60,351 nucleotides of DNA, taken from positions 1 through 60,351 of the forward strand of contig JBGVPD010000071.1 of NCBI GenBank assembly GCA_045126815.1, in the 5' to 3' direction. The position numbers were made by a program, and so were the translations under genes. Under the pieces are notes generated by a model, which was given only the letters and a program-made list of their open reading frames with translations, ran no database searches and was not told the origin of the DNA. Positions 1 to 60,351 of this stretch are shown in pieces (positions within the stretch are counted from its first letter, which is position 1; every line of letters starts with the position of its first letter). Source of the DNA: Eubacteriales bacterium. Lineage in GTDB: Bacteria; Bacillota; Clostridia; Oscillospirales; CAG-272.

Positions 1-21
1 GCGTGCATACTCCTGCGGCTT

Positions 22-95
22 GATGAGATGCAACACTTCGTGTTGATGATATGCAATTCCTTCGGAATTGATGAGATACAAGGCTTCGCCTTGAT
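22..95. repeat. Cluster of three tandem short hairpins with TTC/GAA triloops (REP-like)
   Basis: CAACAC-TTC-GTGTTG, CAATTCC-TTC-GGAATTG and CAAGGC-TTC-GCCTTG, each preceded by ATGA(G/T)AT(G/A). Confidence 0.7.
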
Positions 96-156
96 TTGTA
101 TGCAGAAAAGTGATATAATCTGTTCGAAAAACAAGAATTTGACGGAGGATTTTTAT

Positions 157-1029
157 ATGAATACTATATGGTCAACGTATGTACAAAGTATAGGTACATT
201 ATATGACTCTCGTGTTTTAAGATTTTCAGATACGTTTAAAAATAAATACACCAATGCATTTAGCATCGATGATAAAACAAAGCTGTTAGAAATTGGTTGC
301 GGACCAGGAGCTCTTGCGGAATCTCTGGCAAGGTGGTATCCTTGTGTACAAATACATGGCATAGATAGGGATTCTAATTTTATTGAGTTTGCAAGAAAAA
401 CAGCACCACATATCGAATTCGCTGAAGGCGATGCTACAGAATTACCATTTAAAAGCAATACATTTGATGTAACAATTTCAAATACAGTTGCAGAACATAT
501 TGAGCCAGCGAAATTTTACGGTGAACAATATCGTGTTTTAAAAGAAAATGGAGTCTGTTTAGTTTTGTCTGCCAGAAAAGGAATTAATATATCAGCCCAG
601 TGCATAAGGGAAGAATCGGATTTAGAAAAAGAGATATGGAAACGAGTTGATAAATATTTCAATGAAATCAATAAAAAATATGCAGTATGTGCATATCCAC
701 AAAGTGAGATGGAAATGCCATTATGTATGGAACAGTATGGATTTAGGAATGTAACAGTGGACTACATTACCATTAATTTAACGCCTGATAATCCAATTTA
801 CCCAAAAGAAATGGCATATGCTATGATAAATGCAAACAGAAAGTGTGCAGTAGATAATGTTGAGAGCTTAAGACAAATTAGTAATGGAATAGTGAGTGGT
901 TCGGAGATTGAAGAACTGAAACACATTGTTAACTCGAAATATGATAAGCGGATTGAATTATATAACAAAGGTATCAAACAATGGGACACAAACGTATCTG
1001 TAACTATGATAATGCGAGGTGTCAAATAA
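157..1029 (+). CDS. Class I SAM-dependent methyltransferase
   Basis: LEIGCGPG motif I, GIDRD, GDATELPF..FDV; GGAGG RBS before ATG 157 (the ORF-track start at 28 is too early). Confidence 0.85.
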   Translation: MNTIWSTYVQSIGTLYDSRVLRFSDTFKNKYTNAFSIDDKTKLLEIGCGPGALAESLARWYPCVQIHGIDRDSNFIEFARKTAPHIEFAEGDATELPFKSNTFDVTISNTVAEHIEPAKFYGEQYRVLKENGVCLVLSARKGINISAQCIREESDLEKEIWKRVDKYFNEINKKYAVCAYPQSEMEMPLCMEQYGFRNVTVDYITINLTPDNPIYPKEMAYAMINANRKCAVDNVESLRQISNGIVSGSEIEELKHIVNSKYDKRIELYNKGIKQWDTNVSVTMIMRGVK

Positions 1030-1041
1030 AACGCCTTATTA

Positions 1042-1069
1042 AGTTCAATAAATTTCAATTTGTTGAACA
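1042..1069. other. 11-6-11 imperfect palindrome, possible tyrosine-recombinase (dif-like) site
   Basis: AGTTCAATAAA-TTTCAA-TTTGTTGAACA just after the methyltransferase stop. Confidence 0.35.
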
Positions 1070-1138
1070 GCGCTGCCACAATACTTTTGGTCGTTTTTAC
1101 CCCCTACTTATACACCGTTTAGTCGTTCTTTCGCAAAT

Positions 1139-1172
1139 AAAAAATCCGTTCACAAAAGTGAACGGATTTTTT
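1139..1172. terminator. Rho-independent terminator, bidirectional type
   Basis: AAAAAATCCGTTCAC-AAAA-GTGAACGGATTTTTT. Confidence 0.75.
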
Positions 1173-1277
1173 GTGTTATTAGTCAAGATTTTCTAATGAA
1201 TAATTGTGATTATCCCTTGTAGATACAACGTTGATATGATATAATAATTTACAGTTACAGAAATGGAGATATAAAGT

Positions 1278-1730
1278 ATGATAAAGATCCTATTTGTTTG
1301 CCACGGCAATATATGCAGGAGTCCTATGGCGGAATTTTTGTTGAAAAAGCTTGTATCGGATAAAGGAGTAGCTGATAAGTTTTTGATTGAATCGGCGGCA
1401 ACTTCGACCGAAGAACTAGGCAATCCCATACACTACGGTACAAGACAGGTACTTAAAAAATATAATATTGATTTTTCAAACAAAAGAGCAAGGCAGATAA
1501 ACAGTTCTGATTATGAAAAATACGATTACATAATCGGAATGGACAGATATAATATGCGCAATATGATCAGAGTTTTCGGTGAGGATAAGCAAAATAAGTT
1601 ATCTCTTTTGCTCGATTATACGGATGAACCGAGAGACGTTGCTGATCCTTGGTATACGGGAGATTTTTCTGCAACTGAAGAAGACGTATTAAACGGCTGC
1701 GCTGCTTTTTTGGAAAAATTAAATATATGA
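1278..1730 (+). CDS. Low-molecular-weight protein-tyrosine phosphatase
   Basis: VCHGNICRSPMAE P-loop and DVADPWY motif. Confidence 0.93.
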   Translation: MIKILFVCHGNICRSPMAEFLLKKLVSDKGVADKFLIESAATSTEELGNPIHYGTRQVLKKYNIDFSNKRARQINSSDYEKYDYIIGMDRYNMRNMIRVFGEDKQNKLSLLLDYTDEPRDVADPWYTGDFSATEEDVLNGCAAFLEKLNI

Positions 1731-1788
1731 TAATAAATACGTATTGAAATAACAATATTTTGTTTGTATAATTAACTGTAGTTAAAGA

Positions 1789-3018
1789 ATGAAAGGCGAG
1801 ATGTGTATGAATTCTGACGTAAAAAAAGTATTGAAAATATGCGGGTGCATATTTTTGCTGTTTTTATGTATATTTTACTGGCAAACTTTTGTCACGTTTT
1901 TGGGAGTAGCGTTGTCGGCGGCGTCTCCGTTAATACTTGGCGGAGTGGTTGCTTTTATAGTAAATATTTTGATGTCAAAATACGAGAAGTGGTTCTTTGC
2001 GAAAACAAAAAAGAAGATAGTTTTAAAGATCAGACGTCCGATATGTATGATTTTGGCTTTCTTAACGGCGATTGTTGTTTTGGCGGTTATAATATATTTG
2101 GTAGTTCCTCAGCTTATTTCTTGTATTAACGTAATCATAGCGTTTTTTAAGACAATTCCCGGCTATATAAGCGAGTTTGTTGTGAAGGCAAAAGAGTGGG
2201 ATTTCATACCTGAAAAAGTGTTGGTAACATTATCAAGTATAGATTGGGAGTCAAGAATAACACAGTTTGCAGAATGGATGAGTTCAGGTGTTGGAGACGT
2301 CGTGAACACTCTTGCAAAGACGGTTATGGGTATCGTGTCAGGTATAATAACGACGGTGATCGGACTTATATTCTCGATATATCTTTTGCTTGATAAAGAT
2401 AGACTCAAAAGACAGTTTAAGAAAATTGCAAAAACTTATACACCTAAAAAAGTACACGAAAAAGTATTTTATTTTGTAGCTGTATTGAATGACAGTTTCA
2501 GAAGATTTATTGTAGGTCAGATTTCGGAAGCTTTGATAATCGGATTGTTGTGTACTTTTGGAATGATGATATTCCGTTTTCCGTATGCTACGATGATAGG
2601 TGCGCTTATAGCGGTTACGGCATTGATTCCGATAGCGGGTGCATATATAGGTGCAATTACGGGTGCTATTGTTATTCTGACGGTGTCACCCATAAAAGCT
2701 CTTTGGTTTTTGGTGTTTATACTTGTCTTACAACAGCTTGAGGGAAATATAATATATCCCCGTGTTGTAGGTTCATCTTTGGGATTGCCGGGAATATGGG
2801 TTTTGGCAGCAGTAACCATAGGCGGCGGATGTTTCGGAATTTTGGGAATGCTTATCGGAGTACCTCTTACTTCGGCAGTGTATAGGATAATAACCGAAGA
2901 CACAAGAAAGAAAGCGGTTTTGGAAGAAAAAAACGTTATTAAAGAACCATTACCCGAGAGTGAAGGCGAAAACGACAAAATAGACGAAGAAGAGCCTCAA
3001 AATTTGGAAAAAAACTAA
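1789..3018 (+). CDS. AI-2E (PerM/TqsA) family transporter
   Basis: Multi-TM protein with QQLEGNIIYPRVVGSSLGL signature. Confidence 0.9.
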   Translation: MKGEMCMNSDVKKVLKICGCIFLLFLCIFYWQTFVTFLGVALSAASPLILGGVVAFIVNILMSKYEKWFFAKTKKKIVLKIRRPICMILAFLTAIVVLAVIIYLVVPQLISCINVIIAFFKTIPGYISEFVVKAKEWDFIPEKVLVTLSSIDWESRITQFAEWMSSGVGDVVNTLAKTVMGIVSGIITTVIGLIFSIYLLLDKDRLKRQFKKIAKTYTPKKVHEKVFYFVAVLNDSFRRFIVGQISEALIIGLLCTFGMMIFRFPYATMIGALIAVTALIPIAGAYIGAITGAIVILTVSPIKALWFLVFILVLQQLEGNIIYPRVVGSSLGLPGIWVLAAVTIGGGCFGILGMLIGVPLTSAVYRIITEDTRKKAVLEEKNVIKEPLPESEGENDKIDEEEPQNLEKN

Positions 3019-3098
3019 AAAATGTACATTGACATTTTTATATAAATAGGCTATATTTATATTGTGACAGAAATAAAATTAAGCGAGGTAAGATTACG

Positions 3099-3395
3099 AT
3101 GGCAGAAGAATTTATGGGTGATGAAATATTCACATTGACAGATGAAGAGGGAAATGAAAGCGAATTTGAACTTATTGCAAGTCAGGAAATAGACGGAACT
3201 ACTTACGTAGCTCTCGTTCCTTACGATGCAGCAAAGAAAGACGATGCAGAACAAGAGTACGTTGTATTGAAGCTTATTGCAGACGAAAACGGCGAAGATC
3301 TTTTGGTTACTATCGATGATGACGATGAATTTGAAAAGGTAGCTGAAATATTTGAGGATATGCTTTTCGATGAAATCGATTATGATGCAAACTGA
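3099..3395 (+). CDS. DUF1292 family protein
   Basis: Acidic small protein, TLTDEEGNESEFE...YVALVP...LVTIDDDDEFEKV pattern. Confidence 0.8.
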   Translation: MAEEFMGDEIFTLTDEEGNESEFELIASQEIDGTTYVALVPYDAAKKDDAEQEYVVLKLIADENGEDLLVTIDDDDEFEKVAEIFEDMLFDEIDYDAN

Positions 3396-3483
3396 TCTTT
3401 GTGTCAAATAATTACAGTAATCAAAAAATATTTTTTGCATACTATAATAATATTCCTGCTTTGTTTGTGATAAACGGGTAATT

Positions 3484-3659
3484 AAACCCACAAATCATTA
3501 AAGGAGCCTGTGTTTTGGTATGGGGAATGCAGACCTCCCTTTGTGTGCCTGTTATTATTCACGCATGCAAAAGGACGTTGGTAGCACAAACTATCGAATA
3601 GGGCACCGCCTTGCACATGCAGGGTTGCTTAATTTCCGTTTACACGGCCCGGTGGGGCT
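3484..3659 (+). ncRNA. ssrS: 6S RNA
   Basis: ORF-free ~175 nt with paired ends (CCCAC/GTGGG), Firmicute 6S-like segments GAGCCTGTGT...GGGCACCGCCTTG...AGGGTT...ACACGGC, followed by a terminator; boundaries approximate. Confidence 0.7.
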
Positions 3660-3666
3660 TATATGG

Positions 3667-3702
3667 CGCTCGGTTAAAGAAATTTAGCCGAGCGTTATTT
3701 TT
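3667..3702 (+). terminator. Terminator after 6S RNA
   Basis: CGCTCGGTTAAA-GAAA-TTTAGCCGAGCG followed by a T tract. Confidence 0.75.
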
Positions 3703-3810
3703 TGAAAATATAAAAACAAGAGAGTTAGTGTGCTTCGCATACTAACTCTCTATTGTATTTAACAAAAACCCTCTCCGAACTTTAGTTTGGAGAGGGAAAG
3801 TTTTATGAAA

Positions 3811-4734
3811 TTATTTATCTGATTTCATAAGCTCTGAAGCGGAAGTTGCAAGACCGGCGAGAGATTGAATTTCGCTGGGAATAATAATTTTGGTTGCATT
3901 TCCGTTTGCCGCTTCAACAAAAGCTTCAAGACCTTTTAATGCTACGATTTCTTTTGTAGGAGAAGCTTCATTAAGCATTCTTATACCGGCAGCGTTTGCT
4001 TCCTGAATTTTGAGGATAGCCTCTGCTTCACCGGCAGCTTCAAGTATTTTTGTTTCTTTTTGAGCTTCTGCCTCGAGAATGGCCGCTTGTTTCTTTGCTT
4101 CGGCTTCAAGAATCATAGACTGTTTTCTACCCTCGGAAACAAGGATCTGTGAGTTCTTTTCGCCTTCTGCACGCAAGATAAGCTCACGGCGTTCACGCTC
4201 GGCTTTCATCTGTTTTTCCATAGCGTCTTGAATTTCTTTGGGAGGGATAATGTTTTTAAGCTCAACTCTGTTAACCTTAATACCCCAAGGGTCTGTAGCT
4301 TCATCAAGGATAGCGCGCATTTTTGTGTTTATGATATCTCTTGAAGTAAGTGTTGAGTCGAGTTCAAGCTCACCAATAATGTTACGCAACGTCGTTGCGG
4401 TAAGGTTTTCAATAGCCGCAATAGGATTTGTAACACCGTAGGTGTAGAGTTTGCAGTCTGTAATTTGATAGAATATAACGGTATCTATCTGCATTCTAAC
4501 GTTATCTTTTGTAATAACCGGCTGAGGCGGGAAGTCTGCTACCTGTTCCATAAGAGTTACCTTTTTTGCAACTCTGAAAAGGAAAGGAATCTTGAAGTGA
4601 AGTCCCGTATGCCACGTTGTATGGTATGCTCCCAAACGTTCAACAACGAAGCCGTATGCCTGAGGAACGATGTGTATGTTGTTGATGATGATAAGAATTA
4701 CAACAACAGCTAAACCAATAAGAAGACCATTCAT
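3811..4734 (-). CDS. SPFH/band 7 stomatin-like membrane protein (QmcA-like)
   Basis: N-terminal TM, PPQPVITKDNV, LDEATDPWGIKV, C-terminal coiled coil. Confidence 0.92.
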   Translation of the reverse strand: MNGLLIGLAVVVILIIINNIHIVPQAYGFVVERLGAYHTTWHTGLHFKIPFLFRVAKKVTLMEQVADFPPQPVITKDNVRMQIDTVIFYQITDCKLYTYGVTNPIAAIENLTATTLRNIIGELELDSTLTSRDIINTKMRAILDEATDPWGIKVNRVELKNIIPPKEIQDAMEKQMKAERERRELILRAEGEKNSQILVSEGRKQSMILEAEAKKQAAILEAEAQKETKILEAAGEAEAILKIQEANAAGIRMLNEASPTKEIVALKGLEAFVEAANGNATKIIIPSEIQSLAGLATSASELMKSDK

Positions 4735-4753
4735 AAAAATATACCTCCGATAA

Positions 4754-5200
4754 TTATTTTTTTATGCAAATAAGCTTTACGCCTCTTATTTCTTTTATTA
4801 TAACAATATCTCCTTTTTCCAATACAACGTTTGGATCATCTGAGATAGCTGACCACTCTTTACCCCAAACTTTTACACAACCCGAGCCTTCTATGTTGTT
4901 AACTTTTTCGGTAACGATACCTTCTTTACCAATAACCGAATCAAGATTTGTGGCAACTAATGGGCTTTTTTTGATTGCTTTTTTGAATATGGTGGTTGAC
5001 AGTGTAACCAATATAAACGCAACTGCAAAGAAAACCAAAACTTGTACCCAAATCGCTACTTCAAAAGGCAGCAGAGAAAGTATAAGTGAAACACAACCTG
5101 CAGGGATAAACCATATAGTAACGAGATCGGCTGTGTTTGCTTCAATAAAAACGGCGATCAGTGTAATTGCCGTCCAAATATAAGGCATATATTGCATCAT
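4754..5200 (-). CDS. NfeD-like C-terminal OB-fold membrane protein
   Basis: TM helices then IGKEGIV..G.VKVWGKEWSA; canonical partner upstream of an SPFH gene. Confidence 0.88.
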   Translation of the reverse strand: MMQYMPYIWTAITLIAVFIEANTADLVTIWFIPAGCVSLILSLLPFEVAIWVQVLVFFAVAFILVTLSTTIFKKAIKKSPLVATNLDSVIGKEGIVTEKVNNIEGSGCVKVWGKEWSAISDDPNVVLEKGDIVIIKEIRGVKLICIKK

Positions 5201-5340
5201 ACGCGTAATCCTCCTGTATAAACTATTCGTCTATATTATTATAGCATATTTTCGGTATAATGTAAATAATATTAGAAATAGAAATAACATAACAAAATTT
5301 GTAGCAAATATACAAATTTTTTTGGGGGAGAGAAAATTTA

Positions 5341-5369
5341 TTGACAAAAGAATAATCCTTTGTTATAAT
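5341..5369 (+). promoter_or_regulatory. SigA promoter for acpP
   Basis: TTGACA-N17-TATAAT with TG extension. Confidence 0.75.
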
Positions 5370-5502
5370 TGGGAATAAAGTCGAATATTGTTTCGGCGAT
5401 ATATTTGTAATGATTGAAACAGCCGTGTTTTCCGATGTAAATACGGCATATATGTTTCTTACAAAAATAACATCCACTATGACATCGGGAATGGAGAATT
5501 AT

Positions 5503-5733
5503 ATGTTTGAAAAAGTAAAAGAAATGTTAGAAGAAGCTTTGCAGATTAACCCCGACGAGATATCACTTAAGAGTGAGCTTGTGGGCGACCTTGGAATTAA
5601 CTCTCTTGAACTTGCAGATTTGGTTCTTACATGCGAAGAAAAATTTGATATTGAAATTAATGACGAAGACATTCACAAATTTGTTACCGTAGGTGACGTT
5701 GTAAACTACCTTTCGGAAGCAGTTGGAGAATAA
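5503..5733 (+). CDS. acpP: Acyl carrier protein
   Basis: MFEKVKEML...DLGINSLEL (phosphopantetheine Ser)...TVGDVVNYL; GGAG RBS before ATG 5503. Confidence 0.85.
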   Translation: MFEKVKEMLEEALQINPDEISLKSELVGDLGINSLELADLVLTCEEKFDIEINDEDIHKFVTVGDVVNYLSEAVGE

Positions 5734-5860
5734 AATTACAATTTGATTTTTATGGACAGCGGACAGTTTTTGTCATGCTGTCCTAATGTTTCTTATTATC
5801 TTTTTAGTAAATTTTGGAAAGTATCGTTTGTTTTAAGATTTTGTTGAGGGAAGTGATCGT

Positions 5861-6472
5861 ATGGGCAAGTTTTTCGCATCGTTTGGCGTTGTATTGTTTG
5901 TCGTATTTATTTTAGGCGTTATATGGGTAATTTACTCAAGAATTACGGCAAAAAAAATAATGCAAAAAGGAAGAAATAAAATAGGATTTGCTTTCAATTA
6001 TCTCAGCTTAAGATTTAGTAGATTGAACACTATAAAGGACGTAAAGCTCATCGTCAGAAATCCTAATGCCGTAGGCGGAAGGTACGTTTCGGATATTGGC
6101 TTGGTTTTTGTAAACAGAGGCGGTATATTTGTTATTGACAGCGTTCGCGGATCGGGCTTTGTTGATATAAATGAAGGCGGAAAATGGAACAGAATTATAA
6201 ATGACAAATTTTACACTTTTGACGATCCTTTTATCAAAAATACCCAAAGAGTAAAAGATATGAAGACTTTTTTACGAGACGAGGGTGTAGAAAACATACC
6301 AGTACATAATATAGTATTGTTTACGGGAAGAACGGTGAAGTTCTCAAAGCATCTAAACGGACTTATAACGGCTAATGAATTAACTCCGTTTATGATAGAT
6401 CTAAACAAGGATAGATTTCTTTCTTACAAAGAAATAAGAGACGTTATCAAGCTTATAAAAAGCAAACAGTAA
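5861..6472 (+). CDS. Membrane-anchored NERD (nuclease-related domain) protein
   Basis: N-terminal TM; DIGLVFVNRGGIFVID..G and DPFIKN pattern; catalytic residues look divergent. Confidence 0.6.
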   Translation: MGKFFASFGVVLFVVFILGVIWVIYSRITAKKIMQKGRNKIGFAFNYLSLRFSRLNTIKDVKLIVRNPNAVGGRYVSDIGLVFVNRGGIFVIDSVRGSGFVDINEGGKWNRIINDKFYTFDDPFIKNTQRVKDMKTFLRDEGVENIPVHNIVLFTGRTVKFSKHLNGLITANELTPFMIDLNKDRFLSYKEIRDVIKLIKSKQ

Positions 6473-6506
6473 AAACAAAAAGCTATGTGTTAGTACACAC
6501 ATAGCT

Positions 6507-7298
6507 TTATTTTTTTGAAAACTTTTTTTGAATTATAAATGATGTGATTAACCAAATCACAACGGAAGAACAAAGGATTGATACGACTGTTCTTACCGTA
6601 TTCATAAAGAAATCGATGTTTAAAATCATAGTAAGAGTGTCGTTGAAAAATGATCCCATAAATTTATCAGGTGAAAAAGGGAAGAAAAGATAGTGCATAT
6701 ATTCCCACAGTGTGCTGAAAAAAGTGTCGAAAGAAAAGTTTGATATACCTGATTTGATAATTACAAACAGTAAAAATAAGATAATAACCGTGATTAGTCC
6801 CAGTATCGAATACAAAGAATAATTAAAAATGTATTCTTTCGTTTTTCTGCGGTTAAATACGATGTAAATACCCAAGAGAACAAACAATATGAAGATAACG
6901 GCAGTTATATATTTAATGTTCAAGAAAAGCAGTTTTACATCTTGCATATGTTCGACCGATTCGTCTGAAAAAATGTTAATGTCGTCCCTTATTATTCCGT
7001 TTAACACAACTCCGTCCATTTGCAAAGCGAAACTGTCTTTTTTGTCGGATAGAAAATCGGTAATGTGTTCTATTATATCATCGACCTGAGCGCTTGTAAA
7101 TTTTGCCGTTTTGTTTCTGTCTCCGCCGATATATCTAACGTATAGGTACTCGTTTTCATCGGGATATGAATTACATTTTATAAACTGATTTTTATAGTAT
7201 GTTTTGGAGTTTGATATAAAAACAGCGGGAAGGGATATTGAAAGTAATATCAAACATAAAGTAAAGAGTATGACCGAAAATTTATTCAAGACTTTCAT
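6507..7298 (-). CDS. TIGR01906/DUF1461 integral membrane protein (Lit-like lipoprotein intramolecular transacylase)
   Basis: HMQDVKLLF and MHYLFF motifs, four TM segments. Confidence 0.65.
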   Translation of the reverse strand: MKVLNKFSVILFTLCLILLSISLPAVFISNSKTYYKNQFIKCNSYPDENEYLYVRYIGGDRNKTAKFTSAQVDDIIEHITDFLSDKKDSFALQMDGVVLNGIIRDDINIFSDESVEHMQDVKLLFLNIKYITAVIFILFVLLGIYIVFNRRKTKEYIFNYSLYSILGLITVIILFLLFVIIKSGISNFSFDTFFSTLWEYMHYLFFPFSPDKFMGSFFNDTLTMILNIDFFMNTVRTVVSILCSSVVIWLITSFIIQKKFSKK

Positions 7299-7343
7299 TT
7301 ATCCTTATCCCCCTTTTTTGTGTTGTTTTTGCTTTATAAATCG

Positions 7344-8063
7344 TTATGCGATAAATGCCCATATTACAGCTATAATTATAGAGGGCAGCATATTTGCGAC
7401 TTTGACAGAATTTTTACGCAAAAGGTTAAGACCGACACAAAAGATCAATATTGAGCCGGTGAGCGAAAGATTATGTAATGCGACTTCTGTCATATAAGGC
7501 TGAATGAGCTTTGCTGTAAGGGTAAATCCACCTTGCAGTATTAATACGGGAATAGCTGAAAAAACGCAGCCTTTACCCATAGATGATGTCATTACGATTA
7601 TTATAATGAAGTCCAAAAGAGATTTTATAAGAAGTATAGAATAATCGCCGAAAATACCGTCTTGAATTGAACCGACGACAGTCATGGCGCCCACGCATAC
7701 GGTGATGGAGGCGCTGACAAAACCGTCAACGAACATATTGTCTTTTTTGTTTCCGCTTTTTCGCTTCAGCCATTCGGCGAAACGTTCGATTAATCCGTCA
7801 ATATTAATTAATTCGCCGATTAAAGTACCCAAAGCAAAACTGACTATCATCATAAGAGTACCGCTGCTTGAAAGTGTACCGTCGTTCTGTACGGACATTA
7901 TTTTTTCGAGAGCGCCGCTGAGTCCTATGAACATTACGCATATACCCGTTGATTTTATCAGGGCGTTTTGCAGATTTTCTTTGAGGAATTTCCCGAACAG
8001 TCTTCCGATAATTCCGCCAAGCAATATGGCTAAAGTGTTTATAATCGTTCCAAGTCCTATCAT
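7344..8063 (-). CDS. DUF554 (YdfK/YqgA) membrane protein
   Basis: GLGTIIN...CVGAMTVVGSIQDG...KSLLD...KVANMLP. Confidence 0.9.
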   Translation of the reverse strand: MIGLGTIINTLAILLGGIIGRLFGKFLKENLQNALIKSTGICVMFIGLSGALEKIMSVQNDGTLSSSGTLMMIVSFALGTLIGELINIDGLIERFAEWLKRKSGNKKDNMFVDGFVSASITVCVGAMTVVGSIQDGIFGDYSILLIKSLLDFIIIIVMTSSMGKGCVFSAIPVLILQGGFTLTAKLIQPYMTEVALHNLSLTGSILIFCVGLNLLRKNSVKVANMLPSIIIAVIWAFIA

Positions 8064-8082
8064 AATCTTTACCTAACAAATT

Positions 8083-8766
8083 TTAACAAAACATTTTAAA
8101 GAGTGAGCTTGTGCCTAGTCTTGACGCACCGAGGTCAAGGAATTTTACCGCATCGTCTATTGATTTGATTCCGCCCGCCGCTTTTACTTTTATTCTGCTA
8201 CCGACTTCTTTTGCCATAAGTTCGACGTCGTGGAAAGTAGCGCCGCTTGTTGAAAAGCCTGTTGACGTTTTTATATATTCAGCTCCGCTTTCAACAACGA
8301 TCTCGCACATTTTTCTTTTTTCATCATCGGTCAAAAGACAGGTTTCGATAATGACTTTTAACAATTTTCCGTCACAAGCATCCTTTATTCCTTTTATTTC
8401 ATCAAGGATCTTATCGGTCTTTCCTGCTTTTAAATCGCCGATGTTTATAACCATATCTATTTCACAAGCGCCGTTTCTTACAGCATCCGACGTTTCAAAT
8501 ATTTTTGTTTTTTTCGTCATGTAACCGTTCGGGAATCCGATGACGGTGCATATAGGAAGCTGGTTTTCGGTATATTCATACGCTTGTTTTACAAAAGAGG
8601 GGGGGATGCATACGGAAGCTGTTTGACCTAAATACCCCTCATCGCATATTTTTTGTACGTCTTTCCACACAGCATCTTGTTTTAATATCGTATGGTCGCA
8701 AAAAGAAAGAATTTGTTTTCCAGTATAGTTGCCGTATTTTGCATTAAGTTTATCTTGATTAAGCAT
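8083..8766 (-). CDS. deoC: Deoxyribose-phosphate aldolase
   Basis: DHTILK, CTVIGFPNG, EIDMVIN, KVIIET, KTSTGF, KAAGGI, RLGTS. Confidence 0.96.
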   Translation of the reverse strand: MLNQDKLNAKYGNYTGKQILSFCDHTILKQDAVWKDVQKICDEGYLGQTASVCIPPSFVKQAYEYTENQLPICTVIGFPNGYMTKKTKIFETSDAVRNGACEIDMVINIGDLKAGKTDKILDEIKGIKDACDGKLLKVIIETCLLTDDEKRKMCEIVVESGAEYIKTSTGFSTSGATFHDVELMAKEVGSRIKVKAAGGIKSIDDAVKFLDLGASRLGTSSLFKMFC

Positions 8767-8767
8767 A

Positions 8768-9370
8768 TTATTTTTCCTCGTTATATTTATTTATAATTCT
8801 TATTTCTTTTATTTTAGGGCGGTAGTCACGGTGAACCGTTCCGTTGAGATCGATCACGACAGCATTGTTGCAAATATCGTCAACAACTTCGATACCTTTT
8901 GTTACTCTGCCGAAAGCCGCGTATTGTCCGTCGAGACGGGTGTCGTCCTCGTGCATTATAAAGAATTGAGAGGATGCGCTGTTGTTATCATTTTCCGTTC
9001 TTGCCATAGAGAGAGTGCCTCTTGTGTGACTCATATCGTTTTTAACTCCGTTTGCGGCAAATTCCCCCTTTATTTTTCTGTCGCTTCCGCCGATACCGTC
9101 ACCGTCAGGATCTCCGCCTTGCATCATAAAACCTGCAATTATTCTATGAAATTCAATACCGTTGTAAAATCCTGACTCTACTAGATCAACAAAGTTTGCA
9201 ACGGTTATGGGAGCATACTTTGCTTCAAGAAGGGCAGTGATCGTGCCGTATTCTTCGATTATAATCTCTATTTCGTAGTAATCGTATTCGGGAACAAGCT
9301 TTTTATCTGAACACGAGAAAAGCGTAAAAACGCAAATTATTAAAAGCAACAGTGAAACTACTTTTTTCAT
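8768..9370 (-). CDS. Cyclophilin-type peptidyl-prolyl isomerase, probable lipoprotein
   Basis: APITVANF, FHRIIAGFMMQGGD, GTLSMAR, SQFFI; lipobox-like LFSC. Confidence 0.92.
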   Translation of the reverse strand: MKKVVSLLLLIICVFTLFSCSDKKLVPEYDYYEIEIIIEEYGTITALLEAKYAPITVANFVDLVESGFYNGIEFHRIIAGFMMQGGDPDGDGIGGSDRKIKGEFAANGVKNDMSHTRGTLSMARTENDNNSASSQFFIMHEDDTRLDGQYAAFGRVTKGIEVVDDICNNAVVIDLNGTVHRDYRPKIKEIRIINKYNEEK

Positions 9371-9489
9371 ATTGTTTATGTCTCCTTGTAAATTAATATT
9401 ATAATAAAATATTTTATCACAATTATTCGTTCAATGCAATAGTCTTGTTTTGAACTTTTTTATTATTTTTTTGACTGATAAAAAAGGAA

Positions 9490-9523
9490 ACAGCGACGTG
9501 CAAAAAAAATTGCACGCCGCTGT
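9490..9523 (-). terminator. Terminator of the small N-rich ORF
   Basis: ACAGCGACGTGCAA...TTGCACGCCGCTGT with a T-rich tail on the minus strand. Confidence 0.7.
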
Positions 9524-9541
9524 CTGCAAGCTCAAAAATGT

Positions 9542-9649
9542 TTAGTTCTGGTTGTTAGATGACTGTTGGTTGTTGCTGTTGTTGCTGTTGTTGTTTGAGC
9601 TTTCGGAACGGTTTGACTTGTTTGATTTGTTCTGGTTTTTGTTATCCAT
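9542..9649 (-). CDS. 35-aa Asn/Ser/Gln-rich small protein (not in ORF track)
   Basis: AAGGAGA RBS then MDNKNQNKSNKSNRSESSNNNSNNSNNQQSSNNQN*, followed by a terminator. Confidence 0.6.
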   Translation of the reverse strand: MDNKNQNKSNKSNRSESSNNNSNNSNNQQSSNNQN

Positions 9650-9870
9650 TGTAATTCTCCTTGTAAATTTCACACAGAAAAAGCAATATGGTTCAAACGA
9701 TGCTTTTTTTGTGTTTGGGTTTTACAATATGAGTATTGACGGTATTGCGAAAAATATGAAAGGTAATAATTGGTTTATTATAATTATACTAATTTATTGA
9801 CAAAAATCGATTATTTTTGTATAATATTCGTATGTGTTTGTTTTTATTTTTAAACTAATGGGAGAATTAT

Positions 9871-11955
9871 ATGATGTTTGACTTTGGTCAAAATAGAATA
9901 AAAAGAGCGATACTGACAGTGTTGCTCGTGGTAGTCTTTCTGTTGGTGTTTGTGCTTACGGCATTTGGTGAAGAGATCCATACGACTGTTCAAAATTCGG
10001 TAACTGACAAGCCCGAATCAACTTTGGCGCAGACACAGAATACTTTGCCTGATGATACAGATGAGAACACGAAAGCGCCCGAAACAACAAAGGCGCCCGA
10101 AACAACAAAGGCGCCTGAGACAACGAAGGCGCCCGAAACGACAAAGGCACCCGAGACAACAAAGGCCCCCGAAACAACGAAGGCTCCTGAAACGACAAAA
10201 GCGCCCGAGACAACGAAGGCACCCGAAACGACAAAGGCACCCGAAACAACGGAAAAACCTCCGGCAGTTGACGAGCCTACCGAAGAACCTTTTGATTTTG
10301 AGAAATACTTAACAGAACAAAAATTCCCCGAAAGCTATAAGGCACAGCTTCGAGAGTTACATAAAAAATATCCCTCATGGGTATTTAAGGCACACCATAC
10401 AGGGTTTGAATTTGACTATGCCGTATCACAACAGCTTGATAAGAGTTTGGTTGAAAACACGTTCCCGTCATCATGGAAATCTGTTGAAGACGGAGCATAT
10501 AACTGGGAGAATAATACCTGGAAGATATACGACGGAGACAGATGGGTACGTGCTTCAAAGGATATTATAAAACATTATATGGATCCGAGAAACTTCCTTG
10601 ATGAAAATGCGATCTTTCAGTTTTTAGATCAGAGTTACGATCCTGAAATTCAAAATATAGACGGTATAAAGAAAATATTAGCCGGAACGTTTATGGAAAA
10701 AGATATTACCGATACCGACGGCAAGGTATTGAATTATGCTCAAGCTTTATTTAATGCGGGAGCATTATACAAAGTTAACCCTTACGTTTTATCGTCTATG
10801 ATCTTGATAGAAGTAGGAAGCCAGGGATCAACGATAATATCCGGAAAAGTTGCAGGATATGAAGGGTATTTTAACTACTTTAATATAGGAGCATATACAG
10901 CAAACGGAATGAATCCCGTACAGAGAGGGCTTTGGTACGCAAAAGGCGGTAACGCGGGAAGTACGTCGTATCTTCGTCCTTGGAATACACGTCTTAAAGC
11001 TATAAACGGCGGAGCTATGTTTTATGCCGAGGGATATTTAAACGTTGGACAGAATACGCTTTATCTGAAAAGATTTAACGTTCAGGGAAAAAATCCGTTT
11101 ACGCACCAGTATATGACGTCTATTTACGGACCTGCCGTTGAGGCAACAAAGTTGGCGAACGGATATTCGGAAGAAATTCGCAAAACTGCATTGTCTTTTT
11201 ATATCCCCGTATTTGATAAAATGCCCGAAAAGCCGTGTGGAAAGCCGACGCTTGACGGTTCACCTAATATGAAGTTATCAGCTTTGGGCGTTGAAGGATA
11301 TTCTCTGACACCTGATTTTGACCCCGATGTTTTGGAATACATGCTTGTTATTCCGCCTAACGTCGGAACGATAAATATTATGACGACCGTTATGGAAAAA
11401 TCAGCGAAAGTGGCAGGCGCAGGGCAGGTATCTGTTGTTGGAGACAACAATACTTTTGAAATAAAAGTAACAGCCGGAAACGGTGACGTAAGAGTATATA
11501 AATTAAAAGTAGCAAAAGAAAACTCGGCAGATTTCGGTAGCGTAAAATTCACCGAGAAATTTAAGGTGAATAAGAAACTTGTGTCCGGCTTATCTCCTAA
11601 CACGTCCGTACAGAATTTCCAAAAGGCATTTATTACAGAAGGAAGTATAAAGGTTAAGGGAAGTGACGGGGCGTATAAGTCTGCTAATAAGGCAATAACG
11701 ACCGGAGATAAAATAGAGGTTTATAGCACGAAAGGTATGATTTACGACACTTATACCGCAGCAGTTAAGGGTGATATAGACGGAGACGGCAACGTAAACG
11801 TAGGCGACCTATTGAAAGTAAGAAACAAGATGCTGGGAACAGGAACTCTTACTGACGTACAGATGCTGTGCGCGGATATAGACGGAGACGGTGCTATAAA
11901 CATAGGAGACCTTTTAAAGATAAGAAACCACACCTTAGGAACAAAGTTGCTCTGA
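9871..11955 (+). CDS. Secreted LytD-like glucosaminidase with TKAPET linker, cadherin-like beta-sandwich and C-terminal type I dockerin
   Basis: Signal peptide; YMDPRNFL, YFNYFNIGA, QNTLY, HQYMT motifs; duplicated GDIDGDGNVNVGDL / ADIDGDGAINIGDL Ca-binding repeats. Confidence 0.85.
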   Translation: MMFDFGQNRIKRAILTVLLVVVFLLVFVLTAFGEEIHTTVQNSVTDKPESTLAQTQNTLPDDTDENTKAPETTKAPETTKAPETTKAPETTKAPETTKAPETTKAPETTKAPETTKAPETTKAPETTEKPPAVDEPTEEPFDFEKYLTEQKFPESYKAQLRELHKKYPSWVFKAHHTGFEFDYAVSQQLDKSLVENTFPSSWKSVEDGAYNWENNTWKIYDGDRWVRASKDIIKHYMDPRNFLDENAIFQFLDQSYDPEIQNIDGIKKILAGTFMEKDITDTDGKVLNYAQALFNAGALYKVNPYVLSSMILIEVGSQGSTIISGKVAGYEGYFNYFNIGAYTANGMNPVQRGLWYAKGGNAGSTSYLRPWNTRLKAINGGAMFYAEGYLNVGQNTLYLKRFNVQGKNPFTHQYMTSIYGPAVEATKLANGYSEEIRKTALSFYIPVFDKMPEKPCGKPTLDGSPNMKLSALGVEGYSLTPDFDPDVLEYMLVIPPNVGTINIMTTVMEKSAKVAGAGQVSVVGDNNTFEIKVTAGNGDVRVYKLKVAKENSADFGSVKFTEKFKVNKKLVSGLSPNTSVQNFQKAFITEGSIKVKGSDGAYKSANKAITTGDKIEVYSTKGMIYDTYTAAVKGDIDGDGNVNVGDLLKVRNKMLGTGTLTDVQMLCADIDGDGAINIGDLLKIRNHTLGTKLL
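10069..10248 (+). repeat. 10 x 18-bp coding tandem repeat (TKAPET)
   Basis: ACRAARGCNCCYGARACR x10, varying only at synonymous positions. Confidence 0.95.
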
Positions 11956-11970
11956 TAAACAGGAGGGTTT

Positions 11971-13407
11971 ATGAATAAGAAATTATTATATGTGTTAGCT
12001 GTCATTATGACGGTATGTATGATAGCGGTATCAATGGCTTTAACAGCTTCGGCGGCTTCGGCATCGCTTTGGTTTACCGATCCGACGGTAACTGTCGGAA
12101 ACAATGTCAGCGTTGTTGTTGACGTTAAGGGTGACAACATAGGTGGACACCAGATGAATATTACGTACGATACGTCATATTTACAGTTTGTATCGGCAAC
12201 CGGAAGTACAAACTGGTTTTCGGGTAAGGATAACGGAGGAGTTATCAACGTATCCGATATGGCAAATTCGGGTTCCGTTTCAAAGATGAGTTTTACACTT
12301 ACTTTCAAAACGAAAAAAACGGGAACGACAAAGCTCACTCCTTCGGGATACAAGTTTTTTGACGGCGGCGGTGATGAAATAGCTTATGGGGCTATCGGTT
12401 ATTCGGAGATAAAGATCAAGCCCGTTCCCGAAGCTTCATCGGATGCAACGCTTAAAGGCTTGACCATAAGCAACGGTACTTTGACACCTGCATTTTCACC
12501 CAACACAACGAACTATACTGCAACCGTAGATTTTTCAATTTCATCAATTGCGGTTACGGCGCTGAAGAACCATAACGGCGCGTCTGTTTACGTCAGCGGT
12601 AACGATTCGCTTGAAGAGGGAGATAATGCCGTTACGATCACAGTTACAGCCGAAAACGGTGCAAAGAAGATTTATACGATTAAAGTGACCAGAGGAAAAA
12701 ACCCTCTTTCAACAGGTGTATTTTTGACTCTTGGCGAGGGATTGTCGGCAGAGGTTGCAAAGACAATCAACGAGAGTGACGTTCCAAAGGGATTTAACGT
12801 TGTTACGATAAAACTTAACGGGGTAGAAGTAAACGCGATAAAATATGACGAAAACGCTAAGGCTGCCGTTTATTTGTTGGGAAATGATAAAGTAAAGAGC
12901 GGTTTTTACTATGTGAATGAAACAGATTTGACCGCTGAAAGTTTTGAATATTTAGGACAAGTTCAATCGTCTCTTACATATCTTGATATAAATCTTGTTG
13001 AAGCTCCCGAAGGATATGAAGTGGGTGTTTTCAAGATTGGAGATAAAGACAGAAACGTGCTTGTACCTAAGGGTGCGGAAGTTCCCAACCATTGTCTTGT
13101 ATATGCAATAGGTGCTATGGGACAGAAGATGCTTTATATGTATGATCCTGTTGAAGGAACATTCCAGAGATACAGTTTTGCTGAAATGGGAAAAGCTGAG
13201 GAAGAAACAACAGTTCCCGTGACGGACGAAACGACTGATGCACCTGCTAAGGAAACACAACCCAAAGAAACCTCTCCCAAAGATACTGAAGAACAAAAAG
13301 ACAATACAAGCTCGAACGATATATTCAAGTGGATATTCGTGGGAGTAGCGGCGCTTATTGTAGTTTTGATTGCAGTTGCATTGGTTCTCAACTCTAAATA
13401 TAATTAA
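11971..13407 (+). CDS. Membrane-anchored cohesin-domain protein with cadherin-like beta-sandwich
   Basis: Signal peptide; cohesin-like TVTVGNNVSVVVDV...ITYDTSYLQFVS...TLTFK; SSDATLKGL..LTPAFSP..TVTAENG; T/E/P linker and C-terminal TM. Confidence 0.75.
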   Translation: MNKKLLYVLAVIMTVCMIAVSMALTASAASASLWFTDPTVTVGNNVSVVVDVKGDNIGGHQMNITYDTSYLQFVSATGSTNWFSGKDNGGVINVSDMANSGSVSKMSFTLTFKTKKTGTTKLTPSGYKFFDGGGDEIAYGAIGYSEIKIKPVPEASSDATLKGLTISNGTLTPAFSPNTTNYTATVDFSISSIAVTALKNHNGASVYVSGNDSLEEGDNAVTITVTAENGAKKIYTIKVTRGKNPLSTGVFLTLGEGLSAEVAKTINESDVPKGFNVVTIKLNGVEVNAIKYDENAKAAVYLLGNDKVKSGFYYVNETDLTAESFEYLGQVQSSLTYLDINLVEAPEGYEVGVFKIGDKDRNVLVPKGAEVPNHCLVYAIGAMGQKMLYMYDPVEGTFQRYSFAEMGKAEEETTVPVTDETTDAPAKETQPKETSPKDTEEQKDNTSSNDIFKWIFVGVAALIVVLIAVALVLNSKYN

Positions 13408-13524
13408 AATAGAAAAAGCTTTCTCGTGTGAGAAGGCTTTTTTGTTGACAACTGTATGTTATGAGGTTATAATATTCTTGCACTATACCCATAATTAATG
13501 GGACAGTAGCAGGAGGATTATATT

Positions 13525-14136
13525 ATGTCAATTGAAAAAAACAAAAAGAAAACGCAAAGCATTGTTACAACTGCGCTGTTTGCGGCGATCATAGTCGTTT
13601 TACAGTTATTTGTGACACTTCCGCCCATTGGTAGCTTTTATATTACTTTATCGCTTGTACCGATAGTATTGGGAGCAGTGTTGTACGGACCTGTTCAGGG
13701 CGCTGTATTAGGGCTTGTATTGGGATTGTGCGTATCATATCAGGTTATTAATATGCCTGATCCGATGAGCGCATTGATGTTCCAACAGACTCCTTTTTTA
13801 ACAATTTTTCTTTGCCTTTTGAAAACCACCGTTGCAGGTTACGTTTCGGGATTGGTCTACAAACTTTTAAGCAAGAAAAATAAGTCTCTTGGAGTTATAA
13901 TAGCATCTGCATTGTGCCCGATTATTAATACCGGAATATTCTGTACAGCTCTTTTTACCGTGTATAACGGAATATTAAACGGACAAGCGGCAGCTGCAGG
14001 AAAGGCGTCCGGATTAGCTTTTGTGTTTGCATTTATTATTTTAACCAATTTTGTACCGGAATTTATCATAAACGTTCTTTTGTCACCCGTGATTGTAAGG
14101 GTGTCGGACGCTGTGTCAAAAATAATTAAGAAATAA
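13525..14136 (+). CDS. ECF transporter S component, probably pantothenate (PanT-like)
   Basis: Six-TM S-component pattern (ITLSLVPIVLGAVLYGP, NTGIF); adjacent to coaX. Confidence 0.75.
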   Translation: MSIEKNKKKTQSIVTTALFAAIIVVLQLFVTLPPIGSFYITLSLVPIVLGAVLYGPVQGAVLGLVLGLCVSYQVINMPDPMSALMFQQTPFLTIFLCLLKTTVAGYVSGLVYKLLSKKNKSLGVIIASALCPIINTGIFCTALFTVYNGILNGQAAAAGKASGLAFVFAFIILTNFVPEFIINVLLSPVIVRVSDAVSKIIKK

Positions 14137-14147
14137 GTGTAATTGTT

Positions 14148-14921
14148 ATGGTTTTAGCGATTAACGTCGGGAACACACATATTACGTTTGGACTTATTGA
14201 GTCGGGCGAAATATTAGATCCCGTTATGAATATAAAGACTGATATGAAACAAACTTCATTTGGATATGCGTCTGAAATGAAGCAGGTTCTTGAACTGTCA
14301 AATTTTGATATAAAAAAGATTGACGGTGCGATAATTTCATCCGTTGTCCCGCCTTTGACTAACATAATGAAAAAATGTGTAAAGCTTTTATCAAATGTTG
14401 AAGCGCTGGTCGTCGGAGTTGGAGTTAAGAGCGGTATACACATTTATACGGATGATCCGGGAACTGTGGCATCCGATCTTGTTGCAACTGCGGTGGGAGC
14501 AAAAGAGGCATATCCCTTACCTTGCGTAATTGTTGATATGGGTACTGCCGTAACGCTTACCGTTGTAGATGAAGAGGGAAGATTTACGGGAGGCGCATTT
14601 ATGCCGGGTATAAACCTTTCGTTAGGCGCTTTGGCGGAAGAAACGGCACTATTGCCCAGGATAGACGTTGCAAAACCGAAAAAAGCGATAGCTTCATCAA
14701 CCGTTGAATGTATAAGATCCGGTGTTGTATACGGATATGCGGGAGCTATTGACGGAATAATCGACAGATTTGCATCAGAACTTGGCAGAGAACCGCAAAC
14801 TGTTGTATCGACCGGAGGTATGGCAGATATTATTTGTTCCTATTCAAAGAGAAACGTTATTAAAGATGAAAACCTTTTGCTTAAAGGTTTGGGGATTATT
14901 TATAACAAGAACAAAAAATAA
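14148..14921 (+). CDS. coaX: Type III pantothenate kinase
   Basis: LAINVGNTHI, ISSVVP, IVDMGTA.T, TGG motifs. Confidence 0.92.
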   Translation: MVLAINVGNTHITFGLIESGEILDPVMNIKTDMKQTSFGYASEMKQVLELSNFDIKKIDGAIISSVVPPLTNIMKKCVKLLSNVEALVVGVGVKSGIHIYTDDPGTVASDLVATAVGAKEAYPLPCVIVDMGTAVTLTVVDEEGRFTGGAFMPGINLSLGALAEETALLPRIDVAKPKKAIASSTVECIRSGVVYGYAGAIDGIIDRFASELGREPQTVVSTGGMADIICSYSKRNVIKDENLLLKGLGIIYNKNKK

Positions 14922-14974
14922 AAGAAAAATAAAAAGTGTTACGTTTATTGAAAACTCGTAACACTTTTTTTGTT

Positions 14975-15652
14975 TTATAAAATTTGCTTTATCTCAAGCA
15001 GCGAGTTTACCGTATGATCGGGGGAGAGAGAATTAGGTTCGGGAAGATTATTGGGGTTAAACCATATGGTTTTTAAACCGTATTCTTTTCCGCCCCAAAT
15101 ATCCGCCGTCAACGAGTCGCCTATTATAACGATTTCGTTAGGTGTTATATTACCCATTTCTTTTAGACAACCGTCAAAAAATTCTTTAGCAGGTTTAAGT
15201 GCGCCCATTTTTTCAGATACGAATATTTTTTTGAAATATTTAAGCATATCTGATTGCGTCAGTCTTTTGTATTGGTGTTCATACGATGAATTAGTTGCCG
15301 CATACAGAGGGTATCTTTCGTGCAGATAATCCAGTAACTCATACGCATTGTCAACGGGTTCAGCGATACCTGACAACGTGCTTCTGAAAAGCTTTTCCAT
15401 TTCCATACCGTCGTATTGGATGTTTAATGCTTCGAGAATGGTTTTCCAACGGAGAGAATACATTTCTTGTTTTGTTATTTCGCGCCTTTCGATTCTTCGC
15501 CACAATTCTTCGTTTGTTTCTTGAAAGGTTTTACCGACGTTGTCGGTATATTCGAGTCCGCATAGAGGGAAGATTGTCTTTATGGCGCATTTTGCGCTTT
15601 TTATAAAATCAAGCAGTGTATCGTCAATATCAATCAATACAGCTTTAATCAT
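14975..15652 (-). CDS. YjjG-family HAD nucleotidase
   Basis: DIDDTLLDF, ATN, KP, IGDSLTADI.G. Confidence 0.9.
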   Translation of the reverse strand: MIKAVLIDIDDTLLDFIKSAKCAIKTIFPLCGLEYTDNVGKTFQETNEELWRRIERREITKQEMYSLRWKTILEALNIQYDGMEMEKLFRSTLSGIAEPVDNAYELLDYLHERYPLYAATNSSYEHQYKRLTQSDMLKYFKKIFVSEKMGALKPAKEFFDGCLKEMGNITPNEIVIIGDSLTADIWGGKEYGLKTIWFNPNNLPEPNSLSPDHTVNSLLEIKQIL

Positions 15653-15676
15653 AGAAAACACCTTTCTTAACAAAAT

Positions 15677-18031
15677 TTACGCGACACCTAACAATATAGC
15701 GACGGTTCTTACCAACAATGCCATAACCCAAGCTAACGCGCACTGACCTATCACCATAAAGAATGCCCATTTGCTTCCGAGCTCTCTTTTTACTGAAGCT
15801 ATTGCGGCTACACAAGGTGTGTAGAGCAGGCAGAATACGAGAAGAGAAATAACGGATGCAGGAGAAATGACTTCTTGTATAGCGGCTGTTGAGCCAAAAA
15901 GTACAGAAAGGGTAGATACAACGCTTTCTTTTGCCATAAAACCGGCAACGAGAGAGGTAACGACACGCCAATCACCAAAGCCGAGGAGAGCAAATGCGGG
16001 GGCGACAACTCCGGAAACGATAGCCAAAATGCTGTTTTTTGAATTTGTAACAACGTTAAGACCGAAGTCGAAAGTCTGCAAGAACCAAACCGCAATAGAA
16101 GCTATAAATATAACTGTAAATGCTCTTTCGATAAAGTCTTTAGCTTTATCCCAGAGAAGATGAGCCGTGTTTTTAACACCGGGCATACGGTAGTTCGGGA
16201 GTTCCATAACGAATGGAACGGCTTCGCCTTTGAATGCAGTTGTTTTTGAGATAAGTGCAACGCCTATACCAACTATTATGCCGAGAAAATACAGAGAGAC
16301 CATTATAAGACCGCTGTATTTAGGGAAGAATGCATTTGCAAAGAAACCGTAGATTGGCAGTTTTGCCGTACAGCTCATAAAGGGGGTAAGCATGATCGTC
16401 ATTTTTCTGTCGCGTTCGGAGGGCAGAGTTCTACTTGCCATAACACCGGGGACGGTACAACCGAAACCGATAAGCATAGGAACGATGCTTCTTCCCGACA
16501 GACCGATCTTGCGTAAGGGTTTATCCATAACAAATGCAACTCTTGCCATATAACCGCTGTCTTCAAGTAAAGAAAGGAATAAAAACAGAATTACTATAAT
16601 AGGAATAAAACTCAAAACGCTTCCGACACCGTTGAATATACCGTCGATAATCAAACTGTGTAAGACAGGGTTAACGTTTAAAGATGTTAAAGCAGCGTCC
16701 GTAATATCCGTAAGTTTACCGATACCGCCTTCGAGCAATTCTTGTAAGAAGGCGCCGAACACGTTAAACGTCAACCAGAATACAAGAGCCATAATGCCTA
16801 CAAAAGCAGGTAGAGCGGTATATTTTCCGGTTAAAATTTTATCGATTTTTCTGCTTCTTATGCGTTCTTTGCTTTCATGGGGTTTTACAACACATTCTTC
16901 GCAAAGTGTTTTTATAAATGTAAAACGCATGTCGGCTATAGCCGCGCTTCTGTCAAGTGAAGACTCTTCTTCGGCTTGAACGATTATGTGTTCTAAAGTT
17001 TCTTTTTCGTTTTGTGAGAGGTTTAGTGCATTGAGAATAATGTTATCCCCCTCGACGAGTTTACTTGCCGCAAAACGCGTAGGAATGTTTGCTTCTTCTG
17101 CGTGGTCTTCGATCAGGTGCATAATACTGTGGAGGCATCTGTGAACGGCTCCGCCTTTTACGCTTTTGTTGCAAAAATCGTACCTGCCGGGTTTTTCTTG
17201 ATATCTGGCAATATGTATAGCGTGTTTTATAAGTTCGTCGACACCTTCGTTTTTAGCAGCCGAAATAGGAACTACGGGTATACCCAGCATATCTTCCATT
17301 TCATTAATAAATATAGATCCACCGTTACCTTTAAGTTCATCCATCATATTAAGCGCAAGAACGGTAGGTATGCCAAGTTCAAGTAACTGCATTGTGAGAT
17401 ATAGGTTTCTTTCTATATTGGTGGCATCTACGATGTTTATTATACAATTGGGTTTTTCATTTATAATAAAGTCACGTGAAACGATTTCTTCGGAAGTGTA
17501 TGGTGAAAGTGAGTAAATACCGGGAAGGTCTGTTACAAGCGTGTTGGGGTGGTTTCTGATTTTTCCGTCTTTTCTGTCAACCGTAACACCGGGGAAGTTT
17601 CCGACATGCTGATTAGAACCTGTCAGCTGGTTAAAGAGCGTCGTCTTACCGCAGTTCTGGTTTCCCGCGAGAGCAAAAGTTAAAACTTTATCTTTCGGCA
17701 GAGGATTTTCGTCAGCTTTAGTGTGATACTTTCCGTCCTCGCCAAAACCGGGGTGGTGTTTTCTTTTTGGCGATATTTTGTTTTTGATTTTTTCTTTCGA
17801 GACGTCTTCGATCGGTTCGATCTCAATGTGAGATGCATCTTCAAGTCTCAGCGTTAATGAATAACCGTGAATTAAAAGTTCTACAGGATCTCCCATAGGA
17901 GCATACTGTACCACTTTTACCTCTGTTCCGGGAATAACGCCCATATCAAGAAAATGTTGTCTCAATGCGCCCTCTCCGCCAACAGACGTGATTTTTCCAT
18001 ACTTTCCGATTCCTAAATCCTTCAGTGTCAT
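15677..18031 (-). CDS. feoB: Ferrous iron transporter FeoB with N-terminally fused FeoA domain
   Basis: FeoA (LDMGVIPG..APMGDP) then GNQNCGKTT, DLPG, NMMD GTPase motifs and FeoB gate TM region. Confidence 0.95.
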   Translation of the reverse strand: MTLKDLGIGKYGKITSVGGEGALRQHFLDMGVIPGTEVKVVQYAPMGDPVELLIHGYSLTLRLEDASHIEIEPIEDVSKEKIKNKISPKRKHHPGFGEDGKYHTKADENPLPKDKVLTFALAGNQNCGKTTLFNQLTGSNQHVGNFPGVTVDRKDGKIRNHPNTLVTDLPGIYSLSPYTSEEIVSRDFIINEKPNCIINIVDATNIERNLYLTMQLLELGIPTVLALNMMDELKGNGGSIFINEMEDMLGIPVVPISAAKNEGVDELIKHAIHIARYQEKPGRYDFCNKSVKGGAVHRCLHSIMHLIEDHAEEANIPTRFAASKLVEGDNIILNALNLSQNEKETLEHIIVQAEEESSLDRSAAIADMRFTFIKTLCEECVVKPHESKERIRSRKIDKILTGKYTALPAFVGIMALVFWLTFNVFGAFLQELLEGGIGKLTDITDAALTSLNVNPVLHSLIIDGIFNGVGSVLSFIPIIVILFLFLSLLEDSGYMARVAFVMDKPLRKIGLSGRSIVPMLIGFGCTVPGVMASRTLPSERDRKMTIMLTPFMSCTAKLPIYGFFANAFFPKYSGLIMVSLYFLGIIVGIGVALISKTTAFKGEAVPFVMELPNYRMPGVKNTAHLLWDKAKDFIERAFTVIFIASIAVWFLQTFDFGLNVVTNSKNSILAIVSGVVAPAFALLGFGDWRVVTSLVAGFMAKESVVSTLSVLFGSTAAIQEVISPASVISLLVFCLLYTPCVAAIASVKRELGSKWAFFMVIGQCALAWVMALLVRTVAILLGVA

Positions 18032-18063
18032 AAAAATATCCTTTTCTAAACTTTAAAATAGTG

Positions 18064-18081
18064 AGTTAGCCTTTGCTAACT
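18064..18081. promoter_or_regulatory. DtxR/MntR-family metal repressor operator upstream of feoAB
   Basis: Palindrome AGTTAGC-CTTT-GCTAACT, similar to the DtxR box core GTTAG..CTAAC, ~35 bp upstream of the start. Confidence 0.7.
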
Positions 18082-18203
18082 GTGGTTATTTTAGCATCAA
18101 AAGAAAGCTTTGTCAAGAGAGGGAAATGTAAACAATTTGTAAAAAAACGAAAAGCTCTTGAAAAAATATACGTATAATGGTATAATTCTTAGGTATGAAA
18201 ATT

Positions 18204-18268
18204 CACACATACGGCTGACTTCGGTGCAATATCTAGAGGGCTGTATGGTGGAAATAACCGAAGGAGGA
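18204..18268 (+). promoter_or_regulatory. rpsB (S2) autoregulatory leader
   Basis: CACACATACGGC..TTCGGTGC..GCTGTATGGTGG..AACCGAAGGAGG; TTCGGT/ACCGAA pairing next to the SD. Confidence 0.6.
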
Positions 18269-18276
18269 CATTAAAA

Positions 18277-19020
18277 ATGTCAGTAATTACAATCAAACAA
18301 CTGCTTGAAGCAGGCGTCCATTTCGGACATCACACAAGAAGATGGAACCCTAAGATGGCTGAGTACATCTTCACAGAAAGAAACGGCATCTACATCATTG
18401 ACCTTCAGAAAACTGTAAAGAAGTTTGAAGAAGCTTATATGTTTGTACGTGACCTCGCAGCAGAAGGCGGCACAATGCTTTTTGTTGGAACAAAGAAACA
18501 GGCTGCATCTGCAATCAAAGAAGAAGCACAGAGATGCGGAATGTACTATGTAAACGTACGTTGGCCCGGCGGTATGCTTACCAACTACAAGACGATCAAC
18601 AAGTCAATCGAAAGACTTAACAACCTTCTTAAGATGCAGGAAGACGGAACATTTGATCTTCTTCCCAAGAAAGAAGTTGCAAAGAGAATGAAGGAAATTG
18701 CAGACCTTGAAAAGAACCTCGGCGGTATCAAAGATATGCCCGGACTTCCTTCATGCGTATTTATCGTAGACCCCCGCAAAGAAAGAAACGCAGTACTTGA
18801 AGCAAAGAAACTCGGTATTCCCGTAGTTGCAATCGTTGATACAAACTGCGACCCCGATGATGCAGATTATTTCATTCCCGGTAACGATGACGCTATTCGC
18901 GCTATCAAGCTCATTTCTTCAGTAATAGCAGACGCTATAATTGAAGGTAAACAGGGCGAACAGTTCGAAAGCGCTGTTGAAGAAATTGCCGAAGCAGAAG
19001 CAGAAGAAGCTGCAGAATAA
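18277..19020 (+). CDS. rpsB: 30S ribosomal protein S2
   Basis: [32 protein letters not shown]. Confidence 0.99.
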
Positions 19021-19057
19021 TTAAAAAATAAAACTGAATAAATCGGAGGAAATAAAA

Positions 19058-19984
19058 ATGGCTACAATATCAGCAAAGGTCGTATCCGACCTCAGAGCAA
19101 AGACCGGTTGCGGAATGATGGACTGCAAAAAGGCATTGGTTGAAGCAAACGGTGATTTTGACGAAGCAATAAAAATATTGAGAGAAAAAGGACTTGCAGT
19201 TGCAGCAAAGAAGGCAGACAGAATTGCAGCAGAAGGTCTTGTTGACATTCTCGTTGAAGGCGAGAAGGCAGCTATGATCGAAGTTAACTGCGAAACAGAC
19301 TTCGTAGCAAAGAACGCAAGTTTCCAGGCTTTCGTAAAAGAAATCCTTAAGCTTATCATTGACAATCAGCCTGCAGATTTGGCAGCTCTTAATGCGCTTA
19401 CAATGGAAAGCGGTATGACAGTTGAAGCTGCATTGAAGGATAAGATCTTCCAGATCGGCGAAAATATGTCTATCCGTCGTTTCCTCACAGTTGAAGGAAC
19501 AATGAGTTCTTACATTCACGGCAAGGGAACAACAGGTGTTATCGTTAAGTTTGTAGCTGAAGATGCTGCAAAGAATAACGAAGGTTTTGCAGAAATGGCA
19601 AAGAATATTGCTCTTCAGGTAGCAGCATATCCCAACATTCAGTATGTTGACAGAGATGCAGTTCCTGCAACAGCAGTAGAAGAAGAAATGGCAATAATCA
19701 AGGCTCAGCTCAAGAATGATCCTAAGAACGCAAGTAAGCCCGATCAGATCCTTGAAAAGATCGCAACAGGTAAGCTCGGTAAGTTCTACGAAGCTAACTG
19801 CCTCACAGAAAATGCTTATGTTAAAGACGATTCTATGACAGTAGCAAAGTATGTTGAGTCATGCGCAAAGGCATTCGGCGGTTCTATTAAGATTGATTCG
19901 TTCTTCCGTTACGAAAAGGGCGAAGGTCTCCAGAAGAGAGAAGACAATCTTGGTGACGAAATCGCAAAGATGCTTAGCAAATAA
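19058..19984 (+). CDS. tsf: Elongation factor Ts
   Basis: LRAKTGCGMMDCKKAL, EVNCETDFVAKN; follows rpsB. Confidence 0.98.
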   Translation: MATISAKVVSDLRAKTGCGMMDCKKALVEANGDFDEAIKILREKGLAVAAKKADRIAAEGLVDILVEGEKAAMIEVNCETDFVAKNASFQAFVKEILKLIIDNQPADLAALNALTMESGMTVEAALKDKIFQIGENMSIRRFLTVEGTMSSYIHGKGTTGVIVKFVAEDAAKNNEGFAEMAKNIALQVAAYPNIQYVDRDAVPATAVEEEMAIIKAQLKNDPKNASKPDQILEKIATGKLGKFYEANCLTENAYVKDDSMTVAKYVESCAKAFGGSIKIDSFFRYEKGEGLQKREDNLGDEIAKMLSK

Positions 19985-20003
19985 TAGTTGAACACAACTG
20001 AAT

Positions 20004-20092
20004 ACTTGTCAGGGGTGCTGTAAAAAGCTGAGACGGTTATAAAAGTACCGAACCCTTAAAACCTGAAACGGATAATGCCGGCGTAGGAAGAA
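20004..20092 (+). ncRNA. TPP riboswitch
   Basis: AGGGGTGC..GCTGAGA..ACCCTTAAAACCTGA..GGATAATGCCGGCGTAGGAA; terminator at ~20105-20148; upstream of thiT. Confidence 0.93.
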
Positions 20093-20280
20093 TAAGAAAA
20101 ACAAACAAAACAATCCTCGTCTAGTATATAGACGGGGATTTTGTTTTTAGGTTTTGTCATTATTGCAAGAGTGGCAAGATTGAAATTTATAAGTACATAT
20201 AAGAGCTCAAAATGTGATTTTGCGGCGGTATACTGTTTTTGTATATAAAACAATACTGTGAATAAAGAGAGGCAATAAAA

Positions 20281-20883
20281 ATGAATAAAAAAACAAGAGT
20301 AATGGTAGAAAGCGCGGTTTTGATAGCTGCATCTATAATTTTATCATTTATAAAAGTATATGAAGCTCCGCTCGGCGGTTCTGTAACGATGTTTTCAATG
20401 GTACCGCTTATGATAATTTCCATACGTCACGGTATAGGCTGGGGATTGGGTTCAGCTTTCGTGTTTTCCGTATTTAAATTATGGATGGGAGCAGGAAATT
20501 TTGCTTATGTGCCGACACTAACAGGAATAATTGTTGTTATACTGCTTGATTATCTTGTAGCTTATACATCGATAGGATTAGCAGGAATTTTCCGCAAATT
20601 GAACGTTTTAAAAGAAGAAAAGGCAAACGTTACCTTAACTACGTTTTGCGGCGTATTGTTGGCTTGTTTGGTAAGATTTATGAGCCATTTTGTAAACGGA
20701 GCTGTTGTGTGGTATGAGATAACTAAAAATCTTGAGTGGAACGAATATGTTCAAACTGTTGGAATGTGGCTGTATTCGTTTGTTTATAACATAACGTACC
20801 TTGGCCCTGAAACTCTGATGACACTTGTTGCAGTGCCGGTAATAGTAACTATACTCGGTGTTATGAAAAGACACGCAAAATAA
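20281..20883 (+). CDS. thiT: Energy-coupled thiamine transporter S component
   Basis: PLGGSVT, LLDYLVAY, RFMSHFVNG.VVW, YSFVYNITY; TPP riboswitch upstream. Confidence 0.88.
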   Translation: MNKKTRVMVESAVLIAASIILSFIKVYEAPLGGSVTMFSMVPLMIISIRHGIGWGLGSAFVFSVFKLWMGAGNFAYVPTLTGIIVVILLDYLVAYTSIGLAGIFRKLNVLKEEKANVTLTTFCGVLLACLVRFMSHFVNGAVVWYEITKNLEWNEYVQTVGMWLYSFVYNITYLGPETLMTLVAVPVIVTILGVMKRHAK

Positions 20884-20948
20884 GTAAAAATAAAAAGCAG
20901 ATACACGGTGAGATCAACCGTAAATCTGCTTTTGTTTTTTGTGATTAA

Positions 20949-21287
20949 TTAACCCAATTTTTCAACAAGTTTTTTGCCGCCGAGGATATGGAAGTGCATA
21001 TGTTTTACCGACTGGCAGCCGTCGTCGCCAACGTTTGTAATAATGCGGTATCCGTTTTCAAGATTACATATTTCAGCAATTTTAGGAATCGCTTCGAATA
21101 TTTTTGCAACGATAGGGCTGTTAAATACGTTGATTTCATTAGCTGACTGGATGTGTTGTTTGGGGATAACTACTATATGAACGGGTGCTTGGGGTGCGAT
21201 GTCGTGAAATGCAAGGATTTGTTCGTCTTCGTATACTTTCTTCGAGGGAACATCTCCCGATATGATTTTACAGAAAATACAATCCAT
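20949..21287 (-). CDS. HIT-family nucleotide hydrolase (Hint)
   Basis: MDCIFCKI, HMHFHILGG histidine triad. Confidence 0.95.
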   Translation of the reverse strand: MDCIFCKIISGDVPSKKVYEDEQILAFHDIAPQAPVHIVVIPKQHIQSANEINVFNSPIVAKIFEAIPKIAEICNLENGYRIITNVGDDGCQSVKHMHFHILGGKKLVEKLG

Positions 21288-21545
21288 AATATAAGCTCAC
21301 TTTCTTTTTCAGTAATATTATTATATTACGTATATGCATATTTTAATTCAATATGTGTTAAATGTCAATGAAGATAAAAGAAGTTGATGTTATTTTAACT
21401 ATGAAATACATTAAATAAAGAAAATGAAGTTTTAACTTTATATCATAAGCGAAAAATCGGTTGCAAATATTTAAATATTATTGACATTATTCAAAAAAAT
21501 GGGTATAATATAGTCGATAAAATATATTTTACGGAGGACAATAAA

Positions 21546-21749
21546 ATGAAGGTAACAAAACAGTCTATTATTGGCGATGTACTTGATTATGATAGAGGTA
21601 CAGCAGAATTTTTCCTTGCAATAGGAATGCACTGCCTTGGCTGCCCCGCATCAAGAGGCGAAAGCATTGAGGCTGCATGTGCTGTTCACGGCACTAACGC
21701 AGACGAGCTTGTAGAAAAGCTTAACGCTTATTTTGCATCGAAGAACTGA
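21546..21749 (+). CDS. DUF1858 small Cys-containing protein
   Basis: GMHCLGCPASRGESIEAACAVHG. Confidence 0.88.
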   Translation: MKVTKQSIIGDVLDYDRGTAEFFLAIGMHCLGCPASRGESIEAACAVHGTNADELVEKLNAYFASKN

Positions 21750-21809
21750 CGTTTAAGGATAACATGGGGGCTTTTTTGGAAGGTCCCCTTTGTTTTATTT
21801 AATCTGGGA

Positions 21810-22514
21810 GTGGCAAAAGTGGCAAATATTATACTCGATAAACGAATGAAATGTATAGCTGACTGTGTTTTTGAAAATGCAATTTTGGCTGATATTGGTA
21901 CCGATCACGGAAAGTTGCCTATATACCTTGCAAAGATTGGAAAAATAAAAAGGGCAGTAGCTTCAGATATAAATGAAATGCCTTTACAAAAGGCGGTAGA
22001 CAATATAAAAAAATACGGCTATGAAGACGTTATAGATACATACCTGACAGACGGATTAAAGGGAATAGAAAATTTTTCGCCTGATTGCGTCGTGATTGCG
22101 GGAATGGGCGGAGAACTGATTGAACAAATACTGTCAAATTCGACGTTGGATAAGAACAACGTTAAGTTTATTTTACAGCCTATGACCAAAGAGGAGCATT
22201 TGCGTCGGTATTTATGTGAAAATGGTTTTAAGATAACCGATGAATATATCGTAAAAGAAGGTAAATTGTATCAAATTATATGCTGTGAATATTCGGGGTG
22301 CAGATATGAAATGTCGGATTGCGAATATTTGCTCGGCAAGATAAATATAGAGAAAAAAGAACAGTTGTTTACAGAGCTGTTAGACAAGGTGATCGATAGG
22401 ATCAAGACTAAGATAGAAGGGAAATGCCGCGCCGGAATTGAAGTATCATACGAAGAGCAGATTCTTTCTCGGTTATTGGAGATAAGGGAGAAAAGTTATG
22501 ACAAATGTAAATGA
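21810..22514 (+). CDS. trmK: tRNA (adenine22-N1)-methyltransferase
   Basis: ADIGTDHG.LP, DGL, IAGMGGELI, ILQPM. Confidence 0.92.
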   Translation: MAKVANIILDKRMKCIADCVFENAILADIGTDHGKLPIYLAKIGKIKRAVASDINEMPLQKAVDNIKKYGYEDVIDTYLTDGLKGIENFSPDCVVIAGMGGELIEQILSNSTLDKNNVKFILQPMTKEEHLRRYLCENGFKITDEYIVKEGKLYQIICCEYSGCRYEMSDCEYLLGKINIEKKEQLFTELLDKVIDRIKTKIEGKCRAGIEVSYEEQILSRLLEIREKSYDKCK

Positions 22515-23253
22515 ATTATATTTATATCTTGAAAATGCCATCCCCAGAGAGTTGTCTTGTGAATGGGATAATGACGGCAGAATGTGTGTTCCTTGTTTTA
22601 ACAGAGAAGTGAAAAAGGTGCTTATATGCCTTGATATAAACGAAGATGCAGTTGATTATGCGGCGGAGAACAAATTTGACTGTATCATTTCTCACCATCC
22701 TTTGATTTTTAATCCGCTTAAAAATGTAGATGCCGAGAATAATGTTGCAAAAAAGGTATGCAAGTTAATAAAAAATGATATTGCCGCAATTTCATTTCAT
22801 ACAAGGCTTGACAAGGTGAGTGGCGGAGTGAATGACGCTTTGGCTGATATCATGGGACTGAAAAACACAGAGGATTTTTCAGATGTCGGAAGAATGGGTA
22901 AGATCGAACAGGTGTGTCTTAAAGATTTTGCCGAAAGATTAAAGAAAGATTTAAATTCAGATAGAGTTATCTGCGTTGACGGCGGTAAAAAGGTAAGCAA
23001 GATTGCCGTTGTGGGCGGAAGCGGAAAAGATTATCTCGAAGAAGCGTTGAATTGTGGCTGTGATACGTTTGTTACGGGGGAGGTACCGTATAATCGCGAA
23101 CAAGATGCAAAAGAAATGGGGATCAATCTCGTTTGTTTGGGCCACTATTTTACTGAAAACGTGGTGTGCGAACGTTTGGAGATGTTGGTTAAAAATTATG
23201 ACAGTATGATTTATACTGAGCGTTTTGAGACAAATCCGGCGTTTACTGTATAA
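22498..23253 (+). CDS. Nif3-like dinuclear metal hexameric protein
   Basis: WDNDG, HHPLIF, HTRLD, GHYFTE; usual trmK neighbour. Confidence 0.92.
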   Translation: MTNVNELYLYLENAIPRELSCEWDNDGRMCVPCFNREVKKVLICLDINEDAVDYAAENKFDCIISHHPLIFNPLKNVDAENNVAKKVCKLIKNDIAAISFHTRLDKVSGGVNDALADIMGLKNTEDFSDVGRMGKIEQVCLKDFAERLKKDLNSDRVICVDGGKKVSKIAVVGGSGKDYLEEALNCGCDTFVTGEVPYNREQDAKEMGINLVCLGHYFTENVVCERLEMLVKNYDSMIYTERFETNPAFTV

Positions 23254-23347
23254 AAGAAAAATATTTAAAAAGAAGTTGTTTACAAAACTGTCTGTTTAGT
23301 TTATAATAATACAGATAGACTATATAACATTTTTAGGAGGATTTCCC

Positions 23348-24454
23348 TTGATTATTCAACTTGAAGAAGCGAAACGTGAGCTTGTAAAGCTTGACGGTGA
23401 TATAGACGAACTGGGTAATGCGATGAAAATAGAGGAGCTTAAGGTAACGGTTGTTGCTCTTGAGGAAAAGACGTTGGCTCCTGATTTTTGGAATTCATCC
23501 GATTCAAGTACGATCTTACAACAGATAAAATCTATGAAGGACAAACTTGAGGCATTTGAGAAGCTTAAGAAACGTTGCGAGGATGCGGTAGTTCTTGCGG
23601 AAATGGGACTTGAGGAAAACGACGAAAGTGTACTTGAAGAAGTAATTACCGAGCAAAAATCAATAGAAGAAGAAATTGAAACGAGAAGAATAGCAACTTT
23701 GCTGTCGGGCGAATATGATAAAAATAATGCTATTGTTTCTTTCCATCCGGGTGCGGGTGGTACTGAGGCTCAGGACTGGGCGCAGATGTTATACCGTATG
23801 TATACCCGTTGGGGCGAACGTAATGGATATAATGTTAAGCTTATCGACTGGCTGGACGGAGACGAGGCAGGTCTTAAGAGCGCGACCATTATGATCGAGG
23901 GCGAAAACGCTTACGGTTATCTTAAGGGTGAAAATGGAGTACACCGTTTGGTTAGAGTATCGCCGTTTGATGCATCGGGCAGACGTCATACGTCTTTTGC
24001 ATCGGTTGAAGTTATGCCTGAATTTGAAGATGACGGTAAGATAGAACTTAAGGAAGAAGAACTTGAGATCACAGCGCACAGATCGAGCGGTGCCGGCGGT
24101 CAGCATATTAATAAGACAGACTCCGCTATAAGAATTTTGCATATTCCGACAGGTATAGTCGTTGGTTGCCAGACCGAAAGAAGTCAGCTTCAGAACAAAG
24201 AAACGGCTATGAAAATGTTGAAGGCAAAACTTATGGAAATAAAAGAACGTGAAAAACTTGATAAGATAGAAGATATCAAGGGCGTTAAAACGAATATAGA
24301 ATGGGGCGCGCAGATCAGATCTTACGTGTTTATGCCCTATACTTTGGCTAAAGATACAAGAACGGGTTATGAGGACGGAAACATTTCGGCTGTTATGGAT
24401 GGCGAGATCGACGGCTTTATAAACGCATATCTTAAGTCCCAATCAAAGATTTAA
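23348..24454 (+). CDS. prfB: Peptide chain release factor 2, single frame with TTG start
   Basis: GAGGTEAQDW, SPF motif, GGQ, WGAQIRSY; AGGAGG RBS. Confidence 0.96.
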   Translation: MIIQLEEAKRELVKLDGDIDELGNAMKIEELKVTVVALEEKTLAPDFWNSSDSSTILQQIKSMKDKLEAFEKLKKRCEDAVVLAEMGLEENDESVLEEVITEQKSIEEEIETRRIATLLSGEYDKNNAIVSFHPGAGGTEAQDWAQMLYRMYTRWGERNGYNVKLIDWLDGDEAGLKSATIMIEGENAYGYLKGENGVHRLVRVSPFDASGRRHTSFASVEVMPEFEDDGKIELKEEELEITAHRSSGAGGQHINKTDSAIRILHIPTGIVVGCQTERSQLQNKETAMKMLKAKLMEIKEREKLDKIEDIKGVKTNIEWGAQIRSYVFMPYTLAKDTRTGYEDGNISAVMDGEIDGFINAYLKSQSKI

Positions 24455-24488
24455 AATTTAACTTAAAAATCACGGGAGGAATACTGAA

Positions 24489-24782
24489 ATGATGAAGAAG
24501 ACAGCTTTTTATGCAGGTATTACGTTAATTATTCAATCTATATCCATGGTGGTATTGTTTTTCTTGCTTTTTGCAAAGAAAAAGAATTTGGCGACCGTAT
24601 TGCTCGCTATGTCTGCGGCAGGGGGAGTAACCGGCGGTGTGCTTTTGTATAAACATGCAAAGAGAGTAAAGGCTGAGGAAGAGCTTTTGAGTGAGTTCCT
24701 CGGTGATGACGAATATACGTACGACGACGGCGAAATGGAAATTCTTACTGACGATTACGTTGATGAAGCTGAATTTTGCTGA
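24489..24782 (+). CDS. Hypothetical small membrane protein with acidic tail
   Basis: GGAGG RBS, two TM segments. Confidence 0.7.
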   Translation: MMKKTAFYAGITLIIQSISMVVLFFLLFAKKKNLATVLLAMSAAGGVTGGVLLYKHAKRVKAEEELLSEFLGDDEYTYDDGEMEILTDDYVDEAEFC

Positions 24783-24801
24783 TAAATAAAAGAGGGTAAG
24801 T

Positions 24802-25209
24802 ATGAGTAAATATGCTGAAAAAGCTCTTGAGCTACATGCAAAGGGATATAATTGCGCTCAGGCGGTATTGTGTGCTTTTAAAGACAAGCTTGATATGGAT
24901 GAGACGTCATTATATAAGATTGCAGAAGGGTTTGGCTCAGGTATAGGTAACAGAAAACATCTTTGCGGGGCGCTGACCGGAGCCGTAATGGTGTCGGGAC
25001 TTGCATCGAGCAGCGGAGATGTGCAGAACTCAACCAAAAAACAGACTTATAAAATATCAAGCGGAATTACTGATTATTTTCAAGAGAACTGTAATGCTGT
25101 GGATTGCTATGATATCAAGGGGATCGATAGCGGGAAAGTCAAGGCTAGTTGCCAAGACTGTATATTGGTTGCAGTTCAAGCTGTTGAGGACATAGTTTTC
25201 GGTAAATAA
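24802..25209 (+). CDS. C_GCAxxG_C_C family putative redox protein
   Basis: YNCAQAV, CGALTG, further Cys residues. Confidence 0.88.
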   Translation: MSKYAEKALELHAKGYNCAQAVLCAFKDKLDMDETSLYKIAEGFGSGIGNRKHLCGALTGAVMVSGLASSSGDVQNSTKKQTYKISSGITDYFQENCNAVDCYDIKGIDSGKVKASCQDCILVAVQAVEDIVFGK

Positions 25210-25226
25210 AGTTTGGTTAGGTAAAT

Positions 25227-26135
25227 ATGAGTTATAAAAAAATAAAAGCGGCGTTTATGCTTGTTATAGCGGCACTTGTATGGGGTGCTGCTATGTCGTT
25301 TCAGAGCGAAGGAATGGAGCACGTAGGGCCGTTAACGTTTCAGGCGGTAAGATTTTTGCTTGGAGGTACGGTGTTGCTTCCGGCAGTGTATTTTATAGGA
25401 AAGAAAGATCCCGGAGAGAACAGAGCCGATTATAACCCTAAAGGTGTGTATATAGGTGGTGCGGTGTGCGGTACAGCACTTATGGTAGCTTGTACGCTTC
25501 AACAGTATGGCATTGTGTATACTACCGTAGGTAAAGCAGGTTTTTTGACAAGTCTTTACATAATTATTATTCCGATATTGGGATTGTTTTTGAGAAAAAG
25601 AATCGGGCTGAATATTTGGGTAAGCGTATTTCTTGCTATGGCGGGAATGTATCTGCTTTGTATGAAAGAGTCGCTTGTTCTTTCAAAGGGAGATACTTTG
25701 GTGTTTATCTGCGCTTTCGTGTTCTCTTTACAGATCATGGCGGTGGATAAATATACAGCAATATATAACGCGTTAAAACTATCGTGTATACAGTTTTACG
25801 TATGCGGAATTTTATCTTGTATAGTAATGTTTATATTTGAAAAGCCTATGCTGAATGATATATTAAATGCGTGGGTGCCCATTTTATATACAGGTGCTTG
25901 TTCCTGCGGAATAGGATATACGTTCCAGTCAATAGCCCAAAAGGATCTGGATCCGTCGTTGGCGTCGATATTAATGAGTCTGGAATCTGTTTTTGCGGCA
26001 TTGTTCGGTTGGATACTGATAGGGCAGAAAATGTCGTTTAGAGAGATCGTTGGTTGTGTGATTATGTTTGCGGCAATAATAATAGCTCAAGTTTTTGAAC
26101 CGAAAGAGGATAACAAAAAACCCATCAAGAATTAA
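25227..26135 (+). CDS. DMT/EamA family transporter
   Basis: About ten TM segments in two repeats; TTVGKAGFLTSLY, SLESVFAA. Confidence 0.92.
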   Translation: MSYKKIKAAFMLVIAALVWGAAMSFQSEGMEHVGPLTFQAVRFLLGGTVLLPAVYFIGKKDPGENRADYNPKGVYIGGAVCGTALMVACTLQQYGIVYTTVGKAGFLTSLYIIIIPILGLFLRKRIGLNIWVSVFLAMAGMYLLCMKESLVLSKGDTLVFICAFVFSLQIMAVDKYTAIYNALKLSCIQFYVCGILSCIVMFIFEKPMLNDILNAWVPILYTGACSCGIGYTFQSIAQKDLDPSLASILMSLESVFAALFGWILIGQKMSFREIVGCVIMFAAIIIAQVFEPKEDNKKPIKN

Positions 26136-26170
26136 CTTGATGGGTTAAATTTTTTTGTTTTTAATCGTTA

Positions 26171-26482
26171 TTAATAAATACCTCTTGTGAAGTTAGCGTC
26201 AAGGTTCTGTATATGGTTGATGTAGTTCTTGAATGCAATAACGTCAAGGACGTTTATAACACCGTTTCCGTCAAAATCGACCATATCTGTCATATCCTGA
26301 GTTACTTCTTTTTCGCCTACGATTGCCTGCATAACTTCGAGTACGTCTTCGTTGTCAACAGAAGAGTCGCCGTTAAAATCAAGGTAGTTGGAAGATAAAG
26401 CAAACATAGATATGGTGATTGCCAAAATAACGGCAACTGAAAGTATAATGAATAAAGGAGTTTTCTTATGTAAATTTTTCAT
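26171..26482 (-). CDS. Small exported protein made essentially of one type I dockerin
   Basis: N-terminal hydrophobic segment then DFNGDSSVDNEDV...DFDGNGVINVLDV; exact start uncertain (26482/26488). Confidence 0.7.
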   Translation of the reverse strand: MKNLHKKTPLFIILSVAVILAITISMFALSSNYLDFNGDSSVDNEDVLEVMQAIVGEKEVTQDMTDMVDFDGNGVINVLDVIAFKNYINHIQNLDANFTRGIY

Positions 26483-26716
26483 TGACATAGATCCTTTCAA
26501 AGCGAAAATATTTATAATTTATTCTATCACGAATCATGGAAAAAGTCAACAGATTTGAAGTAAAAGAGATAAAAAATACAAATGTTTATAAATATCGTGG
26601 TATATCTTGACAATATTTTTCAAAAATGTATTGCAATTTCATAACGTTTGTGCTATAATAACTCTGTTAAAAATAAGTTTATTATTTGATTTATCATAAA
26701 TTGGAGGTGCATCGGA

Positions 26717-26905
26717 ATGGCAAAGTGTGATTTCTGCGGCAAGAGTGTAGCATTTGGACTTAATGTTTCTCACTCCAACCGTAAAACAAACAGAGTATGG
26801 AAACCCAATATCAGAAAGGTAAAGGCAGTTGTTAACGGAACTCCCAAGACTGTAAATGTATGCTCTCGTTGTCTCCGTTCAAACAAGGTTACAAGAGCTA
26901 ACTGA
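26717..26905 (+). CDS. rpmB: 50S ribosomal protein L28
   Basis: MAKCDFCGK..G.NVSHSNRKT.R.WKPN...CSRCLRS. Confidence 0.98.
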   Translation: MAKCDFCGKSVAFGLNVSHSNRKTNRVWKPNIRKVKAVVNGTPKTVNVCSRCLRSNKVTRAN

Positions 26906-26979
26906 TCGTATATTGAAGTATTTCAGCCCGGACGCTATTTGTGCTCCGGGCTTTGCTCTTTTTTTCAAAAAGTGAGGTG

Positions 26980-27675
26980 ATGTATATTAAGACTGTGCTT
27001 GTAGGTAATAATATAACAAACAAATGTGAAAACAGTTTGATACAGATGGGGTATAGGATTGTAAGATTACCCGAATATTCATATCTGCCGAAGCCTGTAT
27101 CGAGTCACGCTGATATGTTATTGTTTTATGACGGAAAAAAGATTATAACCCACAAAGGATATTATTACGAGAATAAGGATTTGTTTGACACTTTGGGTAT
27201 AGAGATAGAGTTGTCGGACGAATTTATGGGGGACGTGTACCCGAACGATATTCTTTTTAATGCTGTTTTAACTTCCGCAGGACAGCTTTTTTCGAAAAGT
27301 GAATATACATCAAGCTTGATTAAAGAAAAATCAAAAAAGCTCATTAACGTTAAGCAAGGGTATACCGCTTGTTCTACGTGTAAGGTTAGTCAATTTGATT
27401 TTATTACGACGGACGAAGGATTATGCCGAATATATAAAGAAAACGGTATTAACAGTCTTTTGGTGTCAAAGAACGGGATATATCTGCCGGGATACGATTG
27501 CGGTTTTATCGGAGGTGCTACCGTGGTTTTGCCCGAAGGGGTGTGTTTTTTCGGTGATGCTTCGTATCATTCGGATTATGATAAAATTTTGGATTTTGCT
27601 GATAAAGCGGGAAAGAAAATTATATCTTTGTCAGATGAAAAAATAATGGATATCGGGGGCGCGGTTGTTATATAG
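26980..27675 (+). CDS. DUF6873-like (GME/amidinotransferase-fold) protein
   Basis: HADM, YPNDILFN, VKQGYTACS, ITTDEG, LPGYDCGFIGG, DIG. Confidence 0.75.
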   Translation: MYIKTVLVGNNITNKCENSLIQMGYRIVRLPEYSYLPKPVSSHADMLLFYDGKKIITHKGYYYENKDLFDTLGIEIELSDEFMGDVYPNDILFNAVLTSAGQLFSKSEYTSSLIKEKSKKLINVKQGYTACSTCKVSQFDFITTDEGLCRIYKENGINSLLVSKNGIYLPGYDCGFIGGATVVLPEGVCFFGDASYHSDYDKILDFADKAGKKIISLSDEKIMDIGGAVVI

Positions 27676-27679
27676 ATAA

Positions 27680-27708
27680 TTGACATAAAGGGTTATCTGT
27701 GGTATAAT
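27680..27708 (+). promoter_or_regulatory. SigA promoter for the TerB-ATPase-alaS run
   Basis: TTGACA-N17-TATAAT with TG extension. Confidence 0.75.
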
Positions 27709-27780
27709 AAAAAGAAAAAATGCGGCTTGTTTTTTGTGTAGTTTTTGGGCAAAAGTAAGGTAAGAAAACGGTGTAGTGTA

Positions 27781-29382
27781 ATGATTTTCAAGAACAATGA
27801 TGAAAAATTGAAAAAAATGCATACAGTTGATGATACCGATAGATTTTGGGATATTACCAACATTACACCGCCGATAAAAAAGCAAGGCGTTTATTATGAT
27901 AAAATAAACGAACAAACGGTTTTGATTTCCGACGATAAAGAAGGCGTTAAGGGGAGTGTTTCTCAGCCTATAAGTTATCCGGAGAATATTTCAGAAAAGC
28001 TATTCTCTTATAAGCCCAATAACTGTTTGATAAAAAATATAAACGTATATTCATGGCAGAGGCAGTATTCTTTTTACGAAAGATTTAGGCTTGATGCTCG
28101 GAAGTATTTCAATTTAAAACATCCGGAAGTTCAGCCTGTCAGCTACTTTTCGTATATGCCCGGATATATACAGATGTCTTTAAAACAGAGAAAATGGTAT
28201 TTTTATTGGCGTGACTGTGTAAGAAACAAGAAGTATCCGGAGACGGACAGCAGTTATATTTTGTTGTACGTTTACGAGATTATAAATTTACCTGAACTTA
28301 TTCCTGCAAACGAAGGAATAGAGCTTTTGTGCGATATATGGGAGAAATACAGAAAGAGTTATACAAAGCTTGACAGATTTATGTCGGAATGGGTTTTTGA
28401 TTACTGTATAGTAAACCAAGTGGAATTGCCTTTTGAAAGGATACGTTCGTTTTACGATGCAGTGATTGAGACTGCATCTTTCAAGCAGTTTTATATAAAT
28501 TGCAACGATGATAATATATATGCCGATCTGCTTTTTGAAAAATTATCGTCATATAACTGGCGAAAGAGCAAATATATAAACGATCAAAACAGAGAACTGT
28601 TTGAGAAACACATAAGGTCGGCTTTTATTTATTCAATTGACAGATTTGCGAAAATTGATGGAAGATTTGATAAAGATAACGGAAGAGTTTGTTTGAAAAA
28701 GATCGTGCGTGACTCTTTTTCGGGTGCACTTTGCGTATATAACGTAAAGAAAAAAATAGAGATAGAATATTTTGACCTGTCTAAAGAAACGGAACTTTTG
28801 TTTATAGTTACGGATATGGTTAGATATTGTGAGAATAGGGTACGTGCGCACCTTGGAATCAGACCAAAACTGTCAACGCCCAACCTTACCGAACAGCAAA
28901 AGAATATAATTAACGAATATTTTGATGAATATTTGCCTTCGTTGAATTACAGCGAGACAAAGAAGAAAAATGACGTTGATTATGAGATAACCCTAGAACC
29001 AGACAAACCGTTTGAGGTGTCGTTTGAAAAGGCGAGGGAAATAGAAAAAAGCTCGTGGGATATTACCGATAGGCTTATTGTTGATGACTATATAGAGGAA
29101 GATATACCGGATAATTCCGAAGATTCAAAAAGCGAAATTAAATCTATTGAGAATGAAACACTTGATGTTGCAAGACAGGCGCTTATTTACGTTGTTAAGA
29201 ACGATATGATATCTTTTGCGAAATTGGCGGAAGAGTGTTATATGCTGAATGAGACTTTGGCGGAATGTGTAAACGAGCTTTGTTATGAAATATTAGGTGA
29301 TGTTGGTATAGAAGAACTTGACGGAAGATATAAGGTTATATCCGATTATGAACAGGAGATCAAAGAATGGCTGAAATTGTAA
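27781..29382 (+). CDS. TerB N-terminal/TerB-C domain protein (SngA-like)
   Basis: YFSYMPGY.QM...WYFYWR..VR...SYILLYVYEIIN pattern; C-terminal ECVNELCYEILGD.GIE..Y; start uncertain. Confidence 0.75.
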   Translation: MIFKNNDEKLKKMHTVDDTDRFWDITNITPPIKKQGVYYDKINEQTVLISDDKEGVKGSVSQPISYPENISEKLFSYKPNNCLIKNINVYSWQRQYSFYERFRLDARKYFNLKHPEVQPVSYFSYMPGYIQMSLKQRKWYFYWRDCVRNKKYPETDSSYILLYVYEIINLPELIPANEGIELLCDIWEKYRKSYTKLDRFMSEWVFDYCIVNQVELPFERIRSFYDAVIETASFKQFYINCNDDNIYADLLFEKLSSYNWRKSKYINDQNRELFEKHIRSAFIYSIDRFAKIDGRFDKDNGRVCLKKIVRDSFSGALCVYNVKKKIEIEYFDLSKETELLFIVTDMVRYCENRVRAHLGIRPKLSTPNLTEQQKNIINEYFDEYLPSLNYSETKKKNDVDYEITLEPDKPFEVSFEKAREIEKSSWDITDRLIVDDYIEEDIPDNSEDSKSEIKSIENETLDVARQALIYVVKNDMISFAKLAEECYMLNETLAECVNELCYEILGDVGIEELDGRYKVISDYEQEIKEWLKL

Positions 29383-30692
29383 AAGGAGTTCCGAAAAGAA
29401 TATTGTCCTCTCTGCTTGAAAGCCTTTCGGCAGGTGTTGTTCCCAGAAAGGGAGCTCCCTACGTTGCAATAGGCAGGGAGATGGAAGTATCCTCTTTGCT
29501 TGATGCTTTAGAGGGGGTATCCGAGGGCAGTTCTTTTATGAAGCTGATCATCGGCAGATACGGAAGCGGTAAGAGTTTTCTTATTCAGCTTGTAAGAGGT
29601 TATGCCGTTGAAAAGGGATTTGTTTGTTGCGATGCTGACCTATCTCCTGAAAGAAGACTGTACGGTTCAAAGGGGAACGGTCTTGCGACATATAAAGAAC
29701 TGATAAAAAATATGTGTACCAAAACATCTCCTGACGGGAACAGTTTACAGTCTTTGATTGCAAAATGGATATCGAACACACAGTCGGAGGTTGCTTTAAG
29801 CGGACTAGAGATTGGAACAAAGGCGTTTGACGATGAGGTTGAAAAAAGGATATACAGTGTAACTTCACGCGCAGAAAGTCAGGTTGGAGGATTTGATTTT
29901 GCAACCGTTATTAACGCTATATACAAAGCGCATAAGACGGATGACGATTTACTGAAGGCAAATGCTTTTAGGTGGTTAAGAGGCGAGTTTTCTAATAAGA
30001 CAGAGGCGAAGAGCGCTTTAAAGGTTTCATCGATAATAAATGACGAAAACTGGTATGATTATATAAAGTTGTTTGCTTTTTTTGTAAGAGAAATAGGCTA
30101 CAAAGGCTTTGTGATTTTTATTGATGAATGTGTAAATCTGTATAAGATCACAAACAGGATATCGCGAGAGGCAAATTACGAAAAGCTTTTGTCGATGTTT
30201 AATGATACTCTTCAGGGAAATGCAAATGGTTTAGGTATAGTGCTTGGCGGAACGCCGATGTTTCTTGAAGATAAGAGAAGGGGACTTTTCAGTTACGAGG
30301 CTTTAAAAAGCCGACTTGAAGAGGGAAGATATTCATCAAATGGTTTTAAGAATTTGATGGGGCCGGTTATACGCCTTGAAAGGTTGGACGATAACCAGCT
30401 TTACGCTCTTGTTTTGAGAGTGAAAAATCTTCACGCGCAAAACTATAATTGGGAAGTACCAATAAACGATAGCGAAGCAGAATGCTTTTTGAAAGATTGT
30501 CTTTCGAGGGCCGGAGCGGAAAAGATGATAACGCCGAGAGAAGTTATAAGAGACTTTATAGAGGTGCTTAACATTTTATATCAGAACCCTACGGCAAAAT
30601 TTTTAGATATTGTAAAAGTAAATACCGCTAAGGCTGAAAATGCCGAGACGGTTGATAATAATCAATTTGATTTATCCGATATTGAACTTTAA
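29367..30692 (+). CDS. DUF2791/BrxD-like P-loop ATPase (SngB-like)
   Basis: SLSAGVVPRKG, GRYGSGKSF Walker A, IFIDE Walker B, YEALKSRL, TPREVIRDF. Confidence 0.88.
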   Translation: MAEIVKGVPKRILSSLLESLSAGVVPRKGAPYVAIGREMEVSSLLDALEGVSEGSSFMKLIIGRYGSGKSFLIQLVRGYAVEKGFVCCDADLSPERRLYGSKGNGLATYKELIKNMCTKTSPDGNSLQSLIAKWISNTQSEVALSGLEIGTKAFDDEVEKRIYSVTSRAESQVGGFDFATVINAIYKAHKTDDDLLKANAFRWLRGEFSNKTEAKSALKVSSIINDENWYDYIKLFAFFVREIGYKGFVIFIDECVNLYKITNRISREANYEKLLSMFNDTLQGNANGLGIVLGGTPMFLEDKRRGLFSYEALKSRLEEGRYSSNGFKNLMGPVIRLERLDDNQLYALVLRVKNLHAQNYNWEVPINDSEAECFLKDCLSRAGAEKMITPREVIRDFIEVLNILYQNPTAKFLDIVKVNTAKAENAETVDNNQFDLSDIEL

Positions 30693-30706
30693 GGAGTAAA
30701 AAATAT

Positions 30707-33322
30707 ATGAAGTGGACAGGACTTAATGATTTAAGAGAAGCTTATCTTTCATTTTTTGAGAGTAAAGGACATTTAAGACACAAGAGTTTTCCTCTTGTTC
30801 CGATTGATGATAAATCTCTTTTGCTTATAAACGCAGGTATGGCGCCTTTGAAGAAATATTTCAAGGGTGAGTCAGAACCCCCTCGTCACAGAATGACTAC
30901 TTGTCAGAAATGTATCCGTACCCCCGATATTGAAAGGGTTGGTATAACGGCTCGTCACGGTACGTTTTTTGAAATGCTTGGAAACTTTTCTTTTGGAGAC
31001 TATTTCAAGGAAGAGGCAATAACGTGGGCGTGGGAATTTTGTACCAAGGTTATAGAGCTTCCCGAAGAAAAGATTTGGGTAACGATATACGAAGAAGATG
31101 ACGAAGCTTTTGAAATATGGAATAAAAAGGTTGGAGTTCCTGCCGAAAGAATAGTTAGACTTGGCGACGACAACTTCTGGGAGATCGGAAGCGGTCCTTG
31201 CGGTCCTTGTTCAGAGCTTCACTTCGACAGAGGTGAAGAGTTTGGTTGCGGTTCACCCGATTGCAAACCGGGATGTGACTGTGACAGATTTATGGAATTC
31301 TGGAACCTTGTATTTACTCAGTTTGACGGTGACGGCGCAGGTAACTATACCCCTCTTGCAAAGCCTAACATTGATACGGGTATGGGGCTTGAAAGACTTG
31401 CTTGCGTTATGCAGGGAGTAAACAACCTTTTTGAAGTCGATACTGTTAAAAACATTATGGCAAAGGTATCTGAGATATCAAACGTTAAATATGGCGAAGA
31501 TCCCAAGAAAGATATATCTTTGCGTGTAATTACAGACCATATAAGAAGTACGTCCTTCCTTATTTGCGATGGCGTCGTTCCATCAAATGAGGGCAGAGGA
31601 TATATTTTGAGAAGACTTCTTCGCAGAGCGGCAAGACACGGAAGAATACTTGGAATCAAGGGAACATTCCTTTCGGAATTATGTGATGTCGTTGCAAAAG
31701 AAAACTTAAGCGCATATCCCGAACTTACCGAAAAACTTGACTACATCAAAAAGATCATAGGCATTGAAGAAGAACGTTTTGCTTCAACTGTTGACAGCGG
31801 ACTTGAAATGCTCGGTAAACTTATTGAAACAGCTAAAAATGATAAAACAAATAAGCTCAGTGGAAGTGACGTATTCAAACTTTCCGATACTTACGGTTTC
31901 CCTTATGACCTAACTCGTGAAATATCACAAGAAGCCGGAGTCAGCGTTGACACCGAAGGATATGAGGCTCTTCTCAAAGAACAGAAGGAGAGAGCAAGAG
32001 GTGCGAGAGCAGCGTTAGGTGATTTTGGTTGGGCGGCAGAGAGTTTTGATGAGTTGAAAAAGCTCGACAAGACAGAATTCTGCGGTTATACCGACACTAC
32101 GGCTTATGCTGATATTCTGGCAGTATTTGAAAGCGAAGACGGAGAAAAAGTAACCGTTATCCTTGATAAGACACCTTTCTACGCAGAAGGCGGCGGTCAG
32201 GTCGGAGACACAGGAAAAATATTCGGCATAAACGGTGAATATACGGTTATTGACACCAAGAAACATGACGGTATATATATGCATATATGCAAAGTGAAGC
32301 ATGGAGAATTGATGGAGGGTGACTCTGTATCTGCAACGGTAGATCTAGAGAGACGTAAATCAATAACAAGAAACCATTCGACAGCTCACTTGCTTCAGGC
32401 GGCATTACGCAAGGTTTTGGGAAATCATATTGAACAGGCAGGTTCGTACGTTGACGAAAACAGACTCAGATTTGACTTCTCGCACTTTACGGCTATGACG
32501 GCGGAAGAGATCGAAAAGGTTGAGAATACCGTAAACGATTGGATCTTGGCAGCTTATGATGTAAGTACGGTTGAGACTGATATTGAAACGGCAAAGGGAA
32601 TGGGCGCTACGGCTTTATTCGGAGAAAAATACGGAGATATGGTACGTGTTGTAAAAATGGGCAACGTATCGGCCGAGCTTTGCGGAGGAACGCATCTTAC
32701 TAATACCAGCCAAGCGGCTTTGTTTAAGATCATATCCGAGACGTCCGTATCTGCAGGAACGAGAAGAATTGAGGGCGTAACCGGTAGAGGTGTCCTTGAA
32801 TATATATCTGAAAAGAATAATTTAATAAACACGGTTGCCAAGGAATTGAAGGCAAATAACATAGGTGACATTCCTAAACGAATTGAACTTATACAGAATG
32901 AGCTTAAAGAGACGAAGAAGACTGTTGAAGTTTTGAATACACAGCTTTCAGAAACAAAAACTGCTGATCTTTATAAAAATGCATCTGACGTATGCGGCCT
33001 TAAAGTTGCTGTTATGAAATCTGAAGAAATGAACGTAGACGTTGCAAGAAAGGCTTGTGACAGACTTAAAGATCAACATTCTGACATTGTTGTTGCATTG
33101 GCAGCTATGGCTAACGGAAAATTGAATTTCGTAACTTGCTGCGGTAAAGACGCTGTGGCAAAAGGCGCTCATGCAGGTAATATTGCAAGAATGTTGGGTA
33201 CTTTTACCGGCGGAAGCGGAGGAGGCCGTCCCGACAGTGCAGTATCGGGCGGAAAAGACTCCGGCAAGGTAGATGAAGCGTTGGCAAAGGTATGTGAGTT
33301 CGTAGAGAGCTCGATCGGTTAA
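30707..33322 (+). CDS. alaS: Alanine--tRNA ligase
   Basis: NAGMAPLK, HGTFFEMLGNFSFGDYFK, DTGMGLER, HSTAH, ELCGGTH, GGGRP. Confidence 0.99.
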   Translation: MKWTGLNDLREAYLSFFESKGHLRHKSFPLVPIDDKSLLLINAGMAPLKKYFKGESEPPRHRMTTCQKCIRTPDIERVGITARHGTFFEMLGNFSFGDYFKEEAITWAWEFCTKVIELPEEKIWVTIYEEDDEAFEIWNKKVGVPAERIVRLGDDNFWEIGSGPCGPCSELHFDRGEEFGCGSPDCKPGCDCDRFMEFWNLVFTQFDGDGAGNYTPLAKPNIDTGMGLERLACVMQGVNNLFEVDTVKNIMAKVSEISNVKYGEDPKKDISLRVITDHIRSTSFLICDGVVPSNEGRGYILRRLLRRAARHGRILGIKGTFLSELCDVVAKENLSAYPELTEKLDYIKKIIGIEEERFASTVDSGLEMLGKLIETAKNDKTNKLSGSDVFKLSDTYGFPYDLTREISQEAGVSVDTEGYEALLKEQKERARGARAALGDFGWAAESFDELKKLDKTEFCGYTDTTAYADILAVFESEDGEKVTVILDKTPFYAEGGGQVGDTGKIFGINGEYTVIDTKKHDGIYMHICKVKHGELMEGDSVSATVDLERRKSITRNHSTAHLLQAALRKVLGNHIEQAGSYVDENRLRFDFSHFTAMTAEEIEKVENTVNDWILAAYDVSTVETDIETAKGMGATALFGEKYGDMVRVVKMGNVSAELCGGTHLTNTSQAALFKIISETSVSAGTRRIEGVTGRGVLEYISEKNNLINTVAKELKANNIGDIPKRIELIQNELKETKKTVEVLNTQLSETKTADLYKNASDVCGLKVAVMKSEEMNVDVARKACDRLKDQHSDIVVALAAMANGKLNFVTCCGKDAVAKGAHAGNIARMLGTFTGGSGGGRPDSAVSGGKDSGKVDEALAKVCEFVESSIG

Positions 33323-33355
33323 AAGTACGTTAAAATATAATATTTAAGAGGGACG

Positions 33356-34471
33356 GTGGTATTGTTAATGAATAACAAATACGTAAAAATCTTGGCATTG
33401 ATAGCTGCGATATTGCTTGTTATGTGTGTAGCGATCGCTGTCTTTGGTAGGGACGAAGGCCCGTCACAAAATAAAAATGATACAAATAAAGACTCTAATG
33501 AAGACGGAGTAAAGGTACCAAGCATAAATCAGCTCGTGTATGCTTTAAATCTGGAGGGCGAGGTAAAATTTGATTTTACGGTTCTTGAGGAAAACTTGAG
33601 AAAGAACGAGAGATTTAAGTCATATTTGATAAACAGCGAATACAGTATGGTTTATCAGATAACCGACGGTTATTCCGAGACTGAGATAAAAGCATATCTT
33701 GGTATTGAGGGTGAACTACCTAAGGTGAATTATTCCCAGAACTTTTTGGTGTTATCGACCGGTAGAAAAATACACGATATCGGAACCAATATCAACACCG
33801 TAACATACAACGATATGGAAGTGCTTGATGTTTTGTATTCAGATGAAGCATACAATGAAAATACGGTTTACGTATACTCGATGAATACGTCAAAGTTTGT
33901 ATCGGGAGAGATTTTAGAGAATTATTATTGGGAAAACGCTATGCCCGAAAGTAATTTTTATATTCCCGAAACAGTTAACCGAGAAGTTTTGTCAAGCGGA
34001 AAGTATCATAAGCTTTACAAGGGGCAAGATGATACCGTTGAGTGTGAATTATATTCGTCTGACGGCGAAAAGGTGATAAGACGTCTTGTTTGCCAAGGTG
34101 ACGTTAAAGTTACGGAAAACAAAGCATCTTTGGTAAAGATTGATTTTGGTGAAAGAAACAAGTATTTCAACACCCAAAATAATGTTTTTTCGGAAGAGTA
34201 TTCGTTTAACACTGATTACTTAATATATAATATTATCACTTATATGCGTGTAAAGAACGGACAGATCCAGCTTATCTTACGAGATGCTTATGATTCGTAT
34301 TTTTATGCAAAGATAGTCGTACTTCCTTTCTCAAACGATACCGAAAACTTGGACTCTCTCGTTGAGAGCATAAAAGTTATAGACGATACTCATATTGAAG
34401 TAGAGTATTATACAGGAACTTATAAGACTTTGGTAAAAGAAACTGTTGAAGTATATAATTTGAACAGATAA
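33356..34471 (+). CDS. Hypothetical exported/membrane-anchored protein
   Basis: 371-aa ORF with N-terminal hydrophobic anchor; terminator at ~34484-34518. Confidence 0.7.
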   Translation: MVLLMNNKYVKILALIAAILLVMCVAIAVFGRDEGPSQNKNDTNKDSNEDGVKVPSINQLVYALNLEGEVKFDFTVLEENLRKNERFKSYLINSEYSMVYQITDGYSETEIKAYLGIEGELPKVNYSQNFLVLSTGRKIHDIGTNINTVTYNDMEVLDVLYSDEAYNENTVYVYSMNTSKFVSGEILENYYWENAMPESNFYIPETVNREVLSSGKYHKLYKGQDDTVECELYSSDGEKVIRRLVCQGDVKVTENKASLVKIDFGERNKYFNTQNNVFSEEYSFNTDYLIYNIITYMRVKNGQIQLILRDAYDSYFYAKIVVLPFSNDTENLDSLVESIKVIDDTHIEVEYYTGTYKTLVKETVEVYNLNR

Positions 34472-34536
34472 ATAAAGCTAATAAAAAATGTGTACGGAAT
34501 GTTCCGTACACATTTTTTGTTAATTTGTAATTATAA

Positions 34537-36069
34537 TTATTTTTCAACAGATTCACTGGGCTCAACGGGTTCAACTACTTCGTATACCGAGTAAGTGAAT
34601 ATTGAGCTGTATCTGTAACCTAAACTTTTATAGGAAATTGACTGGTTGAAGGGAACGTTGTCACCAAGTTCGGGAATCGAAGCTGCCGAATCACAAATAC
34701 GGAATTCATAGTTTCCGTTTTTATCGTCGGGGTTGAGACATTCTGTAAATACAACGTAATGGGTTGTATCTTCGTAGCCGTTATACATACCAACCACAAC
34801 ACCCTCGGGGTGTTTATCGAGCAATTCTTTTATATGTTTTAAAGAGTTGCCGTGATATTCTTTGGTAACGACGGTGTTACCGTCAACAAGAAATCTGGGG
34901 TTGATAAGATAATGGCTGACACTTACGGGGTTGTTCCAAGTAGTTAAACTTCTTGTAACGCCTTTTGTGCCTGTATTTGCCAAAGCAACAGTATAGGGAT
35001 CGGCGTCAAGCTCGTTTTCTTTGTCGGTTCTGAAATCGTAACCGTTTGTGAGCTTAGCTCCCATATTGTGAAGAACCATAGCTTCCGAAGAAAGCTTACA
35101 TCCCTCGTCCATCCAGTCTGCAGCCGATCTGTAACCGTGCGAGAAGAACAAACGGTTGTTGAACGTTACATTCGTCAAGGGTGATGCATACCAACCACCG
35201 CTGTACATATTGTGCTGACTGTACCAGGTGTATGCATAAAGATCTGTTACTTTAACAGTTGTTGATACCTTTTTTGTACCGCACGATACGGTAATGGTTG
35301 AAGTTCCTTCGGAGAGGGCGTAAACGACACCGTTTTCGTCTACGGAGGCTACTTCAGAATTACTGCTTTCCCAGACCATATTTCCAATCAAATGTTCGGG
35401 AGTAAGAGCAGCATAGATATCACGGCTGTCACCAAGTCTTAAGTTGATGTAAGAGCCTTCCATTTCAAGTGTTGCAGATGATACTTTAATAAACTGCCAC
35501 TGTTGTTTCGAGCTGTCATTTTCAAGAGAAAGACCTGCCAAGGAATAGCCGTAGTTTGATCTTGTTGAGGATATCCCCAAAGCAAACTGGGTGTCGATCA
35601 TACAAGAAGGCTTGATAGTGTAGTAGGTTATATTAGTTTCTTCGTTGATGACCGGAACGATCGTAAATTTACTTTGATTTGATATCTCTTCTTTTTTGGT
35701 TATAAATTCGCCTTCCATAATATCAAATTCATAGGAAAGGGAATAGATACCGTTTTCGCTTTGAGGATAGATTATATATGTATTATCATCCTGTCTTTTT
35801 ACGTAAAAATCCTGACCGTTTTGTCCTGATTTGTTTGAAAGATAAGTTTTTCCTTCTTTATCATAGATAAAATCAAACACATCGAGGTATTGACCGGTTT
35901 GACGGTTTACTATGTTATAAATACCGTCATTAAGCTGTGTCGGGTCTGTTTCATTTGTAAAAAGGCTAACTGCCGCTGATGCCGAAATAATAAAAATAAT
36001 AGATGCCAAACTCGCGATGACTATAAACAGAACTAGTCTTTTACAATCAAATCGTTTAATGTAAACCAC
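34537..36069 (-). CDS. Secreted protein: ricin-type beta-trefoil, Ig-like (Big_2) and papain-like (C39-type) peptidase-like domains
   Basis: GIYNIVNRQTGQYLDV..QQWQF; WESSNSEVASVDENGVV.A...GTSTITV; GCKLSSEAMVL / HYVV / ICDSA Cys-His-Asp pattern. Confidence 0.65.
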   Translation of the reverse strand: MVYIKRFDCKRLVLFIVIASLASIIFIISASAAVSLFTNETDPTQLNDGIYNIVNRQTGQYLDVFDFIYDKEGKTYLSNKSGQNGQDFYVKRQDDNTYIIYPQSENGIYSLSYEFDIMEGEFITKKEEISNQSKFTIVPVINEETNITYYTIKPSCMIDTQFALGISSTRSNYGYSLAGLSLENDSSKQQWQFIKVSSATLEMEGSYINLRLGDSRDIYAALTPEHLIGNMVWESSNSEVASVDENGVVYALSEGTSTITVSCGTKKVSTTVKVTDLYAYTWYSQHNMYSGGWYASPLTNVTFNNRLFFSHGYRSAADWMDEGCKLSSEAMVLHNMGAKLTNGYDFRTDKENELDADPYTVALANTGTKGVTRSLTTWNNPVSVSHYLINPRFLVDGNTVVTKEYHGNSLKHIKELLDKHPEGVVVGMYNGYEDTTHYVVFTECLNPDDKNGNYEFRICDSAASIPELGDNVPFNQSISYKSLGYRYSSIFTYSVYEVVEPVEPSESVEK

Positions 36070-36376
36070 CTCTTAATAATTATTTGTTAAACACAAAATA
36101 CCTAAACATTATACCATATTTATATCAAAGTGTCAACAAAAGTATTAAAACTTTGTGCAACGTGCACAAAAGTGTGGACTTGATTAGTTAATTACAAAGG
36201 GAAAAGGGGGATAGTATACTCAAATATATATAATTTTTTTATGCAACAGTACTAAAATGGTATAAAATTTGCTGTATATAATATAATATGAAGAAAAATA
36301 AAAACTCTTAAAAAGTAAGATGAATAAATACAGGAAAATAAAGTAAAAATTGAAATAAATTCCATAGCCAAAATAC

Positions 36377-36406
36377 GAATAACAATATACCCTTTAAGGC
36401 AATACT
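36377..36406 (+). promoter_or_regulatory. SigF/SigG-type promoter upstream of sigG
   Basis: GAATA-N16-GGCAATACT resembles the forespore sigma consensus. Confidence 0.55.
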
Positions 36407-36439
36407 TTTCTTGCGTTACAAAAAGCGGGAGGAAAGTAA

Positions 36440-37234
36440 ATGTATTACAATAAGGTCGAAATAAGCGGAGTTAATACATCGAAGCTCAAGACACTTACCT
36501 CCGATGAAAAGCAAGAACTGCTGAAAAAGGCATCAAAGGGAGATGCTGTGGCAAGACAAGAGTTAATCGACGGGAATTTACGTTTGGTTTTAAGCATAGT
36601 ACAAAGGTTTTCAAACAGAAACGAAAATGCAGATGATCTTTTTCAGGTTGGTTGTATCGGTTTAATAAAAGCGGTTGACAATTTTAATACAGAGCTTGAT
36701 GTAAAGTTTTCAACTTACGCTGTGCCCATGATAATCGGAGAAGTAAAAAGATACCTAAGGGACAATAACAGCATAAGGGTGAGCCGTTCGGTAAAAGATT
36801 TAGCTTACAAAGCTTTACAGATAAAAGAAACGTTATCAAAAACACTTTCGAGGGAGCCGACTTTCGATGAGATAACAAAAAAGTTAAATGAGACGGGAGA
36901 GGAGTACACAAAAGAGGCAATAGTAAATGCGCTTGAAGCGATAATGGAGCCTATATCATTATTTGAACCCGTATATAACGACGGTTCATCGTCAGATGCT
37001 TTATACGTTATGGATCAGGTCAAGGACGAAAAAAACACAGATGAGATGTGGCTTGAGGACATATCGATACGAGAGGCTATGAAACGGCTCGGTCAAAGGG
37101 AGAGAGATATTATAAATATGAGATATTTCAACGGTAAGACGCAAATGGAGATTGCAGATGAAATAGGAATATCTCAAGCGCAGGTGTCAAGGCTTGAAAA
37201 GGGCGCTTTATCAAAAATAAGAAAATTTCTTTAA
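36440..37234 (+). CDS. sigG: Sporulation sigma factor SigG
   Basis: NKVEISGVNTSKL N-terminus, DDLFQVGCIGL, YLRDNNSIRVSRS, GISQAQVSRLEK. Confidence 0.93.
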   Translation: MYYNKVEISGVNTSKLKTLTSDEKQELLKKASKGDAVARQELIDGNLRLVLSIVQRFSNRNENADDLFQVGCIGLIKAVDNFNTELDVKFSTYAVPMIIGEVKRYLRDNNSIRVSRSVKDLAYKALQIKETLSKTLSREPTFDEITKKLNETGEEYTKEAIVNALEAIMEPISLFEPVYNDGSSSDALYVMDQVKDEKNTDEMWLEDISIREAMKRLGQRERDIINMRYFNGKTQMEIADEIGISQAQVSRLEKGALSKIRKFL

Positions 37235-37380
37235 CAGTGCTGATTTATGCAAAAAACAAAAACTTCGTAACATATACGTTATATGTACGGAGTTTTTTTA
37301 AAATTATAGACAGAAATTTGTTATTGTGATATAATATATATGATAATATAATTTTGAAAAACCGAAAGGAGATTACAAAT

Positions 37381-38613
37381 ATGGGACTTATTAAGGCAGG
37401 AATAGGCGCGTTGGGAAGCACGTTGGCTGACCAGTGGAAAGAATATTTTTACTGCGATTCAATGGATAAAGACGTTATAGTCATAAAGGGGAAGAAACGT
37501 GTAAGCGGACGTTCCTCCAACACAAAGGGAAGCGACAACATTATATCAAACGGTTCGGGAATTGCGGTTGCCGACGGCCAGTGTATGATGATAGTTGAGC
37601 AAGGGAAGATAGTTGATCTTTGCGCTGAGAGCGGTGTTTATACTTATGATAAATCAACCGAACCCAGCATCTTTTCGGGTAATTTGGGTGAAAGTATTTT
37701 AAATACGTTTAAAACTATCGGAAAGAGATTTACATACGGCGGAGATACGGGAAATGATCAGCGTGTGTATTATTTCAATACAAAAGAATTGATCGACAAT
37801 AAGTTCGGAACACCTACTCCCGTTCCTTTCAGAGTGGTTGACACAAAGATAGGACTTGACGTTGACGTTTCTCTGCGTTGTAACGGCGTTTACTCTTATA
37901 AGATCGAAAACCCGCTGTTGTTCTATACAAATGTTTGCGGAAACGTTGAAAGTGAATATTTGCGTGAAGAAATAGACGATCAGTTAAAAATTGAATTTAT
38001 AAGCGCGTTAGGACCTGCTCTCGGCAGATTGTCTGAACTTGAACTTCGTCCAAATCAGATACTTACTCACAAGAGTGAACTTGAAGATGCCGTTAATGCC
38101 GAGCTTTCACGTAAGTGGGGAGAGCTTCGCGGTATTAAGGTCGTAAGTATTGCTATGAATCCGCCCACTCTTACGGATGAAGATGCGGAAATGATAAAGA
38201 CTTTACAAAAGAGTGCTATATTGAGAGATCCTTCTCTTGCGGCAGCAACTTTGGTGGGAGCGCAGGCTGACGCTATGAGAGCGGCTGCATCAAATGACAG
38301 CGGAGCTATGACCGGATTTATGGGAATGGGAATGGCGATGAATAACGCAAATTCAGCGAATATATCTCAACTTTACAATATGGCTTCAACACAACAGACA
38401 ACACAAAATCCCAATGTTACAAACGAAGGTTGGAAATGTGTTTGCGGCAACGTTAACAAGGGAAAATTCTGCTCTGAATGCGGAAGCAAGAAACCCGTAG
38501 ATGCCCCTTTGTTCAGATGTGATAAATGCGGTTGGCAGCCTGAGGATCCAGCTAATCCTCCCAAATTCTGTCCCGAATGCGGAGATAGATTTACTGATGA
38601 GGATATAAAGTAA
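37381..38613 (+). CDS. SPFH-like (YdjI-type) protein with C-terminal zinc ribbons
   Basis: LADQWKEYF, KFGTPTP.PFR, WKCVCG..FCSECG..CDKCG..FCPECG; AAGGAG RBS before ATG 37381. Confidence 0.8.
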   Translation: MGLIKAGIGALGSTLADQWKEYFYCDSMDKDVIVIKGKKRVSGRSSNTKGSDNIISNGSGIAVADGQCMMIVEQGKIVDLCAESGVYTYDKSTEPSIFSGNLGESILNTFKTIGKRFTYGGDTGNDQRVYYFNTKELIDNKFGTPTPVPFRVVDTKIGLDVDVSLRCNGVYSYKIENPLLFYTNVCGNVESEYLREEIDDQLKIEFISALGPALGRLSELELRPNQILTHKSELEDAVNAELSRKWGELRGIKVVSIAMNPPTLTDEDAEMIKTLQKSAILRDPSLAAATLVGAQADAMRAAASNDSGAMTGFMGMGMAMNNANSANISQLYNMASTQQTTQNPNVTNEGWKCVCGNVNKGKFCSECGSKKPVDAPLFRCDKCGWQPEDPANPPKFCPECGDRFTDEDIK

Positions 38614-38647
38614 TAATTTATTATAACTAGCTAAACGGAGTAAAATA

Positions 38648-39736
38648 ATGTCCGAATTATTGCAATATAAATGTCCGTGTTGCAGTGGAGCTATAGAGTT
38701 TGACAGTAAAGCGCAAAAAATGAAATGCCCTTACTGTGACACAGAGTTTGACGTTGAAGCTTTACTTTCTTACAATGAAGATATTAATGACACATCTGAC
38801 GATGAAATGAACTGGGAAGAGTCAGATTTAAATGTCTGGGATGATAAAGATGTTGAAAACATCCGTGTTTACTCCTGCAAGTCTTGCGGCGGAGAAATTG
38901 TCGGAGACAAAACAACGGCGGCAACAGAATGTCCTTTTTGTGGAAATCCTGTTGTTGTGGCGGAGTTTGTTTCGGGGGATTACAAGCCGGATTACGTAAT
39001 ACCTTTCAAGCTTGATAAAAATGCGGCAAAGGAAGGGCTTATGAAACACCTAGAAAAAAAGCCTTTATTGCCCAAAGTTTTTAAAAGCGAGAATAAGATC
39101 GACGAGATCAAGGGAATATACGTTCCATTCTGGCTTTATAATGCTGACGTCGATGCTGATATAAGATACAGGGCAACGAGGCTGATGAGCTGGAGTGACA
39201 GTAAGTATATATACACCAAGACCAGTCATTATTCAGTTTTAAGAGGCGGTGGTATCGGATTTGAAAACGTCCCCGTTGATGGCTCGACCAAAATGCCGGA
39301 TGATCTGATGGAGTCACTTGAGCCTTACAATATGGATGATGCGGTTGATTTTCAAACTGCGTATCTTGCAGGTTATTTTGCAGATAAATACGACGTATCT
39401 TCGTCTGACAGTAAAGAAAGAGCAAACGAAAGAATAAAGAGAAGCACTGAAGAGGAATTTGCAAGAACTGTTGTAGGGTATTCTTCAGTCATCAAGCAAA
39501 GCGGACGCGTATCACTTAATAACGGCAAGCCTAAATATGCGCTTCTGCCGGTTTGGTTGCTCAATACGACGTACAAGGGCGAAAAATATACTTTTGCCAT
39601 GAACGGTCAGACGGGGAAATTTGTGGGTAATTTACCCATAGATAACGGCGCGTACTTTAAGTGGTTGTCTCTTTTGAGTGTTGGAATTGGAGCTTTAATG
39701 TTCGGCATTACTTATTTGGTGCATATTTTTGGGTGA
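38648..39736 (+). CDS. YdjG-like zinc-ribbon membrane protein
   Basis: CPCC/CPYC/CKSCG/CPFCG, VIPFK, YVPFWLY, LLPVW, NGQTGK, C-terminal TM. Confidence 0.75.
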   Translation: MSELLQYKCPCCSGAIEFDSKAQKMKCPYCDTEFDVEALLSYNEDINDTSDDEMNWEESDLNVWDDKDVENIRVYSCKSCGGEIVGDKTTAATECPFCGNPVVVAEFVSGDYKPDYVIPFKLDKNAAKEGLMKHLEKKPLLPKVFKSENKIDEIKGIYVPFWLYNADVDADIRYRATRLMSWSDSKYIYTKTSHYSVLRGGGIGFENVPVDGSTKMPDDLMESLEPYNMDDAVDFQTAYLAGYFADKYDVSSSDSKERANERIKRSTEEEFARTVVGYSSVIKQSGRVSLNNGKPKYALLPVWLLNTTYKGEKYTFAMNGQTGKFVGNLPIDNGAYFKWLSLLSVGIGALMFGITYLVHIFG

Positions 39737-40148
39737 ATGTATGATTTGCAGTAAAGTAAAAAAAATAATACTGTTTGCAGTTTTTGTGTTTGTGATAGCT
39801 TTATATTTAAGTGTGAACGTATTTGCATACAGTTACGGTTATTATTATGATGATGACTATGACTATGACTATGACTATGACGAATATTACACTGATTACG
39901 AGCCGGAGAACAAAGAAACAAATGTATTTGACTTAGAGAAAAATTTGTTGATATCAATAGCGGTCGGAGTGGCGATAGCGTTGATAATAACCGGCGTTAT
40001 GCGCTCAAAAATGAAAACCGTTAGATTTGTTAATACGGCTGGAAACTATATAAAACACGGCAGTATGAATATTACCCGAAGGCATGATATATATCTGTAT
40101 TCAACGGTAACTAAAATCCCTAAACCTCAAAATAACAAGAGAAAATAA
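39729..40148 (+). CDS. Short YdjH-like membrane protein with Tyr/Asp-rich segment
   Basis: Signal peptide, YD repeats, TM, then A..Y...GS..IT...DIYLYSTVTK.PKP tail typical of TPM/YdjH proteins; start uncertain. Confidence 0.6.
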   Translation: MGECMICSKVKKIILFAVFVFVIALYLSVNVFAYSYGYYYDDDYDYDYDYDEYYTDYEPENKETNVFDLEKNLLISIAVGVAIALIITGVMRSKMKTVRFVNTAGNYIKHGSMNITRRHDIYLYSTVTKIPKPQNNKRK

Positions 40149-40184
40149 AAAAATGCTATATGCAACAAGCAGTTGCGTATAGCA

Positions 40185-41411
40185 TTATTTTTTGTTTTTA
40201 ATGTTATCCCAGTAAGCTTTAGCCGCCAATTCCTGTTTGTTTTCTCCAAATTTGTAGTAGTTACCTGAAGCATCGTCGGGAAGGTACTTCTGTTCTACAT
40301 AATGATTTGGATAGTCGTGAGGATATTTGTATTCGTCATGGTATCTCGTTTGGAAAAGTCTTGGGGTAGACATACCGTTGCCTTTTTCGATATCCTCTTT
40401 GGCAAGGGCATACGCCATATATGCACTGTTAGACTTAGGACACGTTGCAAGGAATACAGTGGCGTTTGCCAGAGGAATACGAGCTTCGGGCATACCGAGA
40501 TTAAACGCGCTGTCGACACAACTTTTCACCATAACGGGAGCTAATGGATAAGCTAACCCTATATCTTCACTGGCGATAACCTGAAGTCTTCTGCAGGCAG
40601 ATATCATATCACCGCTCTCAAGTAATTTTACAAGATAGAAGACCGCAGCATCGGGATCGCTGCCACGTATTGATTTTTGAAGAGCAGAAAGCATATCGTA
40701 GTGATTGTCACCGTGTCTGTCGTATACAGCAGTTATTTCGGGGATAAATGAATCAATATGGTTAGGAGTAATTTCCGTATCGGCTGTCATATAAATGTTT
40801 TCAAGCGTATTCAGAGCGCGTCTTACGTCACCCGATGAGCATTTTGCAATTTGAAGGAGACAATCGTCGGTTGCTTTTATATTATTTTTCTTTTCTTCAT
40901 TTAATATTTCAAGACCTCTTTTGAGGGCAGGGAGCATATCTTCTTTTGTGACTGATTTAAATTCAAATACCGCAGAACGTGATAAGATCGAGTTATAAAT
41001 ATAGAAAAATGGATTTTCCGTTGTAGAGGCAATTAAAGTAATTCTGCCGTCTTCCATATATTCAAGAAGAGACTGCTGTTGCTTTTTGTTAAAATATTGT
41101 ATTTCATCCAGATAAAGCAATATACCGTTTGAACCAAAAAGGGTACCTGTTTGAGATATAATATCCTTTACGTCGCTTAAGGAAGCAGAGGTGGCATTAA
41201 GAGAGAACAACTTCATTCCGCTTTTTTTTGCAATAATATTAGCGGCTGTTGTTTTGCCTGTTCCGGGAGGACCGTAGAATATCATATTGGTTACGTAGTT
41301 ATTTTTATCCATTCGTGTAATGGCGCCGTTTTCACCGAAAAGATGCTTCTGACCAACCATTTCCGAAAAACTTTGCGGTCTTATTCTGTCTGCCAAAGGC
41401 TGATTACTCAT
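40185..41411 (-). CDS. rarA: Replication-associated recombination protein A
   Basis: PLADRIRP, YGPPGTGKTT, LDEI, TTENP, SALQKSIRGSDPDAA, SEDIGLA. Confidence 0.95.
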   Translation of the reverse strand: MSNQPLADRIRPQSFSEMVGQKHLFGENGAITRMDKNNYVTNMIFYGPPGTGKTTAANIIAKKSGMKLFSLNATSASLSDVKDIISQTGTLFGSNGILLYLDEIQYFNKKQQQSLLEYMEDGRITLIASTTENPFFYIYNSILSRSAVFEFKSVTKEDMLPALKRGLEILNEEKKNNIKATDDCLLQIAKCSSGDVRRALNTLENIYMTADTEITPNHIDSFIPEITAVYDRHGDNHYDMLSALQKSIRGSDPDAAVFYLVKLLESGDMISACRRLQVIASEDIGLAYPLAPVMVKSCVDSAFNLGMPEARIPLANATVFLATCPKSNSAYMAYALAKEDIEKGNGMSTPRLFQTRYHDEYKYPHDYPNHYVEQKYLPDDASGNYYKFGENKQELAAKAYWDNIKNKK

Positions 41412-41488
41412 AATATACCTCCTTTCAATATCATAATAGAATTATACAGTCGATATCAAATATTGTCAACCGAATTAGGTGTTTATCA

Positions 41489-42565
41489 TTATAATTTTAC
41501 TTCGCTTTTTGTTTCTGCCGAAGTATAGATAGCTTGTATGATCTTTGCAGATTTAATAACATAGTCGATGTGAGAAGGGAGCTTCTCGCCTGTTTCAACG
41601 CAGTTAACAAATGCTTGGATTTGGTTTTGGAACATTTCCATAAAGAGATTTGAGGTGTCAAACTCCGGTGTTTCTTCATAATACTTGCCATCTTTCGTTG
41701 TAAAGTATGTGAAGTCATTCCCATAACGCAAACGGATACCACCCTTGTCACCCATAAAGTCGATATACATTTCGCTACGAGCGATATTTTGAGCCCAAGC
41801 ACCGTTAAGAGAAATAGTAGGGCCGTTTGTTCTGACTATACCGGTAACCGATTCTTCAACGTCAAACGTTCCGTCAAGAACGGGAGGACCTGCCCACATA
41901 TTTCTGTATACGTAGTTAGGAATATCTTTGCCTAAACGCGAGAAAGTGTCTCCTGTGACCGATAAAGGAGTCGGATCACCCGTACAATACATAACGATAT
42001 CAATAAAGTGAATACCCATGTCAATAAGAACACCGCCGCCGGAAATAGACTTTGTTGTAAATGCGCCGCCAAGTCCGGGGATACCGCGGTGAGCGCGAAA
42101 TGAGGCGTAAACGTGAAAAACTTCACCAAGTTTTCCGTCTTCTATATATTTTTTAATCATATTAACGGGCTCGTTGAAACGGTTAACAACACCTATGTTA
42201 AGTGTCATACCCGTAGATTTTTGAGCTTGTTGCATCTTTAAAGCTTCGTCAAGATTTATAGCGGCAGGTTTTTCGCAAAGAACGTGTTTTCCTGCATTTA
42301 GAAAGTCTATGGCGATAGTTGAGTGAACTCTGTTTGGAGTGCATATAGATACTGCGTCAACTTCAGGGTCATTCAATATTTCTTTGTAATCTTTAACTGC
42401 AATTCCGCAACCGAATTTTTTAGTAGCGGCTATAGCCCTTTCTTCTATTATGTCGCAAAAATATTTGATTTCTGCGTTTTTGCATTTGAGGTATGATGGA
42501 ATGTGCGCTGTTTTTGCTATCGAACCGCATCCTATAATTGCTACTTTTACCATAACTTTCTCCAT
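41489..42565 (-). CDS. Gfo/Idh/MocA oxidoreductase
   Basis: IIGCGSIA, KHVLCEKP, GGGVLIDMGIH. Confidence 0.93.
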   Translation of the reverse strand: MEKVMVKVAIIGCGSIAKTAHIPSYLKCKNAEIKYFCDIIEERAIAATKKFGCGIAVKDYKEILNDPEVDAVSICTPNRVHSTIAIDFLNAGKHVLCEKPAAINLDEALKMQQAQKSTGMTLNIGVVNRFNEPVNMIKKYIEDGKLGEVFHVYASFRAHRGIPGLGGAFTTKSISGGGVLIDMGIHFIDIVMYCTGDPTPLSVTGDTFSRLGKDIPNYVYRNMWAGPPVLDGTFDVEESVTGIVRTNGPTISLNGAWAQNIARSEMYIDFMGDKGGIRLRYGNDFTYFTTKDGKYYEETPEFDTSNLFMEMFQNQIQAFVNCVETGEKLPSHIDYVIKSAKIIQAIYTSAETKSEVKL

Positions 42566-42694
42566 AAGAAAATTTAAAAAATATTACTATTTTAAATTTT
42601 ATATTAAATAGAAGGTAAAGTCAATAATTTTCCGGTTAAATAATGAAAAAATGCTATTGCAATATGGAAAAAAATGTGATAGAATAGATGCACC

Positions 42695-42792
42695 ACAGAG
42701 TAGGCAGATGAGCGTTAAGTGCTGATTGAACAGGGAGTTGTCAGTCGGACGAAAGCAGTTAATGTTGCGGTTCATCAGCCGCATCCCGCTGT
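42695..42792 (+). ncRNA. THF riboswitch
   Basis: ACAGAGTAGG..GCGTTAAGTG..GGGAGTTG..ACGAAA..TTGCGG..CCGCATCCCGCTGT; the downstream hairpin CTTCCTCA/TGAGGAGG sequesters the folT SD and is followed by T7. Confidence 0.92.
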
Positions 42793-42862
42793 TGCATATA
42801 TGAGTTGTATTATACTTCCTCATTTTGTGGCTTTGGAATGCACAACGTGAGGAGGTTTTTTT

Positions 42863-43402
42863 ATGAAAAAACAAAAAAATATAGCACTTTTCGGTAGTGT
42901 AAAGGTATTGGTTTTTGCGGCTTTTCTATGCGCCATAAGCGGTGTTATGAAGCTTATAGCGCCATCGGGTGATACATGGCGAATAAGTTTTGAGAATTTT
43001 CCGATATTGTTTGCAGGAATAACTTTAGGGCCGCTGATTGGCGGTGCTGTCGGTATAGCTTCTGACCTTTTAGGTTGTCTTTTCAAAGGATATGCAATCA
43101 ATCCTTTTATAACGTTAGCATCCATGATGATAGGTATTATATCGGGGATTACATTTAAGGCAATAAAGAGTAAAAAGAAGGAATTACCTATTATAACAGC
43201 TGTATTTTTAGGGCATATAATCAGCAATATGGTTATCAAAACCGTTGTTTTGTCAAAAATGTACGGAATGGCTTTGGAGGTCTTGATACCTGAACGAACC
43301 GTTACGTATCTTATTACCGCTTTAGCCGAAAGTATAATAATTATTATACTTTACAGAAATAACGCGATAAAAAACGGATTAGAAAGAGTGAAAACGAAAT
43401 GA
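42863..43402 (+). CDS. folT: Folate ECF transporter S component
   Basis: RISFENFPILFAGITLGPLIG..SDLLG..NP.IT; THF riboswitch upstream. Confidence 0.85.
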   Translation: MKKQKNIALFGSVKVLVFAAFLCAISGVMKLIAPSGDTWRISFENFPILFAGITLGPLIGGAVGIASDLLGCLFKGYAINPFITLASMMIGIISGITFKAIKSKKKELPIITAVFLGHIISNMVIKTVVLSKMYGMALEVLIPERTVTYLITALAESIIIIILYRNNAIKNGLERVKTK

Positions 43403-44679
43403 ATATTAAAGAAACGTTGGAATATATACATTCAGTTTGTTGGAAGGGAAGCCGTCCCGGACTTGAAAGAACGAGAGAACTTCTTGGGATGATGGGTAAT
43501 CCGCAAGATAGGCTCAAATATATTCACGTAGCGGGAACAAACGGCAAGGGTTCTGTCTGTTCAATGCTGTCAAGCGTGTTGAGAGAAGCGGGATACAAAA
43601 CGGGACTTTATACGTCGCCTTTTGTAAGATATTTCAACGAAAGAATGGTAATTGACGGTCAGATGATATCAGATGAAGAACTGTCTGAAGTTACAAGTTA
43701 CGTAAAGCAGTTTGCTGATAAAATGAGTGATGTACCGACTGAATTTGAACTTATAACCGCGATAGCTTTTGAGTATTTTAGCAGAAATAACTGTGATATA
43801 GTCGTGCTTGAAACGGGTATGGGCGGAAGACTGGATTCAACCAATATTATAAAAACTCCGGTTTTGTCGATAATTACGGGGATAGCGCTTGACCATACGG
43901 CTTATCTCGGCGATACGATACAAAAAATCGCAAGAGAAAAGGCAGGGATAATAAAGAATGGTATTCCTGTTGTTTTCGGCGGAAAGAGTATTGAAGCTTA
44001 CAATGCTATTTCGGAAGTTGCAATAGAGAAGGAGTCAAAGCTTTATACGTCTTCTTCCCAACACTTGTCAAATATTGAATTATCTTTATACGGATGTACG
44101 CTTGATTGTAATGAGTATAAGAAGCTTTTCGTTTCGCTTGTGGGCGATTATCAGCCGTCCAATATTGCAACTGTGCTTGAGAGTATTTCCGTTCTGAAAG
44201 GAGTAGGATATAATCTTAACGAAAGCGTTGTAAGAGGTGGTTTGGAAAAGGTTTATTGGCCGGCAAGGTTTGAGATTATAAACAAGGATCCTTTGATGAT
44301 ATATGACGGTGCGCATAACCCCGAAGGGTTAAGAGCTTGTATCGACAGTGTAAAAAGATTTTTCCCAAACAAAAAAGTAAATATTATATCGGGTGTAATG
44401 GCGGATAAAAACGTTGGGGAAATGTTGCCTGTTATTTCCGAGGTGGCAAATGAGGCTTTTACTGTAATACCTGATAATCCGCGTTCCATGGACAGCAAAT
44501 TGTATGCCGAGTATTTTATAAATTATGGGATAAATGCTTATCATTTTGACAGTATAGAAGAGGGTGTGAGAAACGCACTTTTGGCATCAAAAAGAGATGA
44601 CGTTCCGTTAATTGCACTAGGTACTTTATATATGTACGGCGACGTTATAGAGGCTCTTGAGAAAATAAACAATAAATAA
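43399..44679 (+). CDS. folC: Folylpolyglutamate synthase/dihydrofolate synthase
   Basis: HVAGTNGKGS, ETGMGGRLDSTN, WPARFE, DGAHNP. Confidence 0.96.
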   Translation: MNIKETLEYIHSVCWKGSRPGLERTRELLGMMGNPQDRLKYIHVAGTNGKGSVCSMLSSVLREAGYKTGLYTSPFVRYFNERMVIDGQMISDEELSEVTSYVKQFADKMSDVPTEFELITAIAFEYFSRNNCDIVVLETGMGGRLDSTNIIKTPVLSIITGIALDHTAYLGDTIQKIAREKAGIIKNGIPVVFGGKSIEAYNAISEVAIEKESKLYTSSSQHLSNIELSLYGCTLDCNEYKKLFVSLVGDYQPSNIATVLESISVLKGVGYNLNESVVRGGLEKVYWPARFEIINKDPLMIYDGAHNPEGLRACIDSVKRFFPNKKVNIISGVMADKNVGEMLPVISEVANEAFTVIPDNPRSMDSKLYAEYFINYGINAYHFDSIEEGVRNALLASKRDDVPLIALGTLYMYGDVIEALEKINNK

Positions 44680-44723
44680 AAAACAAAAAGGTGATAAGCT
44701 GATAGAAATGCTTTTCACCTTTT

Positions 44724-45140
44724 TTATCTGTTTGTATGAAGATTACCGTTTTTTAAATTCCAAATGTGGCGTATGTTTTTTTCGGAGATCATAACGTCTT
44801 TTTTGAAAAGCGTGATTTTAATGTCCGTTTCAAAAAAGTACTGATCTTTTAAGTCTCCCGACATTGTGAAATACAAATTAAACGGTTTATATCTGAAACG
44901 TTTTCTTGGACTGCTATCAGAGAGGTAATCTTTTTCCGCGTAGTTTTTAAAATCAATATCGATCCACTTTGAAAAGTTAGCAAGAAACTTTTCATAAAAA
45001 TCACTTATCTTTTTGCAAATGCTACCCGTTCCTTCAAAGGTCATAGTGTTATAGTAGACGATACCTATTGGGGTAGCATCGTGTTTGATCATATGTTTTT
45101 TTTCGTTTTGCGTGTAGGTGGGAATACATATATTTTTCAT
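44724..45140 (-). CDS. Hypothetical protein
   Basis: 138-aa ORF converging on folC at a shared hairpin; no recognised family. Confidence 0.55.
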   Translation of the reverse strand: MKNICIPTYTQNEKKHMIKHDATPIGIVYYNTMTFEGTGSICKKISDFYEKFLANFSKWIDIDFKNYAEKDYLSDSSPRKRFRYKPFNLYFTMSGDLKDQYFFETDIKITLFKKDVMISEKNIRHIWNLKNGNLHTNR

Positions 45141-45228
45141 AACAGTTCACTTTCGGTAAAGTAATGTAATAAAATATATGCACGAATAAAAAATAAATGC
45201 CAAGCATTTTTAATGCTCGGCAATTATT

Positions 45229-45690
45229 TTATTTCTTTTTTGAAACAATGCTTTCGCTTTCGATTGTAATTCCACGGTTTTTAATGGGGGTGGAGAATAC
45301 GATCGTTGTTTGTGTTTTTCCAAATTTCTGGATTTCTCCGATGAACGCATCAAGTTCAAATGTTGACGGGAATGCCACTTTTAAAAGCATACTGTATTCA
45401 CCTGTGATAAAGTTGCATTCAAGCACGTTAGGGCACTTGTCTGCAAATTCATAAAACTCGGGCCTTTTTGCGCCTTCCATAGATATGTTGATGAAAGCGG
45501 TAATAAAACAACCGAGTTTGGCAGGATCAATTTCTGCTCTGTATCCCGTAATAACACCGTCGTTTTCAAGCTGTCTGATTCTTGCTGAAACTGCTGGAGA
45601 TGAGAGAAAGACTTTTTCTGCCAGAACTTTGAGAGGGGTGCGGGCATTTTTTTGAAGCATAGATAGAATCTGCTTATCTATATTGTCCAT
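45229..45690 (-). CDS. Lrp/AsnC family regulator
   Basis: MDNIDKQIL..LQKNAR..LS.PAV..RI..LE..GVI.GY. Confidence 0.95.
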   Translation of the reverse strand: MDNIDKQILSMLQKNARTPLKVLAEKVFLSSPAVSARIRQLENDGVITGYRAEIDPAKLGCFITAFINISMEGAKRPEFYEFADKCPNVLECNFITGEYSMLLKVAFPSTFELDAFIGEIQKFGKTQTTIVFSTPIKNRGITIESESIVSKKK

Positions 45691-45863
45691 AACTGTTACT
45701 CCCTTTTTTGCTTATAAAACTACAATGCCATTATAGTTGATAAAGCGACAAATTTCAAGTATTTTTTTAAAAAAATGCTTTATCAAATTAATTGTTTTTG
45801 CAAAAAAACTTTAAGATATTAAAAAAACGAAATCTTTTTAATATAAATCAGCAAAAAGTTAAT

Positions 45864-48122
45864 TTAATTAAGTGGAAGTTCATACCCATTTTTTAAGAAA
45901 ATGATGTTTTTTGTGTTTGGGAGAGTGGTTTTATAGTGTTCAAAGATCTCTTTAGAGGGAAAAAACAGCGATACGTTATCCTTGAAAAAAAGACTTAAAC
46001 GGGCAGGATCACATTTTATACCGTACGTACCGAATATGTAATTATTTTGCGTATTAAAAAGTTTAGTAGCATATCCTTTTCCGTATACAGTTGAGTCAAA
46101 TCCGTAGCTGAAATAAACGTAAGAGCTGTTATTTGCAGAAAGGGTTACGGCTATTGAATCAGGCTTATATTCAGCACTTTTGGAAAGGTTTTCGACTTGT
46201 ATATCTACACCGTTGAAAGCTATTAAATTGTCGTATGGTACAATATCGATTTTGTATTCATTTGCGAGTGAAATGATTTGTTGTTTTATTACCTCATCAT
46301 ACTGTCCGTACGTTGTGGGGAGATATAAAGTTTCAATGTCGGTAACAGCCGATAAACGTTCGACCGACTTTAAATAGCGGTTGGTATAATCGGTTATAAT
46401 ATACCCGTTAAGTTGTGTTAGGTGATTGTTGTTAAGATGTAACTCAGCTAAAAGTGCATTTTGCGTATTTCCACCGGATATGTCTAAAAGAAGGGTTTTT
46501 CTGTTGCTTATTATTAGAAAAGATTGGCCTGAATATGATGTGGAATATATGGCTTTTTGTGTGTCTTTTGTGTTTGCAAAGTGGACATAAATACAAATAC
46601 TGAAAATCAGAATTGACACAATAAACGGAATGAAATAAACAGATTTATTTTTTGGATTTGTCAAAGAAATGATAAATAATGTAACTACCAAAAATATTAT
46701 AATATATTTAGAAAAACTGTAGTTTATTGATATGACAGGAGAAAAGTCGGAAAGTAGCTCTGCCAAAGTAAGCATAAGTTTAGCCGATAGATAGGGGATT
46801 AAAGATACCGAATGAGCTAGAGGTGGTATAAAGGAAAGACAGAGGAACACGGGGCAGGTGTACATAATAGCTAAGAGAAACGGTGTAAATAATATGTTTG
46901 AAATTGGAGAAAGAACAGCTATTTCACCGTAGGATATCCATATTGCAGGAATTGAGAATAAAACGGGGACGATGCCGAATAACAGCATAGACCATAGCTT
47001 TTTAAATGTTGTTTTAAGTAAAGAATGTTTTTCTTCGTTGTTTTGGTTATCAATAGATTTTTGTGTTACGGGAATGGCGACAGCCAATATTCCGTAGGTC
47101 GAAAGGAATGATAACCATAGACCTATATCAAAGACTGAGCATGGTGAGAAAAAGACGATCAACGCGACCGATGTGCAAAGCGAAGTTATTGAATCGTTGC
47201 TTTTTGAAATAAGGAAGGTAAGATAATAGATAATAAGCATTAAGGCTGCTCTTTTTACGGATGATGAAAATCCTGTCAGTCCTGCATAAGCAAATGTAAG
47301 AAAGATCATTAATACGTACTTTTTCTTTTTGTTTATGCTAAGTTTATCAATTATTAGGTCTAGGGTTGATATTAGAATTGAGAGATGAAGTCCGCTAACA
47401 GCGAGCATGTGGGATAGTCCCAGCTTTTGAAAATTGTATTTAGTGTGAGGGGAGAGTTTTGATTTGTTTCCCAATATTAACGCTTGTGATAAATTGTTTT
47501 CTTCACCTTTTATGTGTCTGTCGAATACCGAAGATAATGTGTTGTTAAGTTTGTCAAAGAAGTAGTTAGGGAATAATTTTACAAGAGTTTTATTATCGGT
47601 TATTTTATCTGTAACGTTTGCACTGATGAATATGCCGTTTGACAAGTTGGATATCCTGTTATCAGTTTCGTAGGTGTTGTTCTGGGAAAACATAACTTTT
47701 GCGCTGTATGAATAATAAAGCGGTGTATCAATGGTGCCTTGGAAAGTAATTGTTGCTTTAAAATTCGATCTATCATTATTTACAGAGGTTACTTTTACAG
47801 TGTATATAGAATAGGTATCGGAAACGTAATGTTCTTCTATGGGAATGAAATCAATGTAACATTCTTTGTCAACATAAGTTTGAATGTTGTTGTAGTTGAT
47901 GTCGAAATTTATTATAGAGATGAGTGAAGATATGAGTAATGGCGGAAGAACGAAAAATGTAACAAATTTGAAATTACGTTTTATTAAGAGAAATATGAAG
48001 AGAAGCAGAAAAAATGAAAAGAGAATTGTTTTGACTGTGAGACTAAAGTAGACAGAAATAAGTGTTGAGAAAAGAAAGAGACAACACGAGAAGGCAAAGG
48101 GACGAAGTTTCAAAGCTGTCAA
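45864..48122 (-). CDS. comEC: ComEC/Rec2 competence protein with degenerate metallo-beta-lactamase domain
   Basis: GLSHMLAVSGLH, S..RAA.M, G.WLSF.ST; TTG start after AAAGGAGG. Confidence 0.85.
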   Translation of the reverse strand: MTALKLRPFAFSCCLFLFSTLISVYFSLTVKTILFSFFLLLFIFLLIKRNFKFVTFFVLPPLLISSLISIINFDINYNNIQTYVDKECYIDFIPIEEHYVSDTYSIYTVKVTSVNNDRSNFKATITFQGTIDTPLYYSYSAKVMFSQNNTYETDNRISNLSNGIFISANVTDKITDNKTLVKLFPNYFFDKLNNTLSSVFDRHIKGEENNLSQALILGNKSKLSPHTKYNFQKLGLSHMLAVSGLHLSILISTLDLIIDKLSINKKKKYVLMIFLTFAYAGLTGFSSSVKRAALMLIIYYLTFLISKSNDSITSLCTSVALIVFFSPCSVFDIGLWLSFLSTYGILAVAIPVTQKSIDNQNNEEKHSLLKTTFKKLWSMLLFGIVPVLFSIPAIWISYGEIAVLSPISNILFTPFLLAIMYTCPVFLCLSFIPPLAHSVSLIPYLSAKLMLTLAELLSDFSPVISINYSFSKYIIIFLVVTLFIISLTNPKNKSVYFIPFIVSILIFSICIYVHFANTKDTQKAIYSTSYSGQSFLIISNRKTLLLDISGGNTQNALLAELHLNNNHLTQLNGYIITDYTNRYLKSVERLSAVTDIETLYLPTTYGQYDEVIKQQIISLANEYKIDIVPYDNLIAFNGVDIQVENLSKSAEYKPDSIAVTLSANNSSYVYFSYGFDSTVYGKGYATKLFNTQNNYIFGTYGIKCDPARLSLFFKDNVSLFFPSKEIFEHYKTTLPNTKNIIFLKNGYELPLN

Positions 48123-48332
48123 AGGGTAATCCTCCTTTCAAAAATTAGATTTATAAGAAGAATATACCATTTATATGAGTTTTTGTAAAGAGAATGGGCT
48201 ATAATAATGAGGGATAAAAAAGCGGGAGAGATAAGAATGTATTGTTAACAAAAAATTCATATTCTTTCTATTGCAAAACGAGAGAAAATGTGATATACTA
48301 CGTGAAGTTGAATAGAAAAAGAAGTTCACCGA

Positions 48333-48423
48333 GGAGAAGTACTCAAGTTGGTGAAGAGGCGCCCCTGCTAAGGGTGTAGGTCGGGTAACCGGCGCGAGAG
48401 TTCAAATCTCTCCTTCTCCGCCA
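48333..48423 (+). tRNA. tRNA-Ser(GCT)
   Basis: GGAGAAG/CTTCTCC acceptor stem, anticodon loop CT-GCT-AA, long variable arm, GTTCAAATC T-loop, encoded CCA. Confidence 0.97.
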
Positions 48424-48821
48424 AATAAGGAACAGTAGATTGATACAATCGTATCGACCTACTGTTTTCTTTTTATCGTTAAAAATTGACCGAAAGTCCT
48501 TGTAAATCAAGGGCTTTTTCTCTTTGGTGGTGCATTTCGCTATAAGCGGTGCCTATATCTTATGCCTCGGAAGCCTCAAAATTCAGAAAAGCACTACTCC
48601 CCGTCAAGGTGTAGTGCCTTCCTATCGTTAAAAGATTGGTATTCGTTAAATTACTGATTTAGCGTTCTGCCAAGTTCAATATAGGGCAACTAATCAATGT
48701 AAGGCTATTATCACCATTATTCTACCTAGGGGGGAGAGCACTCTTGCTGAAATTGATACAAGCAGCCTATCGTTGTCCCCCGATTGTGAAGAATTTTTAA
48801 TGCTTTTAAACTCACTTAGTA

Positions 48822-48849
48822 TTGAAAAAATAAAGAAATATGATATAAT
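48822..48849 (+). promoter_or_regulatory. SigA promoter for the peptide/HEPN unit
   Basis: TTGAAA-N16-TATAAT with TG extension. Confidence 0.65.
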
Positions 48850-48911
48850 ATATTTTGGTGATGACGGTAGATTAGGGGCGTTTGCCCACTTCTATCTAAG
48901 GAGGTAACCAT

Positions 48912-49022
48912 ATGAAGGTTAATCCAAGAACCGTCAAGTTTGTGTTGGAACTTGTTGTTGCAGTCGCATCTGCTGCAAGTGTGGTGGTAACCAAGTACTA
49001 TCTTGAATCCCCCCAGCCATAA
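48912..49022 (+). CDS. 36-aa hydrophobic peptide (not in ORF track)
   Basis: TAAGGAGGT RBS; MKVNPRTVKFVLELVVAVASAASVVVTKYYLESPQP*. Confidence 0.65.
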   Translation: MKVNPRTVKFVLELVVAVASAASVVVTKYYLESPQP

Positions 49023-49085
49023 CTCACCACGGGTACATTATCCTTTGGGAAGTGTGCCCGATTTGTTTATTAGGGAGGTCTATAA

Positions 49086-50747
49086 ATGGAAAGTGGTTTT
49101 AACTATAATATTCTGTTAAATCAAGCATTGGATAAAATTCGGAATATTAGAGATCCTCGCTCGCTACATCAAGAATATGTACTTTATGGGTTGAAAGAAA
49201 GCCAGAGTAATAGTGCAGTAAGTATTGGAGGAGAAGCTTTTGCAACGTATTCCGACATCGTTGAAAGCGCTCAAGCGGTAACCATTCAATGCTTAGAAAT
49301 GACAATATTCTATTTATTGCAGCACTATGGTTACGATGTCGAACGTGTTGATGCTTCTAAAATAAATAACGATGCTAATTTTGCCATTCTGGATAAAGCA
49401 AAGTCTACGCTCTTATTATTTAAGAAACCGTTTAATGACTTGGTTATTGCGGGACCTAATTGCGTTACTGATGATGAAGATAAAGCAAAAGAATGTTTTA
49501 ATGTTGAGAAATGTGTATGCGTTTTCTTGATGTATGATAGAGCACCCAAGCAGTTTATTCCGACTCTGGAATTAAACCAAATACTTGATAACTATGTTTT
49601 TTCATTAAAGACCCTGTTTGACCGCTATTTTAATGATGCGGAATTTGCGACCTTCCATAGGTGTTTTTCAAACTACACCAAATTCGTTAATAAGTATTTA
49701 GGATTTACAGTTGTAAAAAACTTAACACCCGTAGCACAAAGCAATTTTTCAAAAATTGTAAAGTATAGATTAGAACATTTTGACTATAAAAAACTACTGA
49801 CTATTGAGATGAATGGTAAAATCTTAATTGAGCCATCATACAATGAAATAGCAACGGAGTTCATAAAAAATAACAAGTATCTTATACTATTGGGTTCTCA
49901 AGATTTCGCAGAAAGTTTAATTACCGCAGAGTGGATGTATGACTCAATGAAAGAGGCTCAAGCAATAGATTTAACAATTATAGGAATGGGATATTTGAAA
50001 GCGGTGGAACAACTGATATATTCCATAGTTTTGCTTCATAAAAATGAGGGGCGAAATATTAAGAGTAATCAACGCGGAATATTGAACGTGTGCTTGGACG
50101 ATGAACACATCGATAATAATTCAATAGATTCTTCAATTGGTTCGTTGGCTAATTTCTGCAAAAACAACTTGGATATATTTAGTGGCAAAGTTCACTTCCA
50201 AGCAAAAAAATATGTTACAGAAACTATCTTCGCGTTTAAGGATATACGTAACGGTTATTTCCACAAGCACAATATTCACGATTGGTCAAAGATTGATGAA
50301 ATAAGAAATGTAACGTATTACTTGGCATTTTTATTATTGGGTGCGGCTGAGTTAACCGACAAGGACAAAGCCACGCTCGGCTTTCCCAATTGTGATTTTA
50401 TTAGCGATAAATACAAGTTATGCGAATACATAAATTATCACGATGACGATGCTTTCGTTCTTTGTTATGACAACGAAAAAGAAATTATAGCGATTGCCCA
50501 CCGTGACCTTAAGGCAAAAACCATAAACAACCTTTTCACACAGTATTCTGGAGCATATTTTTCGGAAATAGGAAGTCACACCATTATTGATATTTTTACG
50601 GATATGCCTAACGAAATCTATTTGTGTAGAATTGATTTTGAGCTTTCCGATGGAGTACAATTCAATCCGACAAAGGTTAAAAAAATCTTTGCATATGGTA
50701 AGTTTGTGGGACCTGACCCTTTTTCTGAAGATGGTACTCGATATTAA
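49086..50747 (+). CDS. 553-aa protein with a HEPN-like RxxxxH motif (putative RNase/Abi-type defence protein)
   Basis: GGAGG RBS; YLKAVEQLI helix and IRNGYFH (nt 50247-50264); AT-rich. Confidence 0.55.
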   Translation: MESGFNYNILLNQALDKIRNIRDPRSLHQEYVLYGLKESQSNSAVSIGGEAFATYSDIVESAQAVTIQCLEMTIFYLLQHYGYDVERVDASKINNDANFAILDKAKSTLLLFKKPFNDLVIAGPNCVTDDEDKAKECFNVEKCVCVFLMYDRAPKQFIPTLELNQILDNYVFSLKTLFDRYFNDAEFATFHRCFSNYTKFVNKYLGFTVVKNLTPVAQSNFSKIVKYRLEHFDYKKLLTIEMNGKILIEPSYNEIATEFIKNNKYLILLGSQDFAESLITAEWMYDSMKEAQAIDLTIIGMGYLKAVEQLIYSIVLLHKNEGRNIKSNQRGILNVCLDDEHIDNNSIDSSIGSLANFCKNNLDIFSGKVHFQAKKYVTETIFAFKDIRNGYFHKHNIHDWSKIDEIRNVTYYLAFLLLGAAELTDKDKATLGFPNCDFISDKYKLCEYINYHDDDAFVLCYDNEKEIIAIAHRDLKAKTINNLFTQYSGAYFSEIGSHTIIDIFTDMPNEIYLCRIDFELSDGVQFNPTKVKKIFAYGKFVGPDPFSEDGTRY

Positions 50748-50763
50748 AACATTAATTACTCAA

Positions 50764-50806
50764 ATACAGCCTACTTAGGTTTGTCCTAGTTAGGTTGTAT
50801 TTTTTG
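50764..50806. terminator. Terminator between convergent HEPN and recombinase genes
   Basis: ATACAGCCTA-CTTAGG..CCTAGT-TAGGTTGTAT followed by a T tract. Confidence 0.65.
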
Positions 50807-50866
50807 CTGATGCAAAGCATCTATTTAACGTTCTCTTATTATACAATCCGCAGGTGGCATAGCTCT

Positions 50867-52450
50867 CTACATCATCACCGTTTTCTCGCATCCGTTTCGA
50901 AAGGTGAATACAAGCCGTCCGTCATTGTGAACGGTGATGCGTTCAACGATTGCGTGAAAACGACCATCGCTCCATTCGGTATCCAGGCGATCAAGTTGGG
51001 ACAGTTCGAACAGAAATCCGCTGAGCACGTCGGCTTTAAATTTTCTTTCCTCCCGTTGCTGCGTAAGAGCTGTATAACGCTTCTGTAACCCTCTGTAACG
51101 TTCGGTCAGGCTTTCGTATGACTTAGTATATTCCTCTTGGTTAAGAGCCGTTATCGCATTGTCGGTAATGGCTTTTTCTATCATCTTTGTAACAATCTCA
51201 ATCTCTTCCGTGACCGATCTTATCTCGGCATCAATTTCAGTATGATCGGAAAGAGTTTTCTTTATAAGTCTTCCATCCTCAATTAAGGCTTCACGGTTTT
51301 CGATGAGAAAGCTCAATGCAATGATGGAATACTCCTTGAGTACATCTTCTGTAAAATGCGGTGTTGAGCATTTCTCCTCTCCCTTGAATTTATGATTGCA
51401 TTGCCATATAACACGGCGGTACTGATCGTTTGAGTGCCACACCTTGGGACCGAACCACTCTCCGCAATCCCCGCATATGACCTTCCCCGAGAAAGGACTA
51501 TTACAAGAAGTACGTTTCGGTGCGTTCTTACGTCGGCAGATCTCCCCCTGAACCATCTCCCACTCTGCCGGATCTATTATTGCAGGGTGGCTGTTCTCCA
51601 CGTAATACTGAGGAACCTCACCCTCATTGATTTTCATCTTTTTCGTTAAATAATCCGTTGTAAACTTCTTCTGAAGCCGTGCGTCCCCCTTGTATTTCTC
51701 GTTTGTAAGGATACTCTCCACGGTGCTCGTTTGCCACACCTTCTTTTTCCCCGGTGTGGGAACACCCTCGGTAGTAAGGTGTCTTGCAATGTAATTTGCG
51801 GATTTACCGTCGATAAACATTCGGTATATGCGCCGTACTATTTCGGCTTCATCCGGCACTATTTCGGGCAGACCGTTTGCTCCTTTTCTGTAACCGAGGA
51901 ATTGTTTATACGGCATGCTGACCTTGCCGTCGGCAAATCGCTTGCGTTGTCCCCAGGTCACGTTCTCGGAAATGGAACGGCTTTCTTCCTGGGCAAGGGA
52001 TGACATAATGGTTATGAGAAGCTCACCCTTGGAATCCATCGTCCATATATTTTCTTTTTCAAAGTACACCTCAACACCTTTGTCCTTGAGCTTACGGACG
52101 GTGGTAAGGCTGTCCACGGTATTACGGGCAAAGCGACTTACGCTCTTGGTTACGATGAGGTCGATTTTGCCGCTCAGAGCATCGGATACCATTCTGTTAA
52201 AGCCGTCACGCTTTTTTGTATTGAGGGCGGATATGCCTTCATCGGTATATACCTCAACAAATCCCCATTCGGGACGGCTTTTGATGTAATTGGTGTAGTA
52301 GTCCACCTGTGCCTCATAGCTTGTGAATTGTTCATCGCTGTCGGTGGACACACGTGCATATCCCGCTACCTTCCGTTTTGTTTTTGATGCTGTGGATATT
52401 CCCGTATGCAAATTTCGTGTGGCGGGTATTACGGTTACGTTCTTAGCCAT
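50867..52450 (-). CDS. Large serine recombinase (resolvase, recombinase and Zn-ribbon domains)
   Basis: YARVSTD, DEGIS, TKSVSRFARN, AQEESRSISEN, CGDCG, coiled coil. Confidence 0.95.
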   Translation of the reverse strand: MAKNVTVIPATRNLHTGISTASKTKRKVAGYARVSTDSDEQFTSYEAQVDYYTNYIKSRPEWGFVEVYTDEGISALNTKKRDGFNRMVSDALSGKIDLIVTKSVSRFARNTVDSLTTVRKLKDKGVEVYFEKENIWTMDSKGELLITIMSSLAQEESRSISENVTWGQRKRFADGKVSMPYKQFLGYRKGANGLPEIVPDEAEIVRRIYRMFIDGKSANYIARHLTTEGVPTPGKKKVWQTSTVESILTNEKYKGDARLQKKFTTDYLTKKMKINEGEVPQYYVENSHPAIIDPAEWEMVQGEICRRKNAPKRTSCNSPFSGKVICGDCGEWFGPKVWHSNDQYRRVIWQCNHKFKGEEKCSTPHFTEDVLKEYSIIALSFLIENREALIEDGRLIKKTLSDHTEIDAEIRSVTEEIEIVTKMIEKAITDNAITALNQEEYTKSYESLTERYRGLQKRYTALTQQREERKFKADVLSGFLFELSQLDRLDTEWSDGRFHAIVERITVHNDGRLVFTFRNGCEKTVMM

Positions 52451-53744
52451 TTTGTGTTCTCCTTTCCGAAGCCCTCTGCCTTGCTGCCTCTCTCATTTCA
52501 CCCGTCCAAACGTCGCTCCGAGAACGCGGCTTCCATCGTTTAACGGGTGTTTCTCCGCCTGCAAGGTGAAATATCAAAGCGTTTTCTTTTGTGGCTGTAA
52601 TTGCCGTTATCCTATCAAAAAACGCATTCGGCGTAAGTTCCGTAACACCGAGCACCTCAGATGCAAGCCTAAATAGCTCTTCCTCGGGGATTTGCTTTGA
52701 TGTGCACATCTCTTTGCCCTTCTCCTGATATAAAGCACAGTTCCAGGCTTTTCTGCCGTTGCTTGTAATACGCTTGTAATGTCTTCCGCAACTCTCACAA
52801 ACTATCATCCCGGAAAAGATGCTGCGCTCACAAGGAGTATGCTCGGATATACGGTGTGTGTTCCTTTGCAGGATCTCTCTGACGGCACAAAACAGTTCTT
52901 CATCAATGATACCTTCGTGAGTCCCCTCTGCATAATACATCGGAAGTTCTCCGGTATTGCGGAGTTCTTTTTTCTCCAAGTGGTTATTACGGTACTTCTT
53001 TTGCAAAAGGGCGTTACCGCAGTATTTTTCGTTTCCGAGCAAGGCAGCAATACGGCTAGCCTTCCATTTACCTCCGTTGGTACCCCTGATGCATCTGTTG
53101 TTGAGATCACGGGCAATGGCACCAAAGCTTTCTCCATCTGCTGCTCTTCGGAATATCTCTCGTACAATAGGTGCGGTAGCTTCATCAACCTCAAGGTTTC
53201 CTTTTACTACTCGGTAACCGAACATTCTGCGGACGTTCATTATCTTACCCTCTTGAAACTGCTTTCTGACCTTCCATTTCTGATTCTCACTTGCGGAGAG
53301 ACTTTCCTCCTGGGCATAGCTTGCAAGAATTGTAAGCATCAGTTCCCCGTCAGCACTTGCGGTGTGAATGCTCTGTTCCTCAAAATACACATCAACTCCC
53401 AGGCTCTTCAGTTCTCTAACAGTTTCAAGAAGAGTTATGGTGTTTCTCGCAAATCGCGATATGGACTTGGTTATGATCATATCCACCTTTCCGCTTCGGC
53501 AATCTGCGAGAAGCCTTTGAAAGTTTTCTCTGTTATCCTTTGTACCGCTCAAGGCTTCGTCCGTATATACTCCGGCATACTCCCAATCATTATGGCTTTG
53601 TATCATTTTGCTGTAATAGCTGACCTGTGCGGAGAGGGAGTGAAGCATGGCATCCTTACCTGTGGACACTCTCGCATATGCAGCTACACGCTTTTTCTTT
53701 GGTAACACTTCGGGAAAGTGTACTTGTTCGATTTTTCTTGCCAT
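52443..53744 (-). CDS. Second large serine recombinase
   Basis: YARVSTG, TKSISRFARN, AQEES.S.SEN, CESCG; overlaps the next recombinase by 8 nt. Confidence 0.95.
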   Translation of the reverse strand: MARKIEQVHFPEVLPKKKRVAAYARVSTGKDAMLHSLSAQVSYYSKMIQSHNDWEYAGVYTDEALSGTKDNRENFQRLLADCRSGKVDMIITKSISRFARNTITLLETVRELKSLGVDVYFEEQSIHTASADGELMLTILASYAQEESLSASENQKWKVRKQFQEGKIMNVRRMFGYRVVKGNLEVDEATAPIVREIFRRAADGESFGAIARDLNNRCIRGTNGGKWKASRIAALLGNEKYCGNALLQKKYRNNHLEKKELRNTGELPMYYAEGTHEGIIDEELFCAVREILQRNTHRISEHTPCERSIFSGMIVCESCGRHYKRITSNGRKAWNCALYQEKGKEMCTSKQIPEEELFRLASEVLGVTELTPNAFFDRITAITATKENALIFHLAGGETPVKRWKPRSRSDVWTGEMREAARQRASERRTQNG

Positions 53745-53803
53745 ATAACCTCCTGTGTATTACTTATAAGGTACTATATATATCACTCTAACCCCTCTGA
53801 AAG

Positions 53804-54031
53804 TCAAGCGATTTCAGAAAATAAACTACCCGAAGATAATCCGTACTTTTTGTTTAATACGTCAATAGCTTTCTTATAATCCGTGACCGTCAGAAGACCT
53901 TGCTTTACCATCCTTTCTACAAGTGCTGCGGAGGTGTGATAAAGAATAAGCCCGGACGGATCATACGGATTTCGCTCTGCGTGCTTTAAGGTAGCATTCC
54001 CGACTACAGTATTTACGACGGTTGTTTCCAT
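53804..54031 (-). CDS. Small SHOCT-like protein preceding the tandem recombinases
   Basis: MVKQGLLTVTDYKKAIDVLNKKY pattern typical of the small gene before LSR pairs. Confidence 0.65.
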   Translation of the reverse strand: METTVVNTVVGNATLKHAERNPYDPSGLILYHTSAALVERMVKQGLLTVTDYKKAIDVLNKKYGLSSGSLFSEIA

Positions 54032-54341
54032 AGCTCACAAACTCCTTTCCGCATTCCTCGCAAACGAGGCTGTAATATGCTTTTCGGTTTATGGATTCGG
54101 GATGAGAATTCCACCAAGCCATACGGCACTTATCCGAGCAGAACTTTTTCTCACGTCTTCCCGTGGGCTGCGATACAAATGCACCGCAAGTCATACAACG
54201 GCGGGTACCGGGGATATCGGGATGACGGCGGATATGCGAACGTACGGTATTGGGAGAAAGTTGTAGGATGAGGGCGATGTCACCTGCGGACTTGCCTTCC
54301 ATGCGAAGGTTATCGATTGCAATTTTATCTTGCGGTTTCAT
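53961..54341 (-). CDS. HTH plus Cys-rich zinc-ribbon protein
   Basis: IA..LQLSPNTVRSHIRR; CMTCG, FCSDKC, CEECG, YCSREC; AAAGGAGG RBS. Confidence 0.8.
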   Translation of the reverse strand: MKPQDKIAIDNLRMEGKSAGDIALILQLSPNTVRSHIRRHPDIPGTRRCMTCGAFVSQPTGRREKKFCSDKCRMAWWNSHPESINRKAYYSLVCEECGKEFVSYGNNRRKYCSRECYLKARRAKSV

Positions 54342-54402
54342 GTTTTATCCTCCTTTGTTTATTGGGAGAGCAACCGTAAAGGTTACTCCCCCGATTGTTG
54401 GT

Positions 54403-55410
54403 TTACGCCTTGACTTCAAGAACCTTTACGGCTTCGGGAAGAACGAGCTTGGCATCAATGCGCTCGGATGTGATGTAAGCAACCTGACCGTGATCGGCAT
54501 AACGTTCAACCAAACGCTTAATACTGCGCTTACCACGCTCACCGATCCAAAAGTGTGAGAAGTCACCGAAAAGGATAGGCTTTGCCCCGGCTTCTACCGA
54601 AGGAAGCTCGTTGGTTACGTATACGGGATAACCAAGGAGCGTGTCGGGCTCATCCTCGCTTAAGGAATTGATCCAAGCAGGCTTGCCGTCATAAAGACCA
54701 AGCTTCTTTAATCTCACCTCGGTGTCCTCGGAAAGAATGAATACGGCATTCTTGCGGTAAGGCTCCTTAACGGAATAAATGAGGTCGATGAGGTCATCAA
54801 AGCTCAGTGCATCGGCATCGTTTATTACCTTGCCCACCTCTGCCTGATGGATAATACCCACGGGTTTGCCGTTGCCGTCACCCGTAAAAAACGCCTCTTC
54901 CTCCGCCTTGGCTATGGAATAAACGAACATATGGCGGATGTATTCCTCAACATTGAAATTGGCGTCCTCCAAGAGCTCGTCCGAAACGAGAATGCGCTGT
55001 GCCAGCTTGTATGCCCCGAGCACAATCTCGCCAAAGGTTGTTTCGCTGATAGGTACGCTCTCACCCTCCGGAATCCAAACAGCAGAGCCCTCTTCTACAA
55101 CCTTGGGGATCTTCATTGTTTTAGTGGTCTTGATGACCGTAGCGAGTCTGCGGAGAAGGTTCTTGCGTGTCAAGCCCTCGACGAGCTTCTTCTCAAAGGT
55201 GTTCGGTACAAGGAAGCCACCCGAGCCGTCACTTCCTTTTTTGAGAGCGTTCTGAGGCATACCGGTGTGCATTACATCCCAAAATGCGGAGGCGTATGCT
55301 TCGTCAGATTTGAGCTCTGCTACGGTAGGATCACGCTTAATACCGAGCATTTCTTCTCTTAAAGCGTTGAGTTTTGAAAGATAATCATTGTAGTTTCTTT
55401 TGTTTTTCAT
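54403..55410 (-). CDS. HK97-family phage major capsid protein (solitary)
   Basis: GSDGSGGFLVP, W.PEG, VSDELLED, EEEAFFTGDG.GKP.G, LLGYPV, FGDFS, R.D.K....AVK. Confidence 0.9.
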   Translation of the reverse strand: MKNKRNYNDYLSKLNALREEMLGIKRDPTVAELKSDEAYASAFWDVMHTGMPQNALKKGSDGSGGFLVPNTFEKKLVEGLTRKNLLRRLATVIKTTKTMKIPKVVEEGSAVWIPEGESVPISETTFGEIVLGAYKLAQRILVSDELLEDANFNVEEYIRHMFVYSIAKAEEEAFFTGDGNGKPVGIIHQAEVGKVINDADALSFDDLIDLIYSVKEPYRKNAVFILSEDTEVRLKKLGLYDGKPAWINSLSEDEPDTLLGYPVYVTNELPSVEAGAKPILFGDFSHFWIGERGKRSIKRLVERYADHGQVAYITSERIDAKLVLPEAVKVLEVKA

Positions 55411-55444
55411 AATTGTTTCTCCTTGTATTTTGTTTGTTTTGGAT

Positions 55445-55545
55445 TTAGGGGTTAATACCCCATTTGTTTTTGTCTTTTTGTGCGTGAGGCCCCACGCCCG
55501 TTGTACGAGTGAAAGGCCCCGGAGATTTACATCCCCCTACCGGGT
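55445..55545 (-). other. GC-rich dyad region, candidate cos/packaging site
   Basis: Dyads GCGTG-AGGCCC-CACGC (55482-55497) and GGGG-TTAATA-CCCC (55448-55461), plus GTAGGGGGATGTAAATCTC on the minus strand, immediately upstream of the capsid gene. Confidence 0.4.
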
Positions 55546-55553
55546 ATGCACAC

Positions 55554-55733
55554 TTACCCCTTTTTGCTCGCTGTATTAACAAGCCATTCCTTATAAGCGT
55601 CAACGGGTATAAGAATTCGTGTACCGATGCGAATGGTCGGAAACCCATTTGATTTCACCAGCTCATAGGCTTTCGGCAAGCTTATTCCCATCTGTGCGGA
55701 CAGCTCTTGTACGCTGATTGTTGTCTTATCCAT
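55554..55733 (-). CDS. Excisionase-like HTH_17 protein, 59 aa (not in ORF track)
   Basis: GAAAGGAGGT RBS; MDKTTISVQELSAQMGISLPKAYELVKSNGFPTIRIGTRILIPVDAYKEWLVNTASKKG*. Confidence 0.85.
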   Translation of the reverse strand: MDKTTISVQELSAQMGISLPKAYELVKSNGFPTIRIGTRILIPVDAYKEWLVNTASKKG

Positions 55734-55830
55734 AAACTCACCTCCTTTCAGACAACAAAAAAGCCCATACGGATTTGGAGATCCGTAAAGGCTTTAGATA
55801 TTAAATTGAGCACAGGACTATTTTGTTGTC

Positions 55831-56135
55831 CATTATAATGATACCATATAACCGGCGTTTTGTTTGTTCCATTTGTTCCGATTTTACGATGTTTCATCAT
55901 ATGATACCATTTGTCATTATAATTATATCACACTATGGTTGTTTAATTTGTTTATTTTGTTGGAATTTTTCTCATTAAAATATTACGGGGTATAGTTTTG
56001 CTTTTTAGGAGTAAGAAGCTTTTATGGAGGAATGGTACGGTCGATTACTATATTTCGTCATATGATACCATTTGTCATTATAATTATATCACATTATGGT
56101 TGTTGCATTTGTTTACATTTGTTGCGTATTTTCTC
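55831..56135 (-). repeat. Three leftward promoter-like modules; two form an ~80-bp direct repeat (55892-55973, 56053-56135)
   Basis: Minus strand: AACAAA(T) short direct repeats, then TGTGATATAAT or TGGTATCAT, then TATAATG. Confidence 0.7.
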
Positions 56136-56254
56136 TTTTTTGAAAAATTGCGATGTATAAATTATGGTCTTTTTGAAAAATCGTGGGGAACGTGATGTTT
56201 TTGAGAAGTGCTGTAAAGTATCATATCATACCAGAGATGCTTTTATAGAGGAAT

Positions 56255-56647
56255 GGTGCGGTCGTTGATAGTCATATATAGAAACTCTCTATAGAGTAAA
56301 AAATTTAGTATAAGAGAAAGTTTAGTATATGACTATAGGAGACCGCAACATATAGATAAAAAAGGGATACAACACATGCAATAGTTATGGCGCCGGATGT
56401 CACAAACGATGTTTTATACGATATAAAAATCGTTTATGCATCAAAGGGGGTGAGGTCGACGATAGTCATATATAAAATTCTCTATAGAGCCAAAAAAATA
56501 AGTATAAGAGAAAGTTTAGTAAATGACTATTGGCGATCTCACCCCGCCATGTTGCAGTCAATGATGGTCATATATAAAACTTTTCTATAGAGTAAAAAAA
56601 TTAGTATAAGAAAAAGTTTAGTATATGACTATATGAGACCGCAACAT
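56255..56647. repeat. Three ~95-100 bp imperfect palindromic repeats (56255-56349, 56447-56545, 56549-56647)
   Basis: Shared core GTCATATATA(G/A)AA..TCTATAGAG..AAAAAA..AGTATAAGA.AAAGTTTAGTA.ATGACTAT with self-complementary outer arms. Confidence 0.9.
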
Positions 56648-56738
56648 ATCACCCAAAACAATGAAATCTTATGCCGAATTATTGATTTTTTCACGGAACT
56701 GTGATATGATATTGAATATACGATACGGAGGTGTCATT

Positions 56739-56963
56739 ATGGCTGTCAGTTATAAAAAACTTTTTCATATGATGATCGAGCAGGATGTGTCCAATGCACA
56801 ACTAATGCGTGAGGCAAACATATCTGCAAATATTATAACAAAACTAAAAAATGGTCAGTACATTGCCTTGGACAAGGTTGAAAGTATTTGCAATGCTATG
56901 AAATGTACACCGAATGACATATTGGAATTTGTACCGAATGCGGAGGGAACGAACAATGGCTGA
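56739..56963 (+). CDS. Cro/C1-type (HTH_26) regulator
   Basis: MAVSYKKLF...ICNAMKCTPNDILEF; GGAGGT RBS. Confidence 0.88.
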   Translation: MAVSYKKLFHMMIEQDVSNAQLMREANISANIITKLKNGQYIALDKVESICNAMKCTPNDILEFVPNAEGTNNG

Positions 56964-58533
56964 TATAAAGAGAGACCAGGAGCGGGACGAGTTATTCCGT
57001 ACCATATATAAAATAGCCACCGACCTGGTTCACGCAGGCCACGTAGCGGAATGGGATTTCAAGTCTTATGTTCTCGGTACAATGTTCTACCGCTATATCT
57101 CCGAGAATTTCACCGCTTACATAAATGCCGGTGAACACGCAGCCGGAAACACCGATTTTGATTATGCAAAAATGTCGGATGAGGATGCAGAGCCTGCCCG
57201 TGATGGACTTGTGCAGGAAAAAGGCTTCTTTATTCTGCCCTCTGAACTGTTCTGCAACGTACGCGTCCGTGCCGACAAGGATGAAAACCTCAATGAGACC
57301 TTGGAACGTGTATTTGCCCATATTGAGAGTAGTGCCGCCAGCGGTGATGCTGAGAGTGACTTTGCCGGTCTTTTTGATGATTTTGACGTTAATGCAAAAG
57401 CTATCGGTGAGACCGTTGCCAAGAGAAATAAAGTTCTTGCGGAATTGCTCCACGGTGTTGCCAGAATGCCTCTGTTTTCTACCGAAGGCATCAACCCCGA
57501 TCTGTTCGGTGATGCCTATGAATATCTAATGGGTATGTATGCCGCCAACGCAGGAAAAAAAGGTGGTCAGTATTTTACCCCGGCAGATGTATCCGAACTG
57601 CTTGCCCGTCTCGGCACCATCGGTAAAACACGCATCAACAAAGTATATGACCCCGCCTGTGGTTCCGGTTCGCTTCTGCTCAAGGTAGAAAAAGTTCTCG
57701 GCAAGGATAATATCGAGCGTGGTTTTTACGGTCAGGAGATCGACCTTACCACCTATAACCTTTGCCGTATCAATATGTTCCTCCATAACATTGAATTCGA
57801 TAAGTTCAATATCGTTCGTGAGGACACCCTGCTCACTCCTATGCATTGGGATGACCAGCCCTTTGAACTGATCGTTTCCAATCCACCTTTCTCCGTTCCG
57901 TGGGAAGGGGATAAGAATCCTCTCCTTATTAACGATCCTCGCTTCTCTCCGGCAGGTGTTCTTGCTCCTGCATCCAAGGGAGATATGGCTTTTATTATGC
58001 ACAGCCTTTCCTGGCTTGCCAATAACGGTGCTGCCGCTATCGTTTGTTTCCCCGGTATTATGTACCGTAGCGGTGCGGAGCAGAAGATCCGAAAATACCT
58101 GGTTGATAACAACTATGTGGATGCCATCATTCAGTTACCGTCCAATCTGTTCCTCAACGTCACAATTTCCGTTGACATTATGCTCCTGCGCAAAAACAAG
58201 ATCGACAACTCCATCCTTTTTGTAGACGCGTCCGGTGAGTTTGTCAAGGTAACAAAAAACAACCGTCTTTCCGAAGAGAATATCAGCCGCATCGTTTCCG
58301 CTGTTGCCGAAAGAAAGGATGTGGAGCATTTCTGCACCCTCGTATCGAATGATGTGGTCGGCAGCAAGGAGAATACCTATAACCTTTCTGTTTCCACTTA
58401 TGTAGAGGCAGAGGATACTCGTGAGAAAATCGATATCGTTCAACTGAATGCTGAAATCGCGGAGATCGTGGCTCGTGAGCAGGTTCTCCGTTCGGAGATT
58501 GATAAGATTATTGCGGAGATTGAAGGAGAATAA
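56956..58533 (+). CDS. hsdM: Type I R-M methyltransferase subunit M
   Basis: GQYFTP, YDPACGSGSLL, SNPPF (m6A), FPGIMYR. Confidence 0.96.
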   Translation: MADIKRDQERDELFRTIYKIATDLVHAGHVAEWDFKSYVLGTMFYRYISENFTAYINAGEHAAGNTDFDYAKMSDEDAEPARDGLVQEKGFFILPSELFCNVRVRADKDENLNETLERVFAHIESSAASGDAESDFAGLFDDFDVNAKAIGETVAKRNKVLAELLHGVARMPLFSTEGINPDLFGDAYEYLMGMYAANAGKKGGQYFTPADVSELLARLGTIGKTRINKVYDPACGSGSLLLKVEKVLGKDNIERGFYGQEIDLTTYNLCRINMFLHNIEFDKFNIVREDTLLTPMHWDDQPFELIVSNPPFSVPWEGDKNPLLINDPRFSPAGVLAPASKGDMAFIMHSLSWLANNGAAAIVCFPGIMYRSGAEQKIRKYLVDNNYVDAIIQLPSNLFLNVTISVDIMLLRKNKIDNSILFVDASGEFVKVTKNNRLSEENISRIVSAVAERKDVEHFCTLVSNDVVGSKENTYNLSVSTYVEAEDTREKIDIVQLNAEIAEIVAREQVLRSEIDKIIAEIEGE

Positions 58534-58534
58534 T

Positions 58535-59317
58535 ATGCCCCTTGTTCTAAAAAATCATACGGGAAATTTGTCGATATTAAAACACAATACACTCCCTATG
58601 ATAAAAACCGGAGAATTTGATTTTTATCGATGCATACAGTTTAGCGAGAACTTGTACGGAAAAACCGTCAGTGAATTGCATGCAGGGAATTTGCGTTTAA
58701 GCCGATCTGATAATCGTTATTCCAACTTGTTTCCCGGGCAGAAACTTTCATATTGGGCTGACAGTCCCAACACTGCGATGGCAGAAGCGAGAAAATGGGG
58801 AGCAAATAAGAATCTGCTGACTTTCTGGGCTTATGATGATGGAAGTAGTTTTATACCAACCGTATACCCGCCACTGGAACTGCAGATTATTGACGGAACA
58901 CAACTTGAGTTCAACAAAATACTAAAAAAGCTTGAAAAGCATGAGAGTTTAACAAAAGCAGATCGGGAGTTAATAGATGATATAGCATGTCAAGAACCCG
59001 ATTGTCTTGCGTATGAATCGGAAGCTCAAAAAGGTGGTACAAACTTCTTGTTTTTTGAACATGGATTCAAGAAGTTATCCATTAGAGAAGTTTGGCTAAG
59101 ACTGGGAGAACGTGTTGGACAAAATCATAACAAAATCGTTTGTGCTACTTCAAGCGATTATACGCCGCATCTTTCTTCTTACGGCAATATGTTTTTGCCC
59201 ATTGCGAGAATAGGCAATAGTTCTACATATACCGATTCAGATGAATATCACTTAAGGATGCAAGTGGTGATTGATAAGGCTGAGAGATTAGTAGGTGAAT
59301 ATAGTGACAAAACTTGA
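58535..59317 (+). CDS. RES-domain protein inserted between hsdM and hsdS
   Basis: FYRC; NRYS..SYWADSPNTAMAE; LAYES..GGTNFLFF match the R-E-S pattern; starts 1 nt after the hsdM stop. Confidence 0.65.
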   Translation: MPLVLKNHTGNLSILKHNTLPMIKTGEFDFYRCIQFSENLYGKTVSELHAGNLRLSRSDNRYSNLFPGQKLSYWADSPNTAMAEARKWGANKNLLTFWAYDDGSSFIPTVYPPLELQIIDGTQLEFNKILKKLEKHESLTKADRELIDDIACQEPDCLAYESEAQKGGTNFLFFEHGFKKLSIREVWLRLGERVGQNHNKIVCATSSDYTPHLSSYGNMFLPIARIGNSSTYTDSDEYHLRMQVVIDKAERLVGEYSDKT

Positions 59318-60351
59318 ACAACTGATAAACGAACTCTGCCCAAACGGAGTGGAACACGTTACATTAGGTTCTGTTTGTGAAATTGGCAAAGGTGTACAAT
59401 TTAATAAAGTTGATATGAATGATGAGGGAACGTATCCAGTAATCAATGGAGGCATTAACCCATCAGGATATATTGAACAATATAATCAAGTCGAAAACAC
59501 GATTACTATTTCACAGGGCGGTGCATCCGCTGGATATGTAAATTGGTTGACGGTAAAATTTTGGGCTGGAGCTCATTGTTATATTGTTAAACCGAGCTAT
59601 AAACTTCTCAACAGATACGCCTACCACTTCATTAAGTCTCAAGAATATAAACTTCAAGAATGTCAATACGGAGCTGGCATCCCAGCTTTGGCAAAATCAA
59701 CAGTTGCCGATTTATTAATCCCCGTACCTCCCCTTGAAGTACAGCGTGAAATTGTTCGTATACTGGACAATTTCACGGAGCTTACAGCGGAGCTTACAGC
59801 GGAGCTTACAGCGAGAAAAGATCAATATGCCTATTATCAAAATCTCCTGCTGTCACGCTCTGTCGGAGAAGAACATACTCTTTCCGATTGCTGTGTATCC
59901 ATAGCAGACGGCGACCATCAGCCCCCTCCTAAAGCTGATGAGGGAGTTCCGTTTATCACAATCTCCAATTTATCAGGAAACGGCATTGATTTCACAGATA
60001 CCAAATTCGTGCCACAGGAATATTACGATAGTCTTGATGACAAGCGACGTGCAAAAAAAGATGATATCTTATACTCCGTGGTTGGAACTTTCGGTATCCC
60101 TGTCCATATCACAGAGGACAAGCCGTTCATTTTCCAGCGGCATATTGCAATCCTGCGCCCCAATACAGAGATGATTGCACCACGATATTTATACCATGTA
60201 ATGAAAAGCGATGCCTTTTACAAAAAGGCCGATGCCGCCGCAATAGGCGCAGCACAGCGTACCATCAGCCTGACCGCGCTGAATCGCATGAAAATCACCG
60301 TGCCGAGTATGGATGTTCAAGAACGCCTTGTCCGTGTCCTCGACAACTTCG
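59304..60351 (+). CDS. hsdS: Type IC R-M specificity subunit S (3' truncated)
   Basis: GTG start, TKLEQLINELCPNGVE; IPVPPLEVQREIVRILDNFTELTAELTAELTARK.QY; second TRD runs to the window end. Confidence 0.92.
   Translation, partial: MTKLEQLINELCPNGVEHVTLGSVCEIGKGVQFNKVDMNDEGTYPVINGGINPSGYIEQYNQVENTITISQGGASAGYVNWLTVKFWAGAHCYIVKPSYKLLNRYAYHFIKSQEYKLQECQYGAGIPALAKSTVADLLIPVPPLEVQREIVRILDNFTELTAELTAELTARKDQYAYYQNLLLSRSVGEEHTLSDCCVSIADGDHQPPPKADEGVPFITISNLSGNGIDFTDTKFVPQEYYDSLDDKRRAKKDDILYSVVGTFGIPVHITEDKPFIFQRHIAILRPNTEMIAPRYLYHVMKSDAFYKKADAAAIGAAQRTISLTALNRMKITVPSMDVQERLVRVLDNF
59777..59812 (+). repeat. 3 x 12-bp GGAGCTTACAGC (TAEL spacer repeat)
   Basis: Three perfect tandem copies in the hsdS central conserved region. 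Confidence 0.95.

Follow-up and report, generated by a model that had tools for sequence, protein, structure and literature searches.

The satellite SaPIbov5 carries the cos site of its helper and encodes Ccm, a protein of 355 aa as against 402 aa for the helper capsid protein, as described in the available excerpt of PMC8569155. The cf-PICIs carry a complete set of head and packaging genes, according to the part of 10.1101/2022.09.08.507074 that is available. In the excerpt of PMC13669383 (2026), gut 'mini genomes' of ~8.75 kb are described as carrying an HK97 major capsid protein (MCP), a scaffold and an integrase, with no terminase, portal or tail; the group is defined there by MCPs with encapsulin-type domains and by the scaffold protein, and the excerpt reports that no packaging genes were found. 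Nine marker genes of the phages of Ca. Heliusvirales are given in the available portion of PMC11283538.

The DNA analysed here, referred to as the window, is a stretch of 60,351 nt that corresponds to one whole contig. It includes a conserved block of ~5.8 kb (50868-56648), which we regard, with a probability of about 0.6, as a reduced member of a group of small integrative elements of gut Bacillota that derive from Heliusvirales-like temperate phages and are most likely satellites of those phages, which are widespread in the gut.

Gene content and limits of the conserved block

All six genes of the block are located on the minus strand, as judged by profile annotation (Pfam, PHROGs and NCBIfam). 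The first, xis (55554..55733), encodes a 59-aa protein of the excisionase-family HTH_17 type (PF12728, 6.7e-7; TIGR01764, 38.2 bits with a cut-off of 28.8), which is 100% identical to that of the relative L018 although dS is 0.68. It is followed by genes for a short HK97-type major capsid protein homologue of 335 aa (54403..55410; PF05065, 8.8e-72; TIGR01554, 3e-83) and for a 126-aa protein with an HTH (sigma-70 r4/HTH_38) and a C-terminal Zn-ribbon (53961..54341; phrog_2308, 8e-39), for which dN/dS against L007 is 0.08. The position of the next gene, encoding a small SHOCT_2 protein (53804..54031; PF20612, 1e-6), is conserved in the relatives, and phages have a small ORF at the same place. 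The last two genes, which overlap by 8 nt, encode the large serine recombinases LSR1 (433 aa; 52443..53744) and LSR2 (527 aa; 50867..52450), both matching the Pfam families Resolvase (4.8e-35 for LSR2), Recombinase and Zn_ribbon_recom. The dN/dS of LSR2 against L018 is 0.10. Given that LSR1 is 95% identical to its counterpart in L018 and just 55% to that in L007, the block is a mosaic.

Pfam and PHROGs detected no portal, protease, terminase, tail, primase or lysis family among the ORFs of 50867-56650, and none of the six genes has an internal stop in the window or in four relatives. A sequence-only reading of this DNA had listed an xis-like HTH, a dyad, a lone HK97 capsid, HTH/Zn and SHOCT genes and two LSRs, with none of the above phage functions and with ORFs more intact than random decay usually leaves, and on all of these points it proved accurate.

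Homology breaks sharply at 50868 and 56647/8. Three viral contigs (L017-L019) are 95.5% identical to the window over exactly 50868-56647/8 and have different flanks on both sides, and L007, which is 77% identical, shows the same two breakpoints. The contigs of run X9 part from the window sequence at 50869 and 56647. That the 5.8-kb unit keeps 95.5% identity between surroundings that differ on both sides points to recent movement. On one side, the homology to L017-L019 and L007 ends at 50868, where the stop codon of LSR2 forms the end of the block; the other end (56647/8) is the outermost of three ~101-nt palindromic units (family D1; 56253..56649) detected by repeat search and folding. No inverted symmetry between the two ends, as expected of a simple LSR attP, was seen by eye, and no circular-junction or empty-site joint was present among the assembled run contigs compared, this comparison covering contigs only.

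Non-coding element and upstream DNA

A conserved, GC-rich, non-coding element of ~95 nt (55443..55537, minus strand; nhmmer profile, 4.2e-24) is the only copy in the genome, with no second one elsewhere in the 95 contigs of the assembly. The profile gave 151 matches in the fetched loci. In 84 of 103 viral (IMG/VR) loci the element lies between HNH and TerS, and in 13 it is directly 5' of the capsid gene. The former position is also found in Terrisporobacter phage TPDSL_ph1 and Acutalibacteraceae phage NatCom_991 (Ca. Heliusvirales), while in Streptococcus phage Javan105 the element is intergenic, ahead of a TerS-sized ORF. Inverted pairs occur in some elements, and no consensus RNA fold was found. 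The ~95-nt element is a candidate cos or packaging site held in common with phages, as suggested by sequence comparison, and could alternatively be a site for control of the late operon.

An intrinsic-terminator-like hairpin with a U-run (55755..55794, minus strand; -26.6 kcal/mol, z -3.7 for the fold of 55740-55830) immediately precedes the ribosome-binding site of xis. A repeat search and the sequence itself further revealed two to three direct repeats (families D2 and D3; 55831..56115, minus strand) with extended -10-like boxes, which are oriented towards the xis-capsid-LSR genes and were read as promoters by eye only; a contig of run X2 is without one D2/D3 unit. The D1 hairpins fold with z of -6.8 to -7.7, and copies are found in L007 and L069 and, within the genome, only at the window locus.

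The short capsid lineage

The capsid match to TIGR01554 covers model positions 75-385 of 385, and the protein is without most of the N-terminal delta/scaffold region, ~57 residues being missing: residue ~90 of phage MCPs (359-401 aa) mostly aligns to residue ~35 of the window capsid. The element capsids are of 331-350 aa, compared with ~400 aa in phages, and among the 120 best-scoring homologues in the database, 115 have exactly 335 aa. With dN/dS of 0.11 (L007), 0.13 (L065) and 0.14 (L015) and no internal stops, the capsid gene is retained by purifying selection.

In a capsid tree, 39 short capsids are on one side of a branch with SH-like support of 99. Identity of the window capsid to the closest phage MCPs does not exceed 47%, and that of the short capsids to phage MCPs does not exceed 48%; among the matches listed, 11 of 15 records belong to gut Bacillota phages. 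As judged by these comparisons, the short element capsids are one old lineage separate from phage MCPs. In the tree, minimal forms are mixed with TerS-bearing ones, which suggests that reduction or recombination recurs.

Relatives of the block and link to Heliusvirales-like phages

Synteny was assessed in 51 short-capsid loci, near-duplicates included. The full order is xis, DUF3987 primase-helicase, HNH, ~95-nt element, TerS, short capsid, HTH/Zn, SHOCT, LSR1 and LSR2. Wherever 700 bp or more of downstream sequence was present (36 loci), HTH/Zn, SHOCT or LSR was found, and LSR matches occur in 17 of the 18 loci that extend at least 3.6 kb downstream. None of the 51 loci has a TerL or portal homologue, and no protease, tail, lysis or connector families were matched in the Pfam-scanned ORFs of the window and long relatives. 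Upstream sequence of 4.5 kb or more is present in 21 relatives, of which 15 have the primase-helicase, 17 TerS and 8 an HNH match, and five long loci annotated with Pfam agree. Few members are minimal (3 of these 21, to which the window is added). Units of ~10 kb with sharp ends and different flanks recur at 93-99% identity (L093 vs L098, 4507-14904, 93%; L091 vs L092, 1881-12399, 99%; L091 vs L096, 2310-12375, 95%). In a sister group (L111/L112) the helicase is of the DUF927/Cch-HTH type. This looks like an undescribed family of small gut-bacterial elements of ~10 kb, of which the window copy is a reduced derivative. As judged by gene order, primase, HNH and TerS were lost from the window lineage, and xis now adjoins the ~95-nt element and the capsid gene; purifying selection still acts on the genes that were retained.

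Ca. Heliusvirales phages (such as NatCom_991) and Streptococcus Javan prophages have in common with the family the DUF3987-type helicase/primase, HNH, ~95-nt element and TerS, as well as DUF4314, MCP, HTH/Zn and the LSR pair, and the order of the homologous parts is identical. The right end of a Heliusvirales-like prophage consists of the endolysin followed by HTH/Zn, a small ORF and two LSRs, the HTH/Zn homologues between endolysin and LSRs being 44-51% identical. The phages, at 54-57 kb, are much longer and additionally encode TerL, portal, tail and lysis functions. Of the nine marker genes given in the available portion of PMC11283538, the window keeps the MCP homologue only, and the element capsids form a short lineage apart from the Heliusvirales MCPs.

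The sequence-only reading therefore holds in part. The satellite-like family in Clostridia that it proposed is seen in the synteny of the 51 loci, none of which is a full prophage by the measure of TerL and portal; the two checks that it suggested for the capsid, dN/dS and a phylogeny against phage MCPs, revealed non-neutral evolution and a single split; and the dyad that it took for a phage cis-signal corresponds to the ~95-nt element. It was also correct in placing a defence locus beside the block. Given the primase, TerS and HNH genes of the relatives, 'capsid-only' does not describe the family, and the LSR pair, being part of a normal prophage right end, does not distinguish element from phage.

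Proposed transfer and alternative explanations

We infer that the element is mobilised and transferred with the aid of a helper. The LSR pair would integrate it, with one crossover at or beside the LSR2 stop codon. On infection or induction of a helper phage, the leftward operon behind the terminator (xis, capsid, HTH/Zn, SHOCT, two LSRs) would be read and the element would then excise. The HNH, TerS and TerL of the helper would recognise the common ~95-nt element as a cos-type packaging site, and the short capsid could co-assemble with helper head proteins into a smaller shell, which would package the element at the cost of the phage, by analogy with Ccm for SaPIbov5.

As the block includes no replication gene, TerS, HNH or repressor, the window copy may transfer poorly or not at all. 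It is conceivable, though improbable, that it arose by deletion from a full-length satellite and is a dead end, having lost primase, HNH, TerS and repressor, and that it is no longer mobilised at useful frequency and persists as an integrated, perhaps excisable, remnant beside the defence locus. The loss of the first three genes, the scarcity of minimal forms and their interleaving with TerS-bearing ones in the capsid tree are consistent with such an origin. However, the minimal architecture is common to the window, L017-L019 and L007 over a capsid dS of ~1, across which the window and L007 have the xis-element-capsid junction in common in one 2779-nt alignment; dN/dS is 0.06-0.11 for xis, HTH/Zn and capsid; the changed flanks imply recent movement of the block; and TerS is also absent from SaPIbov5-type islands, according to the excerpt of PMC8569155.

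On the xis side, the block adjoins a type I R-M locus on the plus strand, which consists of an HTH_26 regulator (56661-56963), HsdM (56914-58533), an ORF with weak similarity to RES (58448-59317; 22.6 bits, less than the curated cut-off of 23.2) and HsdS (59295 to the contig end), with the locus as a whole at 56661..60350, the Hsd and HTH_26 genes being assigned by Pfam. This end is the contig end, and the readable sequence of the locus stops at 60351. The R-M genes may be cargo of the element or a mere neighbour; defence genes would move with the element if they lay inside its limits. Of nine contexts inspected, seven have defence-type genes on this side, and in L017 the LSR side is bordered by NERD and viperin-like genes. 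Somewhat less probable than the dead end is a role of the capsid itself as a host or island defence gene, whose truncated subunit, without the ~57 scaffold residues, would act as a poison in the head assembly of incoming Heliusvirales-like phages, the LSRs merely anchoring or moving a defence island. The genome harbours no helper, as tblastn queries with TerS, TerL, portal, HNH and DUF3987-primase gave no match in any of the 95 contigs, a result that fits the defence role and counts against the satellite reading. PADLOC, however, has no model that matches the capsid, HTH/Zn or SHOCT proteins, the capsid gene is always accompanied by the packaging-region element of phages, and most relatives also carry TerS, HNH and primase, which are packaging and replication functions and not defence. 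Interference and piracy can coexist in known satellites.

That the block is simply the end of a prophage in decay, or else serves as integration module for a conjugative or mobilisable element, with the capsid as a functionless leftover, is very unlikely and largely refuted: the gene order does equal that of a Heliusvirales-like prophage with its middle deleted, and DUF4314, which is common in conjugative elements, adjoins several family copies, but the recurrence of the block with exact ends and the low capsid dN/dS exclude random decay, all genes are intact, the capsids form a single old lineage with a length fixed in 115 of 120 homologues, DUF4314 also sits between TerS and TerL in phages, and no relaxase or type IV secretion family was matched by Pfam in 41 picked, non-overlapping ORFs of at least 60 aa from the first 44 kb of the G061 contig.

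Comparison with known systems

The reading of the block as a reduced phage satellite can be set against four described systems. In SCC elements, an adjacent LSR pair (ccrA/ccrB, accompanied by the Cch helicase) likewise moves a cassette with variable cargo, and the L111/L112 helicase matches the Cch1 model weakly (72.7 bits vs a cut-off of 700). To our knowledge, SCC elements have no capsid gene. Orthology of the window LSRs to Ccr was considered and rejected, as both score 129-131 bits on the CcrB model, for which the cut-off is 900.

The gut mini genomes, as far as the excerpt of PMC13669383 describes them, resemble the family in their very small size and gut origin, in having a single HK97-fold shell gene and in carrying lysogeny genes, a helicase and sigma-like regulators. 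They differ in that the window capsid matches PF05065 only and the family includes relatives with TerS and HNH.

Like cf-PICIs, the full-length relatives encode their own HNH, TerS, capsid, alpA/xis-like and primase genes. Relative to the known gene list of the cf-PICI head and packaging set, the family differs, as none of its 51 loci has TerL or portal and the Pfam scans matched neither a protease nor a connector family.

The window differs from SaPIbov5 in having two large serine recombinases instead of a tyrosine integrase and in being without a Stl-type repressor and pri-rep, and the host and helper clades are different. The likeness to Ccm is one of gene type and length, from which a cos function and capsid redirection would be extended to the window by analogy. 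Features in common with SaPIbov5-type cos satellites are the small size and integrative nature of the window copy and the lack of its own terminase and of portal, tail and lysis genes; its ~95-nt element also occurs in the packaging region of the helper group, and it encodes one HK97-fold capsid homologue below the size of that of the helper (335 vs ~400 aa).

Gene content and boundaries of the block

The assembly comprises 95 contigs, and the window is one entire contig. On its minus strand, the region 50867-55733 encodes a 59-aa excisionase-family HTH_17 protein (Xis; Pfam, NCBIfam), a single HK97-family capsid protein of 335 aa (Pfam, NCBIfam), a 126-aa protein with an HTH and a Zn-ribbon (HTH/Zn; phrog_2308 in PHROGs), a SHOCT_2 protein (Pfam) and, from overlapping genes, two large serine recombinases (LSRs; Pfam), LSR1 (433 aa) and LSR2 (527 aa). 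The ORFs of the block had no match to portal, protease, terminase, tail, primase or lysis families in Pfam or PHROGs, and queries for TerS, TerL, portal, HNH and primase gave zero matches in all 95 contigs. The TerL and portal queries are known to work, having found matches in 24 and 14, respectively, of 103 viral loci that carry the conserved non-coding element discussed below; in the assembly they revealed no helper phage. The sequence-only reading had described a lone capsid gene with an LSR pair and none of these other functions, and the family searches and assembly-wide queries confirm it.

The limits of the block are sharp. Three viral-collection contigs (L017-L019) are 95.5% identical to the window across exactly 50868-56647/8, with unrelated flanks on both sides, and locus L007, from the genome of another species (77% identity), breaks at the same two points. 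On the LSR side, all three contexts break at the LSR2 stop codon, and the site-specific recombinases occupy this end of the block. In the public sequencing run X9, one contig diverges at 50869 and another at 56647, while a third bridges 56614-57777 like the window. No circular or empty-site joint was seen in runs X2, X5, X8 and X9, for which the contigs were short and the cover partial, and no attP-like symmetry between the two block ends was apparent by eye. There is no repressor gene inside 50868-56648, and an HTH_26 gene sits just outside; in the relatives L070 and L084, an HTH_3 repressor adjoins xis (Pfam).

Three kinds of non-coding feature lie upstream of xis. Within 55755-56115, a strong terminator-like hairpin directly precedes the xis ribosome-binding site, and upstream of it are 2-3 direct (tandem) repeats with extended -10-like boxes that look promoter-like by eye; one repeat unit of 161 nt (55896-56058) is absent from a contig of run X2. 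This arrangement points to control by read-through or antitermination, or to genes for short RNAs. Further upstream, three palindromic units of ~101 nt (56253-56353, 56447-56547 and 56549-56649) are predicted to fold into long hairpins (z -6.8 to -7.7), and the outer stem of the middle unit differs in sequence and is still self-complementary. The same units occupy the same place in L007 and L069 and occur nowhere else in the genome of the window; they could serve as operators or as accessory sites for the LSRs, or encode small RNAs.

Selection on the block genes

All six block genes are intact in the window and in the related loci L018, L007, L065 and L015. The dN/dS of the capsid gene is 0.11, 0.13 and 0.14 for the window compared with L007, L065 and L015, respectively, and values of 0.08 and 0.06 were obtained for the HTH/Zn gene and xis. 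The capsid protein is exactly 335 aa long in 115 of its 120 best database homologues (60-98% identity). As judged by these data, the block is a conserved unit under selection and not a product of decay. The view that random prophage decay would not leave such genes is upheld, and the capsid values are far from the neutral evolution that had been named as evidence against a satellite. Sequence comparison further indicates that the block is mosaic: between the window and L018, dS is 0.68 in xis and 0.046 in the capsid gene, and between the window and L007, LSR1 is 55% and HTH/Zn 88% identical.

A family of related elements

A metagenome scan with a profile of the short capsids (331-350 aa) yielded 80 loci, and after addition of genome and viral loci, 51 loci with a short capsid, near-duplicates included, were available. 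A pattern scan of genome contigs with a single protein found three loci only, and a class-level genome search returned only phage-type major capsid proteins (MCPs). Where at least 700 bp follow the capsid gene (36 loci), HTH/Zn, SHOCT or LSR genes are always present, and where at least 3.6 kb follow it (18 loci), 17 have LSR matches. TerL or portal was detected in 0/51 short-capsid loci, so that, as judged by these homologous loci, the counter-case put forward with the sequence-only reading, namely portal, terminase and tail genes just beyond the window in the same element, was not borne out for TerL and portal.

Upstream sequence of at least 4.5 kb is available for 21 loci, of which 15 carry a primase-helicase gene of DUF3987 or DUF927 type and 17 carry TerS; HNH matches were found in eight. 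In five long loci, the gene order (Pfam) is (HTH_3 repressor)/HTH_17 xis, a DUF3987 protein of 750-850 aa, a small ORF, HNH, TerS (Terminase_4, seen in L084), short capsid, HTH/Zn, SHOCT, LSR and LSR. Units of 10.1-10.5 kb that end sharply are common to independent contigs (4507-14904 in L093 versus L098, and 1881-12399 and 2310-12375 in L091 versus L092 and L096, respectively). Loci L007, L015 and L018 are without primase or TerS, as is L090, in which nothing was detected. Since most relatives carry primase and TerS, the capsid gene does not stand alone in the family, and the window holds a reduced copy. Hence, of the capsid-only satellite family proposed earlier, the family itself and its want of TerL and portal stand, but the capsid-only part does not.

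Relation to Heliusvirales-like phages

PMC11283538 counts Heliusvirales-like phages among the temperate phages most widely distributed in the human gut, and their markers include TerL, portal, MCP, protease, Pol I, helicase and nuclease. The block has a homologue of the MCP only among the marker genes of such a prophage. HTH/Zn homologues in phages of the TPDSL_ph1/NatCom_991/Javan105 type are 44-51% identical to that of the window. In NatCom_991 and Javan105, an endolysin gene is followed by HTH/Zn, a small ORF and two LSR genes, after which the prophage record ends, which fits an att site at the LSR2 stop of the block. In the viral loci, DUF4314 lies between TerS and TerL, and a DUF3987-type protein is encoded upstream of HNH. 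As the shared parts stand in phage order, the element corresponds to such a phage minus the segments from TerL through protease and from the connectors through lysis.

The phage MCPs (359-401 aa) are at most 48% identical to the window capsid and mostly align from their own residue ~90 onto residue ~35 of the latter, and the TIGR01554 match of the window capsid covers model positions 75-385 only. For the capsid tree, 15 distant loci, two partial sequences and exact duplicates were removed from 117 rows. In the resulting unrooted tree of 91 rows, built with the quick method FastTree, a branch with an SH-like support of 99 has all 39 short capsids on the same side. As far as this tree can be read, the short capsids are an old lineage separate from phage MCPs; the phylogenetic check proposed for the capsid has to this extent separated it from them. 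An AlphaFold2 model of the capsid from a 16-row alignment (pLDDT 44.8) was too poor for use.

The ~95-nt element

A stretch of ~95 nt (55443-55537) precedes the capsid gene and is 75-78% identical between loci whose capsids share only 44-55%. Searching the collected loci with a profile of it gave 151 copies; in TerS-bearing relatives it is located between HNH and TerS, and in TerS-less ones it is directly adjacent to the capsid gene. More than 104 IMG/VR stretches matched a 22-nt motif taken from it, and gene context was assessed in 103 of these loci. The arrangement is HNH-element-TerS in 84, HNH-element at the locus end or without a TerS match in five, element-TerS in one and element-capsid in 13. 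In the Terrisporobacter phage TPDSL_ph1 and the Acutalibacteraceae phage NatCom_991 (Ca. Heliusvirales), the element is likewise found between the HNH gene and the next (small terminase) gene, and in the Streptococcus phage Javan105 it is intergenic, ahead of a TerS-sized ORF. The GC-rich dyad that had been taken for a phage cis-signal is therefore an element that phages themselves carry.

The possibility that the element acts as an RNA was rejected: RNAalifold on 70 copies gave -0.57 kcal/mol, four pairs and zero compensatory changes, and an Rfam search of 48000-57000 (E up to 0.1) had no match there, its only matches being tRNA-Ser (48333-48420) and a sub-threshold miRNA-family match (50749-50814). 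Conservation comes in short blocks, which together with the missing RNA fold suggests that the element is likely a protein-bound DNA site. It is probably a cos or packaging site; control of a late operon is a weaker, rather doubtful candidate role. In the full-length relatives L070 (9782-9967), L126 (442-630) and L231 (5557-5747), two copies of the element stand next to each other, in tandem or back to back in inverted orientation, and a simple one-way cos site fits such paired copies poorly.

Flanking genes and possible cargo

Beyond the block, on the plus strand, a type I R-M locus headed by the HTH_26 gene runs off the contig. Defence-type genes lie on the xis side in seven of nine contexts: type I R-M in the window and L084; BrxP in L018; type I R-M with an hsdS shufflon and proteins matching AbiO/Nhi and TmtA models in L007 (genome G061); Dcm, HindVP and AbiH in L015; Vsr, Dcm and a DrmE_C-like protein in L070; and an SNF2 helicase in L093. 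They are absent from L091 and L112. In five of the nine contexts, an HTH_26 gene heads the operon. Phage records likewise have accessory genes at their xis-side end, so the cargo, in the window the R-M locus, may lie inside the element; alternatively, since homology breaks off sharply at 56647/8, the mobile unit may be no more than the block.

Between hsdM and hsdS, a 289-aa ORF (58448-59317) is wedged whose match to the RES domain is weak (22.6 bits, under the curated cut-off of 23.2) and which has no match in PADLOC or NCBIfam. Just past the LSR2 end, a 553-aa ORF (49086-50747) had no Pfam, PHROG, PADLOC or NCBIfam match, and close to it, at the boundary of the block, GC content changes abruptly from ~0.34 to ~0.46. 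None of the capsid, HTH/Zn, SHOCT, RES-like and 553-aa proteins is covered by a PADLOC model. A third SHOCT gene with an LSR gene (458 aa; G061:C22 9726-11277, locus L013), oriented as the LSR pair, is located at the far end of the ~22-kb defence cargo adjoining the L007 element and may mark where a neighbouring element ends or be what is left of one.

After the tRNA-Ser gene, synteny varies among five same-genus genomes. A tRNA as the outer end of the element was considered and dropped because phage records stop at the LSR2 stop. A 245-bp non-coding segment (48424-48665) straight after the CCA of this tRNA-Ser(GCT) is 90% identical to L007 15616-15853, which follows tRNA-Met(CAT) in the other species, and lies 1-2 kb beyond the LSR2 end in both genomes. 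It opens with a terminator hairpin and contains two 'TATCGTTAAAA' repeats; no repeat or inverted partner of it was found elsewhere on the G061 contig.

Other capsid-bearing small elements

A second type of small element was seen in nine viral contigs (L146, L153, L177, L191, L198, L199, L223, L233 and L246), where a capsid gene of ~310-370 aa is followed by a single LSR gene. The capsid gene is flanked by two inverted copies of the ~95-nt element in seven of the nine loci, and L191 has one copy. In the unrooted FastTree tree these capsids are interspersed with phage MCPs, and the single-LSR type may thus have had a second, independent origin.

The tandem-capsid loci L105 and L107-L112 join the short-capsid side of the tree as a sister group with two capsid paralogues of 306 and 330-346 aa. 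In L111 and L112, the loci with enough neighbouring sequence, an LSR pair follows the paralogues, and upstream in L112 Pfam identifies a DUF927 helicase bearing the Cch HTH_56 domain as well as a sigma-70 r4 protein. The helicase of the group matches the SCC Cch1 model weakly, which hints that cassettes with an LSR pair and Cch are linked to capsid-bearing elements. On one chromosome (G160:C1), three capsid homologues of ~304-306 aa (340995-341879, 350084-350968 and 358896-359783; 38-39% identity) are spaced ~9 kb apart and may form a tandem array of another small capsid-bearing element; similar matches of ~301 aa were found in genomes G427, G125, G102 and G299.

Interpretation as phage satellites

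The interpretation of the family as phage satellites builds on homology and synteny, on the sharp ends of the units, on selection and on the cis-element shared with phages. Such an element would be induced and excised, packaged by a helper phage and would remodel its heads, steps for which SaPIbov5 is a close precedent. Against this interpretation stand the absence of a replication or terminase gene from the window copy, of a helper from the assembly, of attP symmetry (by eye) and of a circle joint from the run contigs.

It is unlikely that the 5.8-kb block without replication and terminase genes is by itself a complete, self-sufficient minimal satellite, in which an LSR pair and an excisionase are combined with a single truncated capsid subunit and a packaging site borrowed from phages, and which inserts beside HTH_26-headed defence cassettes, perhaps with one LSR integrating and the other capturing cassettes. 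If it were, few of the known phage satellites would be as small, defence islands in gut Clostridia would become cargo packaged at high frequency by Heliusvirales phages, and a phage-satellite origin would be hinted at for SCC-kind cassettes of an LSR pair plus Cch helicase.

The satellite family, if real, would borrow the packaging-region element, capsid fold and integration module of Heliusvirales, and would add a helper-parasite layer to gut phage ecology. It would also be a route for restriction, BREX-type and abortive-infection genes between gut Clostridia, and a source of natural LSR pairs with element ends that can be read from sequence. The reduced window copy indicates how little such an element may need, and raises the question of whether piracy can be achieved with no more than a ~95-nt site and a single truncated capsid subunit.

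Comparison with known satellites and cassettes

Phage satellites as such are already known, and no earlier description of this family was found in the literature on serine-recombinase or Heliusvirales satellites, though the supplementary lists of PMC13669383 and PMC11283538 might hold members. PMC11283538 had no hit for 'satellite', 'HNH', 'cos site' or 'serine'. Gut "mini genomes" of ~8.75 kb, described in PMC13669383 (2026), have an MCP, a scaffold protein and an integrase without packaging genes; the idea is related, but the MCP type differs from that of the window capsid. The window LSRs are not of the SCC (ccrAB) type, scoring 129 and 131 bits with the CcrB model (cut-off 900) and 57 and 66 bits with the CcrA model (cut-off 700).

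The classic definition of PICIs includes a tyrosine integrase. SatelliteFinder (PMC10085698) treats tyrosine and serine recombinases as interchangeable. Like a PICI, which is an island of ~10-15 kb, the block has its recombinases, here two LSRs, at one end and is without tail, lysis and full head genes (Pfam, PHROGs). The divergent regulatory region of PICIs has a master repressor and an alpA/xis-type gene; the latter is found inside the block and an HTH_26 gene just outside it. The pri-rep module of PICIs is absent from the window and its genome but present in 15 of the 21 relatives with sufficient upstream sequence. The cf-PICIs have a complete set of MCP, protease, portal, connectors, TerS/TerL and HNH, whereas the window has an MCP homologue only, to which relatives add only HNH and TerS.

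SaPIbov5 (PMC8569155) has the phage phi12 cos site and encodes Ccm, a 355-aa protein homologous to the helper's capsid protein of 402 aa; Ccm takes up the pentamer positions and so constrains assembly to small isometric shells. In place of a helper's cos site, the elements described here carry the ~95-nt element, a putative counterpart common to phages at their HNH-TerS junction. As with Ccm, which redirects head size, their capsid is a shorter homologue of a phage capsid protein, a likeness of homology and length.

Follow-up and report, generated by a model that had tools for sequence, protein, structure and literature searches.

What turns on the genes of an integrated element whose operon combines an excisionase, a capsid homologue and two recombinases? 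The question is raised by a gene-free stretch of the window, by which we mean the whole 60,351 nucleotides of DNA that were analysed. Positions 55734-56660 on the minus strand form 927 nt without genes, and a stack of promoter modules is located there. This intergenic region is present as a single copy in its own genome and is flanked by the minus-strand operon and by a divergent XRE-type gene with a type I restriction-modification (R-M) cluster (56661 onward, plus strand). The initial annotation described three late-promoter-like modules on the minus strand, with direct repeats replacing the -35 box of an extended -10, and all three sequences that it quoted were found where it had placed them.

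Promoter modules and leader hairpin

The stack and its leader consist of the following features.

56151-56200, minus strand: decayed module, aligning with the TGTCAC-box module M0 of the related loci L002 and L041; boxes and -10 degenerate
56076-56125, minus strand: module A; boxes GCAACAAAT, GTAAACAAAT and GCAACAAC at 56125-56099, doubled extended -10 TGATATAATTATAATG at 56091-56076
55915-55963, minus strand: module B; boxes CCAACAAAAT, AAACAAATT and AAACAAC at 55963-55938, doubled -10 TGATATAATTATAATG at 55930-55915
55831-55879, minus strand: module C; boxes GGAACAAAT, GGAACAAAC and AAAAC at 55879-55857, -10 doublet TGGTATCATTATAATG at 55846-55831
55751-55830, minus strand: leader of the last module; hairpin at 55794-55761, U-tract at 55760-55755

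Two or three phased direct-repeat boxes, spaced by 9-10 nt, precede a doubled extended -10 in modules A, B and C alike, which bears out the architecture first described for them. A degenerate box is flanked by two identical boxes with 19-22 nt between them, and the start of the proximal box is 15-24 nt upstream from the TG, in the -35 area. The doubled -10 core, which has no mismatches in modules A and B and two in module C, was matched three times in the window where 0.19 matches were expected, and a count of three was reached in none of 100 shuffles. The combined pattern of boxes and -10 was observed in the window at these three sites only (0.00 expected), although this is a post hoc test, as the pattern was built from the same three sites. 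Throughout the genome the core occurs with at most two mismatches at 16 sites and the repeat boxes accompany it at these three only; ordinary promoters with a -35 resembling TTGACA are, judged by eye, among the other 13. A sigma-70 consensus scan flagged module B alone, through a weak -35 (TAAACA-18-TATAAT), and a normal -35 is therefore missing from the modules. Since the extended -10 is host-like and module B has this weak -35, transcription independent of an activator is possible to some degree. Modules A and B also contain an additional -10-like sequence, TGGTATCAT, a few nucleotides downstream of the expected start.

All three modules belong to one 38-nt repeat family. Modules A and B form a 71-nt duplication with 92% identity, and module B is a recent paralogue of module A. 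In addition, a 30-nt repeat with 90% identity (56014-56043 and 56235-56264) places a copy of the end of a palindromic unit, described below, between modules A and B, and the region has therefore grown by segmental duplication.

The hairpin that had been noted after the modules (55760-55796) was confirmed and found to be conserved. A consensus scan located it at 55787-55768, and the full stem extends over 55794-55761 and is followed directly by the U-tract. The leader has a minimum free energy of -26.6 kcal/mol (z = -3.4), and compensatory changes were observed in 5 of its 20 pairs among six aligned leaders. Its 5' segment (55830-55821) is able to pair with the U-tract region (55760-55751). Because the U-tract ends 9 nt from the ribosome site of the first gene, xis, there is no space for a further promoter between the hairpin and xis, and all transcription of the operon must therefore cross the hairpin. 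A 50-codon frame at 55900-55748 was considered as a leader peptide and rejected, as it has no ribosome site and meets a stop after 25 codons in L002. In the related locus L091, two modules of one stack (2243-2318 and 2434-2516) each have their own copy of the leader hairpin behind them; short RNAs may therefore end within that stack.

The operon and its element

The modules face an operon that ends at 50867, and the palindromic units lie upstream of them. These features are as follows.

56253-56649, minus strand: three 100-nt palindromic units (56649-56549, 56547-56447 and 56353-56253)
55554-55733, minus strand: xis, 59 aa, HTH_17/excisionase family, the first gene past the hairpin
55447-55540, minus strand: conserved non-coding motif between xis and the capsid gene, candidate cos site
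54403-55410, minus strand: homologue of HK97-family major capsid proteins, 335 aa, the sole virion gene seen
53961-54341, minus strand: HTH/Zn-ribbon protein with a sigma70_r4-like HTH and two Zn-ribbons, PHROG 2308
53804-54031, minus strand: small SHOCT_2 protein
50867-53744, minus strand: two large serine recombinases (53744-52443 and 52450-50867)

The order of the operon is thus xis, cos-like motif, capsid gene, HTH/Zn-ribbon gene, SHOCT_2 gene and the two recombinase genes. The HTH/Zn-ribbon protein is the marker gene of this element family. The capsid homologue is predicted by analogy to have a role like that of Ccm, and its N-terminal residues (about 35) do not align to prophage capsids. 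A primase was not seen among the genes of the window, and as the contig stops at 60351, part of the element may be missing. An Rfam E-value scan of 47000-60351 returned only a tRNA and one sub-threshold miRNA match.

In phages of this kind the usual order is HNH, cos and terS. The motif next to xis was found in phages between the HNH and terS genes, and xis itself occupies the slot that is held by HNH in the phages. We counted 13 distinct contexts among the loci in which the motif is conserved; it matches 12 phage records and occurs once in the host genome, where Rfam finds nothing at its position. Its core falls into two or three variants; the core of the window resembles that of Streptococcus phage Javan105, and those of the phage contig L256 and the Acutalibacteraceae phage NatCom_991 differ. 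We argue that the motif is a DNA site rather than an RNA helix because its CGTG/CACG changes are not compensatory.

The palindromic units match intergenic DNA that lies right after the primase/helicase genes of NatCom_17901 and of Streptococcus phages Javan320 and Javan269. In these units the outer arms covary around a fixed asymmetric core, and the arms differ among units of one element. Similar palindromes were observed at L002 2792-3078 and L091 1452-1690. Because of their location just after the primase/helicase gene in phages, the units are candidate copies of a replication origin, which may be served by the replication proteins of a helper. The palindromes, the motif and the decayed module had not been noted in the initial annotation. 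Overall, the element looks like a minimal cos-type satellite that brings together ori-like palindromes, a late-promoter stack, xis, a cos-like motif, a Ccm-like capsid and two serine recombinases.

Other observations concern the surroundings of the element. On the plus strand, a cluster that reaches the contig end (56661-60351) encodes an XRE-type HTH protein, HsdM, a protein of 289 aa that matches the RES domain weakly, and HsdS; an HsdS-like gene is also present beside the stack of L002. The element may carry this type I R-M system as cargo, and the far boundary of the element would then lie outside the window. The interval from comEC to the end of the element that bears the recombinases contains a tRNA-Ser(GCT) gene (48333-48423) and a 553-aa open reading frame (49086-50747) without a Pfam or NCBIfam match. 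The G+C content climbs from about 0.35 to 0.45-0.50 near 50800.

Phage late control regions, related elements and helper range

A search of the phage collection with the stack itself gave no match, and the link to phages was made only via the motif adjoining xis. In Javan105 and NatCom_991 this motif is part of a region with the order regulator gene, boxes, doubled -10, hairpin, HNH, motif and terS. The regulator has 141-166 aa, contains DUF1492 and Sigma70_r4 and belongs to PHROG 36 ('transcriptional regulator'). The direct repeats begin at or before its stop codon, the hairpin with its T-tract is followed by a ribosome site and the HNH endonuclease gene, and terS belongs to PHROG 83. The same plan was observed in 46 viral loci that contain the motif core and, when the HNH start was taken as the anchor, in 74 distinct regions. 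Of 72 phage promoters, 54 contain a 6-mer that recurs exactly at a distance of 9-12 or 18-23 nt (mean of 6.7 and maximum of 14 in shuffles), and in 67 of the 72 an open reading frame ends just upstream of the promoter. We scanned 42 of these 67 frames, near-duplicates and extended-frame copies of listed sequences having been removed by hand; 33 matched DUF1492 at E <= 0.01, 23 of them at or above the curated cut-off. With a profile built from 14 proteins of these upstream frames, matches to sigma factors of solved structure were obtained in region 4 (best E = 2e-4). The initial annotation had likened the modules to late promoters that follow RinA- or ArpU-like genes, and the same architecture is indeed present in phages after genes of the DUF1492/sigma-region-4 type, to whose control regions the modules of the window are homologous.

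The hairpin belongs to this plan. Scored in the same way as in the window, a hairpin with a T-tract was found in 80 of 84 distinct phage regions upstream of HNH, the likeness of the phage hairpins to that of the window being judged by eye. By this comparison the phage late control region includes the hairpin as a conserved component, a point that the initial annotation had missed.

DUF1492 (LtrB) is one of the members of the Ltr superfamily, together with RinA, sigma70_r4/LtrA, LtrC and ArpU (Quiles-Puchalt et al. 2013, PMC3753634). In the parts of that study drawn on here, 7-nt direct repeats right after the ltr gene were required for terS transcription in a cognate-specific manner, as demonstrated experimentally for RinA, LtrC and ArpU. 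Among the phages compared by us, the box words vary by phage type and, judged by eye, track the sequence of the recognition helix of the activator. The loci L639-L718 and L195-L240 contain at least 15 box words (ATGAGAG, TTGGCAC, AAGCCAC, TGATACC, TGTCAG, AATTCCC and others), each with its own Ltr recognition helix, and could be used directly to derive a DNA-recognition code for DUF1492 activators. We also noticed that in L224, a viral contig of phage size (37 kb), two late-promoter modules with AATGCA/AATGCCA boxes stand in tandem, and stacks therefore occur outside satellites too.

The repeats lie directly distal to an ltr gene in the related phages, whereas the window holds the promoter without such a gene. 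The host genome, which is 99.4% complete in 95 contigs, has no DUF1492 match, and tblastn of this genome with three phage Ltr proteins, HNH, TerS and the DUF3987 primase-helicase gave no match either. The HTH/Zn-ribbon protein of the element aligned with the Ltr profile over a 23-column HTH only, at a probability of 18%, and by this comparison is not an Ltr. The remark that no activator is recognisable here consequently holds for the whole genome, from which Ltr is absent.

Relatives of the element were sought with two of its proteins. With the capsid as query, a scan of genome contigs gave three loci, and a class-wide search gave matches in 41 of 399 scored genomes, mostly ordinary prophages; other genes of the element were beside the capsid match in none of 29 fetched loci. 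With the HTH/Zn-ribbon protein as query, we fetched loci from 80 of 322 viral and 80 of 422 metagenome confirmed stretches. Stacks with doubled -10 elements were observed in the same place in L035-37 (capsid 96% identical), L002, L041 and L091, with five modules in L002 and L041 and four or five in L091, where the stack is kept though the capsid is only 32% identical. L003 has one module visible at the contig edge, and of the 44 loci whose upstream DNA was long enough, most showed no doubled -10 core. The modules are syntenic in an alignment of the window, L035, L002 and L041. Their outer boxes change together: in the orthologue of module A in L002 and L041, both outer boxes read GCACCAA where the window has GCAACAA, a concerted change. 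In L004 (395-480), two direct TTGTCGCA boxes and two inverted copies surround about 50 nt of AT-rich DNA after a primase-like gene; this arrangement differs from that of a promoter module and is suggestive of an origin of SaPI type or of a long hairpin.

The extent to which individual modules match phages was observed to differ. From the boxes to the ribosome site, module C and the L256 late promoter are colinear, and over the 46 nt of the box region the two share 63% identity in register, where shuffles reached 53% at most. The box and doubled -10 pattern of module C was found at six loci among 2.9 million viral contigs (IMG/VR), namely three contigs of one phage type (L256, L758 and L759), each with Ltr, HNH and terS, and three satellite contigs of the window type. 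With modules A and B, no phage identity was higher than 0.50, whereas shuffles reached up to 0.65 and 0.58, respectively. Two viral scans for phages with A- or B-type boxes (80 loci fetched in each) gave, among the matches listed, one site that passed the filter, and this was coding. In 401 genomes the A- or B-type box pattern had matches in 37, control counts being of similar size. Two look-alike matches to A- or B-type boxes proved on reading to be unrelated. In total, 5 of 14 satellite modules exceeded their own shuffled maxima: module C of the window, M4 of L002 and three of the five in L091, the last three matching the TGATACC and ATGAGAG phage types.

The proposal that three variants widen the helper range has to be divided accordingly. 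In the window it is weak, for module C alone has a phage match and all three modules use the AACAAA box family, because of which we regard them as variants of one specificity rather than three. It is clearer in the relatives L002, L041 and L091, where box diversity is real and four or five unlike modules are present; such tandem arrays suggest a simple route to a wider helper range. Of the initial reading as a whole, Ltr-type late promoters and the lack of an activator are upheld, and the case for three variants in this window is weak. Furthermore, the L256-type phage, which shares the boxes of module C, carries a different variant of the cos-like core from that of the window, and it may therefore not be a complete helper, as promoter type and packaging type do not coincide in the one phage found.

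Regulation of the operon and comparison with known systems

We consider it likely that the stack represents captured Ltr-type late promoters of helper phages, of cos type and from Clostridia and streptococci, which drive the excision and capsid operon of a satellite. The element is probably switched on by the late-gene activator of the infecting helper itself. The boxes would be the binding sites of this helper-encoded protein of the Ltr superfamily, with DUF1492 and a sigma-region-4-like C-terminus, and the doubled extended -10 would be read by the host RNA polymerase. With no activator encoded by the element, its operon would probably remain low until a helper phage with a cognate Ltr enters its late stage. 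Transcripts would then read through the leader hairpin to reach xis and the downstream genes. If these genes have their predicted roles, the element would next be excised, capsids would be remodelled and packaging would start from the cos-like site.

The hairpin past the -10 is not explained by the published Ltr model in the parts drawn on here, and it is near-universal in the related phages compared. An antitermination mechanism would give it a function: strong constitutive extended -10 promoters would produce short RNAs up to the hairpin, and helper Ltr bound to the boxes would load onto the polymerase and enable it to ignore terminators, much as Q of lambda acts at PR'-tR'. Compared with activation by Ltr, the mechanism alone would change, the helper-sensing logic being equal. 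It would account for the hairpin and T-tract after the -10 in 80 of the 84 phage regions, with no room for a later promoter, and for a -10 that equals the host consensus; the order regulator, promoter, terminator and late genes mirrors that of Q, PR' and tR', and the downstream TGGTATCAT of modules A and B could serve as a sigma-dependent pause site. This sequence, however, was not seen downstream of the start in phage promoters, and the DUF1492 family with its sigma-region-4-like C-terminus is unrelated to Q. Moreover, according to the consulted parts of PMC3753634, Ltr proteins are activators and a reporter is not expressed at all without their repeats, and we therefore judge antitermination as the sole mechanism unlikely. 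That the promoters are ordinary constitutive sigma-A promoters, their boxes being functionless relics of captured phage DNA and the hairpin damping the operon, is less likely still. The match of the extended -10 to host promoters, the partial -35 of module B, the proof of erosion given by the decayed module and the lack of a phage match for modules A and B agree with it, but neutral decay would not keep outer boxes identical within a module while they differ between modules and orthologues, and the spacing between box and -10 has stayed in register with the phage. Constant expression of excisionase and recombinases would, in addition, be expected to destabilise the element.

Two further explanations give the boxes other functions. 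Autoregulation, with the boxes as sites for Xis or the HTH/Zn-ribbon protein, draws on the presence of an HTH in both proteins and on the layout box, degenerate box, box, which recalls the head-to-tail lambda Xis sites X1-X1.5-X2. We find it highly improbable, as the same architecture occurs in phages that have HNH instead of xis and no HTH/Zn-ribbon gene nearby, modules are present in L091 and L003 without an xis match, and Xis is 95-100% identical between elements that differ in their module boxes. Hardly any weight is given to the boxes being iterons of a replication origin with the AT-rich doublet as the unwinding element. Phased short repeats beside AT-rich DNA are typical of satellite origins, and L004 has its two inverted repeat sets after a primase-like gene; the phage boxes, however, sit between ltr and HNH/terS, outside the replication module, and the 100-nt palindromes, which follow primase/helicase genes in phages, are a better origin candidate upstream.

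A wider reading, which we hold only tentatively and think rather less probable than not, joins these features. In it, a family of minimal satellites would mimic three control sites of its helpers in cis, namely ori-like palindromes, a captured promoter array that acts as an OR gate and a cos-like site, and DUF1492 activators would act partly by antitermination. Each module of the gate would carry boxes for the Ltr of a different helper lineage, so that any of several phages could wake the satellite. If this is true, the link between satellite and helper could be read from DNA, the boxes pointing to the late activator, the motif to the packaging type and the palindromes to the replication type. 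Such a means would be of use in gut Clostridia, which are hard to culture and in which helper-satellite pairs are almost unknown. The hairpin between the promoter and the first late gene also makes the mechanism of Ltr, initiation or read-through, directly testable. We found no paper that describes satellites with Ltr-type or stacked late promoters, or this element family, which does not prove that there is none.

The late control of lambda consists of the Q gene, PR' with the DNA site of Q, the promoter-proximal terminator tR' and the late genes. The phage regions described here resemble it in having a regulator gene, a promoter with its site, a terminator-like hairpin and late genes in this order, but their regulators are DUF1492/sigma-region-4-like and not of the Q family. 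In satellite P4, the late promoters Psid and PLL are activated by Ogr of the helper P2. The proposed likeness to the window is that a satellite morphogenesis operon carries a site for the late activator of its helper, whose late stage turns the satellite on. In contrast, Ogr is an unrelated zinc finger that acts on an inverted repeat, P4 encodes an activator of its own, Delta, and it has no tandem promoter array.

The Ltr-dependent terS promoters are similar to the window in that short direct repeats precede the target operon, and their activator has a sigma-region-4-like C-terminus (PMC3753634). Their cognate-specific repeats start right after the activator gene, whereas the window has no activator gene in cis. 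The promoters of the window are also tandem, and their target is xis, the capsid homologue and the recombinases rather than terS. Its hairpin follows the -10, whereas the terminator reported for staphylococcal phages, in the parts of that study drawn on, sits before the terS promoter (PMC3753634).

Finally, the cos-type SaPIs have a cos site copied from a phage and encode Ccm, a homologue of HK97-fold capsid proteins in which the delta domain is shorter, as described in the consulted parts of Carpena et al. (2016, PMC5052747). The element of the window is like SaPIbov4/5 in being integrated, in having no TerS relative found in its genome, in a phage-shared sequence at the cos position and in a single HK97-fold capsid homologue. 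It differs in having two large serine recombinases and an HTH_17 Xis instead of a tyrosine integrase, in the absence from the window of a visible Stl-type repressor or pri-rep gene, and in its Clostridia host; capsid redirection and cos cleavage are here predicted. On this reading the element combines parts of known kinds, namely Ltr late promoters, the organisation of cos satellites with Ccm and a P4-like sensing of the late stage of the helper.
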